From Nitrosomonas europaea (lineage in GTDB: Bacteria > Pseudomonadota > Gammaproteobacteria > Burkholderiales > Nitrosomonadaceae): a stretch of 32,000 nucleotides of DNA. The stretch covers positions 1 through 32,000 of the forward strand of contig NZ_FUWK01000022.1 of the NCBI RefSeq assembly GCF_900167395.1. The letters are read 5' to 3'. The translations under genes and the position numbers were made by a program. The notes beneath the pieces are model-generated. The model did no database searches. It was not told the origin of the DNA and saw nothing but the letters and a program-made list of their open reading frames with translations. This document shows positions 1 to 32,000 of the stretch, piece by piece (the stretch's first letter is position 1; each line of letters opens with the position of its first letter).

Positions 1-205
1 CTACACGGTTCTTGATATTGGGCTTACGTCGGTTTGCATCTATCAGAGCTTCAACACCTCCTGTTTCCACAGCTGCCTGATAGCGATAGAAAGTATCGCG
101 AGAAAAACCCATCACCTTACAGGCACGGGATACATTGCCAAGCTCAGCTGCCAGATTAAGCAAGCCAATCTTGTGTTTAATGATTTTATGATGAACACTG
201 CTCAT
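1..205 (-). CDS. IS transposase, N-terminal helix-turn-helix part (partial; continues beyond the window start)
   Basis: The reverse-strand ATG at 203-205 is preceded by an AAGGAG Shine-Dalgarno (complement of 213-218). Translation MSSVHHKIIKHKIGLLNLAAELGNVSRACKVMGFSRDTFYRYQAAVETGGVEALIDANRRKPNIKNRV matches, from memory, the N-terminal HTH of rve/DDE-integrase-type IS transposases (often annotated IS481 family). It is absent from the ORF track because the window edge truncates it. Confidence 0.75.
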   Translation of the reverse strand, partial: MSSVHHKIIKHKIGLLNLAAELGNVSRACKVMGFSRDTFYRYQAAVETGGVEALIDANRRKPNIKNRV

Positions 206-319
206 GGGATTACTCCTTTACGCTTTCGCGTTTGGTTGATAAAGATTCGCACCTCTATCAAACCGGGTAATCCCACCTCTTGGCAAGACCTGCTGTCAGA
301 TCAAATCTGAACTACTACA
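1..319 (-). mobile_element. Terminal part of an insertion sequence; the inner end near 319 is approximate
   Basis: It contains the transposase 5' end. Read inward from about 319, the sequence is TGTAGTAGTTCAGATTTGATCTGACA, a plausible TGT-starting terminal inverted repeat. The other IS end is outside the window, so the boundary cannot be confirmed. Confidence 0.4.
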
Positions 320-360
320 CCTGATGGTGTGAATCCATATCATCAGGAGATTTTCTTTTC
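320..360 (+). terminator. Rho-independent-terminator-like hairpin plus T-tract, plus-strand orientation
   Basis: CCTGATG (320-326) pairs with CATCAGG (341-347), giving a 7-bp stem and 14-nt loop, followed by AGATTTTCTTTTC. No plus-strand gene lies upstream, and it abuts the putative IS end. Confidence 0.35.
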
Positions 361-449
361 AAGGCACCAATAAGCAGATCGTGTAACACACATCAAATCT
401 CTTCAGCACTCCACCGTTGTCAGCATCGTAACTTCAGGAATTTCAGGAT

Positions 450-1127
450 TTACTCAGTGACATCACCATAATACTTTTCCCCGATCCGTATTTTTTCTCT
501 GCCATGCTCCACTCGCCATTTGTTGGTATCTCGCAACGAATAAGCGCAGCCACAGTATTCCTGCATATAGAATTTCTCCCGTTTGCTGATTTCCAGCATG
601 CGCGCAGAACCTCCTTTTTTGCGCCAGTTATACGTCCAATAAGTGATCCCCGGATATTGCGCTGCTGCTCTGACACCACTGTCGTTGATCTGATCCATGT
701 TTTTCCAGCGGGAAATACCCAGCGAGCTGGAAATGACATCGAATCCGTTTTCATAGGCATATAAAGCCGTACGCTCAAACCGCATGTCGAAACACATGGT
801 GCAACGGATTCCGCGTTCAGGTTCCATTTCCATTCCCTTTGCCCGTTTGAACCAGTCATCCATGTCATAATCAGCATCGATAAACGGGATACCATGCTTC
901 TCGGCAAAACGGATATTTTCATCCTTGCGTAAATCGTATTCCTTGCGCGGATGGATATTCGGGTTGTAAAAAAAGATGGAAAAATCGATTCCGGAAGCAA
1001 CGATGGCTTCCATGACTTCACCCGAACAGGGTGCGCAGCAGGAGTGCAGCAGTAACTTTTTACCGTTCTCCGGCAGTTCCAGTTTTTCACGTTCCATTTT
1101 CAATTTACCCGCAACACAGTTATTCAT
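450..1127 (-). CDS. queH: Epoxyqueuosine reductase QueH (DUF208 family)
   Basis: 225 aa. It has the characteristic [11 protein letters not shown] motif near the N-terminus, conserved Cys residues ([13 protein letters not shown]), and a typical length. The alternative start at 1097 (MEREK...) has a weaker RBS than 1127. Confidence 0.85.
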
Positions 1128-1239
1128 TGATTTTCAACCTTCTTCCGACTTATCCGGGACAGGCTTTCACTCCGGCATCCGGTTTTTCCAGACAATCCAC
1201 AACACTATTATAGACCCGGGAGTCTGTAAAACTCCCTGA

Positions 1240-1248
1240 TGATAGAAT
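1240..1248 (+). promoter_or_regulatory. Candidate extended -10 promoter element (TGaTAGAAT) for the ATPase-PIN-ligase cassette
   Basis: TGATAGAAT lies 38 nt upstream of the ATG at 1286. No good -35 is present, but the TGn extension could compensate. A perfect inverted repeat GGGAGT-N7-ACTCCC (1218-1236) lies where a -35 would be. Confidence 0.3.
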
Positions 1249-1285
1249 CGACAGAAAACCATCATAGAACTTCAATCAGAAGATC

Positions 1286-2575
1286 ATGTTCACTTCATTG
1301 AGACTGACCCACTTCAAAGCCTGGCAAGACACCGGCATGATTACGCTGAAACCAGTTACCGTTTTGCTGGGCACCAATTCATCAGGTAAATCCTCACTTA
1401 TCCAGAGCCTGCTGCTGTTGAAACAAACGGTGCAATCTCCGGATCGTTCGATCCACCTCAACCTGGGTGGAGATGAAATCAGTGATTTGTTCGATTTTGG
1501 CCATTTCGATGAGGTAATAAAACACGGTACATCTTCTCCGCGCGAGTTCTCGATCACATTTACCTTCCGGACTGCCGGACAATCACGAATAAACAGCGGC
1601 GAGTTTTCCTGCGGCTATCGGCAAACGGCAACTGGCGTCACTGCGATTCAGGAACTGGTATTGTCCGCTGCTGAACATCGTTTCCGCGCGATACGGCGAG
1701 AAAAGGGAAGCTACGCAATCTTCACTGATGATGAAACCCGACCGCGCGCCAAAGGCGAGCAGCTTGCACCGGAGCGTTCCGTTGCACTCCCCGCCGCCGC
1801 CATCGTCGCGCTGGGCAGCGCTGGCGCTCTCGCTGAAGATATTAGTCTTGCCATCCGGCGCGAACTGGAAAATATCTGCTATCTGGGCCCGCTTCGACGC
1901 AAACCGGAACGTGATTACGTATGGAACAAAACGACTCCCGGTCAGATCGAGAGTGACGGTCACCGTGCCATGGATATACTGCTCTCCAGTGTACTGATCA
2001 AAAATGACAAACAGAATGAAATTCTGGATGAGGTTTCCTTCTGGCTGAACAGAATGAAAGTGGCAGAGAGGCTGGAAATCCGGCAGGTGGGCCGCTCCGC
2101 CCGCTACGAAATCGTGGTGCATCAGGGTGGAACCATCACCAATCTGCGTGATGTCGGCATGGGTGTAGCGCTGGTGCTGCCGGTACTGGTGGCAGGCTAT
2201 TTTGCTCCGGCAGGCAGTACCGTCATCCTGGAAGAACCCGAAGTGCATCTTCACCCGCTGGCACAAGCGGTACTGGCCGAATTTTTCGTGGCACTGAGCC
2301 GTTCACGCCGCATCCAGTTCATCGTGGAAACCCATTCGGAACATCTGTTCCGCCGCATGCAAACACTGATTGCGCGCAAAAACACCTCCGTCGAACAAAT
2401 TGCCCTGCTATTTGTGGAAAGTGCTGCGGGGAATGCGGCATTGCGCAGGCTGGAAGTCGATGAATTCGGCCGGGTGAGCAACTGGCCGCAATACTTCTTT
2501 GGCGATGCACTGGGTGAAACACGCGAACAGGCGCGATTGATGCACACTCGCCATCAGGAGCAGCACAGAAAATGA
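1286..2575 (+). CDS. ABC/SMC-like AAA ATPase (AAA_15/AAA_21 type) with DUF3696-like C-terminus; no fused nuclease domain
   Basis: 429 aa. Motifs: Walker A GTNSSGKS (K35, nt 1388-1390), YLGPLR, signature-like DVGMGVALVLPVLV, Walker B TVILEEPEVHLHP, H-loop ETHSEH, and a C-terminal NWPQYFFGD tail typical of DUF3696 proteins. The stop overlaps the next start (ATGA, 2572-2575). Confidence 0.85.
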   Translation: MFTSLRLTHFKAWQDTGMITLKPVTVLLGTNSSGKSSLIQSLLLLKQTVQSPDRSIHLNLGGDEISDLFDFGHFDEVIKHGTSSPREFSITFTFRTAGQSRINSGEFSCGYRQTATGVTAIQELVLSAAEHRFRAIRREKGSYAIFTDDETRPRAKGEQLAPERSVALPAAAIVALGSAGALAEDISLAIRRELENICYLGPLRRKPERDYVWNKTTPGQIESDGHRAMDILLSSVLIKNDKQNEILDEVSFWLNRMKVAERLEIRQVGRSARYEIVVHQGGTITNLRDVGMGVALVLPVLVAGYFAPAGSTVILEEPEVHLHPLAQAVLAEFFVALSRSRRIQFIVETHSEHLFRRMQTLIARKNTSVEQIALLFVESAAGNAALRRLEVDEFGRVSNWPQYFFGDALGETREQARLMHTRHQEQHRK

Positions 2576-3114
2576 AACCGCGTTATGTGGTGGACACCAA
2601 TGTGCTGATCACCGCCAGTGTGGCTGATCCGGTTGCCCCAAAGGACATCGACGCGACACCGCAGGATCCTGCACTCAGATTTCGGGTGTGGCAATGGCTG
2701 GTCGAATTTGAAAGCAGTCCGGCACGACTGGTGCTCGATTCCGCCGGTAAAATCAAGGAAGAATACGATCGCAAGCTCGGATTCAACGATTACGGTATTC
2801 AGGTCGTAATCCACAAATGGAGCATGGCGGCAGTGGATAATGTGGATGTGCAATACGATACGGACGGCCATGCTGTGCTGCCACCGCCGCTGGATTCAGT
2901 GGTCCACGATCTGGCCGACCGGAAAATGGTTGCCGCTGCACTGGAAGCGCAAAAATGCCACGGCGAGAGTGCGATCGCCTTCGCCGGTGATACTGACTGG
3001 CATGACTGGGAACAAACGCTGATACAAGCGGGGCTTTCTATCGAACCCATTATTGAAGGCTGGTCACGCGCAAAACATGCAGAGAAAGCACACAGAAAAC
3101 AAAACCATGACTGA
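2572..3114 (+). CDS. PIN-like (PIN_3-like) domain protein, predicted metal-dependent ribonuclease
   Basis: 180 aa. The N-terminal YVVDTNVLI contains D8 (nt 2593-2595), and a central acidic stretch reads KIKEEYDRKL. HDLADRKMVAAALEA and AFAGDTDW match the later acidic PIN motifs (D..D..hhA.A and t.D.D). It has 4-bp and 8-bp overlaps with its two neighbours. Confidence 0.7.
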   Translation: MKPRYVVDTNVLITASVADPVAPKDIDATPQDPALRFRVWQWLVEFESSPARLVLDSAGKIKEEYDRKLGFNDYGIQVVIHKWSMAAVDNVDVQYDTDGHAVLPPPLDSVVHDLADRKMVAAALEAQKCHGESAIAFAGDTDWHDWEQTLIQAGLSIEPIIEGWSRAKHAEKAHRKQNHD

Positions 3115-3805
3115 TTTTTTCCGTTTCCCCAATACTCCTCACCTGCTCTGGCTGGGACAAGGCCAGCCCAGAGATGACAAGATTCTATCCGATGCCGAAA
3201 TAGCGGCCTTGCTGCAGGATGAAGTGCTGATCGAGGAAAAACTGGATGGCGCCAACCTGGGCATTTCGCTGGATGAACATGGCGAGCTGCGCGCCCAGAA
3301 TCGCGGCCAGTATCTGCCACAACCTTTTTCCGGCCAGTTTTCCCGCCTGAACAGCTGGCTGGGCCAGCACGGAGAAATCCTCAAACACACTCTGACACCG
3401 GAGATGATTCTATTCGGCGAATGGTGTGCCGCCCGGCATTCGCTCGACTATAACAAGCTGCCTGACTGGTTTCTGTTGTTCGACGTTTACGACCGGGAAG
3501 CAGGCAAGTTCTGGAGTGTGGAGCGGCGCAACCAGCTCGCTCAGAAATTGAATATCACCACCGTACCGCTGCTCAAACGCACAAAGATAACGTGCAACCA
3601 GCTCGTCCAGCTGCTCGATGATGCACAAAGCCGTTACCGCAGTGGCAAGGTCGAAGGTATCGTCATTCGCTGTGATTCGCCTCTCTGGTGTGAAAGCCGG
3701 GCGAAACTGGTCAACCGGGAATTTGTTCAGGCTATCGAGGATCACTGGCGCAGCCGGTCAATCGAGTGGAATCTGGTGCACGCCGGATCAGTAAAACGCT
3801 CATGA
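3107..3805 (+). CDS. ATP-dependent RNA ligase family protein, nucleotidyltransferase domain only (Pfam RNA_ligase/Rnl2-DraRnl-like)
   Basis: 232 aa from the ATG at 3107, which overlaps the PIN stop as ATGACTGA. The track ORF from 3053 is an in-frame upstream extension inside the PIN gene. Motif I is EEKLDGAN (adenylylation Lys45, nt 3239-3241), followed by FGEW, EGIVIR (motif IV-like) and AKLVNREF (motif V-like Lys). Confidence 0.8.
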   Translation: MTDFFRFPNTPHLLWLGQGQPRDDKILSDAEIAALLQDEVLIEEKLDGANLGISLDEHGELRAQNRGQYLPQPFSGQFSRLNSWLGQHGEILKHTLTPEMILFGEWCAARHSLDYNKLPDWFLLFDVYDREAGKFWSVERRNQLAQKLNITTVPLLKRTKITCNQLVQLLDDAQSRYRSGKVEGIVIRCDSPLWCESRAKLVNREFVQAIEDHWRSRSIEWNLVHAGSVKRS

Positions 3806-3861
3806 CGGCCATCGGCCTTGTGTGATGATAAAAACCGGGGTCAGCTATCGGGGAGAATGAT

Positions 3862-4236
3862 GTGTCGGATTTGAAAGATCCAAGAGTGCTGTTTGCTGCC
3901 GAACGGACCTTACTTGCCTGGAACCGGACCAGTTTGTCTCTCATTGCATTTGGATTCGTGGTGGAACGTGCAGGCAAACTGGTACGTGCCATTTCGCCCG
4001 GAATCATCGGCCCGGACCAGCTGGCAGCCATGTTCTGGCTGGGTCTGGCATTCATTGTTCTGGGTGCCATTACCTCAGTCTATTCTGCCCGCCAGTACGC
4101 GGTTATTCTTAAAACACTGACACCAGATGAATTCCCGCCCGGTTATGCGGCAAAATGGGGGCTGCTGGTCAATCTGGCAGTAGCAATACTCGGGCTGATA
4201 CTGGCCCTGGCACTCTGGTGGTGGCGTTTACATTAA
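3862..4236 (+). CDS. DUF202 (YidH-like) small inner-membrane protein
   Basis: 124 aa, GTG start with a GGGGAG RBS. It has the ERTLLAWNRTSLSLIAFG signature of DUF202 and three hydrophobic helices. Confidence 0.8.
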   Translation: MSDLKDPRVLFAAERTLLAWNRTSLSLIAFGFVVERAGKLVRAISPGIIGPDQLAAMFWLGLAFIVLGAITSVYSARQYAVILKTLTPDEFPPGYAAKWGLLVNLAVAILGLILALALWWWRLH

Positions 4237-4560
4237 CCATCCATGTCCAGCATTCGCACCGTGATCATCCTGTTTATCCTTGCCGGGTTCGTCCGGATCA
4301 CAGGAAAGTGGAGCAACCCGTTTGCGCCCCCGGCCAGAACATAGCTGTTTCTTAACCGGCCGGCGCTGACAAGCGGGCGCATCACGGGTATGCTACTTCC
4401 GCGCACTGCAAACCGGCGATGCCTCCAGGATGGTGCCGGCGAGCGAGACAAAACACGATTTTCGGCTCTACACCCCCGGTCACACACTTTGTGCTCTTGC
4501 CTGCTGCATCGTCGAGTCAAGCTGCCGGCCTTATTCATTTTGAAGCTCATTGCACCAGAT

Positions 4561-6024
4561 TTAATCCACTTCGCTCAACGCAATTCCCAAAGCCCTGGCA
4601 ACGCCTTCACCATAAGCACGATCCGCCTTCAGACAGTTGGTGATATGCCGAATCTGAATTTCCCGTGGTGCCTCTCCAATGGAACGAGCGGTATTGTCAA
4701 ATAGCACTTGTTGCTGCGAGGAATTCATGAGCCGGAATAAATTACCCGGCTGAATATAGTAATCCTCGTCTACTCGGTGATTCCAATGTGCAGCCGCGCC
4801 TTCCAGCGTTAACGGAGGTTCTGCATATTCAGGCTGCTGCTGCCATTCCTGGTAACTATTGGGCTCGTATCCCAGGGTACTACCCTGATTGCCATCAACC
4901 CGCATGGCGCCGTCACGATGATAATGATGGAAAGGGCAGCGGGGGGCGTTAACCGGGATCTGATAATGATTGACACCCAGGCGGTAACGCTGCGCATCCC
5001 CATAGGAAAACAAGCGCCCCTGCAACATTTTGTCTGGTGAAAAACTGATTCCCGGCACGACACTGGCTGGATTGAACGCAGCCTGCTCGACCTCAGCAAA
5101 GTAATTCTCCGGATTGCGATTCAATTCCATCACACCAACTTCGATCAGCGGATAGTCTTTGTGCGGCCAGACTTTGGTCAGGTCAAACGGATTATAGGGA
5201 AGACTGGCTGCATCGCTTTCCGGCATGATCTGCACAAATAATGTCCAGCGCGGGAATTCACCATTTTCAATGCTTTCGTACAGGTCACGCTGATGACTTT
5301 CCCGATCCTTGCCGACCAGTGCTTCCGCCTCGGCATCGGTCAGGTTTTTGATACCCTGCTGTGTTCTGAAATGAAATTTCACCCAGTAACGTTCCTGTCG
5401 GGCATTGATGAAACTGAAAGTATGGCTGCCGAAACCGTGCATGTGCCGATAGGTTGCAGGCAGACCGCGGTCACTCATGACGATGGTAATCTGATGCAAT
5501 GCTTCAGGAAGCAGCGTCCAGAAATCCCAGTTGTTGCGCGCACTGCGCAAATTGGTTCGTGGATCGCGTTTGACGGCATGATTGAGATCCGGAAATTTCA
5601 GCGGATCACGCAGAAAAAATACCGGCGTATTGTTGCCAACCAGATCCCAGTTACCTTCTTCAGTATAAAACTTGATGGCAAAACCGCGAATGTCACGCTC
5701 TGCATCGGCAGCGCCCCGTTCTCCCGCCACCGTGGAAAAGCGAACGAACAGGTCGGTTTTTTTCCCGATCTGAGAAAAAATATTTGCCCGCGTGTAACGA
5801 GTGATATCGTGCGTCACTGTAAAGGTACCGTAGGCACCGGATCCCTTAGCGTGCATCCGCCGCTCCGGGATCACTTCACGATCGAAATGAGCAAGTTTCT
5901 CGAGAAACCAGATATCCTGTAGCAACATCGGGCCGCGCGGACCGGCAGTCATGACATTCTGATTATCCGCTACGGGTGCACCGGCACTGGTGGTCAGCTT
6001 CTTTTTGGCATCATCCATTTTCAC
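4561..6024 (-). CDS. katA: Monofunctional heme catalase (small-subunit type)
   Basis: 487 aa. Canonical catalase sequence: [22 protein letters not shown] (distal His), [22 protein letters not shown], and proximal [14 protein letters not shown] (Tyr ligand). Confidence 0.97.
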
Positions 6025-6081
6025 TCTCCTTCAAGTAGTAATGTTCATACCCCTCTTTTCACCTTTCTTTCCAGTGTGTAT

Positions 6082-7416
6082 TTACTCCCCCCCTTTGTTC
6101 TCACCGAAAGCTGATTTACTTACTATCCGGCGGAACCGTCTGATTGCGAAAAACACGATGGTCACGATGACCGGTATCGCGATACCGGTCATCAGTTCGA
6201 TATCGATATTCAGCCCTGCCGCCTTGGCGGCTTTCAGCCCGTAACCGGTAATACCGAGCAGGTAGTAACTCAGTACGACCACTGACAGGCCCTCCACTGT
6301 CTCTTGCAGACGCAGTTGCAGATACGCCCGGGTATCCATCGACCTGAGCAGATCCCGGATTTGCGATTCCATCGAGATATCCACCCGGGTGCGCAGCATC
6401 GAAGTCGCCCGTTCTACACGTAGTGATAGTGTTTCAAGTTTGGACCAGACCAGATCAAAGGTACTCATGGCTGAGGTAACCCGCTGTTTTCTGAATTCGT
6501 ACAACATCTGCAGTCCCTCGATACGCTCTTCACGCAATTCTGTGATTCGCTGCTGCATGATCGTGTGATATGTCTGCGATGCACTGAAACGATGACTGGA
6601 CTGAGCAGAGATTCTTTCGATTTCTGTAGCCAATGCAGTCAGTTTTACCAGTAGCAGCTGTTCATCTTCGATAGAGTTGGGCGCGATATTGGTTGATATC
6701 AGCTCTGTCAGTTGATCGCCATATCTTTCCAGCTGGGGAATGATTTCGCGCGTCATGGTCATCGGCAGAATCGCCAGCATACGATAAGTCTCGATCTCGA
6801 GCAGACGCTGTACCAGCCTGCCAACCTGGCGGCTGCGCAAGTTATCATCATGAATCAGAAAACGGGTAAATCCATCCGGATGAATCTGGTTATCACTCCA
6901 GACACTGGCGCTCCCTGCCGAAACCTTGGAGCCGATCACCGTGTTCGAGGAAAACAGGGAGGACAGCTCACTCATGCTGCGGCTGGGGCGCCTGCGGTCT
7001 TCCAGTGCAATATGCGTAGCGACCAGCACTTCTCCTGGCAGTTTCTCCAGCCATTCCGGAGGAACATGGGCGATGGCAGGCTGAGCAAAAGGTACCTCGA
7101 ACGGGCCTTCACTATAGAAAGTATAAGTGGAATATTCCGTATGCCGTTCCCAACGCAATTGAAAACCACCCAGTTCGACACTCAACTGATCGAAGGCGCC
7201 ATTGAGCATCCGGATACCGAAATGTTCACAAATCTGGACGATCAGCTCACGCTCCCTGTTCACCCACTGTCGGTCTGAAAGCAAGACCAGATGAGAAAGC
7301 TGTAACGGGATATTGACCAGTTCATAAACATCTGCATTCAGCTCGGTATGCAGTAACCGTCGCTCGGAATACTCCGGCAGACCCAGCGGCCCGTATTTCA
7401 ACAAATTGTCGGTCAT
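6082..7416 (-). CDS. DUF3422 domain membrane-anchored protein of unknown function
   Basis: The start is taken at MTDNLLKYGPLGLP (ATG complement at 7414-7416). The track ORF extends to 7542 but would then overlap the upstream TauE gene. It has the RWERHTEYSTYTF motif and two C-terminal TM helices, as in DUF3422 proteins. Confidence 0.8.
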   Translation of the reverse strand: MTDNLLKYGPLGLPEYSERRLLHTELNADVYELVNIPLQLSHLVLLSDRQWVNRERELIVQICEHFGIRMLNGAFDQLSVELGGFQLRWERHTEYSTYTFYSEGPFEVPFAQPAIAHVPPEWLEKLPGEVLVATHIALEDRRRPSRSMSELSSLFSSNTVIGSKVSAGSASVWSDNQIHPDGFTRFLIHDDNLRSRQVGRLVQRLLEIETYRMLAILPMTMTREIIPQLERYGDQLTELISTNIAPNSIEDEQLLLVKLTALATEIERISAQSSHRFSASQTYHTIMQQRITELREERIEGLQMLYEFRKQRVTSAMSTFDLVWSKLETLSLRVERATSMLRTRVDISMESQIRDLLRSMDTRAYLQLRLQETVEGLSVVVLSYYLLGITGYGLKAAKAAGLNIDIELMTGIAIPVIVTIVFFAIRRFRRIVSKSAFGENKGGE

Positions 7417-7453
7417 AATCTGAAAAATTTTTCTAATAATTGAAAATCCGGTA

Positions 7454-8254
7454 CTAATTCCATAAATCCAGCAACAACTTGGTTCCCAGCAAATAGAGCA
7501 AACCTGCAAAAATTTTTCTGAGTAACGCTGCCGGCAGAACATGTGCCGCTCTGGCCCCCAGCGGTGCTGTCACCGTACTCGCCAACCCCACCGTGATCAG
7601 AGCAGGCAGATAAATATAGCCCAGTGCATAATCCGGCAGCGGCTGTGTCAGCAGCAGACCATTGATGGCATAGCCCGCCGCACTGGCCAGCGCAACCGGA
7701 AACCCGACAGCGGCTGCCGTACCGATGGCATGGTGCAACCGGATCTGGCAAGCAGTGAGAAACGGTACCGTCAGTAATCCCCCGCCAATTGCCACCAGGC
7801 TGGATAACGCACCGATCACGCTGCCGGCAGCAAACATACCGGCTTTTCCCGGCAGAACATGACCCGTACCCGGCTTGAGATTGAGCCACATTTGCGTGGC
7901 TGCGAAATAGATGAACAAAACGAAAATGATACCCAATATCCGGCTCGACAACTGGCCGGCCAGAGTGGAACCAGCCAGCGCACCCGCAATGATTCCAGGC
8001 GTAATATAGCGCACGATCCACCAGTTCACGGCACCATGGGCATGGTGAGCACGCAGGCTGGAAATCGCGGTCAGGGTAATGATCGCTGTCGTCGTTCCCA
8101 GTGCGATATGCAGAATATGGTCAGCCGGAAAACCCAGAGACATGAAAACGGAAGCCAGTATCGGCACCATCAGCAGACCGCCGCCAATGCCCAGCAATCC
8201 CGCAAAGAAACCGACTGCACTCCCTGTCAGCAGGTAAACCGGCCATGCTTCCAT
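7454..8254 (-). CDS. TauE/SafE family sulfite/anion exporter (DUF81)
   Basis: 266 aa polytopic membrane protein with duplicated GxxxGLLGIGGG-type motifs (GLLGIGGGLLMVP, LVAIGGGLLTVP). Confidence 0.9.
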   Translation of the reverse strand: MEAWPVYLLTGSAVGFFAGLLGIGGGLLMVPILASVFMSLGFPADHILHIALGTTTAIITLTAISSLRAHHAHGAVNWWIVRYITPGIIAGALAGSTLAGQLSSRILGIIFVLFIYFAATQMWLNLKPGTGHVLPGKAGMFAAGSVIGALSSLVAIGGGLLTVPFLTACQIRLHHAIGTAAAVGFPVALASAAGYAINGLLLTQPLPDYALGYIYLPALITVGLASTVTAPLGARAAHVLPAALLRKIFAGLLYLLGTKLLLDLWN

Positions 8255-8333
8255 ACTTGGGATATCTCACTGGTGATTTCAGCTATCCTGATGCACAAGC
8301 ATGAAAATATCAGGAACAGGCAAGTGCATGGCA

Positions 8334-8795
8334 TCACGACTGCAGCTTTGCTTCGATGAATTTCCATTCCGATGGATCGACGGGAGTAATGGACAGCCGG
8401 TTACCTTTCTGCAGGATACGCATACCGGCCAGTTCAGGATAGCTGCGCAGCTCCCTAAGGGAAAGCAACCGGGTTTTACGAAGAAACCGGACTTCGACAT
8501 TGAACCAGCGCGGATTCTCGCGCGTCGATTTTGGGTCGAAATATTTGCTGGCCGAGTCGAACTGTGTTTCATCCGGATAAGCAAGCCGTGAAACTTCGAC
8601 GACGCCGGCAATACCTGGTTCGGGGCAGCTCGAATGATAGAAGAAAACCAGATCTCCAGGCTGCATCTGGTTGCGCATGAAATTACGCGCCTGATAGTTG
8701 CGCACACCATCCCAAGGTACGGTCTGCCCTGGCCGAGCAGCAAGGTCATCGATACTCACTTCCGACGGCTCTGATTTCATCAGCCAGTAACGCAT
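8334..8795 (-). CDS. EVE (PUA-like, DUF55) domain protein
   Basis: 153 aa. MRYWLMKSEPSEVSIDDL...WDGVRNYQARNFMR...GDLVFFYHSS is the typical EVE-domain N-terminus. Confidence 0.85.
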   Translation of the reverse strand: MRYWLMKSEPSEVSIDDLAARPGQTVPWDGVRNYQARNFMRNQMQPGDLVFFYHSSCPEPGIAGVVEVSRLAYPDETQFDSASKYFDPKSTRENPRWFNVEVRFLRKTRLLSLRELRSYPELAGMRILQKGNRLSITPVDPSEWKFIEAKLQS

Positions 8796-8845
8796 ATTTT
8801 TACGAATATGAATAGGGAGAGAACTGAAACTACTAAAAGAAAAGA

Positions 8846-9027
8846 GGGGTCCCCGCGAATGCCGTCAGGTTGTTATCTTGAACCACAGGTTCAAGAGTGG
8901 CCGCCTGTCGGCCGCATCAGGCATGCTCCACGAGAGAGTACGCACAACAGCGACCATTGACTGGCAGCCAGATACAACGAATTGGTTCAAAGAATACAAA
9001 CCTTGACAAACACCGCAGGGATTAAAT
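8846..9027 (-). ncRNA. ssrS: 6S RNA (SsrS), RNA polymerase-sigma70 regulator
   Basis: It lies immediately downstream of zapA on the same strand, which is the conserved proteobacterial position. The minus-strand sequence ...GAGCATGCC...CTTGAACCTGTGGTTCAAGATAACAACCTGACGGCATTCGCGGGGACCCC parallels E. coli 6S ...GAGCAUGCUC...CCUUGAACCAAGGGUUCAAGGGUUACAGCCUGCGGCGGCAUCUCGGAGAUUCCC. The 5' TCCCTGCGG...GTCAAGG pairs with the 3' CCTGAC...CGCGGGGA to form the closing stem. Length is about 182 nt. Ends are approximate (+/- 5 nt). Confidence 0.8.
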
Positions 9028-9084
9028 CTGTTGTAATTGCTCTGGCACACAATACACGCCGCGCTAAATTATTCGATTTTATTC

Positions 9085-9399
9085 TTATGAATTCTTATAA
9101 ATGCCCTGGTCGGTAAGCGCGTCACTCACCCTGCACTCCAGCAACTCGATTCTACGCTTAAATTCATTCATGTCAAAACCACGCTGTGAACGGATACTGA
9201 GCAATTCATGGGTCATGCTGATGGCGGCGGCAATGGCAATCTGTTCCGTTCCGGCAATTTTTCCTGCAGATTTTATCTCCTGCATTTTTCTGTTGAGACA
9301 GGAAACGGCGAGCAGCAACTCTTCACGTTCTTCCCCGGGACAATGGATACGAAATTCCCGCCCCATTACGGTTACATTCAAAACAGTATCTTTGTTCAC
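9085..9399 (-). CDS. zapA: Cell division protein ZapA
   Basis: 104 aa. The VTVMGREFRIHCPGEEREELLLAVSCLNRKMQEIK pattern is typical of ZapA, and the gene has conserved synteny with ssrS. Confidence 0.9.
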   Translation of the reverse strand: MNKDTVLNVTVMGREFRIHCPGEEREELLLAVSCLNRKMQEIKSAGKIAGTEQIAIAAAISMTHELLSIRSQRGFDMNEFKRRIELLECRVSDALTDQGIYKNS

Positions 9400-9400
9400 T

Positions 9401-9631
9401 TCAACCCTCGGGCAGATTATTCAGTAAAACCTTGAGGCGTTCGGCTGCGGTTTGCATCCGCTCGGCAAGCTGACGGTTTACCGCCTCCGCATTTTCAAGC
9501 AGACGATACAATTTGGCATTTTCCTCACGAGTTTCCTGATACAACCTGATCAGCAAGCCGATCTTGTCTTCCAGCGACTTCAATTCATCATCCATCAGCG
9601 ATTCCGTTCCCACCGGCACGGAATGAAGCAC
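9401..9631 (-). CDS. ZapB-like coiled-coil protein (TIGR02449-type) upstream of zapA
   Basis: A 76-aa heptad-rich coiled coil (LEDKIGLLIRLYQETREENAKLYRLLE). Its stop is 1 nt from the zapA start. The true start may be the internal Met at 9595. Confidence 0.7.
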   Translation of the reverse strand: MLHSVPVGTESLMDDELKSLEDKIGLLIRLYQETREENAKLYRLLENAEAVNRQLAERMQTAAERLKVLLNNLPEG

Positions 9632-9707
9632 TTTATCCGCTGATCATATCCGTTGCATGGCAGCACCACCACAAAGAGCACATACAACCCTTGCTGATTT
9701 TTTATCA

Positions 9708-11291
9708 TTATCGTGACAAGATCGTGTCAACGGCCTGCGGCAGTATTTCAGGGTAATCCCGGCTGAAGTGCAGTCCGCGACTCTCGTGCCGCAGCATTGC
9801 GCTCCGAACGATCAGATCGGAAGTACACACGAGATTGCGCAGTTCGAGCAAATCACTGGTCACCCGGAAATTGGAATAGTACTCACCGATTTCCTCACTC
9901 AGCAGCCTGATGCGGTGTTGCGCCCGCTGCAAACGTTTGCTGGTACGCACGATACCTACATAATTCCACATAAAACGGCGCAACTCGTCCCAGTTATGGG
10001 AAATCACGACTTCCTCGTCGGCATCGGTCACACGGCTTTCATCCCAGTCCGGTAACAGCAGATCTGGCGCAGGAGAGCGAACCAGAATATCCTCGACCGC
10101 CGAAAGACCAGTGACCAGACATTCCAGCAAAGAATTACTGGCCAGGCGATTGGCGCCGTGCAGACCGGTATGCGCCGTTTCACCGATGGCATACAGATTG
10201 TCGAGATCAGTCCGTCCGCATTGATCGGTCATGATCCCGCCACAGGTATAGTGAGCTGCCGGGACGACCGGAATAGGCTCACGAGTGATGTCGATGCCCA
10301 GTTCCAGACAACGCTTGTAAATAGTTGGAAAATGCTGCACCAGAAAATCGGCTGGCTGGTGGGAAATGTCCAGAAATACACAATCCAGCCCGCGTTTTTT
10401 CATTTCGAAGTCGATTGCACGCGCCACGATGTCACGCGGAGCAAGTTCGGCCCGTTCATCATGCCGAAGCATGAAACGCTCACCATCGGGCAGCTTCAGT
10501 ATACCCCCCTCCCCCCTCACTGCTTCAGTGATCAGAAAGGACTTGGCATGCGGATGATACAAGCAGGTGGGATGAAACTGGACAAATTCCATATTGGCAA
10601 CACGGCACCCCGCACGCCACCCCATGGCAATACCATCCCCGGTAGATACATCGGGATTAGTGGTATAGAGATAAACTTTACCCGCACCGCCGGTGGCCAG
10701 AATCGTATTACGTGCCGCAATCGTGCGCACTTTTCCGGCGCGGATATCGAGCACATAAGCGCCGTAGCAGCGGTTATTTTCCCCGGCATGAGACAATTTC
10801 TCGCTGGTGATCAGATCGATTGCAATGTGGTGCTCCAGCACGGTGATATTCGGATGTTGTGCTGCCTGTCTGGTCAGTGTAAGTTGCACCACTTTACCAG
10901 TGGCATCACCAGAATGAATGATGCGACGCACACTATGACCACCCTCACGAGTCAGGTGATAACCAGTTTCATTGTGATCATCCCGCGTAAAATCGACCCC
11001 TCTGGCAATCAGCCATCTGACAGCCTGTGGACCGTTTTCCACGATATGACGGGTCATGGCTTCGTTACACAAACCTGCACCGGCGATCAGCGTATCGCGG
11101 ATATGTGCCTCCGGTGAATCTTCGATCGACAGCACGGCGGCAATCCCCCCCTGCGCCCAGGCACTGGAGCTGTCATGCAATGTCCGCTTGGTCACCAGCG
11201 CGACCTTTTGGGTTTCTGCGAGATTCAGGGCAAGTGTCAGCCCGGCCAGACCGCTGCCAATGATCAGTGCATCGAAACGAAGTGGTTGCAT
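9708..11291 (-). CDS. nadB: L-aspartate oxidase
   Basis: 527 aa. It has an N-terminal FAD-binding motif [16 protein letters not shown], plus HYTCGGI and [15 protein letters not shown], as in NadB/succinate dehydrogenase flavoprotein-family proteins of NadB length. Confidence 0.96.
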
Positions 11292-11412
11292 GAATAACGT
11301 TGACTGCTCAGAAATGATGGAAGAGTGAATCTGCTTTCCGAAATTATCACATTTTTTGCCATGGTTTCGAATCCATCGCGTGCTGCCGGCATTGCCGCCG
11401 GCAAAAATACGC

Positions 11413-11418
11413 TAGAAT
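11413..11418 (+). promoter_or_regulatory. Candidate -10 box (TAGAAT) for ilvE with an upstream TTGCCG-like -35
   Basis: The sequence reads cATTGCCGCCGGCAAAAATACGCTAGAAT. It lies about 92 nt upstream of the ilvE ATG and is followed by a structured leader (stem GGGAAG 11434-11439 / CTTCCC 11465-11470). Confidence 0.25.
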
Positions 11419-11509
11419 ACAGCAAGGTTTTTGGGGAAGCGCCGGATGATCCGGCTGACGGACACTTCCCGTCATTCAGTTTACAAATTTAACACAGGAG
11501 AGTTTCAGC

Positions 11510-12433
11510 ATGTCGATGGCGGACCGTGACGGGGTTATCTGGTATGACGGAGAGATGGTTCCGTGGCGCAATGCCACGACCCACGTACTTACCCATACCC
11601 TGCATTATGGAATGGGTGTATTCGAAGGGTTGCGCGCCTATCAGACACCCGGGGGGCCGGCCATTTTCCGTCTGCCCGAGCATACGGAACGTCTGTTCTA
11701 CTCGGCACATGTCTTCAGAATGAAAATCCCTTTTGATCAGCCCACGCTGATACAGGCACAGCTGGATGTCGTCCGGCAGAACAGGTTAACCTCCGGCTAT
11801 ATTCGTCCAATCGTCTTCTACGGGTCGGAAGCCATGGGATTATCCGCCAAGAACCTGTCCGTCCACGTCGCCATCGCTGCCTGGTCATGGGGAACCTACC
11901 TGGGCGCAGATGCGCTGGAAAACGGGATTCGCGTCAAAACCTCCTCGTTCACCCGCCACCACGTCAATATCAACATGTGCCGTGCCAAGTCGGTCGCCAC
12001 TTATACCAACTCGATCCTGGCGCATCAGGAAGTTGCACAGGACGGCTATGAGGAAGCCTTGCTGCTGGACGTGGATGGTTATGTCGCGGAAGGTTCCGGT
12101 GAAAACATTTTCATCATCAAAAAAGGCAAGATTTACACACCTGATCTGACAGCCTGTCTGGAAGGCATCACGCGTGCATCGGTCATTCAACTGGCGCAAG
12201 AAGCCGGTATCGAGGTCATTCAGAAACGGATTACCCGTGATGAAGTCTACTGCGCGGATGAAGCCTTTTTTACCGGTACGGCAGCAGAAATCACGCCGAT
12301 CCGTGAACTGGATTGTCGTATGATTGGTAACGGTAAACGCGGTCCTGTCACCGAACAACTGCAAACCGCATTTTTTGACTGCGTCAACGGCAAATCAGAC
12401 AAACATGCAGATTGGCTGCATTACGCCGATTAG
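11510..12433 (+). CDS. ilvE: Branched-chain amino acid aminotransferase
   Basis: 307 aa with an AGGAGAG RBS. Fold-type IV aminotransferase motifs are present (VFEGLRAY, YIRP, GENIF, GITR, TGTAAEITP). Confidence 0.95.
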   Translation: MSMADRDGVIWYDGEMVPWRNATTHVLTHTLHYGMGVFEGLRAYQTPGGPAIFRLPEHTERLFYSAHVFRMKIPFDQPTLIQAQLDVVRQNRLTSGYIRPIVFYGSEAMGLSAKNLSVHVAIAAWSWGTYLGADALENGIRVKTSSFTRHHVNINMCRAKSVATYTNSILAHQEVAQDGYEEALLLDVDGYVAEGSGENIFIIKKGKIYTPDLTACLEGITRASVIQLAQEAGIEVIQKRITRDEVYCADEAFFTGTAAEITPIRELDCRMIGNGKRGPVTEQLQTAFFDCVNGKSDKHADWLHYAD

Positions 12434-12459
12434 ACGCATTATGTTTAACTGTTGAACAG

Positions 12460-12684
12460 ATGAAATTGCCAATGAATACTTCTTCTACACCCGCTTATCC
12501 ACAAGAAATCGAAATCAGCCCGGATGATTTGCCGCTGTATTGCCCGAATCCATTGATGGATGCAAGAAGTTGGCACCCGCGCGTTTTTCTCGAGATCGAA
12601 GCAACCGGCAGCGCCATGTGTCCCTACTGCAGTACGCAATATATCCTGAAAGGTACGCCAAATCCGGATCATCATCATTCATGA
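12460..12684 (+). CDS. Small zinc-finger (zf-CHCC-like) protein
   Basis: 74 aa from MKLPMNT. The pattern LYCPNP...HPRVFLEI...CPYCSTQYIL is the CHCC zinc-finger pattern commonly found next to ilvE in beta-proteobacteria. The track ORF start at 12412 overlaps ilvE and is unlikely. Confidence 0.7.
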   Translation: MKLPMNTSSTPAYPQEIEISPDDLPLYCPNPLMDARSWHPRVFLEIEATGSAMCPYCSTQYILKGTPNPDHHHS

Positions 12685-12748
12685 CATGGACAGGCATCCG
12701 GCCTTCCTGCCATTCATCATTTAATCCGAACCCGGGAGTCGTCATTGC

Positions 12749-14125
12749 ATGAGTAATATCGCACCTGAAATTTTCAAGGCTTATGACATCCGTGGCATCG
12801 TAGAAACTGCGCTGACACCAGCAACAGTAGAACTTATCGGCCACGCCATTGGCTCTGAAGCACGCGAGCGTCAGCTTACCACCATCGCGATCGGCCGCGA
12901 TGGCCGCCTGTCCGGGCCGGAGCTGGCGCAGGCACTGACGAACGGCATCCGCAAAAGTGGAATCGATGTCATCGATGTGGGTATGGTCCCCACCCCGGTG
13001 CTGTACTACGCCGCACACGAATTATGCGGCTACTCGGGAGTCATGGTGACCGGCAGCCACAATCCGCCTGAATATAACGGTCTCAAAATCGTACTGGGTG
13101 GCGAAACGCTGGCGGCAGAAGCAATCCAGTCACTGCGTCTGCGTATCGAGCAAGCTAACTTCCAGCACGGACAAGGGAGTTATCGTCAGCATGACATCGT
13201 ACAAAGCTATCTGCAACGAATCATCGCTGACGTCAAACTTGCCCGGCCGGTCAAGATCGTTGTTGACTGCGGCAATGGTGTCACCGGTGTGCTGGCGCCC
13301 GAACTTTATCGCCGGTTGGGCTGCGAAGTAATCGAACTGTTTTGTGAAGTCGATGGCACCTTCCCGAATCATCATCCTGATCCTTCAGTACCGGAAAATC
13401 TGCAGGATGTCATCCGGACGCTGGCTACCACCGATGCTGAAATCGGTTTTGCCTTCGACGGCGATGGTGATCGTCTGGGCGTTGTCACCAAAGACGGGAG
13501 CATCATTTATCCGGATCGCCAGCTCATGCTGTTTGCTGCCGATGTACTGTCCAGGAACCCTGGCGGTCAGATCATCTATGATGTCAAATGCACACGCACA
13601 CTGGCACCCTGGATCATCCGGCATGGTGGTAAGCCAGTCATGTGGAAAACGGGGCATTCCTTCATCAAGGCCAAGCTAAAGGAAACCGGTGCATTACTGG
13701 CCGGTGAAATGAGTGGCCATATTTTTTTCAAGGAACGCTGGTACGGATTCGACGATGGTCTGTATGCCGGTACACGTCTGCTGGAATTGCTCAGCAAACA
13801 GGTTGATCCGGCTACGGTACTGCACGCCCTGCCCGATACGATCAATACGCCCGAACTGCAGATCAAGCTCAAGGAAGGAGAAAATCATGCCCTGATCGCC
13901 CAGCTTCAGCGCGATGCAGATTTTCCTGAAGCCGACCAGGTCATTACGATCGATGGCTTGCGAGTGGAATACAAAGACGGATTCGGTCTGATCCGGGCAT
14001 CCAACACCACGCCGGTCGCAGTATTGCGCTTCGAGGCGGATAATCGGGCTGCGCTGGAACGCATTCAGCAGGATTTCCGCCGGGTCATCCTGCAAGCCAG
14101 GCCGGATGCAGCCCTACCCTTCTGA
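12749..14125 (+). CDS. Phosphomannomutase/phosphoglucomutase (alpha-D-phosphohexomutase family)
   Basis: 458 aa. It has the active-site loop TGSHNPPEYNG, the metal-binding FDGDGDR motif, and the GEMSGH sugar-binding loop. Confidence 0.95.
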   Translation: MSNIAPEIFKAYDIRGIVETALTPATVELIGHAIGSEARERQLTTIAIGRDGRLSGPELAQALTNGIRKSGIDVIDVGMVPTPVLYYAAHELCGYSGVMVTGSHNPPEYNGLKIVLGGETLAAEAIQSLRLRIEQANFQHGQGSYRQHDIVQSYLQRIIADVKLARPVKIVVDCGNGVTGVLAPELYRRLGCEVIELFCEVDGTFPNHHPDPSVPENLQDVIRTLATTDAEIGFAFDGDGDRLGVVTKDGSIIYPDRQLMLFAADVLSRNPGGQIIYDVKCTRTLAPWIIRHGGKPVMWKTGHSFIKAKLKETGALLAGEMSGHIFFKERWYGFDDGLYAGTRLLELLSKQVDPATVLHALPDTINTPELQIKLKEGENHALIAQLQRDADFPEADQVITIDGLRVEYKDGFGLIRASNTTPVAVLRFEADNRAALERIQQDFRRVILQARPDAALPF

Positions 14126-14173
14126 CCGGGCATCAGCCGCTTACCGGCAGTTCTTCTTACATCTCTTTTTGCC

Positions 14174-15781
14174 GTGAAGATCGCGCTTGCACAGATCAAC
14201 TGTACGCCAGGTGATCTGCGCGGAAATCAACTCAAAATACTGCATGCCTGCCGGCAAGCCAGGGAAGCCGGTGCTGATCTGGTCATCACTCCGGAAATGT
14301 CGCTATGCGGTTATCTCGCGGAAGACTGGCTGTTGCGCAGGGAGTTTGTACAAGCCTGCCATCAGGCGCTGACAGAGCTTACCGCACAGGTGTACGATGT
14401 TACGCTGATCGTCGGGCACCCTCACAATATGAATGGCAATCTGTTCAATGCCGTTTCCGCCGTCCGGGACGGCCGCCTGCTGGCGACACATTGCAAACAG
14501 CATTTGTTCTCTGACCGGTTACAGGATGAACGTCGTTATTTCAGCGCCGGCAACTCACTCTGCACGTTTGAATGCAGCGGTATACTTTTTGGATTGATGA
14601 CCGGTTCCGATTACCGGCATGCGGCTCATCTGCAGTCACTACATGCTGCCGGTGCCCAGGTTCTGCTGGCCGTGGATGCTTCTCCCTACTCCATCGACAG
14701 CCAGATCGACCGTTATCAGATACTGCGCGAGGGGATCACACAAACCGGGCTGCCTGCTGTTTATATCAATCCGGTCGGCGGGCAGGATGAGCTGGTGTTC
14801 GATGGTGCTTCATTCGCGATGGATCACAGCGGTAAACTCGTTTGTCAGCTGCCCGCTTTTCAGGAAGCACTCGCTCTGATCGCGATTCACGGTAATCAGT
14901 CGATCTTCGGAGAATGTTCTACCTTGCCGGATCAGGCCGGGAGTATTTACACCGCGTTGCGTTTGGGTCTGCACGATTTCATCACCAAAAACAGATTGCC
15001 TGGCGTACTGATCGGTCTGTCCGGTGGTGTTGATTCTGCACTGGTACTGGCAATCGCAGTGGATGCCCTCGGTGCCGAACGAGTCAGAACCGTGATGATG
15101 CCCTCACCTTATACCGCCGATATCAGTATTCAGGATGCACAGACCATGGCAGACAACCTGGGGGTGCGCCATGCCGGGATACCGATTACCGGATTGTTCG
15201 ATCAGTTCCAGCAGGCGTTACAGGCTGAGTTGCAGGCTTGCTCTGATTCCGGTACTTCGGCCACTGTAGAAAATCTGCAGGCTCGTATCCGCGGAACACT
15301 ACTGATGGCACTGGCCAACCAGTCCGGCATGCTGGTGCTGCCAACGAGTAACAAATCTGAAACCGCAGTGGGTTACAGCACGTTATACGGAGATATGGCC
15401 GGCGGATTTTCGATACTCAAGGATGTCAGCAAAACACTGGTTTACCGGCTTTGCCATTATCGCAACCAGATTTCACCCATCATTCCGCAACGTATTCTGC
15501 AACGCCCGCCTTCGGCTGAGTTGCGCCCGGGCCAGATCGATCAGGACAGCCTCCCGCCGTACGATGTACTGGATGCAATCATCGAGGCGTACGTGGAAAA
15601 CGATCTGTCGGCAGCAGAAATCATCGCTATGAACTATCCTGAGGAAACCGTTCGGCGCGTGCTGCGCATGATCCATTCCAGTGAATACAAACGCCGACAA
15701 GCAGCGCCCGGTATCCGGATCACCCGGCGTGATTTCGGCCGATCATGGCGATTCCCGCTGACTTCCGGGTTTCCAGATTGA
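14174..15781 (+). CDS. nadE: Glutamine-dependent NAD+ synthetase (N-terminal nitrilase/CN-hydrolase domain plus C-terminal synthetase domain)
   Basis: 535 aa, GTG start. It contains the CN-hydrolase domain (MKIALAQIN...ITPEMSLCGY), the PP-loop GLSGGVDSA, and SNKSE...GYSTLYGDM. Confidence 0.95.
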   Translation: MKIALAQINCTPGDLRGNQLKILHACRQAREAGADLVITPEMSLCGYLAEDWLLRREFVQACHQALTELTAQVYDVTLIVGHPHNMNGNLFNAVSAVRDGRLLATHCKQHLFSDRLQDERRYFSAGNSLCTFECSGILFGLMTGSDYRHAAHLQSLHAAGAQVLLAVDASPYSIDSQIDRYQILREGITQTGLPAVYINPVGGQDELVFDGASFAMDHSGKLVCQLPAFQEALALIAIHGNQSIFGECSTLPDQAGSIYTALRLGLHDFITKNRLPGVLIGLSGGVDSALVLAIAVDALGAERVRTVMMPSPYTADISIQDAQTMADNLGVRHAGIPITGLFDQFQQALQAELQACSDSGTSATVENLQARIRGTLLMALANQSGMLVLPTSNKSETAVGYSTLYGDMAGGFSILKDVSKTLVYRLCHYRNQISPIIPQRILQRPPSAELRPGQIDQDSLPPYDVLDAIIEAYVENDLSAAEIIAMNYPEETVRRVLRMIHSSEYKRRQAAPGIRITRRDFGRSWRFPLTSGFPD

Positions 15782-15884
15782 GCTGCCCGGATGACATTAC
15801 TGTATTCACCGGGCCAGCTGCAGGATCACAAGTCGGTTCACCGATATGATGGAACTCGATCTGCCAGCAACCATCAAACGCGAT

Positions 15885-17399
15885 ATGAAATTCCGCTACC
15901 TTCTCATCATTGTGCCCTTGCTGTTCCCTGCCCATATATTTGGACAAGAACTGCCCGATCTGGGTGATGTTTCCCAGGCCAGCGTCACCCCTCACCAGGA
16001 GCGACAGATCGGCATACAGATCATGCGCGAGATCCGCGCGGATTCCAGCTATCTGGACGACCCTGAAATTGCCGATTACCTGACCCGGCTGGGCAACCGG
16101 CTGATTGCTGCCTCAGGCCAGACCAATCCGGACAATCCGTTCGAATTTTTTGCCATCAATGATTCCTCGATCAATGCTTTTGCCCTCCCGGGCGCATTCG
16201 TGGGATTTCACAGCGGCCTGATCACCGCCGCACAGAACGAATCGGAACTGGCCGGCGTCATGGCGCATGAAATTGCGCACGTTACTCAAAAGCATCTTGC
16301 CCGAATGATCTCCGGAACCTCGTATTTAGGCCTACTCGGGTCGATCGCAGCACTGGCCATCGCCATTCTTGCTTCCCGCTCCAACCCCAATGCCGGCCAG
16401 GCAGTCCTGGCCACCGCTCAAGCCAGCGCCATACAATCCCAGCTGAATTTCACCCGCAAGCATGAAAAAGAAGCCGATCGTGTCGGATTCAACATGCTCA
16501 TCAAGGCCGGGTTCGATCCGCACGGCATGTCATCCTTCTTTGAGCGCATGCAGCATGCCAGCCGCTATTACGAAAATGGCATGCCTTCTTACCTCATGAC
16601 TCACCCGGTCACGCATGAACGTATCGCCGATATTCAGAATCGCACTCAGGAGCTGGGTTACCGGCAGGTGCCGGACAGCCTGGAATTTCATCTGGTTCGC
16701 GCCAAGATCCGTGCTTCCCGCGGTAATCCGGCTTCAGTCATCAATGAATTCAAGGCACGTCTGCAGGATAAACGCTATATCAACGAAATTGCAGAACAAT
16801 ACGGCCTGATCCAGGCTTTGCTGCGTGCGAGACAGTTCAAACAGGCAGATGAGGAATTGAATACGCTTTACCGAACCATTCAATCCGATTCTTCGGCCCA
16901 GTCACTCAAGAATCATCGTCTGGGAAAATCTATTCAGGTGGATGGGGATTATCTGCAATCCGCTGCCATGATTGAAACGCTTGCAGCACGCGTCAAATTT
17001 GCCAGTGGGCAGACCGATGACGCTTTCCGGCTGTATCAGTCTGCATTGCAATCCTTCCCGCATTATCGCGCTTTGGTTTACGGTTACGCCGATGCACTGC
17101 TGCAACACAAGGATGCACAGGCTGCGCTGGATTTCATCAATGGCCAGTCCCAGTTCATCCATGACGATATCCGGCTTTACCGGCTTACAGCCCAGTGCCA
17201 TGCCGCACTGGGAAATGCCTTGCTGCAACATCAGGCTGAAGCCGAGGCCCTGATCCGCGAAGGTAATCTGCGGGCAGCAATAGAGCAGCTCCAGATCGCT
17301 TTGCGCCATAAACATGATAATTTCTACCAATTATCCAGCGTGGAAGCACGTCTGCGACAGATCAAGGAATTCGTGGCTGCAGAGAAAGAAAAAAAATAG
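15885..17399 (+). CDS. bepA: M48-family periplasmic metalloprotease with C-terminal TPR repeats (BepA/YfgC-like)
   Basis: The start is taken at MKFRYLLIIVPLLFPAHIFG (a signal peptide); the track ORF starts 39 nt earlier. It has the HEIAHV zinc motif, EADRVG, and NAFALPG, and closely parallels E. coli BepA through the LPDLG...HEIAHVTQKHLAR region. Confidence 0.85.
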   Translation: MKFRYLLIIVPLLFPAHIFGQELPDLGDVSQASVTPHQERQIGIQIMREIRADSSYLDDPEIADYLTRLGNRLIAASGQTNPDNPFEFFAINDSSINAFALPGAFVGFHSGLITAAQNESELAGVMAHEIAHVTQKHLARMISGTSYLGLLGSIAALAIAILASRSNPNAGQAVLATAQASAIQSQLNFTRKHEKEADRVGFNMLIKAGFDPHGMSSFFERMQHASRYYENGMPSYLMTHPVTHERIADIQNRTQELGYRQVPDSLEFHLVRAKIRASRGNPASVINEFKARLQDKRYINEIAEQYGLIQALLRARQFKQADEELNTLYRTIQSDSSAQSLKNHRLGKSIQVDGDYLQSAAMIETLAARVKFASGQTDDAFRLYQSALQSFPHYRALVYGYADALLQHKDAQAALDFINGQSQFIHDDIRLYRLTAQCHAALGNALLQHQAEAEALIREGNLRAAIEQLQIALRHKHDNFYQLSSVEARLRQIKEFVAAEKEKK

Positions 17400-17473
17400 A
17401 TTCCATTCGGTCATTTCTTCTGCTAAAAATTCAGCGGCCCGATACGCCTCATTCGATATAAGGTATTGTTTTC

Positions 17474-18619
17474 ATGTTCAGCTCACGCAGAAAAATCATT
17501 CTTTTCCTGATCATCCTGTTTACGAGTGTCATTTACGGTTATTTCTCACTACAGGGGGAATCCGGAAAAATACGGTATACAACCCGGGCTGCCGACCAGG
17601 GAGATATCGTGCGCACGATATCCGCCAATGGCACGCTCACCCCGCTGGAACTGGTCGATATCGGCACACAGATCTCCGGCAGGGTGATCGAGCTGTTCGC
17701 CGATTTCAATGATCAGGTAAAAACCGGCCAGATCCTGGCAAAACTCGATCCGGCTCTGCTCAATGCGCAGCTGCAGCAATCCGAGGCCAGTCTGAAAAGT
17801 GCGCAGACTGCCTTATCGGTCACCATCAATAAAGCCAACCGCAGCCGTAACCTGATTGAAAAAGGCTTCCTCTCGAAAGAAGCAATGGATGAAGTCAAAG
17901 AATTACTCGATTCTGCACGGGCACAGGTCATCGTCAGCCAGGCACAGGTTGCACGTGATCAGGCCAACCTGGATTACAGTATCATCCGCTCACCCATTTC
18001 CGGTGTCGTCGTCGCCCGGAACGTCAATATCGGGCAGACCGTTGCCGCCAATTTCCAGACACCCACCCTGTTTCAGGTCGCGCGTGATCTGAAACAGATG
18101 CAGATCAATATCAGTGTGGCAGAAGCAGATATCGGTCAGATCCATACCGGCCAGACGATGGTATTCACCGTGGATGCGTTCCAGGATCGCGAATTCTCTG
18201 CCATCGTCAAGCAGATACGCCTCAACCCCACGGTTCAGGAAAACGTGGTGACATACAATGTCATCGCAACCGTCATCAATGAAGAGGGCACTCTGCTGCC
18301 CGGGATGACGGCCAACGTGCGTTTCATCGTCAACGAAAAAACAGAAGTATTGCGTGTACCCAATGCCGCCCTGCGCTATAAACCCAGTCTGGAAGAACTG
18401 ATCGCCACAGCGGAAACACAACCTGGCAAACGGTTGCTCTACCGGCTGGAGGGCAATCGGCCGGTAGCGATCAGTGTAACCACCGGCATTACCGACGGTA
18501 ATTTCACTGAAATTCTCTCCAATGAACTCAATGTGAACGATCCGCTCATCATCGAAGAAATGATCGGTAAAAAACAGGATAAGTCGGCTGCCAGCAATTT
18601 TAGATTCAGGATGTTCTGA
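17474..18619 (+). CDS. macA: Efflux periplasmic adaptor (membrane fusion protein), MacA-like
   Basis: 381 aa. It has an N-terminal TM anchor, a coiled-coil hairpin (LLNAQLQQSEASLKSAQ...VSQAQVARDQANLDYS), the IRSPISGVV lipoyl motif, and a beta-barrel domain. Its stop overlaps the ABC ATPase start (TGATG). Confidence 0.85.
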   Translation: MFSSRRKIILFLIILFTSVIYGYFSLQGESGKIRYTTRAADQGDIVRTISANGTLTPLELVDIGTQISGRVIELFADFNDQVKTGQILAKLDPALLNAQLQQSEASLKSAQTALSVTINKANRSRNLIEKGFLSKEAMDEVKELLDSARAQVIVSQAQVARDQANLDYSIIRSPISGVVVARNVNIGQTVAANFQTPTLFQVARDLKQMQINISVAEADIGQIHTGQTMVFTVDAFQDREFSAIVKQIRLNPTVQENVVTYNVIATVINEEGTLLPGMTANVRFIVNEKTEVLRVPNAALRYKPSLEELIATAETQPGKRLLYRLEGNRPVAISVTTGITDGNFTEILSNELNVNDPLIIEEMIGKKQDKSAASNFRFRMF

Positions 18620-19371
18620 TGATCCATCCCGGCGGTTCCAGTGAACCTTTGATTGAGGTGGAAAAGCTCTGCAAGATCTACCGGCTGGGTAACCACGCCG
18701 GTACCTCCCTCAACCTGCAGGTACTGTTCGATGTCAGTTTCACGATACGGCGTGGGGAGTTTGTCGCAATCATGGGGCATTCCGGCTCCGGAAAATCCAC
18801 TCTGATGAACATACTCGGCTGTCTGGATACGCCTACCAGCGGCCACTACCGGCTAGCAGGACACGATGTGTCAACCCTTTCCGGCAATCAGCTCGCCAGC
18901 GTGCGCAACCGGCAAATCGGTTTCGTATTCCAGGGGTTCAATCTACTCAGGCGCATGACTGCGCTGGATAACGTGGCCATTCCATTACTATACGCAGGTT
19001 ACAGCCGGGCAGAAAGTCGTCGCCGGGCAATGTCGCTGCTGCAGCAAACCGGGCTGGAAAAGTTTGTCATGCATCAACCCGGCCAACTTTCCGGGGGACA
19101 GCAACAGCGTGTCGCCATCAGTCGGGCACTGATCAATCAGCCGCAACTCATCCTTGCGGATGAACCTACCGGCAATCTGGATACCCAAACCAGCCACGAA
19201 ATCATGCAATTGTTCGACCGCCTCAATCGTGAAGAAGGCATGACGATCGTCATCGTTACGCATGAAGAAGACATTGCTGCCTGGACTCGCCGTCTGATCC
19301 GGCTCAAGGACGGGCGAATCATTGAAGACAGGCCGATAGCCAAACCAGTCGTTCCTCTTTCCAAATCATGA
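18619..19371 (+). CDS. ABC transporter ATP-binding protein (MacB/LolD-type)
   Basis: 250 aa. Motifs: Walker A GHSGSGKST, signature LSGGQQQR, Walker B LILADEPTGNLD, H-loop VTHE. Confidence 0.93.
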   Translation: MIHPGGSSEPLIEVEKLCKIYRLGNHAGTSLNLQVLFDVSFTIRRGEFVAIMGHSGSGKSTLMNILGCLDTPTSGHYRLAGHDVSTLSGNQLASVRNRQIGFVFQGFNLLRRMTALDNVAIPLLYAGYSRAESRRRAMSLLQQTGLEKFVMHQPGQLSGGQQQRVAISRALINQPQLILADEPTGNLDTQTSHEIMQLFDRLNREEGMTIVIVTHEEDIAAWTRRLIRLKDGRIIEDRPIAKPVVPLSKS

Positions 19372-20591
19372 ATTTACTGACTATCATCGGTGAGGCCACG
19401 CGGGCACTGCAGACCAACCGCCTGCGAACTGCGCTCACCATGCTCGGCATGATCATCGGCGTGGCTGCAGTGGTACTGATGCTATCCATCGGACAGGGCG
19501 CACAAACCAGCATCAACAGTGCCATTGCCTCAATGGGCAGCCATCTGCTGATCGTCATGCCCGGCGCAACTTCATCCGGCGGACTGCGCTGGGGCAGCGG
19601 CAGTGTCAAAACGCTGACCGTACAGGATGCGCACGCGATTGCAGAATTGCCCATGGTCGATGCAACCGCACCGGTGATTTCAGGTACCGCACAGCTCAAC
19701 TACGGTGCCAACAACTGGAGCACCGTGCTGACAGGCGTCACCCCGGACTATTTTTCCGTCAACAACTGGGAAATGGCCGATGGCGAGATCTTTACCGAAG
19801 GAGATTTACGCTCCGGCACCCGCGTAGCCGTGCTGGGCCAGATCACAGCAAACAGCTTGTTCGGAAACGAAGATCCAGTAGGAAAGATTGTCCGGATTGC
19901 CAACCGGCCGTTCACAGTTGTCGGCGTTCTGGTTGCCAAAGGCCAAAGCCTTTCAGGACGTGACCAGGATGATAACGTATTCATTCCGCTCACCACCGCA
20001 CAACGGCAGATCATCGGCAACCAGTTCCCCGGATCGATCAATCACATGACAGTTCGGGCAAAAACGGCAGACAGCATGGAAGCCGCCGAAGCAGAAATCA
20101 CCCGCCTGCTGCGTCAGCGCCACCGTATTAGCGCCCATATGGAAAACGATTTCACCGTTCGCAATCTGACTGCACTCGCTTCCGTGGCAAGCAACACTGC
20201 CAGGGTCATGGCATGGATGCTGGGCGCAGTTGCCTCGGTTTCTCTCCTGGTGGGAGGTATTGGCATCATGAATATCATGCTGGTATCCGTCACGGAGCGT
20301 ACTCGTGAAATTGGCATCCGTATGGCAATCGGTGCAAATCAGCGGATGATTCTCACTCAGTTCCTGCTGGAATCGCTGATGATCTGTATCCTGGGTGGGA
20401 TCACCGGTATCGCCTTGGGAATCGGGGGAGCCTGGCTGGCCAGCCGAATTGCCGAACTCGAAATTGTGATCACACCGGGAATGATCGCCCTGGCATTCTC
20501 TTTTTCCTCGATTATCGGCATTTTCTTTGGCCTGTATCCCGCCCGGAAAGCTGCTGCACTCAAACCGGTGGAAGCCCTGCGCCACGAATGA
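19368..20591 (+). CDS. ABC transporter permease, MacB periplasmic-core plus FtsX domains
   Basis: 407 aa. It has an N-terminal TM helix, a large periplasmic domain, and a C-terminal FtsX-like three-TM region (VGGIGIMNIMLVSVTERTREIGIRMAIGA). It overlaps the ATPase gene by 4 bp. Confidence 0.9.
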   Translation: MNLLTIIGEATRALQTNRLRTALTMLGMIIGVAAVVLMLSIGQGAQTSINSAIASMGSHLLIVMPGATSSGGLRWGSGSVKTLTVQDAHAIAELPMVDATAPVISGTAQLNYGANNWSTVLTGVTPDYFSVNNWEMADGEIFTEGDLRSGTRVAVLGQITANSLFGNEDPVGKIVRIANRPFTVVGVLVAKGQSLSGRDQDDNVFIPLTTAQRQIIGNQFPGSINHMTVRAKTADSMEAAEAEITRLLRQRHRISAHMENDFTVRNLTALASVASNTARVMAWMLGAVASVSLLVGGIGIMNIMLVSVTERTREIGIRMAIGANQRMILTQFLLESLMICILGGITGIALGIGGAWLASRIAELEIVITPGMIALAFSFSSIIGIFFGLYPARKAAALKPVEALRHE

Positions 20592-20750
20592 TTGTACTGC
20601 ATTCCGTACTCGGACCAGATCAGGCAGACTGTTCCGGTTGATCAGAGGTTCCCTGAAGTAATCTTTTTCGCCCGTGCAGCAACATTTGAGATTTGTTACT
20701 ATTACCGGACTGACCGGACAAAAATAGAATCAGACCGGGAAATCATTTTT

Positions 20751-20773
20751 AATCCGGCGGGTACCGCCGGATT
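20751..20773. other. Perfect 10-bp-stem hairpin AATCCGGCGG-GTA-CCGCCGGATT with no downstream T-tract on either strand
   Basis: Read directly from the sequence. It lies in the 395-bp intergenic region between the ABC permease and mrpA and is preceded by TTTTT on the plus strand. Confidence 0.3.
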
Positions 20774-20986
20774 ATCGACAGTATAATTTCCAGCAATTTG
20801 CAACTCATCACGGAACCTGTGCCCGGATCGGGATCAACGGGTTTCCGAAGTATGCCTGATACATATTTCCGGCAACTGCGAACTGTTACCCTGTCGGATA
20901 TCAGCCCGGTGCAATCACTGGTGTCGATCATCTGATTTAATTCTGCCGGCATCTCCGGCAATACCATTTACATTATTTTTCTGAGG

Positions 20987-23905
20987 ATGAACAGCGAGGA
21001 TCTCCTGTATTTTCTGATAGCGTTACCTTTCGCCGGCAGCGCATTGGCTGCAATACTGCCGGCCAATGCCCGTAATACGGAAGCGTGGCTGGCGGGTAGC
21101 GTAATGATCGCGGCGTTTATCATCGCTGCCGGCCTTTATCCATTCATTTCCGAAGGAGAAGCTCTTCGTAATGAAATCGAATGGTTGCCCGGATCTGGCC
21201 TGAACTTTACACTCAGGATGGATGGTTTCGCGTGGATGTTCTCGATGCTGATTACCGGCATCGGGTTTCTAGTGGTGCTTTATGCACGTTACTACATGTC
21301 CCCCAGAGACCCGGTTCCGCGTTTTTTCTCCTTTCTGCTGGCTTTCGCCGGTGCCATGCAGGGGATGGTCATCGCGGGCAACCTGATTCTGCTGGCCATT
21401 TTCTGGGAGCTCACCAGCATCTTTTCATTTCTGCTGATCGGCTACTGGCATCACAATGCGGCAGCACGCGAAGGAGCGCGCATGTCGCTGATCATCACAG
21501 GAACCGGTGGGCTTTGCCTGCTTGCCGGGCTGATTCTCGTCGGTCACATCGTCGGCAGCTATGACCTCGACAGCGTTCTGGCAGCAGGCGACAGAATCCG
21601 GGAGCATGCGCTGTACGTTCCTGCACTGGTACTCATCCTGTTGGGGGCACTGACCAAAAGTGCGCAGTTTCCTTTCCATTTCTGGCTGCCCAACGCAATG
21701 ACTGCCCCCACACCGGTATCCGCCTATCTGCATTCAGCCACGATGGTAAAGGCAGGTGTGTTTCTGCTCACCCGGCTGTGGCCGGTATTGTCCGGTACTG
21801 ATGAATGGTTTTTCATACTCGGGCTGGCTGGCATGAGTACGCTGCTGCTCAGCGCTTACTTCGCCATTTTCCAACAGGATCTCAAGGGATTGCTGGCCTA
21901 TTCGACCATCAGCCATCTCGGCCTGATTACCACACTACTGAGCCTCGGCAGTCCACTGGCCGCTGTAGCAGCGATTTTTCACATGATGAATCACGCTACT
22001 TTCAAGGCATCCCTGTTCATGGCTGCCGGCATTATCGATCATGAAGCCGGAACACGGGATATGCGCAAACTGAGCGGGTTGTTCAGCTACATGCCGATCA
22101 CGGCCACGCTCGCCATGGTGGCCAGTGCTGCCATGGCAGGTGTACCGCTCCTCAATGGATTCCTTTCGAAAGAAATGTTTTTTGCCGAAACACTCGGGCA
22201 ACATTCCGGTTCTGTACTGGATGGCATGCTTCCCTATGTCGCAACGATTGCAGGTGCCTTTGCCGTGACCTATTCCGTACGTTTCATCCATACCGTCTTT
22301 TTCGGTGAAAAAGCACGGGATCTCCCGCGCGAACCCCATGAACCTCCACACTGGATGCGATTGCCAATCGAGTTTCTGGTGCTGGCCTGTCTCATTGTCG
22401 GCATCATTCCGGGCATGACTGTCGGCCCTTATCTGCATACTGCCGTGACCTCGGTACTGGGTGAACACACCCCGCAATACAGTCTGGCCATATGGCATGG
22501 CATCAATACTCCGCTGATCATGAGTGTGACTGCGCTCATCGGCGGAGTGTTGCTCTATCTGGCCCTGAAAAATTATCTTGCCCGATGTGAAGATGGCCCG
22601 CCTGGTCTGAGTCATCTCAAAGGTCAGCATATTTTTGACAGGATGCTGGTTACGCTCTCGTGGCGATGGGCACGCTGGCTGGAAGAGTCTTTTGGTACAC
22701 ACCGTCTCCAGCCGCAACTGTTTCTGGTCATGCTGACTGCCTTGATTGCCGGCAGTTGGCCGTTCTTTGGAGCAGGTATCGATTTCAGTTCGCCGATACT
22801 GACTGGAATCGACCCTGTTTTTGCAATACTCTGGGGAATCGGCGTCGCCTGTGCACTTGGTGCCGCTTATCAGGCCAAATATCATCGTCTGGCTGCACTG
22901 ATCCTGATGGGAGGAGCAGGCCTCGTCACCTGTATCACCTTTGTCTGGTTTTCCGCACCTGATCTGGCGGTGACGCAGTTACTGGTAGAAATCGTCACTA
23001 CCGTTCTGATCCTGCTGGGGCTGCGCTGGCTGCCGAAAAGAGTGGCACAAATCGACAATGCTTCGACACCGGTTGCCTGGACACGCAGATTCCGGGATTT
23101 GATGCTGGCTGTCGGCTGCGGAGGGGGAATGGCACTGATAGCCTATAAAGCAATGACCAATGCACCATTGTCCGATTCGATCGCCCGATTTTTTCTGGAG
23201 CGAGCTCATTCGGAAGGAGGGGGTAACAATGTCGTCAATGTCATCCTGGTCGATTTTCGTGGTTTTGATACCTTTGGTGAAATCACCGTACTGGGCATCG
23301 TGGCACTTACCGTTTACGCACTGCTGCGGCGTTTCCGGCCTGCACCGGACAGTATCGATATTCCCGAGCAGCAGCGCAGGCAGAATGCTTTTGATGACAA
23401 TCATCCTGACCGCAGCATTGGAGAAACCGTGCACGACTATCTGATGGTACCTTCAATCGTCATGCAGTGGATGTTCCCGTTCATCATTCTGCTGGCGGTT
23501 TATTTCTTTCTGCGCGGCCATGATCTGCCAGGCGGCGGGTTTGCTGCCGGTATCACACTGGCTATCGGCATCCTGTTGCAGTACCTCGCCAGTGGAACCC
23601 GTTGGGTAGAAGACCGTCTCTATATCCGGCCGGTTCGCTGGATTGGCTCTGGTTTACTGCTGGCAGTGCTGACCGGGGTGGGATCATGGCTGTTTGGATT
23701 CCCCTTCCTGACCTCTCATTTCGATCATCTGGAAATACCATTGATCGGAGAATTACCTGTCGCCACAGCGCTGTTTTTCGATCTGGGTGTCCTGTTACTG
23801 GTTGTCGGTGCAACCGCACTGATGCTGATTGCAATAGCCCATCAATCCCTCCGCAGCTATCGCACGCGCTCCGCAGACACTGAAAAAACCGGGGAGGAAG
23901 ATTAA
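20987..23905 (+). CDS. mrpA: Monovalent cation/H+ antiporter subunit A, fused A+B type (Mrp/Mnh/Pha group 2)
   Basis: 972 aa. It has a NuoL-like proton-pump core (WELTSIFSFLLIGYWH, HSATMVKAGVFL) plus a C-terminal MnhB-like segment (LRGHDLPGGGFAAGI). Confidence 0.93.
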   Translation: MNSEDLLYFLIALPFAGSALAAILPANARNTEAWLAGSVMIAAFIIAAGLYPFISEGEALRNEIEWLPGSGLNFTLRMDGFAWMFSMLITGIGFLVVLYARYYMSPRDPVPRFFSFLLAFAGAMQGMVIAGNLILLAIFWELTSIFSFLLIGYWHHNAAAREGARMSLIITGTGGLCLLAGLILVGHIVGSYDLDSVLAAGDRIREHALYVPALVLILLGALTKSAQFPFHFWLPNAMTAPTPVSAYLHSATMVKAGVFLLTRLWPVLSGTDEWFFILGLAGMSTLLLSAYFAIFQQDLKGLLAYSTISHLGLITTLLSLGSPLAAVAAIFHMMNHATFKASLFMAAGIIDHEAGTRDMRKLSGLFSYMPITATLAMVASAAMAGVPLLNGFLSKEMFFAETLGQHSGSVLDGMLPYVATIAGAFAVTYSVRFIHTVFFGEKARDLPREPHEPPHWMRLPIEFLVLACLIVGIIPGMTVGPYLHTAVTSVLGEHTPQYSLAIWHGINTPLIMSVTALIGGVLLYLALKNYLARCEDGPPGLSHLKGQHIFDRMLVTLSWRWARWLEESFGTHRLQPQLFLVMLTALIAGSWPFFGAGIDFSSPILTGIDPVFAILWGIGVACALGAAYQAKYHRLAALILMGGAGLVTCITFVWFSAPDLAVTQLLVEIVTTVLILLGLRWLPKRVAQIDNASTPVAWTRRFRDLMLAVGCGGGMALIAYKAMTNAPLSDSIARFFLERAHSEGGGNNVVNVILVDFRGFDTFGEITVLGIVALTVYALLRRFRPAPDSIDIPEQQRRQNAFDDNHPDRSIGETVHDYLMVPSIVMQWMFPFIILLAVYFFLRGHDLPGGGFAAGITLAIGILLQYLASGTRWVEDRLYIRPVRWIGSGLLLAVLTGVGSWLFGFPFLTSHFDHLEIPLIGELPVATALFFDLGVLLLVVGATALMLIAIAHQSLRSYRTRSADTEKTGEED

Positions 23906-24249
23906 TGGAGCTGGTTCTGTCTCTCGGTATCGGCATACTGGTTGGATCAGGTGTATGGCTGCTGCTGCGTCCTCGCACCTACCAGGTCATCATCGGGCTG
24001 GGACTGGTCTCTTATGCCGTCAACCTGTTCATTTTCAGCATGGGACGGCTGGTGACAGACAAACCGCCGGTCACGCAGGCAGGTGCTCAAATTGATCCGA
24101 CAACATTTGCCGATCCGATACCTCAGGCACTGGTACTGACAGCCATTGTCATCGGTTTTGCCACGACGGCACTCTTTCTGGTTGTCCTGCTTGCCTCACG
24201 CGGTCTGACGGGCACCGATCATGTTGATGGCAAGGAACCCGACCGATGA
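23905..24249 (+). CDS. mrpC: Cation/H+ antiporter subunit C (NuoK-like)
   Basis: 114 aa with three TM helices. The start overlaps the mrpA stop (TAATG). Confidence 0.9.
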   Translation: MELVLSLGIGILVGSGVWLLLRPRTYQVIIGLGLVSYAVNLFIFSMGRLVTDKPPVTQAGAQIDPTTFADPIPQALVLTAIVIGFATTALFLVVLLASRGLTGTDHVDGKEPDR

Positions 24250-25895
24250 ATTTATCTCCGGAACACCTTGTCATTGCACCGGTTCTGATTCCATTCATCG
24301 CCGGAGTGCTGCTGCTTTTTCTCGATGATCGTGCACGGCACGTCAAAGCCTTCGTATCCGTTCTATCCACCATTGTATTGCTGGTGATATCGATCCTGCT
24401 TCTGTGCATTGTGCATACGGATAACAGTGCGAATGAAGACAGGATCGCGGTCTACCTGCTGGGTAACTGGCCACCCCCATTTGCCATCAACCTGGTGCTG
24501 GATCGCCTGTCATCGATGATGCTGGTTCTGACCGCGATGCTCGCTCTACCTTCTCTGGTATTTTCACTCGGGCGCTGGCACAAGGCCGGTGTCCATTTTC
24601 ATACCCTGTTTCTGTTGCTGCTGATGGGGTTGAATGGCGCATTCCTGACCGGAGATCTGTTCAATCTCTTCGTATTCTTTGAAGTTATGCTGGCAGCATC
24701 CTACGGTCTGGTATTACACGGATCAGGATTATTGCGGGTGAAGGCGGGGTTACACTACATTGCCATCAACCTTGTCGCTTCACTGCTGTTTCTGATCGGA
24801 GTAGCTCTGATTTACAGCGTTACCGGCACGCTCAACATGGCCGATCTGGCCATACGTATCCCGCAAATCAATGAGGCAAACCGCACGATGCTGGAATCTG
24901 GGGCAGCCATTCTGAGTGTGGCCTTTCTCATCAAGGCAGGTATGTGGCCATTGAATTTCTGGTTGCCCACGACCTACGCCGCAGCACCAGCGCCGTCAGC
25001 AGCCATTTTTGCCATCATGAGTAAAGTCGGCATTTATGTGCTGCTGCGTCTGTCACTGCTGTTTTTCGGGAGTGACCCTGGTTTTCCGGAAAGTCTGGGA
25101 GCACAGATACTGCTTTATGGCGGTCTGGCGACGATCAGCTTTGGCACTGTCGGGGTACTTGCTTCACAGACACCGGGACGGTTTGCCGGTTTTTCAGTGC
25201 TGATCTCATCCGGTACACTGCTGGCAAGCATCGGTCTGGTACAAACCGAAGTAACTGCCGGTGCCCTGTTTTATCTCGCCAGCTCCACACTGGCGATCAG
25301 CGCACTGTTCATGCTCATCGAACTGGTTGAAAGAGGGCAGAATATGGCAGCAAGCGTTCTGGCCGTTACCATGGAAGCATTCGGTTATGACGATGAAGAA
25401 ACGGAAAACGAGGAAATCATCGGAGTGGCCATTCCAAGAACGATTGCCGTGCTGGGCACATGCTTTGCCGCTTGCACCATTCTGCTGGCCGGTTTGCCGC
25501 CCCTTTCGGGTTTCATTGCCAAATTTGTCATCCTCAACGCCCTGTTCAGTCCCGGTGAATCAGGGCAGATGCACTTCATTCCCGCCACTCTCTGGTGGTT
25601 CCTGGCGCTGCTCATTTTTTCCGGGCTGGCTACCCTGATCGCCATGAGCCGCTCCGGCATACGTACTTTCTGGGCACCCCCGGTAGATACGGCACTGCCA
25701 CGGGTACTGCTGATCGAAATCGTACCGGTTGCCGCCTTGCTGTGCATGACACTCGTACTGACCATACAGGCGGGACCGGTGATGCGTTTCATGGAAGCAA
25801 CCGCAAACAGCCTGCACGCACCACGGCCATACATTGAAGGGGTCATGAAGACACAGAGTGCGGTATTACCACAGCCGATGGAAACGACAGAATGA
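24246..25895 (+). CDS. mrpD: Cation/H+ antiporter subunit D (NuoM/N-like)
   Basis: 549 aa polytopic protein with DLFNLFVFFEVMLAASY and KAGMWPLNFWLP motifs. It has an ATGA overlap with mrpC. Confidence 0.93.
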   Translation: MNLSPEHLVIAPVLIPFIAGVLLLFLDDRARHVKAFVSVLSTIVLLVISILLLCIVHTDNSANEDRIAVYLLGNWPPPFAINLVLDRLSSMMLVLTAMLALPSLVFSLGRWHKAGVHFHTLFLLLLMGLNGAFLTGDLFNLFVFFEVMLAASYGLVLHGSGLLRVKAGLHYIAINLVASLLFLIGVALIYSVTGTLNMADLAIRIPQINEANRTMLESGAAILSVAFLIKAGMWPLNFWLPTTYAAAPAPSAAIFAIMSKVGIYVLLRLSLLFFGSDPGFPESLGAQILLYGGLATISFGTVGVLASQTPGRFAGFSVLISSGTLLASIGLVQTEVTAGALFYLASSTLAISALFMLIELVERGQNMAASVLAVTMEAFGYDDEETENEEIIGVAIPRTIAVLGTCFAACTILLAGLPPLSGFIAKFVILNALFSPGESGQMHFIPATLWWFLALLIFSGLATLIAMSRSGIRTFWAPPVDTALPRVLLIEIVPVAALLCMTLVLTIQAGPVMRFMEATANSLHAPRPYIEGVMKTQSAVLPQPMETTE

Positions 25896-26377
25896 ACAGA
25901 TTGTTCCCATACCCGTTGCTGATCATCTTACTGATCATCACATGGCTGATGCTGGCCGGTTTCTCAGTCGGCCAGTTTCTGCTTGGCACCCTCACTGCAA
26001 TTATCGCCACCTGGGGACTGGCCGCGCTGCACCCGGCAAAACCACGACTCCGGCGCTGGGATTTACTGCCCAGACTCTTTGCCATCGTGTTTTACGATAT
26101 CGTGCGTTCCAACATCGCCGTAGCCGGAATCATTCTGCATGGGGGTAGAAAAGTCGGGAAATCCGGTTTCATGACCATTCCGCTCGATCTGCGCGACCCC
26201 ATGGGACTGGCCATTCTGGCCATCATCATAACGGGTACCCCCGGCACGGCCTGGATCGACTACAACTCTGCACGTAATATCCTGATACTGCATGTTTTTG
26301 ATCTGGTTGATGAGACCGCCTGGTTGAATCTGATCAAGAATCGCTATGAATACCTGTTACAGGAGATATTTGAATGA
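25892..26377 (+). CDS. mrpE: Cation/H+ antiporter subunit E
   Basis: 161 aa with MnhE-like features (ITGTPGTAWIDY) and an ATGA overlap with mrpD. Confidence 0.85.
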   Translation: MNRLFPYPLLIILLIITWLMLAGFSVGQFLLGTLTAIIATWGLAALHPAKPRLRRWDLLPRLFAIVFYDIVRSNIAVAGIILHGGRKVGKSGFMTIPLDLRDPMGLAILAIIITGTPGTAWIDYNSARNILILHVFDLVDETAWLNLIKNRYEYLLQEIFE

Positions 26378-26655
26378 GTGCCACTATTCTTTTCTGGGCC
26401 GTTACCACGGCACAAATTGCTCTGGGAATTGCCATGGTACTGGCACTGGCCCGCATGATCAGCGGACCGCGTGCTCAGGACAGAGTGCTGGGGCTGGATA
26501 CACTCTACAATAACTCGATGCTGCTGATGCTCGTTTTTGGCATACGCACCGGTAATTCACTGTATTTTGAAATTTCCCTGATCATTGGTGCGCTGGGTTT
26601 TGTGGCAACCGTGGCATTGGCTAAATTTCTGATGCGCGGGGAGGTAATCGAATGA
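26374..26655 (+). CDS. mrpF: Cation/H+ antiporter subunit F
   Basis: 93 aa with three TM helices. It has the PhaF/MnhF-like pattern (GPRAQDRVLGLDTL) and an ATGA overlap. Confidence 0.85.
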   Translation: MSATILFWAVTTAQIALGIAMVLALARMISGPRAQDRVLGLDTLYNNSMLLMLVFGIRTGNSLYFEISLIIGALGFVATVALAKFLMRGEVIE

Positions 26656-27077
26656 ATCATGCTGCTGACCTGCCGATATGGGCCACATTGCTCATTGCCC
26701 TTTTTCTGCTGATCGGTGCCGGATTGACACTGGTCGGTTCATTCGGACTTTACCACTTACGCAGTTTCTACGACCGTATTCACGCACCGACTCTCGGAAC
26801 AAGCTGGGGAACAGCCGGTATCGCCATCGCTTCGGTGATTTACTTCAGTGTCGTGGAATCACAGCTCGTTCTGCATCAACTGCTGATTGGTGTATTCGTA
26901 ATGGCAACTACACCAGTAACACTGATATTGCTAAGTCGCGCCGCACTTTACCGCGATCGCACGGAAAATAATCGCGATGTCCCTCCACTGCATCCGCTCA
27001 GAAACCTGCCCCAGGCATCAGAACTGGAACAGGATTCTATGGCTACTCACAAAAATGCTGGTGAAGAGCAAAAGTAA
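26652..27077 (+). CDS. mrpG: Cation/H+ antiporter subunit G
   Basis: 141 aa, MnhG-like (FYDRIHAPTLGTSWG), with an ATGA overlap. It is the last gene of the operon. Confidence 0.85.
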   Translation: MNHAADLPIWATLLIALFLLIGAGLTLVGSFGLYHLRSFYDRIHAPTLGTSWGTAGIAIASVIYFSVVESQLVLHQLLIGVFVMATTPVTLILLSRAALYRDRTENNRDVPPLHPLRNLPQASELEQDSMATHKNAGEEQK

Positions 27078-27320
27078 TCCATGGCAGACAAACCAGGAAA
27101 CGGTCAATGAGACCTTGCAGTGTGTGAGGGAATTCAGCTGCAGGAATGATGCACGGATGAAGAAGAATGTGTTGAATTGCTCAACTTGCGAGCATCAGGA
27201 AGATTGATTGGAATAACTGCTTAAACTACCCCGGATCCCACCTTGCTTCATCCGGATCAGAAAACGAACTTCGATCGCAAATGAAACAGGGGAACCCGGA
27301 GTAATCACGAAACAACTGGC

Positions 27321-27605
27321 TTATTTGTGCATTGCACGTTTGAACATGCGATCAATTTTGGTTTCGGTATCAATCGAGCGTGCATTGGCCTCATTGGCCT
27401 TATCCATTGCCTGATTAGCGATATTGACCGCATCATTGGCGGCTGCTCTGGCAGCAGCTGCATCTGATTTCGTTGCAGAAACATTGGATTCCAGTGCATC
27501 GACACGCGATTTGAGTGCTTCAACCTCCCCGGTCGTTGCACAAGCGGACAAACCAGCACAAGCACCCACCAATACAAACATCGTTACCATTCTTTTCTTG
27601 TTCAT
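27321..27605 (-). CDS. Lpp/OprI-family alanine-zipper outer-membrane lipoprotein
   Basis: 94 aa. It has a signal peptide with lipobox LSAC (Cys22), an Ala-rich heptad coiled coil (AAAARAAANDAVNIANQAMDKANEANA), and a C-terminal Lys, as in the peptidoglycan-linked Braun lipoprotein. An AGGAG RBS is present. Confidence 0.8.
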   Translation of the reverse strand: MNKKRMVTMFVLVGACAGLSACATTGEVEALKSRVDALESNVSATKSDAAAARAAANDAVNIANQAMDKANEANARSIDTETKIDRMFKRAMHK

Positions 27606-27852
27606 TTCATCTATCTCCTTAATAAAAAAACATCACTTCACACTTTCACCCACTATTTCAAGAAAAACGTACATAACCTAACCCGATTTATAACACATTG
27701 CAATATAAATCAAATGCAATAAAAACCTGAATGTGGCCTATTGATCGGCTGGACAAACGCCATAACCCATAAAAGACTTTCTTATTTTCAATGAAATCAG
27801 AAATCACATACAAATATGACATACAGTTACATTTTTCTTGCACTCGGGGCAA

Positions 27853-28497
27853 TTAGTCGTTCCCGTCAACTTTCAGCAGTACCCTGCTCAGTTCGGCACT
27901 AGGCCGTGCCGCGATACGTTCAAACCAGGGGCCGATTTTTGGCAAATCGCGGTCGAACGGCTGATTGACCGCTACACCAAAATCCAGCCATACATAAAGC
28001 CAGATATCAGCAGCAGTAAAACGTTCACCACACAGATACGGCCCTGTTCCGAACATACCATCCAGCCAGCGCAGTCGATCCTGCGCCACACGCTTCAATC
28101 CGTCAGCCGCTTCGGGCAACACCGGGATACGGGGCTCAAACCGAGCCAACCCTTCCGCATAATGGTATGCATTATGAATAAATTCGGTAATATTGAGTTC
28201 CACCCGTCGCCACCATTGTCGGGTTTGTGCGCGCTGTTCGGGTGTATTGCCGATCAGCGCCGGTAAGGGATGAAGCTCTTCCAGATATTCTGCAATGGCA
28301 ACGGCTTCTGTTAGCGTACTACCATCATCCAGACGCAACGCCGGGGTTTGTCCTGCCGGATTGACAGCCAGATACGCCGGCTGCCGATTTTCTCCAGTCA
28401 TGACGTCCACTGTCACTGCTGACAGTTGTAACTGTTTCTCCAGCAGGAACATTCGTAAACAACGCGGCGCAGGACTGTGCGCATCATAAATCAGCAT
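27853..28497 (-). CDS. Glutathione S-transferase family protein
   Basis: 214 aa. It has an N-terminal thioredoxin-like GST fold (NPAGQTPALRLDDGSTLTEAVAIAEYLEE) and a helical C-terminal domain. Confidence 0.9.
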   Translation of the reverse strand: MLIYDAHSPAPRCLRMFLLEKQLQLSAVTVDVMTGENRQPAYLAVNPAGQTPALRLDDGSTLTEAVAIAEYLEELHPLPALIGNTPEQRAQTRQWWRRVELNITEFIHNAYHYAEGLARFEPRIPVLPEAADGLKRVAQDRLRWLDGMFGTGPYLCGERFTAADIWLYVWLDFGVAVNQPFDRDLPKIGPWFERIAARPSAELSRVLLKVDGND

Positions 28498-28760
28498 GAA
28501 TCAACTCCGTTATTGCACAAATAGAGGATAGCGAGCGTAAAAACCGGCTGACGAAGCCACGTTTGTTTTTATTCGCATGAGCATAATCCGCAAGCACAGT
28601 TCCACCCAACCCGAACCTCTCACAACCGTCCTCGCTTACGACAGGCATCATTACTTTCCTGTTCCACAATTATGCAATCAGAATACACGACATGGAAGTA
28701 CGATCGAGAAACGTGGCCAGTCAGCACATGGATAAATACAACTGCTACCCTGCACGTGCC

Positions 28761-30611
28761 TCAAGCCACTCTGGAGACTTTCTCAATCAGGGTATTATTC
28801 ATGGAGCCATTATCTGAAGCATGGTCACTGACCCATTCTATCAGCTCGTGTGCAGGCATGGGACGACCGAACAGATAACCCTGTACCTGATCACACCTCG
28901 CTTTTCTGAGGAAAGCATATTGTTCATGCGTCTCGACACCCTCTGCCACCACCCTGTGCCCCAGCGAATGTACCATCTGGACAATGGCAGTAACGATCGC
29001 TTCAGATTTTGAATTCTTGCCGATATCGTCTACCAGGGATTTATCAATCTTCAGAACGTTGAACGGCAGATGTGAAAGCTGGTACAAATTGGAGTAACCC
29101 GTACCAAAATCATCAATTGAAATTTGTGCACCAGCCTCCCGCAGTTGTTCCAGGCGCGATTTTGCCGTCGCAAAATCAGACATGATCATTGATTCAGTAA
29201 GTTCGATCTCGATAAGTAGCGGGTCAACTGCGTGTTGTTCAAGAATAGCGAGAATTTCATTTGCTATGCCGGAACGCTCGAACTGTACTGCAGAAACATT
29301 CACCGCAATGGGCATCGGCATCCCTACCTCCTGCCACGCGCGTGCCTGCCTGGCAACCATACGCAGGATATTCGTGCCAAGTGCTGGCATCAATCCGCAT
29401 TGTTCAGCTATTCCGACAAATCTGGCTGGTGGTATCGCCCCTTTTTGCGGATGTTTCCAGCGCACCAGAGCCTCGACACCCGTAACCTGCAAGGTCTGGG
29501 CATTCAGCTTGGGCTGATAATGCATGTCCAGCATATCCTCTTCAATCGCCTTGCGCAGATCGGCCTCAATCTGGCTGCGTTCAACTGCAATATTCTTGAG
29601 TGATTCATCAAAAAACCGATATTGGTTTTTACCGGATTCTTTTGCCGAGTACATAGCTATATCGGCGTTGATCAGAAGCTGCCTCGGATCATCCGAGTCC
29701 GAGGTCACCCGGGCAATACCGATACTGGCACCAATCCTCAGTTCATTGTCGCTGACCAGGAAAGGTTCGTTCACTGCTTTGAGAATATCCGCAGCGTATT
29801 TCTCGAGTACGCGTCGATGAAATTCTCCCGGCATGATTGCCACGAACTCATCTCCGGCAAAGCGAGCGAAAACAAGTTTTTCAGGACAAGTTTGGCGTAA
29901 CTCACCAAATGCTGTCGTACAATTTTCAATCTGGCCACGTGTCAGATTAAATCCCTTTTCGATGACCCTCCGACTTACCTGACGCAGCAGTTCATCCCCT
30001 CCCTCATGGCCCAATGTGTCATTGATGCGCTTAAACCCATCGAGATCGATAAACATCAGCGCACCCTTGCAATCCGCACTCCCCCGCATTCTCGCGGCAA
30101 GATCCAGAACATGGCTGACCACGGCCCGATTGGGCAATCCTGTCACAGCATCCGTATACGCCAGTGTATTGATCCGCACGATATTGGAATTGAGGCGATT
30201 CACCATTGCACGAAAACTGTCAGCGAGGCTACCGACTTCACAGGCACAATCCACATCGACCGGTCTATCGAAATCTCCCGCTGCTATGGCATCGGTACTC
30301 TTGTTGAGCTCACGTATGGTATTTGTCAGCTTATTTGCGGCAAAATACGTAATTGCCGCAGGCAGGGAGATACTCAGCAGAATTGCCACAACGACTATAC
30401 TGTCAGATGTTCCGGATTCTATTAACGGGAGTACATAGTGGTATTGCAGAAATGTACACAACGCCGTAAACACCAGAGCCATCAGCGTAAATCGGATCGG
30501 GATACTGTTTAGCCCTCTCCCCTTGATTTTTCCGCCTTCTGGAATAAAGTTCCCGCCACGGGCAGTAAAACGCGCAACCCGGATTGCATATCTAGCAATA
30601 ATCAGTTTCAC
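28761..30611 (-). CDS. Membrane-bound HAMP-GGDEF-EAL cyclic-di-GMP signalling protein (GGDEF motif reads AGDEF)
   Basis: 616 aa with two TM helices and HAMP (LTNTIRELNKSTDAIAAGDF). The GGDEF domain contains RFAGDEF at residues 250-256. The EAL domain has the full residue set EALVRW, ELTES, DDFGTGYS, KIDKSL, EGVET and QGYLFGRP. The N-terminal start is uncertain. Confidence 0.9.
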   Translation of the reverse strand: MKLIIARYAIRVARFTARGGNFIPEGGKIKGRGLNSIPIRFTLMALVFTALCTFLQYHYVLPLIESGTSDSIVVVAILLSISLPAAITYFAANKLTNTIRELNKSTDAIAAGDFDRPVDVDCACEVGSLADSFRAMVNRLNSNIVRINTLAYTDAVTGLPNRAVVSHVLDLAARMRGSADCKGALMFIDLDGFKRINDTLGHEGGDELLRQVSRRVIEKGFNLTRGQIENCTTAFGELRQTCPEKLVFARFAGDEFVAIMPGEFHRRVLEKYAADILKAVNEPFLVSDNELRIGASIGIARVTSDSDDPRQLLINADIAMYSAKESGKNQYRFFDESLKNIAVERSQIEADLRKAIEEDMLDMHYQPKLNAQTLQVTGVEALVRWKHPQKGAIPPARFVGIAEQCGLMPALGTNILRMVARQARAWQEVGMPMPIAVNVSAVQFERSGIANEILAILEQHAVDPLLIEIELTESMIMSDFATAKSRLEQLREAGAQISIDDFGTGYSNLYQLSHLPFNVLKIDKSLVDDIGKNSKSEAIVTAIVQMVHSLGHRVVAEGVETHEQYAFLRKARCDQVQGYLFGRPMPAHELIEWVSDHASDNGSMNNTLIEKVSRVA

Positions 30612-30991
30612 CAGTTTTCCTTTTTGCTTGAATACCCCGGGGCTCTAAATGTTGCCGGCTGGTTTAGGATAATTTCATTTTTGTATTATTTCGATCACTG
30701 AAGGTAAAACGGACAAATATATGAAACCTTTATAAACTTGTGTAATTCATGAGCCATGGGATGATGATTTCTGCGTAACGTGGAATTTCCCATATCTGTC
30801 GTATCTACATGACAGCATGACAGGAGATGCAGTCACAGGAGCGTCAATTCCCTTCCGGCATGACATCACCGGAATAAAGTAGTAGCGTCCACAGTGCTAC
30901 ACTACCGCAGTGTATAAATACAATGATTTGCGGACATCTTCGAACTACCCTCCGATTCACCTACTGTTACCAGAAAATTGACACTATTCCT

Positions 30992-31411
30992 ATGAATGAG
31001 AATGCCAGTCTGCTGGCACTTTTTACCAGCAGTTTTCTTGCGGCAACGTTACTACCGGGAGGATCTGAAGCTGTGCTGGCTGGGGTGCTGGTTGCTTATC
31101 CCGATCTGTTCTGGCCAGCATTGAACATCGCCACGCTCGGTAATACGCTGGGGGGAATGAGTTCTTATGTGATTGGTCGTTTGCTGCCCGACGAACAGGC
31201 GCTGTCAGAGAAGATTGGTCGCCATGTTCACGGGCTGGAGTGGATACGCCGCCATGGGGCACCCGTGTTATTTCTGTCCTGGCTGCCACTGATCGGCGAC
31301 ATATTGTGCGTAGCCGCCGGATGGTTGCGGATCCACTGGGCCTCAGCAGCACTTTTCATTGCTGCAGGTAAATTTGCAAGATACTGGGTAATTGCTTTAG
31401 CAATCAGTTAG
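30992..31411 (+). CDS. YqaA-family (DedA/SNARE-associated-like) membrane protein
   Basis: The start is taken at MNENASLLALFTSSFLAATLLPGGSEAVL, where LPGGSE is the typical YqaA N-terminal motif. The track ORF begins 69 nt upstream. Confidence 0.8.
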   Translation: MNENASLLALFTSSFLAATLLPGGSEAVLAGVLVAYPDLFWPALNIATLGNTLGGMSSYVIGRLLPDEQALSEKIGRHVHGLEWIRRHGAPVLFLSWLPLIGDILCVAAGWLRIHWASAALFIAAGKFARYWVIALAIS

Positions 31412-31444
31412 TACAATTGGTACACGGATCGGCTCATTGCCCGA

Positions 31445-31753
31445 TCATTTCTCAAACAGCTTCTGCAATTCTCCATTCTGATACATTTCGGACATGATGT
31501 CCGACCCACCGATAAATTCCCCGTTGACATACAACTGGGGAATCGTAGGCCAGCTGGAATAATCCTTGATGCCCTGACGTATTTCCGGGTCAGCCAGCAC
31601 ATTTACTGCAAAAAAATCCTCAACCCCGCAAGCATTCAATATCCGTATCGCGTTGGCGGAAAAACCACACTGTGGTTGCTGCGGCGTACCTTTCATATAT
31701 AAAACCACCGGGTGTGACGATACTTGTTTCTCAATAGAATCAACGACATCCAT
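31445..31753 (-). CDS. grxD: Monothiol glutaredoxin, Grx4 family
   Basis: 102 aa with the CGFS active site (PQCGFS), WPTIPQLY and GGSDI motifs. Confidence 0.95.
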
Positions 31754-31916
31754 ATTTTATCTTCTCCTTGAATTTTACAAAGCAGTCATATATTTCATAA
31801 CCAACCGATATTCCAACTGACTCATCTCATACAAAAACTTCTTTCCTTTCATTTATTCATTTGAGTTTATGTATTCATAACAATTCACAAATCATGTCAC
31901 AAATTCTTATCGAGAC

Positions 31917-32000
31917 TCATTCATACTGCCCACCAGTTACCCTGTCTGTACCGGCAATATCCGGTCGGGTAAACAAGTGGGTAAAACCAGCTTTAGCCAG
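31917..32000 (-). CDS. prmC: C-terminal end of a probable release-factor glutamine methyltransferase PrmC/HemK (partial; continues beyond the window end)
   Basis: The reverse-strand reading ...LAKAGFTHLFTRPDIAGTDRVTGGQYE* follows the PrmC C-terminal pattern (compare E. coli ...LAGYHDVETCRDYGDNERVTLGRYYQ*). Only 27 codons are visible. Confidence 0.5.
   Translation of the reverse strand: MAKAGFTHLFTRPDIAGTDRVTGGQYE

Follow-up and report, generated by a model that had tools for sequence, protein, structure and literature searches.

Why a bacterium should encode, in a single operon, one enzyme predicted to break RNA and another predicted to seal it, together with an ATPase, is the question raised by three adjacent genes in the 32-kb stretch of Nitrosomonas europaea DNA analysed here (the window). 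A sequence-only reading had taken these genes for an undescribed RNA cleave-and-reseal conflict system. We have compared the three proteins, their relatives and the neighbourhoods of the related loci with known systems.

Layout of the operon and its predicted proteins

All three genes lie on the plus strand. The first (g1, 1286-2575) encodes a 429-aa ABC-type ATPase (OLD/AriA/NsnB-like) with a C-terminal DUF3696 tail, the predicted sensor and regulator subunit; the second (g2, 2572-3114) encodes a 180-aa putative nuclease of divergent PIN_3-like type; and the third (g3, 3107-3805) encodes a protein of 232 aa, counted from its ATG, that is predicted to be a minimal ATP-dependent RNA ligase with the nucleotidyltransferase domain only. 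The start of g2 overlaps the stop of g1 (ATGA at 2572-2575) and the start of g3 overlaps the stop of g2 (ATGACTGA at 3107-3114). Both overlaps, which the sequence-only reading had described, are readable in the sequence, and g1-g2-g3 make up a single, translationally coupled unit, kept in bacteria of several phyla. Only the ATPase and ligase genes flank g2, the overlaps leave no room for a further gene, and the operon is free of genes for a kinase, a phosphatase, Hen1 or RtcB. The proposal of a single upstream promoter is weakly supported: a sigma-70 consensus scan upstream of g1 detected no promoter, the box at 1240-1248 included, but this weak candidate for an extended -10 element on the plus strand (TGATAGAAT, TGnTAGAAT, 38 nt 5' of the g1 ATG) has an equally placed counterpart, TA(G/A/C)AAT, in four of seven aligned Nitrosomonas upstream regions.

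Upstream, the operon adjoins queH, a tRNA-modification gene, and the gene after g3 encodes DUF202; catalase, DUF3422, TauE, 6S RNA and NAD genes are further neighbours. This neighbourhood is housekeeping in character, and its synteny is kept across the N. europaea/eutropha group. An IS element had been placed two genes away; the neighbours are instead housekeeping genes, and the scanned large ORFs of the window (32 kb) included no member of a transposase family. With such a context, a defence-island setting for the window's own operon is not supported.

The protein encoded by g1 matches the Pfam families AAA_21 (1.3e-22), AAA_15 (4.8e-20) and DUF3696 (6.7e-12) and contains K35, YLGPLR, EEPEVHLHP and ETHSEH, in agreement with its earlier assignment as an ABC/AAA_21-type ATPase with a DUF3696-like tail. 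Among the PADLOC models it matches the HEC-03 ATPase (7.4e-82), PDC-M55A (2.8e-59) and NsnB (4.5e-58); the AriA, GajA and Old models also match, with scores far below that of HEC-03. HEC-03 (Hma-embedded candidate 03) is a two-gene ATPase-PIN anti-phage system in PADLOC-DB (Payne et al. 2024, bioRxiv 10.1101/2024.01.29.577857). In 65 orthologues, the Walker A K35, YLGPxR, DxGxG, EEPExHLHP, ETHSEH and the tail W400-A416 are conserved at a level of at least 97%. This tail is among the most conserved parts of g1, and conservation in the orthologue alignment is poor over residues ~75-195, the position of ABC Insert 1. The g1 proteins fall into two deep classes with 48% identity between them, a split that g2 and g3 do not mirror.

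For g2 itself, no Pfam or NCBIfam match was obtained at E-values up to 0.1, and profile searches against PDB sequences found nothing. The PADLOC model of the HEC-03 PIN protein matches g2 at 2.2e-7 over residues 5-160 of 180; with both g1 and g2 thus matched by HEC-03 models, the expectation that no named system would be recognized did not hold. Pfam PIN_3 is matched by 38 of 79 diverse members of the g2 family (best E 9.8e-5) and PIN_5 by none of the 79. Residues D8, T9, N10, E64, D113, D116 and D142 hardly vary among 79 representatives with 26-69% identity, and the PIN-type acidic set D-E-D-D (D8, E64, D116 and D142) is intact in g2. The AF2 model of g2 (pLDDT 96.9) has an alternating beta/alpha arrangement, in keeping with the three-layer alpha/beta/alpha fold of the PIN domain-like superfamily; in a Foldseek comparison with the PDB, six of its seven top matches are PIN-like, at weak E-values of 0.04-0.12 and TM of about 0.3-0.5, and HARP, the AF0591 PIN, VapC20, VapBC, SMG6 and NYN appear among them. 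The HEC-03 model, the PIN_3 matches in the family and the structural matches are consistent with the earlier view of g2 as a PIN-like protein with acidic motifs, indirectly, as Pfam does not match g2. The assignment of g2 as a divergent PIN_3-like nuclease holds, but only indirectly, being transitive through its relatives.

The match of g3 to Pfam RNA_ligase PF09414 (2.8e-37) and the position of K45 in KxDG confirm the proposed minimal ATP-dependent RNA ligase at the level of prediction. Ligase motifs I (KxDG), Ia, III, IIIa, IV and V were all found, so that g3 is shown to be a predicted RNA ligase with all catalytic motifs. Across 71 orthologues, K45-D47-G48, R66, E105, F125-D126, E183-G184 and R198/K200 are at least 97% conserved, and a conserved N-terminal motif, FFRFPxTxH, is peculiar to the g3 family. 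The nearest solved structure is that of P. abyssi Rnl3 (PAB1020; E 2e-4); the TIGR01209 (Rnl3) score of g3 is 39.5 bits against a cutoff of 136.9, and at 232 aa the protein is too short to accommodate the N-terminal, dimerisation and C-terminal domains that Rnl3 has. An OB domain of the kind found in DNA ligases is likewise absent from g3. A 100% identical database protein of 232 aa is annotated as 'RNA ligase family protein [Nitrosomonas]', and several database homologues of g3 carry the label 'DNA ligase'.

Conservation and neighbourhoods of related loci

The sequence-only reading had named a lack of co-conservation of the three genes as its own refutation. When this was examined, the ordered triad was found in 57 of the 71 informative loci (related loci with room on both sides of the genes), in several phyla, far more often than chance would allow. 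Eleven further informative loci have the PIN and ligase genes without the ATPase and three have the ATPase and PIN genes; PIN alone was found at no related locus. Two of these three loci keep a PF09414 ligase of 25-28% identity within ~2 kb, and the missing orthologous ligase looks to have been displaced rather than lost. Where there is room downstream of the PIN gene, the ligase adjoins it in 70 of 74 loci (~95%), and a single locus of the 74 lacks any ligase. The ATPase is present in 60 of the 71 informative loci, and the PIN-ligase pairs without it keep their catalytic residues. The order and tight spacing of the triad are shared by Beta-, Gamma- and Alphaproteobacteria, a Cyanobium, and MAGs of Verrucomicrobiota, Holophagaceae, Acidiferrales and Desulfobulbales. 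An accidental adjacency of three unrelated genes has the housekeeping context of the window in its favour and nothing else; the same order and tight spacing in 57/71 informative loci across phyla, as well as the start-stop overlaps, stand against it, and this recurrence refutes an explanation whose probability we regard as practically nil.

The correlation of pairwise identities is 0.755 for g2-g3, 0.34 for g1-g2 and 0.38 for g1-g3. On these sequence comparisons, the putative PIN and ligase are a conserved, tightly co-evolving core and the ATPase is an exchangeable, presumptive regulator. The low correlations of g1 with g2 and g3, together with its two deep classes unmatched in either, predict a sensor-like behaviour of g1. 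No member of the g2 family occurs in collections of 50,697 phage genomes, 72,556 plasmids and 2.9 million viral contigs. The identity of the family across phyla is 55-92%, an unusually high conservation for a defence gene, and its distribution among phyla is patchy and seems to be driven by horizontal transfer.

A large (~1300-aa) Eco57I/DrmMI-like DNA methylase precedes ~20 of 80 related loci and an HNH_2 gene follows the ligase in 13 of the 80, with ~20 loci placed between the large DNA methylase and the HNH gene. GmrSD/HEC-06, UvrD-like, Schlafen-AlbA2 or PDC-M27 genes are inserted in or adjoin related loci, and Type I R-M subunits are among the other neighbours. In some loci, the ligase and HNH genes are separated by unrelated genes, suggesting that the HNH gene is part of an outer system. 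No methylase or HNH genes were found at the window, at other Nitrosomonas loci or at the ATPase-less loci; the 11 ATPase-less loci adjoin either the RNA helicase gene hrpB or the gene for a PUA-SAM methyltransferase of rRNA type. The homology of g1 and g2 to HEC-03, the methylase beside ~20/80 loci, the HNH gene beside 13/80 and the other inserted defence-type genes favour the earlier framing of the cassette as a conflict system.

A proposed mechanism and its rivals

We propose, with about even confidence, that g1-g3 represent a chromosomal three-gene conflict module of anti-phage type, a ligase-bearing relative of HEC-03 in which an ATPase-gated RNase would be accompanied by a resealing ligase. 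On the model of NsnB-NsnC, a g1 oligomer would hold the PIN nuclease through the conserved DUF3696 tail, and the variable middle insert of g1 would sense a phage cue, leading to release or activation of the PIN protein. The nuclease would then cut cellular and/or phage RNA (tRNA, rRNA or mRNA) to give 3'-OH and 5'-phosphate ends, which the ligase could join directly, with no end-healing enzyme needed. The role of the ligase may be to mop up leaky cleavage, providing self-immunity and a higher firing threshold, or to reverse the arrest after the threat. Metal-dependent (two-metal) nucleases leave 3'-OH/5'-P ends; because such ends can be joined by an ATP-dependent ligase without a kinase or phosphatase, it is chemically coherent, by analogy, that the ligase would undo the damage of the nuclease.

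It is possible, if doubtful, that the PIN-ligase pair is a self-contained, co-evolving device for cutting and rejoining RNA, in which a specific 3'-OH/5'-P break in tRNA/rRNA is reversed by a dedicated ligase and to which an interchangeable ATPase sensor was added in most lineages. If true, bacteria would have an enzymatically resettable translation switch and an immune system with a built-in undo, offering reversible dormancy rather than suicide, and the ATPase-less pairs beside hrpB would run alone as an RNA-control device.

Several observations point away from the conflict model, namely the housekeeping window, the absence of the family from phages and plasmids and its unusually high conservation. 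Canonical HEC-03 works without a ligase, and the PIN matches of g2 are weak or indirect. The 11 ATPase-less loci by hrpB or the PUA-SAM methyltransferase also fit a role in RNA metabolism. A housekeeping or stress function in RNA processing and repair, which we consider rather unlikely, would be a bacterial analogue of HARP-Rnl3: the PIN protein would process or trim a particular RNA or a damaged RNA end, the ligase would rejoin or circularise it, and the Rad50/SMC-like ATPase, where present, would tether or recognize the substrate. It accords with the syntenic housekeeping context in Nitrosomonas, with queH upstream, with the conserved positions of ATPase-less pairs by hrpB or the methyltransferase, with the absence of the g2 family from phages, plasmids and viral contigs, and with the high sequence conservation and tight PIN-ligase co-evolution; moreover, HARP co-localises with an RNA ligase, and HARP and Rnl3 are nearest to g2 and g3, both weakly. 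However, the hrpB and queH adjacencies are single-lineage syntenies and not independent associations, at least one quarter of the related loci are embedded by methylase, HNH and other defence-type genes, and the patchy distribution across phyla has apparently arisen by horizontal transfer. In addition, the system with which g1 and g2 share homology, HEC-03, has been shown to act against phages and to be toxic, and nuclease trimming would be unable to restore a cleaved tRNA faithfully.

The persistence of PIN-ligase pairs without the ATPase and with intact catalytic residues also speaks for a selfish, toxin-antitoxin-like addiction module, with the PIN protein as toxin, the ligase as enzymatic or binding antitoxin, the ATPase as an optional accessory and no dedicated phage sensing. 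The ligase is almost never lost (1/74 loci without any, a missing orthologue being replaced by a distant ligase), PIN_3 proteins are typically toxins of toxin-antitoxin systems (PMC5499597), and HEC-03 is toxic when induced. We nevertheless find this explanation distinctly unlikely: a DNA-binding antitoxin or autoregulatory feature was not found at the operon, the module is absent from plasmids and phages, where addiction modules are common, and the ATPase occurs in 60/71 informative loci and is required in HEC-03. The explanation also overlaps heavily with that of a conflict module, and toxin-antitoxin modules often act in defence. More improbable still would be a system acting on DNA, in which the PIN-like nuclease (compare the FEN/5'-nuclease branch) and the frequently linked HNH enzyme would nick or cut DNA, with nicks being sealed by the PF09414 enzyme, as part or self-protection of an adjoining methylase-based restriction system. 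The triad is often flanked by genes for a large N6-adenine methylase and an HNH_2 endonuclease, which fits this account, as do the several g3 homologues annotated 'DNA ligase', but g3 belongs to PF09414, is nearest to Rnl3 RNA ligases and has no OB domain, and the relatives of g2 match VapC-type PIN_3 rather than FEN-type families. Furthermore, methylase and HNH genes are missing from the window, other Nitrosomonas and the ATPase-less loci, and the unrelated genes between ligase and HNH suggest an HNH gene in the outer system.

Comparison with known systems

With VapBC the operon shares a toxin-like nuclease of PIN fold, and both VapC20 and a VapBC complex rank among the top structural matches of g2, but a VapB-type DNA-binding antitoxin is absent and the partners of g2 are an ATPase and a ligase. 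An RNA ligase counters an anticodon or RNA nuclease in conflict in phage T4 (Pnkp and Rnl1 repairing PrrC-cleaved tRNA) and in bacterial Pnkp-Hen1 and RtcAB RNA repair; in these cases the nuclease and the ligase belong to opposing parties, whereas g2 and g3 share one operon, and the 2',3'-cyclic phosphate and 5'-OH ends need healing enzymes, of which the g1-g3 operon has none. Closer in its pairing is HARP, a PIN_5 protein-only RNase P that co-occurs and co-localises with the Rnl3 RNA ligase (Seshadri and Gopalan 2025, PMC12153264): in both cases the genes for a small PIN-like RNase, putative for g2, and for an ATP-dependent RNA ligase are linked in the genome, and, by weak matches, g2 has HARP as its top structural match and g3 has Rnl3 as its nearest relative of solved structure. 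However, the relatives of g2 are PIN_3 rather than PIN_5, g3 is without the extra Rnl3 domains and far below the TIGR01209 cutoff, and the HARP and Rnl3 genes are usually divergent, occur in extremophiles and are without an ATPase.

PARIS (AriA-AriB), Septu (PtuA-PtuB) and OLD/Gabija likewise combine an ABC ATPase sensor or scaffold with a metal-dependent nuclease effector, and AriB of PARIS is a tRNase that leaves 3'-OH/5'-P ends. In contrast to g2, their effectors are Toprim or HNH proteins and not PIN, and they encode no ligase; neither g2 nor g3 matched Toprim (DUF4435) or AriB. In Menshen, the DUF3696-tailed ABC ATPase NsnB has been modelled clamping the PIN-like domain of the effector NsnC, and Septu and PARIS have been described as built likewise. 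Although g1 matches the NsnB model (4.5e-58), the ParB-DUF262 sensor gene nsnA is absent beside g1-g3 (neighbours queH and DUF202), the PIN-like domain of NsnC is catalytically dead and fused to a toxin domain, whereas g2 keeps D-E-D-D and has no extra domain, and Menshen has no ligase.

The combination itself has been anticipated. The PIN survey of Matelska et al. 2017 (PMC5499597) cites Burroughs and Aravind (NAR 2016;44:8525) for operons of PIN, RNA ligase, ATPase and HNH genes, with the ligase neutralising nucleases. As summarized there, that conflict system resembles g1-g3 in joining a PIN_3-type nuclease (an assignment that is transitive for g2), an ATP-grasp RNA ligase and an ATPase in one operon, and HNH_2 follows the ligase in 13/80 loci related to g1-g3; it differs in that the HNH gene is absent from the window operon and most loci. 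The 2016 system is a purely computational prediction, and its sameness with the g1-g3 family is inferred from one sentence of the survey. In the available summary we found no mention of ATPase-less PIN-ligase pairs or of the co-evolution pattern. Contrary to what had been supposed, the triad is not undescribed: its ATPase-PIN pair matches the named PADLOC system HEC-03, and, by this summary, PIN/ligase/ATPase/HNH operons were predicted in 2016. New here are the PIN-ligase co-evolution with an exchangeable ATPase, the loci flanked by methylase and HNH genes and the absence from phage and plasmid collections.

HEC-03 of P. cichorii protects E. coli, needs both genes and is toxic on induction (10.1101/2024.01.29.577857). 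In BLASTP comparisons, g1 is 30% identical to the tested HEC-03 ATPase of P. cichorii, WP_025259138.1 (E 8e-57), and g2 is 23% identical to and collinear with the tested PIN protein (E 3e-4), with the motifs V[DE]TNV, DEY, DxxDRK and DTDWH in common. Both have a gene for a DUF3696-tailed ABC ATPase followed, in the same order, by an overlapping small PIN-like gene, and loci related to g1-g3 are also embedded beside helicase/methylase systems. Several differences separate them. The PIN clade of g2 is only distantly related to that of HEC-03; the anti-phage phenotype, demonstrated for the P. cichorii system, is a prediction for the g1-g3 clade; and canonical HEC-03 loci occur in mobile contexts (a Pf-type prophage and a DUF927 island). 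HEC-03 comprises two genes only, and eight canonical Pseudomonas loci have neither a PF09414 gene nor a homologue of g3 less than 7 kb away, whereas the relatives of g1-g3 carry a dedicated RNA ligase in ~95% of loci. Because the canonical loci are without a ligase, g1-g3 is, as judged from predicted protein similarity, a ligase-bearing variant and distant relative of HEC-03.

An overlapping three-gene operon in a housekeeping neighbourhood

Three plus-strand open reading frames, read directly from the window, form a single overlapping unit: g1 (1286-2575, 429 aa), encoding an ABC ATPase; g2 (2572-3114, 180 aa), encoding a PIN_3-like protein; and g3 (3107-3805, 232 aa counted from its ATG), encoding an RNA ligase. 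The ATGA at 2572-2575 is common to the g1 stop and the g2 start, and ATGACTGA at 3107-3114 holds the g2 stop and the g3 start, as the sequence-only reading had described. Every motif it quoted is present in the translated frames, namely K35 in GTNSSGKS, YLGPLR, LEEPEVHLHP, ETHSEH, VVDTNV and EEKLDG. A longer, TTG-initiated g3 is not supported: the orthologues align from the ATG and a public 232-aa protein is 100% identical to the shorter form.

The same reading placed a single candidate promoter upstream of the operon and an IS element close by. A sigma-70 consensus scan upstream of g1 gave no match, and what is left of the promoter is a weak, candidate extended -10-like box, TGATAGAAT, at 1240-1248, which is partly conserved among Nitrosomonas relatives. 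Directly upstream of this box, at 1218-1236, lies a perfect 6-bp inverted repeat, GGGAGT-N7-ACTCCC, part of which falls inside a 9-bp insertion that is missing from six aligned Nitrosomonas relatives. The scan 3' of g3 returned no terminator-like site. The IS element is not there: no transposase family occurs among the large open reading frames scanned across the 32-kb window, and the gap that might otherwise be suspected of harbouring an IS fragment is filled by a 6S/SsrS RNA gene (8846-9024, minus strand, 70.9 bits). The operon is flanked upstream by the divergent queH (450-1127, minus strand), encoding epoxyqueuosine reductase, which acts in tRNA anticodon modification, and on the other side by DUF202, catalase, DUF3422, TauE and the 6S RNA gene. 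A tRNA-like or other operon-associated RNA element was also sought; the window holds no tRNAs, and its only Rfam matches, both outside the operon, are the 6S RNA and the proteobacterial sRNA psRNA2 (207-386, plus strand, full-length match of 137 bits), just past the 3' end of the opposite-strand queH. Further along the window is ordinary, with a MacAB-type HlyD/ABC/FtsX efflux operon (17474-20591) and a multisubunit Mrp/Mnh cation-proton antiporter operon (20987-27077) followed by GST and GGDEF-EAL genes.

Identity of the three proteins

Judged from its sequence, g1 belongs with OLD, AriA and NsnB among the ABC ATPases. The assignment to an AAA_21-type ATPase with a DUF3696-like tail, made earlier from the sequence alone, was borne out by Pfam (AAA_21, 1.3e-22; AAA_15, 4.8e-20; C-terminal DUF3696, 6.7e-12), and the best PADLOC-DB matches are the ATPase of HEC-03, a two-gene ATPase-PIN anti-phage system (7.4e-82), PDC-M55A (2.8e-59) and Menshen NsnB (4.5e-58). 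In 65 orthologues, conservation is 97% or higher for the Walker A, YLGPxR, DxGxG, EEPExHLHP and ETHSEH motifs and for the tail W400-A416, and is poor for residues ~75-195. The orthologues form two deep classes with 48% identity between them, a split that is mirrored by neither the PIN protein nor the ligase.

The g2 product has no direct match in Pfam, NCBIfam or PHROG, and therefore its identity rests on indirect evidence. It matches the PADLOC HEC-03 PIN model over almost its full length (2.2e-7). Its family is small: HMMER, run exhaustively against 1.84 billion representative proteins, gave 277 matches at E <=1e-3. In 79 representatives (26-69% identity), D8-T9-N10-V11, D56, E64-Y65, D113, D116, K118 and D142-W143 show little or no variation, and 38 of the 79 match Pfam PIN_3 (best E 9.8e-5). 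The family profile found nothing significant among PDB sequences. A first AlphaFold model, built on a shallow alignment of 20 sequences, was dropped (pLDDT 72.8, no meaningful PDB matches), and the model used was computed on the alignment of the 79 diverse representatives (pLDDT 96.9, pTM 0.92). Six of the seven top PDB matches of this model are PIN-like, all weak (E 0.04-0.12, TM-score ~0.3-0.5): the HARP protein-only RNase P, the AF0591 PIN protein, VapC20, a VapBC complex, the SMG6 PIN domain and an NYN domain. We accept g2 as a divergent, putative PIN_3-like nuclease on these transitive matches and a modest predicted fold match. The acidic motifs reported for it are thus intact and the PIN label holds by the transitive route, without a direct Pfam match. 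The HMMER search also returned two metagenomic proteins, P0124 (494 aa) and P0167 (315 aa), in which part of the ATPase is joined directly to the PIN domain. One is missing the half of the ATPase that runs from Walker B to the tail, and the other the PIN N-terminus; because each lacks essential parts of one partner, neither was taken as evidence of interaction, and both are probably products of deletion or of faulty assembly and not functional fusions.

The third protein can be assigned securely, from its profile match and motifs, to the ATP-dependent RNA-ligase-type nucleotidyltransferases, in agreement with the minimal ligase recognized at the outset. It matches PF09414 at 2.8e-37, its 71 orthologues keep motifs I, Ia, III, IIIa, IV and V, and among solved structures Rnl3 of P. 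abyssi and Rnl3 of M. thermautotrophicus come closest. At 232 aa, it consists of little more than a nucleotidyltransferase domain and an N-terminal FFRFPxTxHxxWL...PRxDK segment that is strongly conserved; this unusually small RNA ligase may serve as a useful enzyme.

Conservation and genomic contexts of the triad

A scan of one genome per species yielded 80 loci encoding g2 relatives, of which 71 had sufficient flanking DNA on both sides; contigs that bear g2 number ~630 in all. The order g1-g2-g3 is kept in 57 of the 71 (including L011, in which g3 begins 1 nt inside the g2 match), 11 have g2-g3 only, and three have g1-g2 with no adjacent orthologous ligase. The triad is thus co-conserved, and chance adjacency of the three genes is excluded. 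The PIN gene stands alone in none of the 71, and its acidic residues are kept in ATPase-less, ligase-less and ligase-displaced loci alike. The hosts are Beta-, Gamma- and Alphaproteobacteria, a Cyanobium, and Verrucomicrobiota, Holophagaceae, Acidiferrales and Desulfobulbales MAGs. In pairwise-identity matrices, PIN and ligase correlate at r = 0.755, and the ATPase correlates with the two others at 0.34 and 0.38. From the locus counts, these correlations and the intact PIN residues, we conclude that the PIN protein and the ligase are a conserved, co-evolving core and that the ATPase, though often present, can be exchanged.

In two of the three g1-g2 loci, L051 (3870-4529, minus strand) and L069 (6723-7382, plus strand), a 219-aa PF09414 ligase that shares only 25-28% identity with g3 is found instead of the orthologous ligase. 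These distant ligases lie within ~2 kb, one divergently upstream and the other downstream, and the replacement suggests selection for some ligase nearby. The sole locus with neither a ligase nor a remnant of one is L013, from Aeromonas cavernicola. Two-gene PIN-ligase modules with no ATPase and with intact catalytic residues are seen in L062-L064, L067, L070 and L071, and further in L075, L076, L079 and L080; g2 lies at ~6001-6530 in the full-length loci, and the hosts are Pseudohongiella-like and other gammaproteobacterial genomes.

The surroundings of the g2-bearing loci differ. In the window and ~10 other Nitrosomonas loci, the triad occupies a fixed housekeeping position between queH and DUF202-catalase. 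In ~20 loci, it is preceded, often with a start-stop overlap, by a ~1300-aa Eco57I/N6_Mtase protein that matches the PADLOC DrmMI model (2e-73) and also type IIG models. A protein termed c20 lies upstream of the methylase in six loci; in L022, a Microbulbifer locus, c20 matches the DpdE helicase model at the C-terminal end of that model. An HNH_2 gene lies 3' of the ligase in 13 loci. Such embedded triads, with upstream parts at ~600-4700 and downstream parts at ~7200-11200, include L010, L015, L022, L025 and L059, among others. Between ligase and HNH gene are inserted a GmrSD/HEC-06-like gene (L025), a UvrD-like helicase (L010), a Schlafen-AlbA2 protein (L015) or a ~410-aa gene (c30), and L022 carries PDC-M27A/B-like genes 3' of the HNH gene. 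The methylase-triad-HNH layout is the 'embedded defence' architecture of Payne et al. (10.1101/2024.01.29.577857). We did not call the outer system 'Hma' and name it by its domains alone, because the methylase matches models of DrmMI and of type IIG enzymes and none of the matches listed bears the name Hma. The ATPase-less pairs adjoin a divergently transcribed hrpB RNA-helicase gene or sit near a PUA-SAM methyltransferase gene. Two loci grouped with them by context nevertheless carry g1 matches, full in L027 (hrpB downstream) and partial in L060 (PUA-SAM methyltransferase upstream). Neighbours in the remaining 37 loci are mixed and include type I R-M S subunits (four), one HsdR, nucleases of the YhcG type, IS110 transposases and genes of ordinary metabolism. 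Searches of 72,556 plasmids, 50,697 phage genomes and 2.9 million viral contigs (IMG/VR) gave no match to the g2 family. The queH, hrpB and PUA-SAM methyltransferase neighbours give the family a recurring RNA-metabolism flavour, possibly by coincidence because each association is limited to one lineage.

Proposed mechanism, alternatives and known systems

The ATPase may gate the PIN nuclease, by analogy with Menshen, in which two NsnB DUF3696 tails were modelled clamping the PIN-like N-domain of the effector; PtuA-PtuB and AriA-AriB follow the same building principle, according to the Menshen paper. Because the g1 tail is among its most conserved parts and the middle insert is variable, the tail could be a constant effector-docking site and the insert a diversifying sensor. 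PIN domains act as RNases that need a metal and carry a D-E-D-D active site (Menshen paper), and g2 would cut RNA to leave 3'-OH and 5'-phosphate ends, as does the two-metal nuclease chemistry of the Toprim tRNase AriB. The ligase would join these ends directly, thereby buffering leaky cleavage, permitting recovery, or both; direct joining would account for the lack of kinase, phosphatase, Hen1 and RtcB genes with the operon. Ends of this type are the substrates of ATP-dependent RNA ligases (Rnl families). On several counts we take the ligase to be linked in function with the nuclease, not with the sensor: it is near-obligate, can be replaced by a distant ligase, and persists with the PIN gene in the absence of the ATPase.

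The locus is probably a HEC-03-type conflict module; that its ligase reverses PIN damage is a more tentative proposal, and the two together, which we hold with evenly divided confidence, make the best single explanation. A housekeeping role in RNA processing or repair would fit the ordinary genes of the window, the hrpB and methyltransferase genes next to pairs that have no ATPase, the lack of matches in the plasmid, phage and viral collections, the high sequence conservation and the HARP-Rnl3 precedent, and we nonetheless consider it unlikely. Pure toxin-antitoxin addiction, which overlaps the conflict-module model, appears improbable. A DNA-level nick-and-seal role linked to the methylase/HNH system is very improbable, as g3 has the affinity of an RNA ligase, g2 is VapC-like, and most loci have neither a methylase nor an HNH gene.

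HEC-03 consists of an ABC ATPase and a VapC-like PIN protein embedded in Hma systems; in E. coli it protected against phage, both genes were needed, and toxicity prevented induction (Payne et al. 2024, bioRxiv 10.1101/2024.01.29.577857). The tested P. cichorii system encodes a 461-aa 'DUF3696 domain-containing protein' and, overlapping it downstream, a 157-aa protein; g1 is 30% identical to the former (E 8e-57), and g2 is 23% identical to the latter (E 3e-4), collinear and with shared motifs. The PADLOC-DB entries PDLC04147/PDLC04148 swap the subunit letters of the preprint, in which HEC-03A is the ATPase and HEC-03B the PIN protein: model HEC-03B (458 positions) matches the ATPase and model HEC-03A (159 positions) the PIN protein. 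Neither the preprint nor its supplements mention a ligase, and no PF09414 gene or g3-like sequence lies within 7 kb of canonical HEC-03 in eight loci from two Pseudomonas clusters. These loci are in mobile contexts, whereas the ligase-bearing clade is chromosomal. In the canonical set (L081-L088, gene at 7001-7483), some loci adjoin genes of a Pf-type filamentous prophage (Zot, coat B) and have a HigB-like toxin and the HTH partner of that toxin close by, and others adjoin a DUF927 island.

A passage of the PIN superfamily survey of Matelska et al. (PMC5499597) cites an in-silico prediction of the architecture by Burroughs and Aravind in 2016, and the component list relayed there agrees with the methylase-embedded loci described here. 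The literature searched yielded no experimental work on a ligase-bearing member. The sequence-only reading was right in seeing an ATPase-PIN-ligase unit, and its conflict-type framing fits the HEC-03 homology; it was wrong to call the triad undescribed, because this prediction and the validation of the two-gene cousin in 2024 came before. The locus belongs to a known ATPase-PIN defence family as a variant that carries a ligase and had already been described in silico, and its value for the same reason lies in mechanism, not in a new category. Membership of Menshen, PARIS, VapBC and HARP-Rnl3 was rejected, as a defining partner of each is missing.

The operon poses a readily testable mechanistic question, in that it combines a host immune nuclease with a ligase that possibly reseals the cuts of that nuclease, and would open a long-standing problem to direct experiment: can a host itself reverse abortive-infection-type RNA damage, and how is self-damage by a leaky effector checked? 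With a co-evolving PIN-ligase core, a replaceable ATPase and pairs that have no ATPase, the functions of sensor, effector and reset can be dissected on natural variants. Most known ATPase-nuclease immune systems (PARIS, Septu, Gabija, OLD and HEC-03) are described as one-way, with firing leading to growth stop or death. In the case of T4 and PrrC, RNA repair is the counter-weapon of the phage and takes Pnkp plus Rnl1, whereas the operon described here has neither kinase nor phosphatase; if our explanation is true, the host owns both the breaker and the sealer.

Follow-up and report, generated by a model that had tools for sequence, protein, structure and literature searches.

The stretch of DNA analysed here (32,000 nucleotides, referred to below as the window) carries on its forward strand three consecutive genes, which encode an ATPase, a PIN-like nuclease and an RNA ligase. 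The genes and the features of the ligase are the following:

1286..2575, + strand: ABC-type ATPase (429 aa) that ends in a DUF3696 helix, probably the sensor or regulator subunit (Pfam, PADLOC)
2572..3114, + strand: PIN-like nuclease of 180 aa with its catalytic acids kept, the likely RNase effector (PADLOC, conservation in the family)
3107..3805, + strand: single-domain, ATP-dependent RNA ligase of 232 aa, belonging to the 'FPxTxH…RDD' clade (PF09414, E = 2.8e-37)
3239..3241, + strand: AAA codon of Lys45, the adenylylation nucleophile of motif I (KxDG), inside EEKLDGAN
3413..3424, + strand: motif III, FGEW (F103-G-E105-W106)
3653..3670, + strand: motif IV, EGIVIR (E183-G184-I-V-I-R188)
3698..3706, + strand: motif V (R198-A-K200)
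3716..3772, + strand: conserved C-terminal tail, predicted to be disordered (F206…H213-W-R…W221-N222; invariant residues and pLDDT)

These genes form a single operon in the order ATPase, PIN and ligase (1286-3805). The ATG of the PIN gene overlaps the stop codon of the ATPase gene within ATGA (2572-2575, + strand), and the ATG of the ligase gene overlaps the stop codon of the PIN gene within ATGACTGA (3107-3114, + strand). As start and stop codons overlap, the translation of the three proteins is probably coupled. The operon is flanked by queH, upstream of the ATPase gene, and by a DUF202 gene, downstream of the ligase gene, and scans for promoters and terminators on its flanks gave background levels only. 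With regard to the other products encoded in the window, they comprise QueH, DUF202, a catalase, DUF3422, TauE, EVE, ZapA, NadB, an aminotransferase, PGM, NAD synthase, an M48 peptidase, a MacAB-like pump, an Mrp antiporter, a GST, a GGDEF-EAL protein and a VTT protein. HNH genes and tRNA genes are both absent from the 32-kb window. An earlier note on this DNA had remarked that no end-healing gene lies nearby, which is borne out: no polynucleotide kinase/phosphatase, Hen1, RtcA/B or 2H enzyme was found among the window ORFs of at least 150 aa and the small neighbours of the operon that were scanned.

The 232-aa product had been described in the earlier note as little more than a nucleotidyltransferase (NTase) domain, and this description stands. 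The PF09414 (RNA_ligase) match (cutoff 27 bits) spans residues 38-200, and the AlphaFold model consists of one domain with a pLDDT of 84, in which residues 211-232 fall below 50. The sequence elements on which that description was built (Lys45 in EEKLDGAN, FGEW, EGIVIR and the motif V lysine) were located, with motif I (K45-L-D47-G48) at nucleotides 3239-3250 and motif IIIa at FD 125-126, and motifs III, IIIa, IV and V occur in order. Motifs I, III, IV and V are invariant across 20 homologues of 61-100% identity. Homologues are numerous (3972 at E of 1e-5 or below) and mostly of about 230 aa.

By its motifs and predicted fold, the product of 3107-3805 is an RNA-type ligase and not a DNA ligase or a capping enzyme, as the earlier note had proposed. 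Foldseek searches with the model retrieved NgrRnl, of the Rnl5 type (E = 7e-9, TMq 0.63-0.66), as well as Pab1020, REL1, T4 Rnl2 and Trl1. Ranks 1-40 (E from 7e-9 to 5e-5) are RNA or tRNA ligases, with the exception of the Aquifex structure 3qwu, which was deposited as a putative DNA ligase, and unambiguous DNA ligases enter the list from E of about 1e-4. The closest sequence relative in the PDB is Pab1020, an Rnl3 enzyme (E = 1.9e-4); the Rnl3 profile TIGR01209 reaches 39.5 bits on the protein, below its cutoff of 136.9. Neither Pfam nor the AlphaFold model revealed an OB domain, an Rnl2-type C-terminal domain or an Rnl3/Rnl5-type N-terminal domain in the 232 residues. On its own, the NTase domain of T4 Rnl2 reportedly fails to complete nick sealing, so that the ligase described here may need a partner or its own disordered tail.

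The nuclease encoded directly upstream is more divergent. A Pfam search of the window protein gave no match, and comparisons of the protein and of its family profile with PDB sequences returned chance matches only. Its assignment as an adjacent PIN-type nuclease, already made in the earlier note, is supported by the PADLOC profile of the PIN protein of HEC-03 (2.2e-7) and by the conservation of the catalytic acids in the family. Across 67 locus sequences the conserved residues are D8 (in DTNV), D56, E64-Y65, K82, D113, D116, D/E140 and W143; among them, the canonical acids do not vary at D8, E64 and D116, with D or E at position 140, and the same holds for 36 database homologues. VapC-type PIN_3 is matched by 9 of 36 family members (best 3.7e-4), while FEN families are not matched. 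The AlphaFold model (pLDDT 90) shows alternating beta and alpha elements and no extra C-terminal domain. Its best Foldseek matches are PIN, NYN and HARP structures, among them the HARP structure 7e8o, although these are weak and not significant (E of at least 0.035, TM 0.3-0.43). PIN-like folds are also able to cut DNA.

The ATPase matches AAA_21 (1.3e-22), AAA_15 (4.8e-20) and DUF3696 (6.7e-12) in Pfam. At the level of defence profiles, it matches the PADLOC models of the HEC-03 ATPase (7.4e-82), PDC-M55A (2.8e-59) and Menshen NsnB (4.5e-58), as well as the AriA profiles of PARIS (2.7e-23). All of 63 orthologues keep unchanged the Walker A motif (G29-x4-G34-K35-S36), D289-G-x-G293, E316-x-P-E319-x-H-L-H323 and E348-x-H-S-E-H353.

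The conservation of the trio was followed in 80 related GTDB loci, which were picked by similarity to the ligase. The three genes are adjacent and co-directional, in the order found here, in 66 of the 80 loci, and PIN and ligase stand without the ATPase in a further 5. The PIN gene thus lies directly upstream of the ligase gene in 71/80 loci, with both genes overlapping or nearly abutting. The overlap between ATPase and PIN genes is the same 4 nt in most of 63 loci, and the spacing from PIN to ligase ranges from -8 to +14 nt in 60 of these 63, with overlaps of 4 or 8 nt being typical. The linkage of PIN and ligase is not due to chance. The earlier designation of the ligase as 'stand-alone' therefore applies to the polypeptide but not to the gene, which belongs firmly to a conserved operon of three genes.

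ATPase, PIN and ligase co-occur across Proteobacteria, on chromosomes and plasmids and often in restriction or defence islands. Their flanks differ by locus: some consist of restriction-type methylase and HNH genes, some are defence islands on plasmids, and others hold housekeeping genes. In about 12-15 of the related loci, Eco57I/MmeI-like methylases are found upstream and HNH_2 downstream of the trio (about 11-15 for HNH_2 after the ligase gene), and a conjugative plasmid of Aeromonas has AbiEii and Hok/Gef close to the trio. The locus has retained its neighbours in the Nitrosomonas europaea/eutropha lineage (L001, L003), and another locus (L068) carries an IS insertion. Four loci with PIN and ligase (L005, L006, L007 and L078) have neither the ATPase nor a VapB-like gene and no small ORF upstream, and such pairs are found among housekeeping genes without any antitoxin. 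Three ligases (L043, L056, L079) come without PIN or ATPase, orphan ligases occur on phage-type contigs (L085, L087), and the same PIN family is found without a ligase on Acinetobacter plasmids.

The three proteins also differ in their degree of conservation. At the same loci the ligase, with a median of 62% (minimum 53%), is far more conserved than the PIN protein (36%, minimum 17%) or the ATPase (46%, minimum 28%), where the selection by ligase similarity makes the ligase look more conserved than it is. Such a contrast would fit a conserved host RNA as the substrate of the ligase, as opposed to sensor and effector proteins that evolve fast. Among 150 cluster representatives, no Rosetta-stone fusion of the ligase to PIN or ATPase was found save P0137, in which about 120 N-terminal residues of the ATPase are joined to a ligase and which appears to be a deletion or an assembly chimera. 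A supposed remnant of the ATPase in L007 (hmmsearch 1e-24) runs antisense to an HrpB-like gene, aligns poorly and was taken as a composition artefact. A blastn comparison of the Lelliottia trio with complete E. coli genomes found nothing.

The nearest relatives of the ligase domain that do not stand alone are fused to healing domains, namely AAA_33 kinase, 2H-SAK, PTP-SAK and His_Phos. These fused relatives share the FPxTxH…RDD N-terminus, motifs I-V and the HW…N tail with the ligase of the window, at 35-45% identity; most of the motif residues that are invariant among the 20 homologues are kept in these distant fused relatives as well, and so is the tail, as F..HW..K..N. A module of about 225 aa, which begins with the FPxTxH…RDD N-terminus and ends with the HW…N tail, serves as the standard unit of ligase throughout the clade. 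As a result, the ligase can still be called 'minimal', as it was in the earlier note, in that no domain is appended, but this makes it less special than that note had implied. The fusions place the ligase in a clade of RNA-repair enzymes, here without the healing modules, and since the nearest fused relatives possess such modules, their absence is a real, derived feature.

This absence would fit a partner nuclease that leaves 5'-phosphate and 3'-OH ends. ATP-dependent ligases require healing enzymes only after the action of metal-independent RNases, and most foreign ribotoxins leave ends in need of healing (PMC7824862). A precedent is offered by P2 OLD, an ABC-ATPase/TOPRIM protein and metal-dependent nuclease, which nicks tRNA to give 5'-phosphate and 3'-OH ends; single nicks are sealed by T4 Rnl1 or Rnl2 alone, with no healing, and from doubly cut tRNA the T4 RNA ligases make a circular 12-mer together with a tRNA that is aberrant and shortened (PMC12445682).

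Taken together, the operon at 1286-3805 appears, on balance and with modest confidence, to be a self-contained conflict module, probably directed against phages, in which an ATPase-gated PIN protein cuts RNA and the ligase reseals it as an antidote. The ATPase would hold or gate the PIN protein via its DUF3696 tail, as has been predicted for NsnB and NsnC of Menshen, and a phage cue would cause it to release or activate the nuclease. The PIN protein, presumably metal-dependent, would then nick a conserved RNA of the host, for which tRNA or some other RNA of translation is the likeliest candidate, leaving 5'-phosphate and 3'-OH ends. The co-expressed ligase could reseal these nicks directly via Lys45-AMP, with no healing by a kinase or phosphatase, and would act as a built-in antidote or reset that limits self-damage by a leaky PIN protein and permits recovery. 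An antidote role would agree with the PIN and ligase pairs that have neither an ATPase nor a VapB-like gene, and with the stronger conservation of the ligase. Since HEC-03 defends without a ligase and the Acinetobacter PIN proteins come without one, defence in itself does not require the ligase, whose advantage is one that we infer.

It is unlikely, by comparison, that the ligase forms part of the weapon, with a PIN protein that cuts twice or cuts foreign or host RNA, and a ligase that misjoins or circularises the pieces into dead-end RNAs, so that the damage becomes irreversible. The products of the T4 ligases on doubly cut P2 OLD tRNA (PMC12445682) show what such misjoining might yield, Pab1020/Rnl3, to which the ligase is closest by sequence in the PDB, acts as a circularising ligase, and the overlap of the PIN and ligase genes suggests their co-expression. 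Nevertheless, ATPase and PIN suffice for HEC-03 defence, relatives of the ligase sit in fusions of the repair type, and the PIN and ligase pairs that persist stably among housekeeping genes without an antitoxin are hard to square with a damaging ligase. Another proposal of low probability is that of an ATPase-gated cut-and-rejoin machine made of PIN and ligase, which might, for instance, cut a stem or a few nucleotides out of tRNA or phage RNA and reseal the remainder, or circularise fragments; this would amount to programmed RNA rewriting as an immune effector. In a milder form, the pair would represent a new kind of toxin-antitoxin system, whose antitoxin, an RNA-repair enzyme, undoes the product of the toxin instead of binding the toxin itself.

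A role in general RNA repair, after attack by nucleases of phages or competitors or under stress, is likewise improbable. Under this explanation the ligase would merely be carried in the island and would not act on PIN products, which would agree with the orphan ligases that lack PIN and ATPase (L043, L056, L079) and with those in phage-type contigs (L085, L087). The very tight linkage, with PIN directly upstream in 71/80 loci, speaks against this, as does the lack of healing enzymes here, although the ends left by most foreign ribotoxins require them (PMC7824862).

Somewhat less probable still is a function in which the ligase adenylylates a target via Lys45-AMP, for instance by making AppRNA ends or by AMPylation of a partner, and thereby signals or blocks, with no sealing of RNA. 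The restriction of the protein to an NTase domain would suit such a function, as isolated NTase domains are reportedly defective in complete sealing in the case of Rnl2, and so would the conserved tail that is predicted to be disordered. Yet all motifs are invariant, including motifs IV and V that are required for the later steps, and the module of about 225 aa is the sole ligase unit in fusions with kinase, 2H and phosphatase domains, whose logic requires sealing.

We regard it as very unlikely that the substrate is DNA, nicked by a FEN/PIN-like nuclease and sealed by the ligase as an accessory to neighbouring restriction-type genes, even though DNA methylase and HNH genes enclose the trio at some of the loci and NCBI labels some homologues of the ligase 'DNA ligase'. 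By fold and profile the ligase matches RNA ligases, and DNA ligases score far lower; no OB domain is present, relatives of the ligase are fused to RNA end-healing domains, and the PIN family matches VapC-type PIN_3 and not the FEN families. Finally, a housekeeping pair for RNA processing, for which the co-occurrence and co-localisation of HARP and Rnl3 (PMC12153264) and the constant neighbours in the Nitrosomonas europaea/eutropha lineage might be cited, is very improbable in the face of the patchy distribution, the variable flanks that include plasmids and defence islands, the homology of the ATPase to that of HEC-03, a validated defence system, the fast divergence of ATPase and PIN, and the IS insertion in L068.

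If the antidote mechanism holds true, the operon would equip a defence module with a repair enzyme of its own: the ATPase-gated PIN RNase would leave breaks in no need of healing, the dedicated ligase would reverse them, and translation arrest would become a reversible immune state and not suicide. It would also provide a first biochemical handle on a large clade of RNA ligases of about 225 aa, which is shared with the 'Swiss army knife' repair proteins of eukaryotes and bacteria. Additionally, the orphan ligases on phage-type contigs hint that phages might counter tRNA nickases of the PIN or TOPRIM type with the same enzyme. Literature searches found no experimental study or biochemistry of the ATPase–PIN–ligase trio.

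With regard to the ligase, Rnl5 (NgrRnl), Rnl3 (Pab1020, MthRnl, PpaRnl) and Rnl2 (T4 Rnl2, REL1) share the NTase fold and the catalytic motifs, while the N-terminal, OB-like domain of Rnl5, the N-terminal, dimerisation and C-terminal domains of Rnl3 and the C-terminal domain of Rnl2 are missing from the protein of the window. In keeping with this, structural alignments to the Rnl targets cover the NTase part only (target-normalised TM 0.35-0.58, identity 14-22%). The 'Swiss army knife' and kinase-fused ligases carry healing domains in their own polypeptide, whereas the window ligase has none and a nuclease as its partner instead.

T4 Pnkp/Rnl1 against PrrC, bacterial Pnkp/Hen1 and RtcAB resemble the locus in that RNA repair is set against a ribotoxin in host-virus conflict. 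These systems, however, mend breaks with 2',3'-cyclic phosphate and 5'-OH ends via healing enzymes or RtcB chemistry, and have nuclease and repair on opposing sides, while both are found here in one operon. Membership of the Pnkp/Hen1, T4 Pnkp-Rnl1 or RtcAB operons was rejected for want of such a healing gene among the scanned ORFs, and that of VapBC because a 429-aa ATPase, and not a small VapB, lies upstream of PIN. HARP, a PIN_5 protein-only RNase P, and Rnl3 also link a small PIN-like RNase genomically to an ATP-dependent RNA ligase, but that pair belongs to other PIN and ligase families, lacks an ATPase, is mostly encoded divergently rather than co-directionally and occurs in extremophile hosts (PMC12153264).

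P2 OLD and PARIS AriA/AriB combine a sensor ATPase with a metal-dependent nuclease as well, although the latter is TOPRIM and not PIN and no ligase is encoded. In Menshen (NsnA-NsnB-NsnC), an NsnB-like ABC ATPase with a DUF3696 tail has a PIN-fold partner, NsnC, whose PIN-like domain is the predicted docking site of DUF3696 (PMC12065111). Nonetheless, the window has no match to NsnA (ParB-DUF262), with queH upstream instead, and it has a ligase where Menshen has none. NsnC combines an inactive PIN with a nuclease domain (PMC12065111), whereas the PIN protein described here keeps its acids and has no fused effector. Membership of Menshen was therefore rejected, the NsnB-like ATPase being all that is shared.

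HEC-03 (Hma-embedded candidate 03), composed of an ATPase and a PIN protein, is antiphage, requires both genes and is toxic on induction (bioRxiv 10.1101/2024.01.29.577857). ATPase and PIN of the window match both of its profiles (7.4e-82 and 2.2e-7) and their genes overlap; some related trio loci, moreover, lie between methylase and HNH genes, as Hma-embedded systems do. In contrast, HEC-03 has two genes, with no ligase needed or mentioned (bioRxiv 10.1101/2024.01.29.577857), to which the window adds an overlapping ligase gene. A close counterpart is the operon predicted by Burroughs and Aravind in 2016 (NAR), which comprises a PIN_3 protein, an ATP-grasp RNA ligase, an ATPase and an HNH protein, with the ligase neutralising the toxicity of the nuclease (PMC5499597). 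It includes an HNH gene that the window locus lacks, and the match of families is inferred from a one-sentence summary of that system (PMC5499597). The dedicated nuclease-ligase pair that the earlier note had proposed is plausible, but it is not new, as the genomic association and the idea of a ligase that undoes the work of a nuclease were both put forward, according to that summary, in 2016. Like the window, the 2016 system combines a VapC-like PIN protein of the PIN_3 type with an RNA ligase and an ATPase, and follows the same antidote logic (PMC5499597).

The RNA ligase gene closes an operon of three genes, which encodes the following products:

1286-2575, forward strand: ABC-type ATPase, 429 aa (Pfam AAA_21, AAA_15 and C-terminal DUF3696)
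2572-3114, forward strand: PIN-like protein, 180 aa (PIN profile of HEC-03 in PADLOC-DB, 2.2e-7)
3107-3805, forward strand: RNA ligase, 232 aa (Pfam RNA_ligase, PF09414)

Each junction is a start/stop overlap: PIN stop and ligase ATG share ATGACTGA, and ATPase stop and PIN ATG share ATGA. Among the window ORFs scanned for function (those of at least 150 aa and the small neighbours of the operon), no polynucleotide kinase/phosphatase, Hen1, RtcA/B or 2H enzyme was found, in agreement with the earlier note, and the remaining ORFs are ordinary housekeeping genes. Downstream of the operon, at a distance of a few kb, genes for a DUF3422 protein (6082-7542, reverse strand, 2.4e-154) and a stand-alone EVE-domain protein (8334-8795, reverse strand, 4.7e-56) sit among housekeeping genes, with no evident tie to the cassette.

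In the ligase, PF09414 covers residues 38-200 (E 2.8e-37) and is the only domain in the Pfam scan. The motifs that the earlier note had listed are all found in the translation:

3239-3241, forward strand: AAA codon of the motif I lysine K45, within EEKLDGAN
Residues 103-106, forward strand: FGEW
Residues 183-188, forward strand: EGIVIR
Residues from 198, forward strand: R198-A-K200-L-V, containing KLV

These motifs are unchanged in 20 of 20 homologues (61-100% identity) and largely retained among relatives at 35-45% identity. The AlphaFold model (from alignment A1; mean pLDDT 84, pTM 0.82) forms one alpha/beta domain, which bears out the proposal of a nucleotidyltransferase domain alone. Residues 211-232 have a pLDDT below 50 and are predicted to be disordered. 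The tail (residues 204-232, window 3716-3805) carries invariant F206, Q208, H213-W-R215, R217 and W221-N222, and may fold only on RNA or a partner. Foldseek comparison of the model with the PDB returned RNA/tRNA ligases to about rank 40, with one exception, 3qwu, an Aquifex entry deposited as a putative DNA ligase. NgrRnl/Rnl5 is matched at E 7e-9 (TM 0.63-0.66), and further matches are Pab1020 and PpaRnl/Rnl3, REL1, T4 Rnl2, T4 Rnl1 and Trl1; unambiguous DNA ligases, over which the RNA ligases thus rank, start only at E ~1e-4. By sequence, the top PDB match is Pab1020 (E 1.9e-4). The Pfam family, the motifs and the fold matches therefore identify an RNA-type ligase consisting solely of the nucleotidyltransferase domain.

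An exhaustive search of cluster representatives yielded 2659 relatives. Beside forms of ~230 aa, many are long proteins in which the ligase module is fused to AAA_33 polynucleotide-kinase-like, 2H-SAK, PTP-SAK or His_Phos domains; these fusions are RNA-repair proteins of the 'Swiss army knife' type. An FPxTxH…RDD N-terminal motif and an F..HW..K..N tail are common to the fused relatives, which makes them part of the ligase module itself and no adaptation to PIN or ATPase. The fusions thus mark the clade as an RNA-repair ligase normally accompanied by end-healing activities, in place of which the window's subfamily has a nuclease and an ATPase.

Five very long proteins (P0139, P0144, P0147, P0157 and P0186) combine the ligase module with domains of the RWD, AAA_33 kinase, 2H-SAK and PTP-SAK types, whose order differs between proteins; some have two ligase-like stretches and several look eukaryotic. 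A 389-aa protein (P0137) that joins the first ~120 ATPase residues to a complete ligase was rejected as a true ATPase-ligase fusion and probably arose by a deletion or by faulty assembly. On Pseudomonas aeruginosa plasmid pF051 (L082, 5956-7974), a distant 286-aa ligase (~35% identity) has behind it, in PIN's place, a 380-aa gene product with the annotation AAA family ATPase, a sister arrangement. Viral contigs gave only 3 same-family matches in 2.9 million (L085, L086, L087). The first, at 8001-8711 of IMG/VR contig IMGVR_UViG_3300033074_001257, is an orphan ligase with 64% identity to the window ligase and phage-type neighbours (a PHROG DNA methyltransferase, 3e-153, a DprA-like gene and RNase H), and no ATPase or PIN is found near it. 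Such an orphan phage ligase could be a counter-defence enzyme that reseals nuclease-made RNA nicks.

With regard to the partners, catalytic motifs are intact in both, as in the ligase. The ATPase matches the HEC-03 ATPase (7.4e-82), PDC-M55A (2.8e-59) and Menshen NsnB (4.5e-58) in PADLOC-DB, and 63 orthologues show no variation in the residues of its Walker A, signature-like D-G-x-G, EEPE-x-H-L-H and H-loop motifs. The 180-aa protein has no match in Pfam or NCBIfam scans. Its family (3083 database proteins at E<=1e-3 in a profile search) conserves D8 (in DTNV), D56, E64-Y65, K82, D113, D116, D/E140 and W143, of which the acids are those canonical for PIN domains; 9 of 36 members match Pfam PIN_3 (best E 3.7e-4). 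The AlphaFold model, a confident one (pLDDT 90), shows the expected strand/helix alternation; Foldseek ranks PIN, NYN and HARP proteins (SMG6, 3ix7, 7e8o, PAE2754, VapCs) highest for it, all as weak matches (E at least 0.035, TM 0.3-0.43). The protein is accepted as a divergent, catalytically competent putative PIN nuclease, on weak fold evidence. The PADLOC-DB labels PDLC04147/PDLC04148 are swapped relative to the preprint: HEC-03A is the 159-position PIN profile and HEC-03B the 458-position ATPase profile, whereas the preprint names the ATPase HEC-03A and the PIN HEC-03B.

Scanning a single genome from each GTDB species brought up more than 557 loci, the best 80 of which were sorted by tblastn, profile HMMs and adjacency tests.

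Arrangements among the best 80 of more than 557 loci
ATPase, PIN, ligase, adjacent and co-directional: 66/80
PIN, ligase, without ATPase: 5/80 (L005, L006, L007, L078, and L072, whose upstream sequence is limited)
Orphan ligase: 3/80 (L043, L056, L079)
IS-disrupted, truncated PIN: 1/80 (L068, Xanthomonas translucens)
Degraded: 1/80 (L061)
Cut by contig ends: 4/80 (L015, L019, L044, L063)

In the 63 complete operons the ATPase-PIN junction is mostly a 4-nt overlap, and in 60 of them PIN and ligase lie -8 to +14 nt apart. Hosts are chiefly Beta- and Gammaproteobacteria, with some Alphaproteobacteria, Gemmatimonas, Chloroflexota and one Rhodococcus plasmid. Flanks include defence-type contexts: some 12-15 loci have a large Eco57I/MmeI-type methylase upstream and HNH_2 endonucleases downstream, and the trio of a conjugative plasmid from Aeromonas salmonicida has AbiEii and Hok/Gef close by and a recombinase immediately downstream. 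In a Pseudomonas/Thiopseudomonas group the neighbours of the trio are ATP synthase and antiporter genes; in the window and two further Nitrosomonas genomes (L001, L003) they are queH on one side and a DUF202 gene on the other. Kept linkage with differing flanks is how a self-contained mobile cassette with a preference for defence islands behaves. Within the same loci, which were picked by ligase similarity, median (minimum) pairwise identity is 62% (53%) for the ligase, 46% (28%) for the ATPase and 36% (17%) for PIN. In Xanthomonas translucens DSM 18974 (L068:4395-6702), a 338-aa opposite-strand ORF, transposase-like as judged from translation alone, separates the truncated PIN (153 aa) from the ligase, and the cassette appears to be decaying.

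The explanation put forward is that the ATPase would gate PIN, that PIN, as a metal-dependent nuclease, would nick RNA and leave 5'-P/3'-OH ends, and that the ligase would seal these directly, as antidote or reset; taken whole, it is held to be slightly more likely than not. The main reason why ATP-dependent ligases depend on kinase and phosphoesterase partners is that metal-independent RNases produce ends that are incompatible (PMC7824862). tRNA cut by P2 OLD, an ABC-ATPase-coupled metal nuclease, has 5'-P/3'-OH ends; where it is nicked once, T4 Rnl1 or Rnl2 suffices, with no healing step, for the break to be 'seamlessly repaired' (PMC12445682). Furthermore, PIN-ligase pairs without ATPase or VapB-type antitoxin adjoin housekeeping genes, as expected if cells can tolerate an active PIN thanks to the ligase. 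Four such modules (L005:5399-6699, L006:5384-6699, L007:5391-6681, L078:5429-6714), in which neither an ATPase nor a small antitoxin-like ORF was found, have housekeeping flanks, with examples in an HrpB-like helicase and a YicC-like gene, and look like a toxin-antidote pair stripped to its core.

Against this explanation stand the weak PIN fold assignment and the fact that HEC-03 defence needs no ligase. Of its rivals, each rated improbable, a cut-and-rejoin effector would fit the overlap of the PIN and ligase genes; an unrelated general repair enzyme has the orphan ligases for it and the tight PIN-ligase linkage against it. The domain-only ligase may be unable to finish all three ligation steps unaided, which also counts against direct resealing and would fit adenylylation only. 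A DNA substrate has the leading fold matches against it, and housekeeping processing agrees poorly with the defence-type contexts.

The ATPase-PIN core corresponds to HEC-03 (Hma-embedded candidate 03), a two-gene system that protects E. coli from phages, requires both genes and is toxic on induction (bioRxiv 10.1101/2024.01.29.577857). For Menshen (NsnA-NsnB-NsnC), the prediction is that NsnB uses its DUF3696 tail to bind the N-terminal, PIN-like domain of NsnC, whose PIN is catalytically dead and which has a fused nuclease (PMC12065111), whereas the window PIN stands alone with catalytic residues intact. Acinetobacter soli plasmids carry a same-family PIN (profile E 1.4e-68) beside its frameshifted ATPase, with a helicase/methylase on one side and an HNH gene on the other, and lack the ligase, which is therefore an optional add-on to the ATPase-PIN module. 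On plasmid CP119212.1 (L083, 5001-7658), a ligase-less, Hma-embedded form of the cassette, an HNH endonuclease comes immediately after ATPase and PIN; the frameshift splits the ATPase into AAA and DUF3696 CDSs, and helicase and N6-methylase genes lie upstream. The literature searched yielded no experiments on either the ligase-bearing system or the window's ligase clade. The predicted PIN/RNA ligase/ATPase/HNH system of Burroughs and Aravind 2016, as it is cited in PMC5499597, fits the trio, including an HNH gene that is present in a subset of the related loci, and HARP with Rnl3 is a separate published PIN-like/ligase association (PMC12153264). To the extent of that citation, both the genomic association and the idea that the ligase neutralises the nuclease are therefore already published. 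The dedicated nuclease-ligase pair proposed in the earlier note is partly supported and had for the most part been put forward before, and the note's proposal that PIN end chemistry would account for the absent healing enzymes is a reasonable refinement, no discovery. Already known at the level of comparative genomics, the cassette has its value as a clean, testable case of a probable defence module that comes with an RNA repair enzyme of its own.
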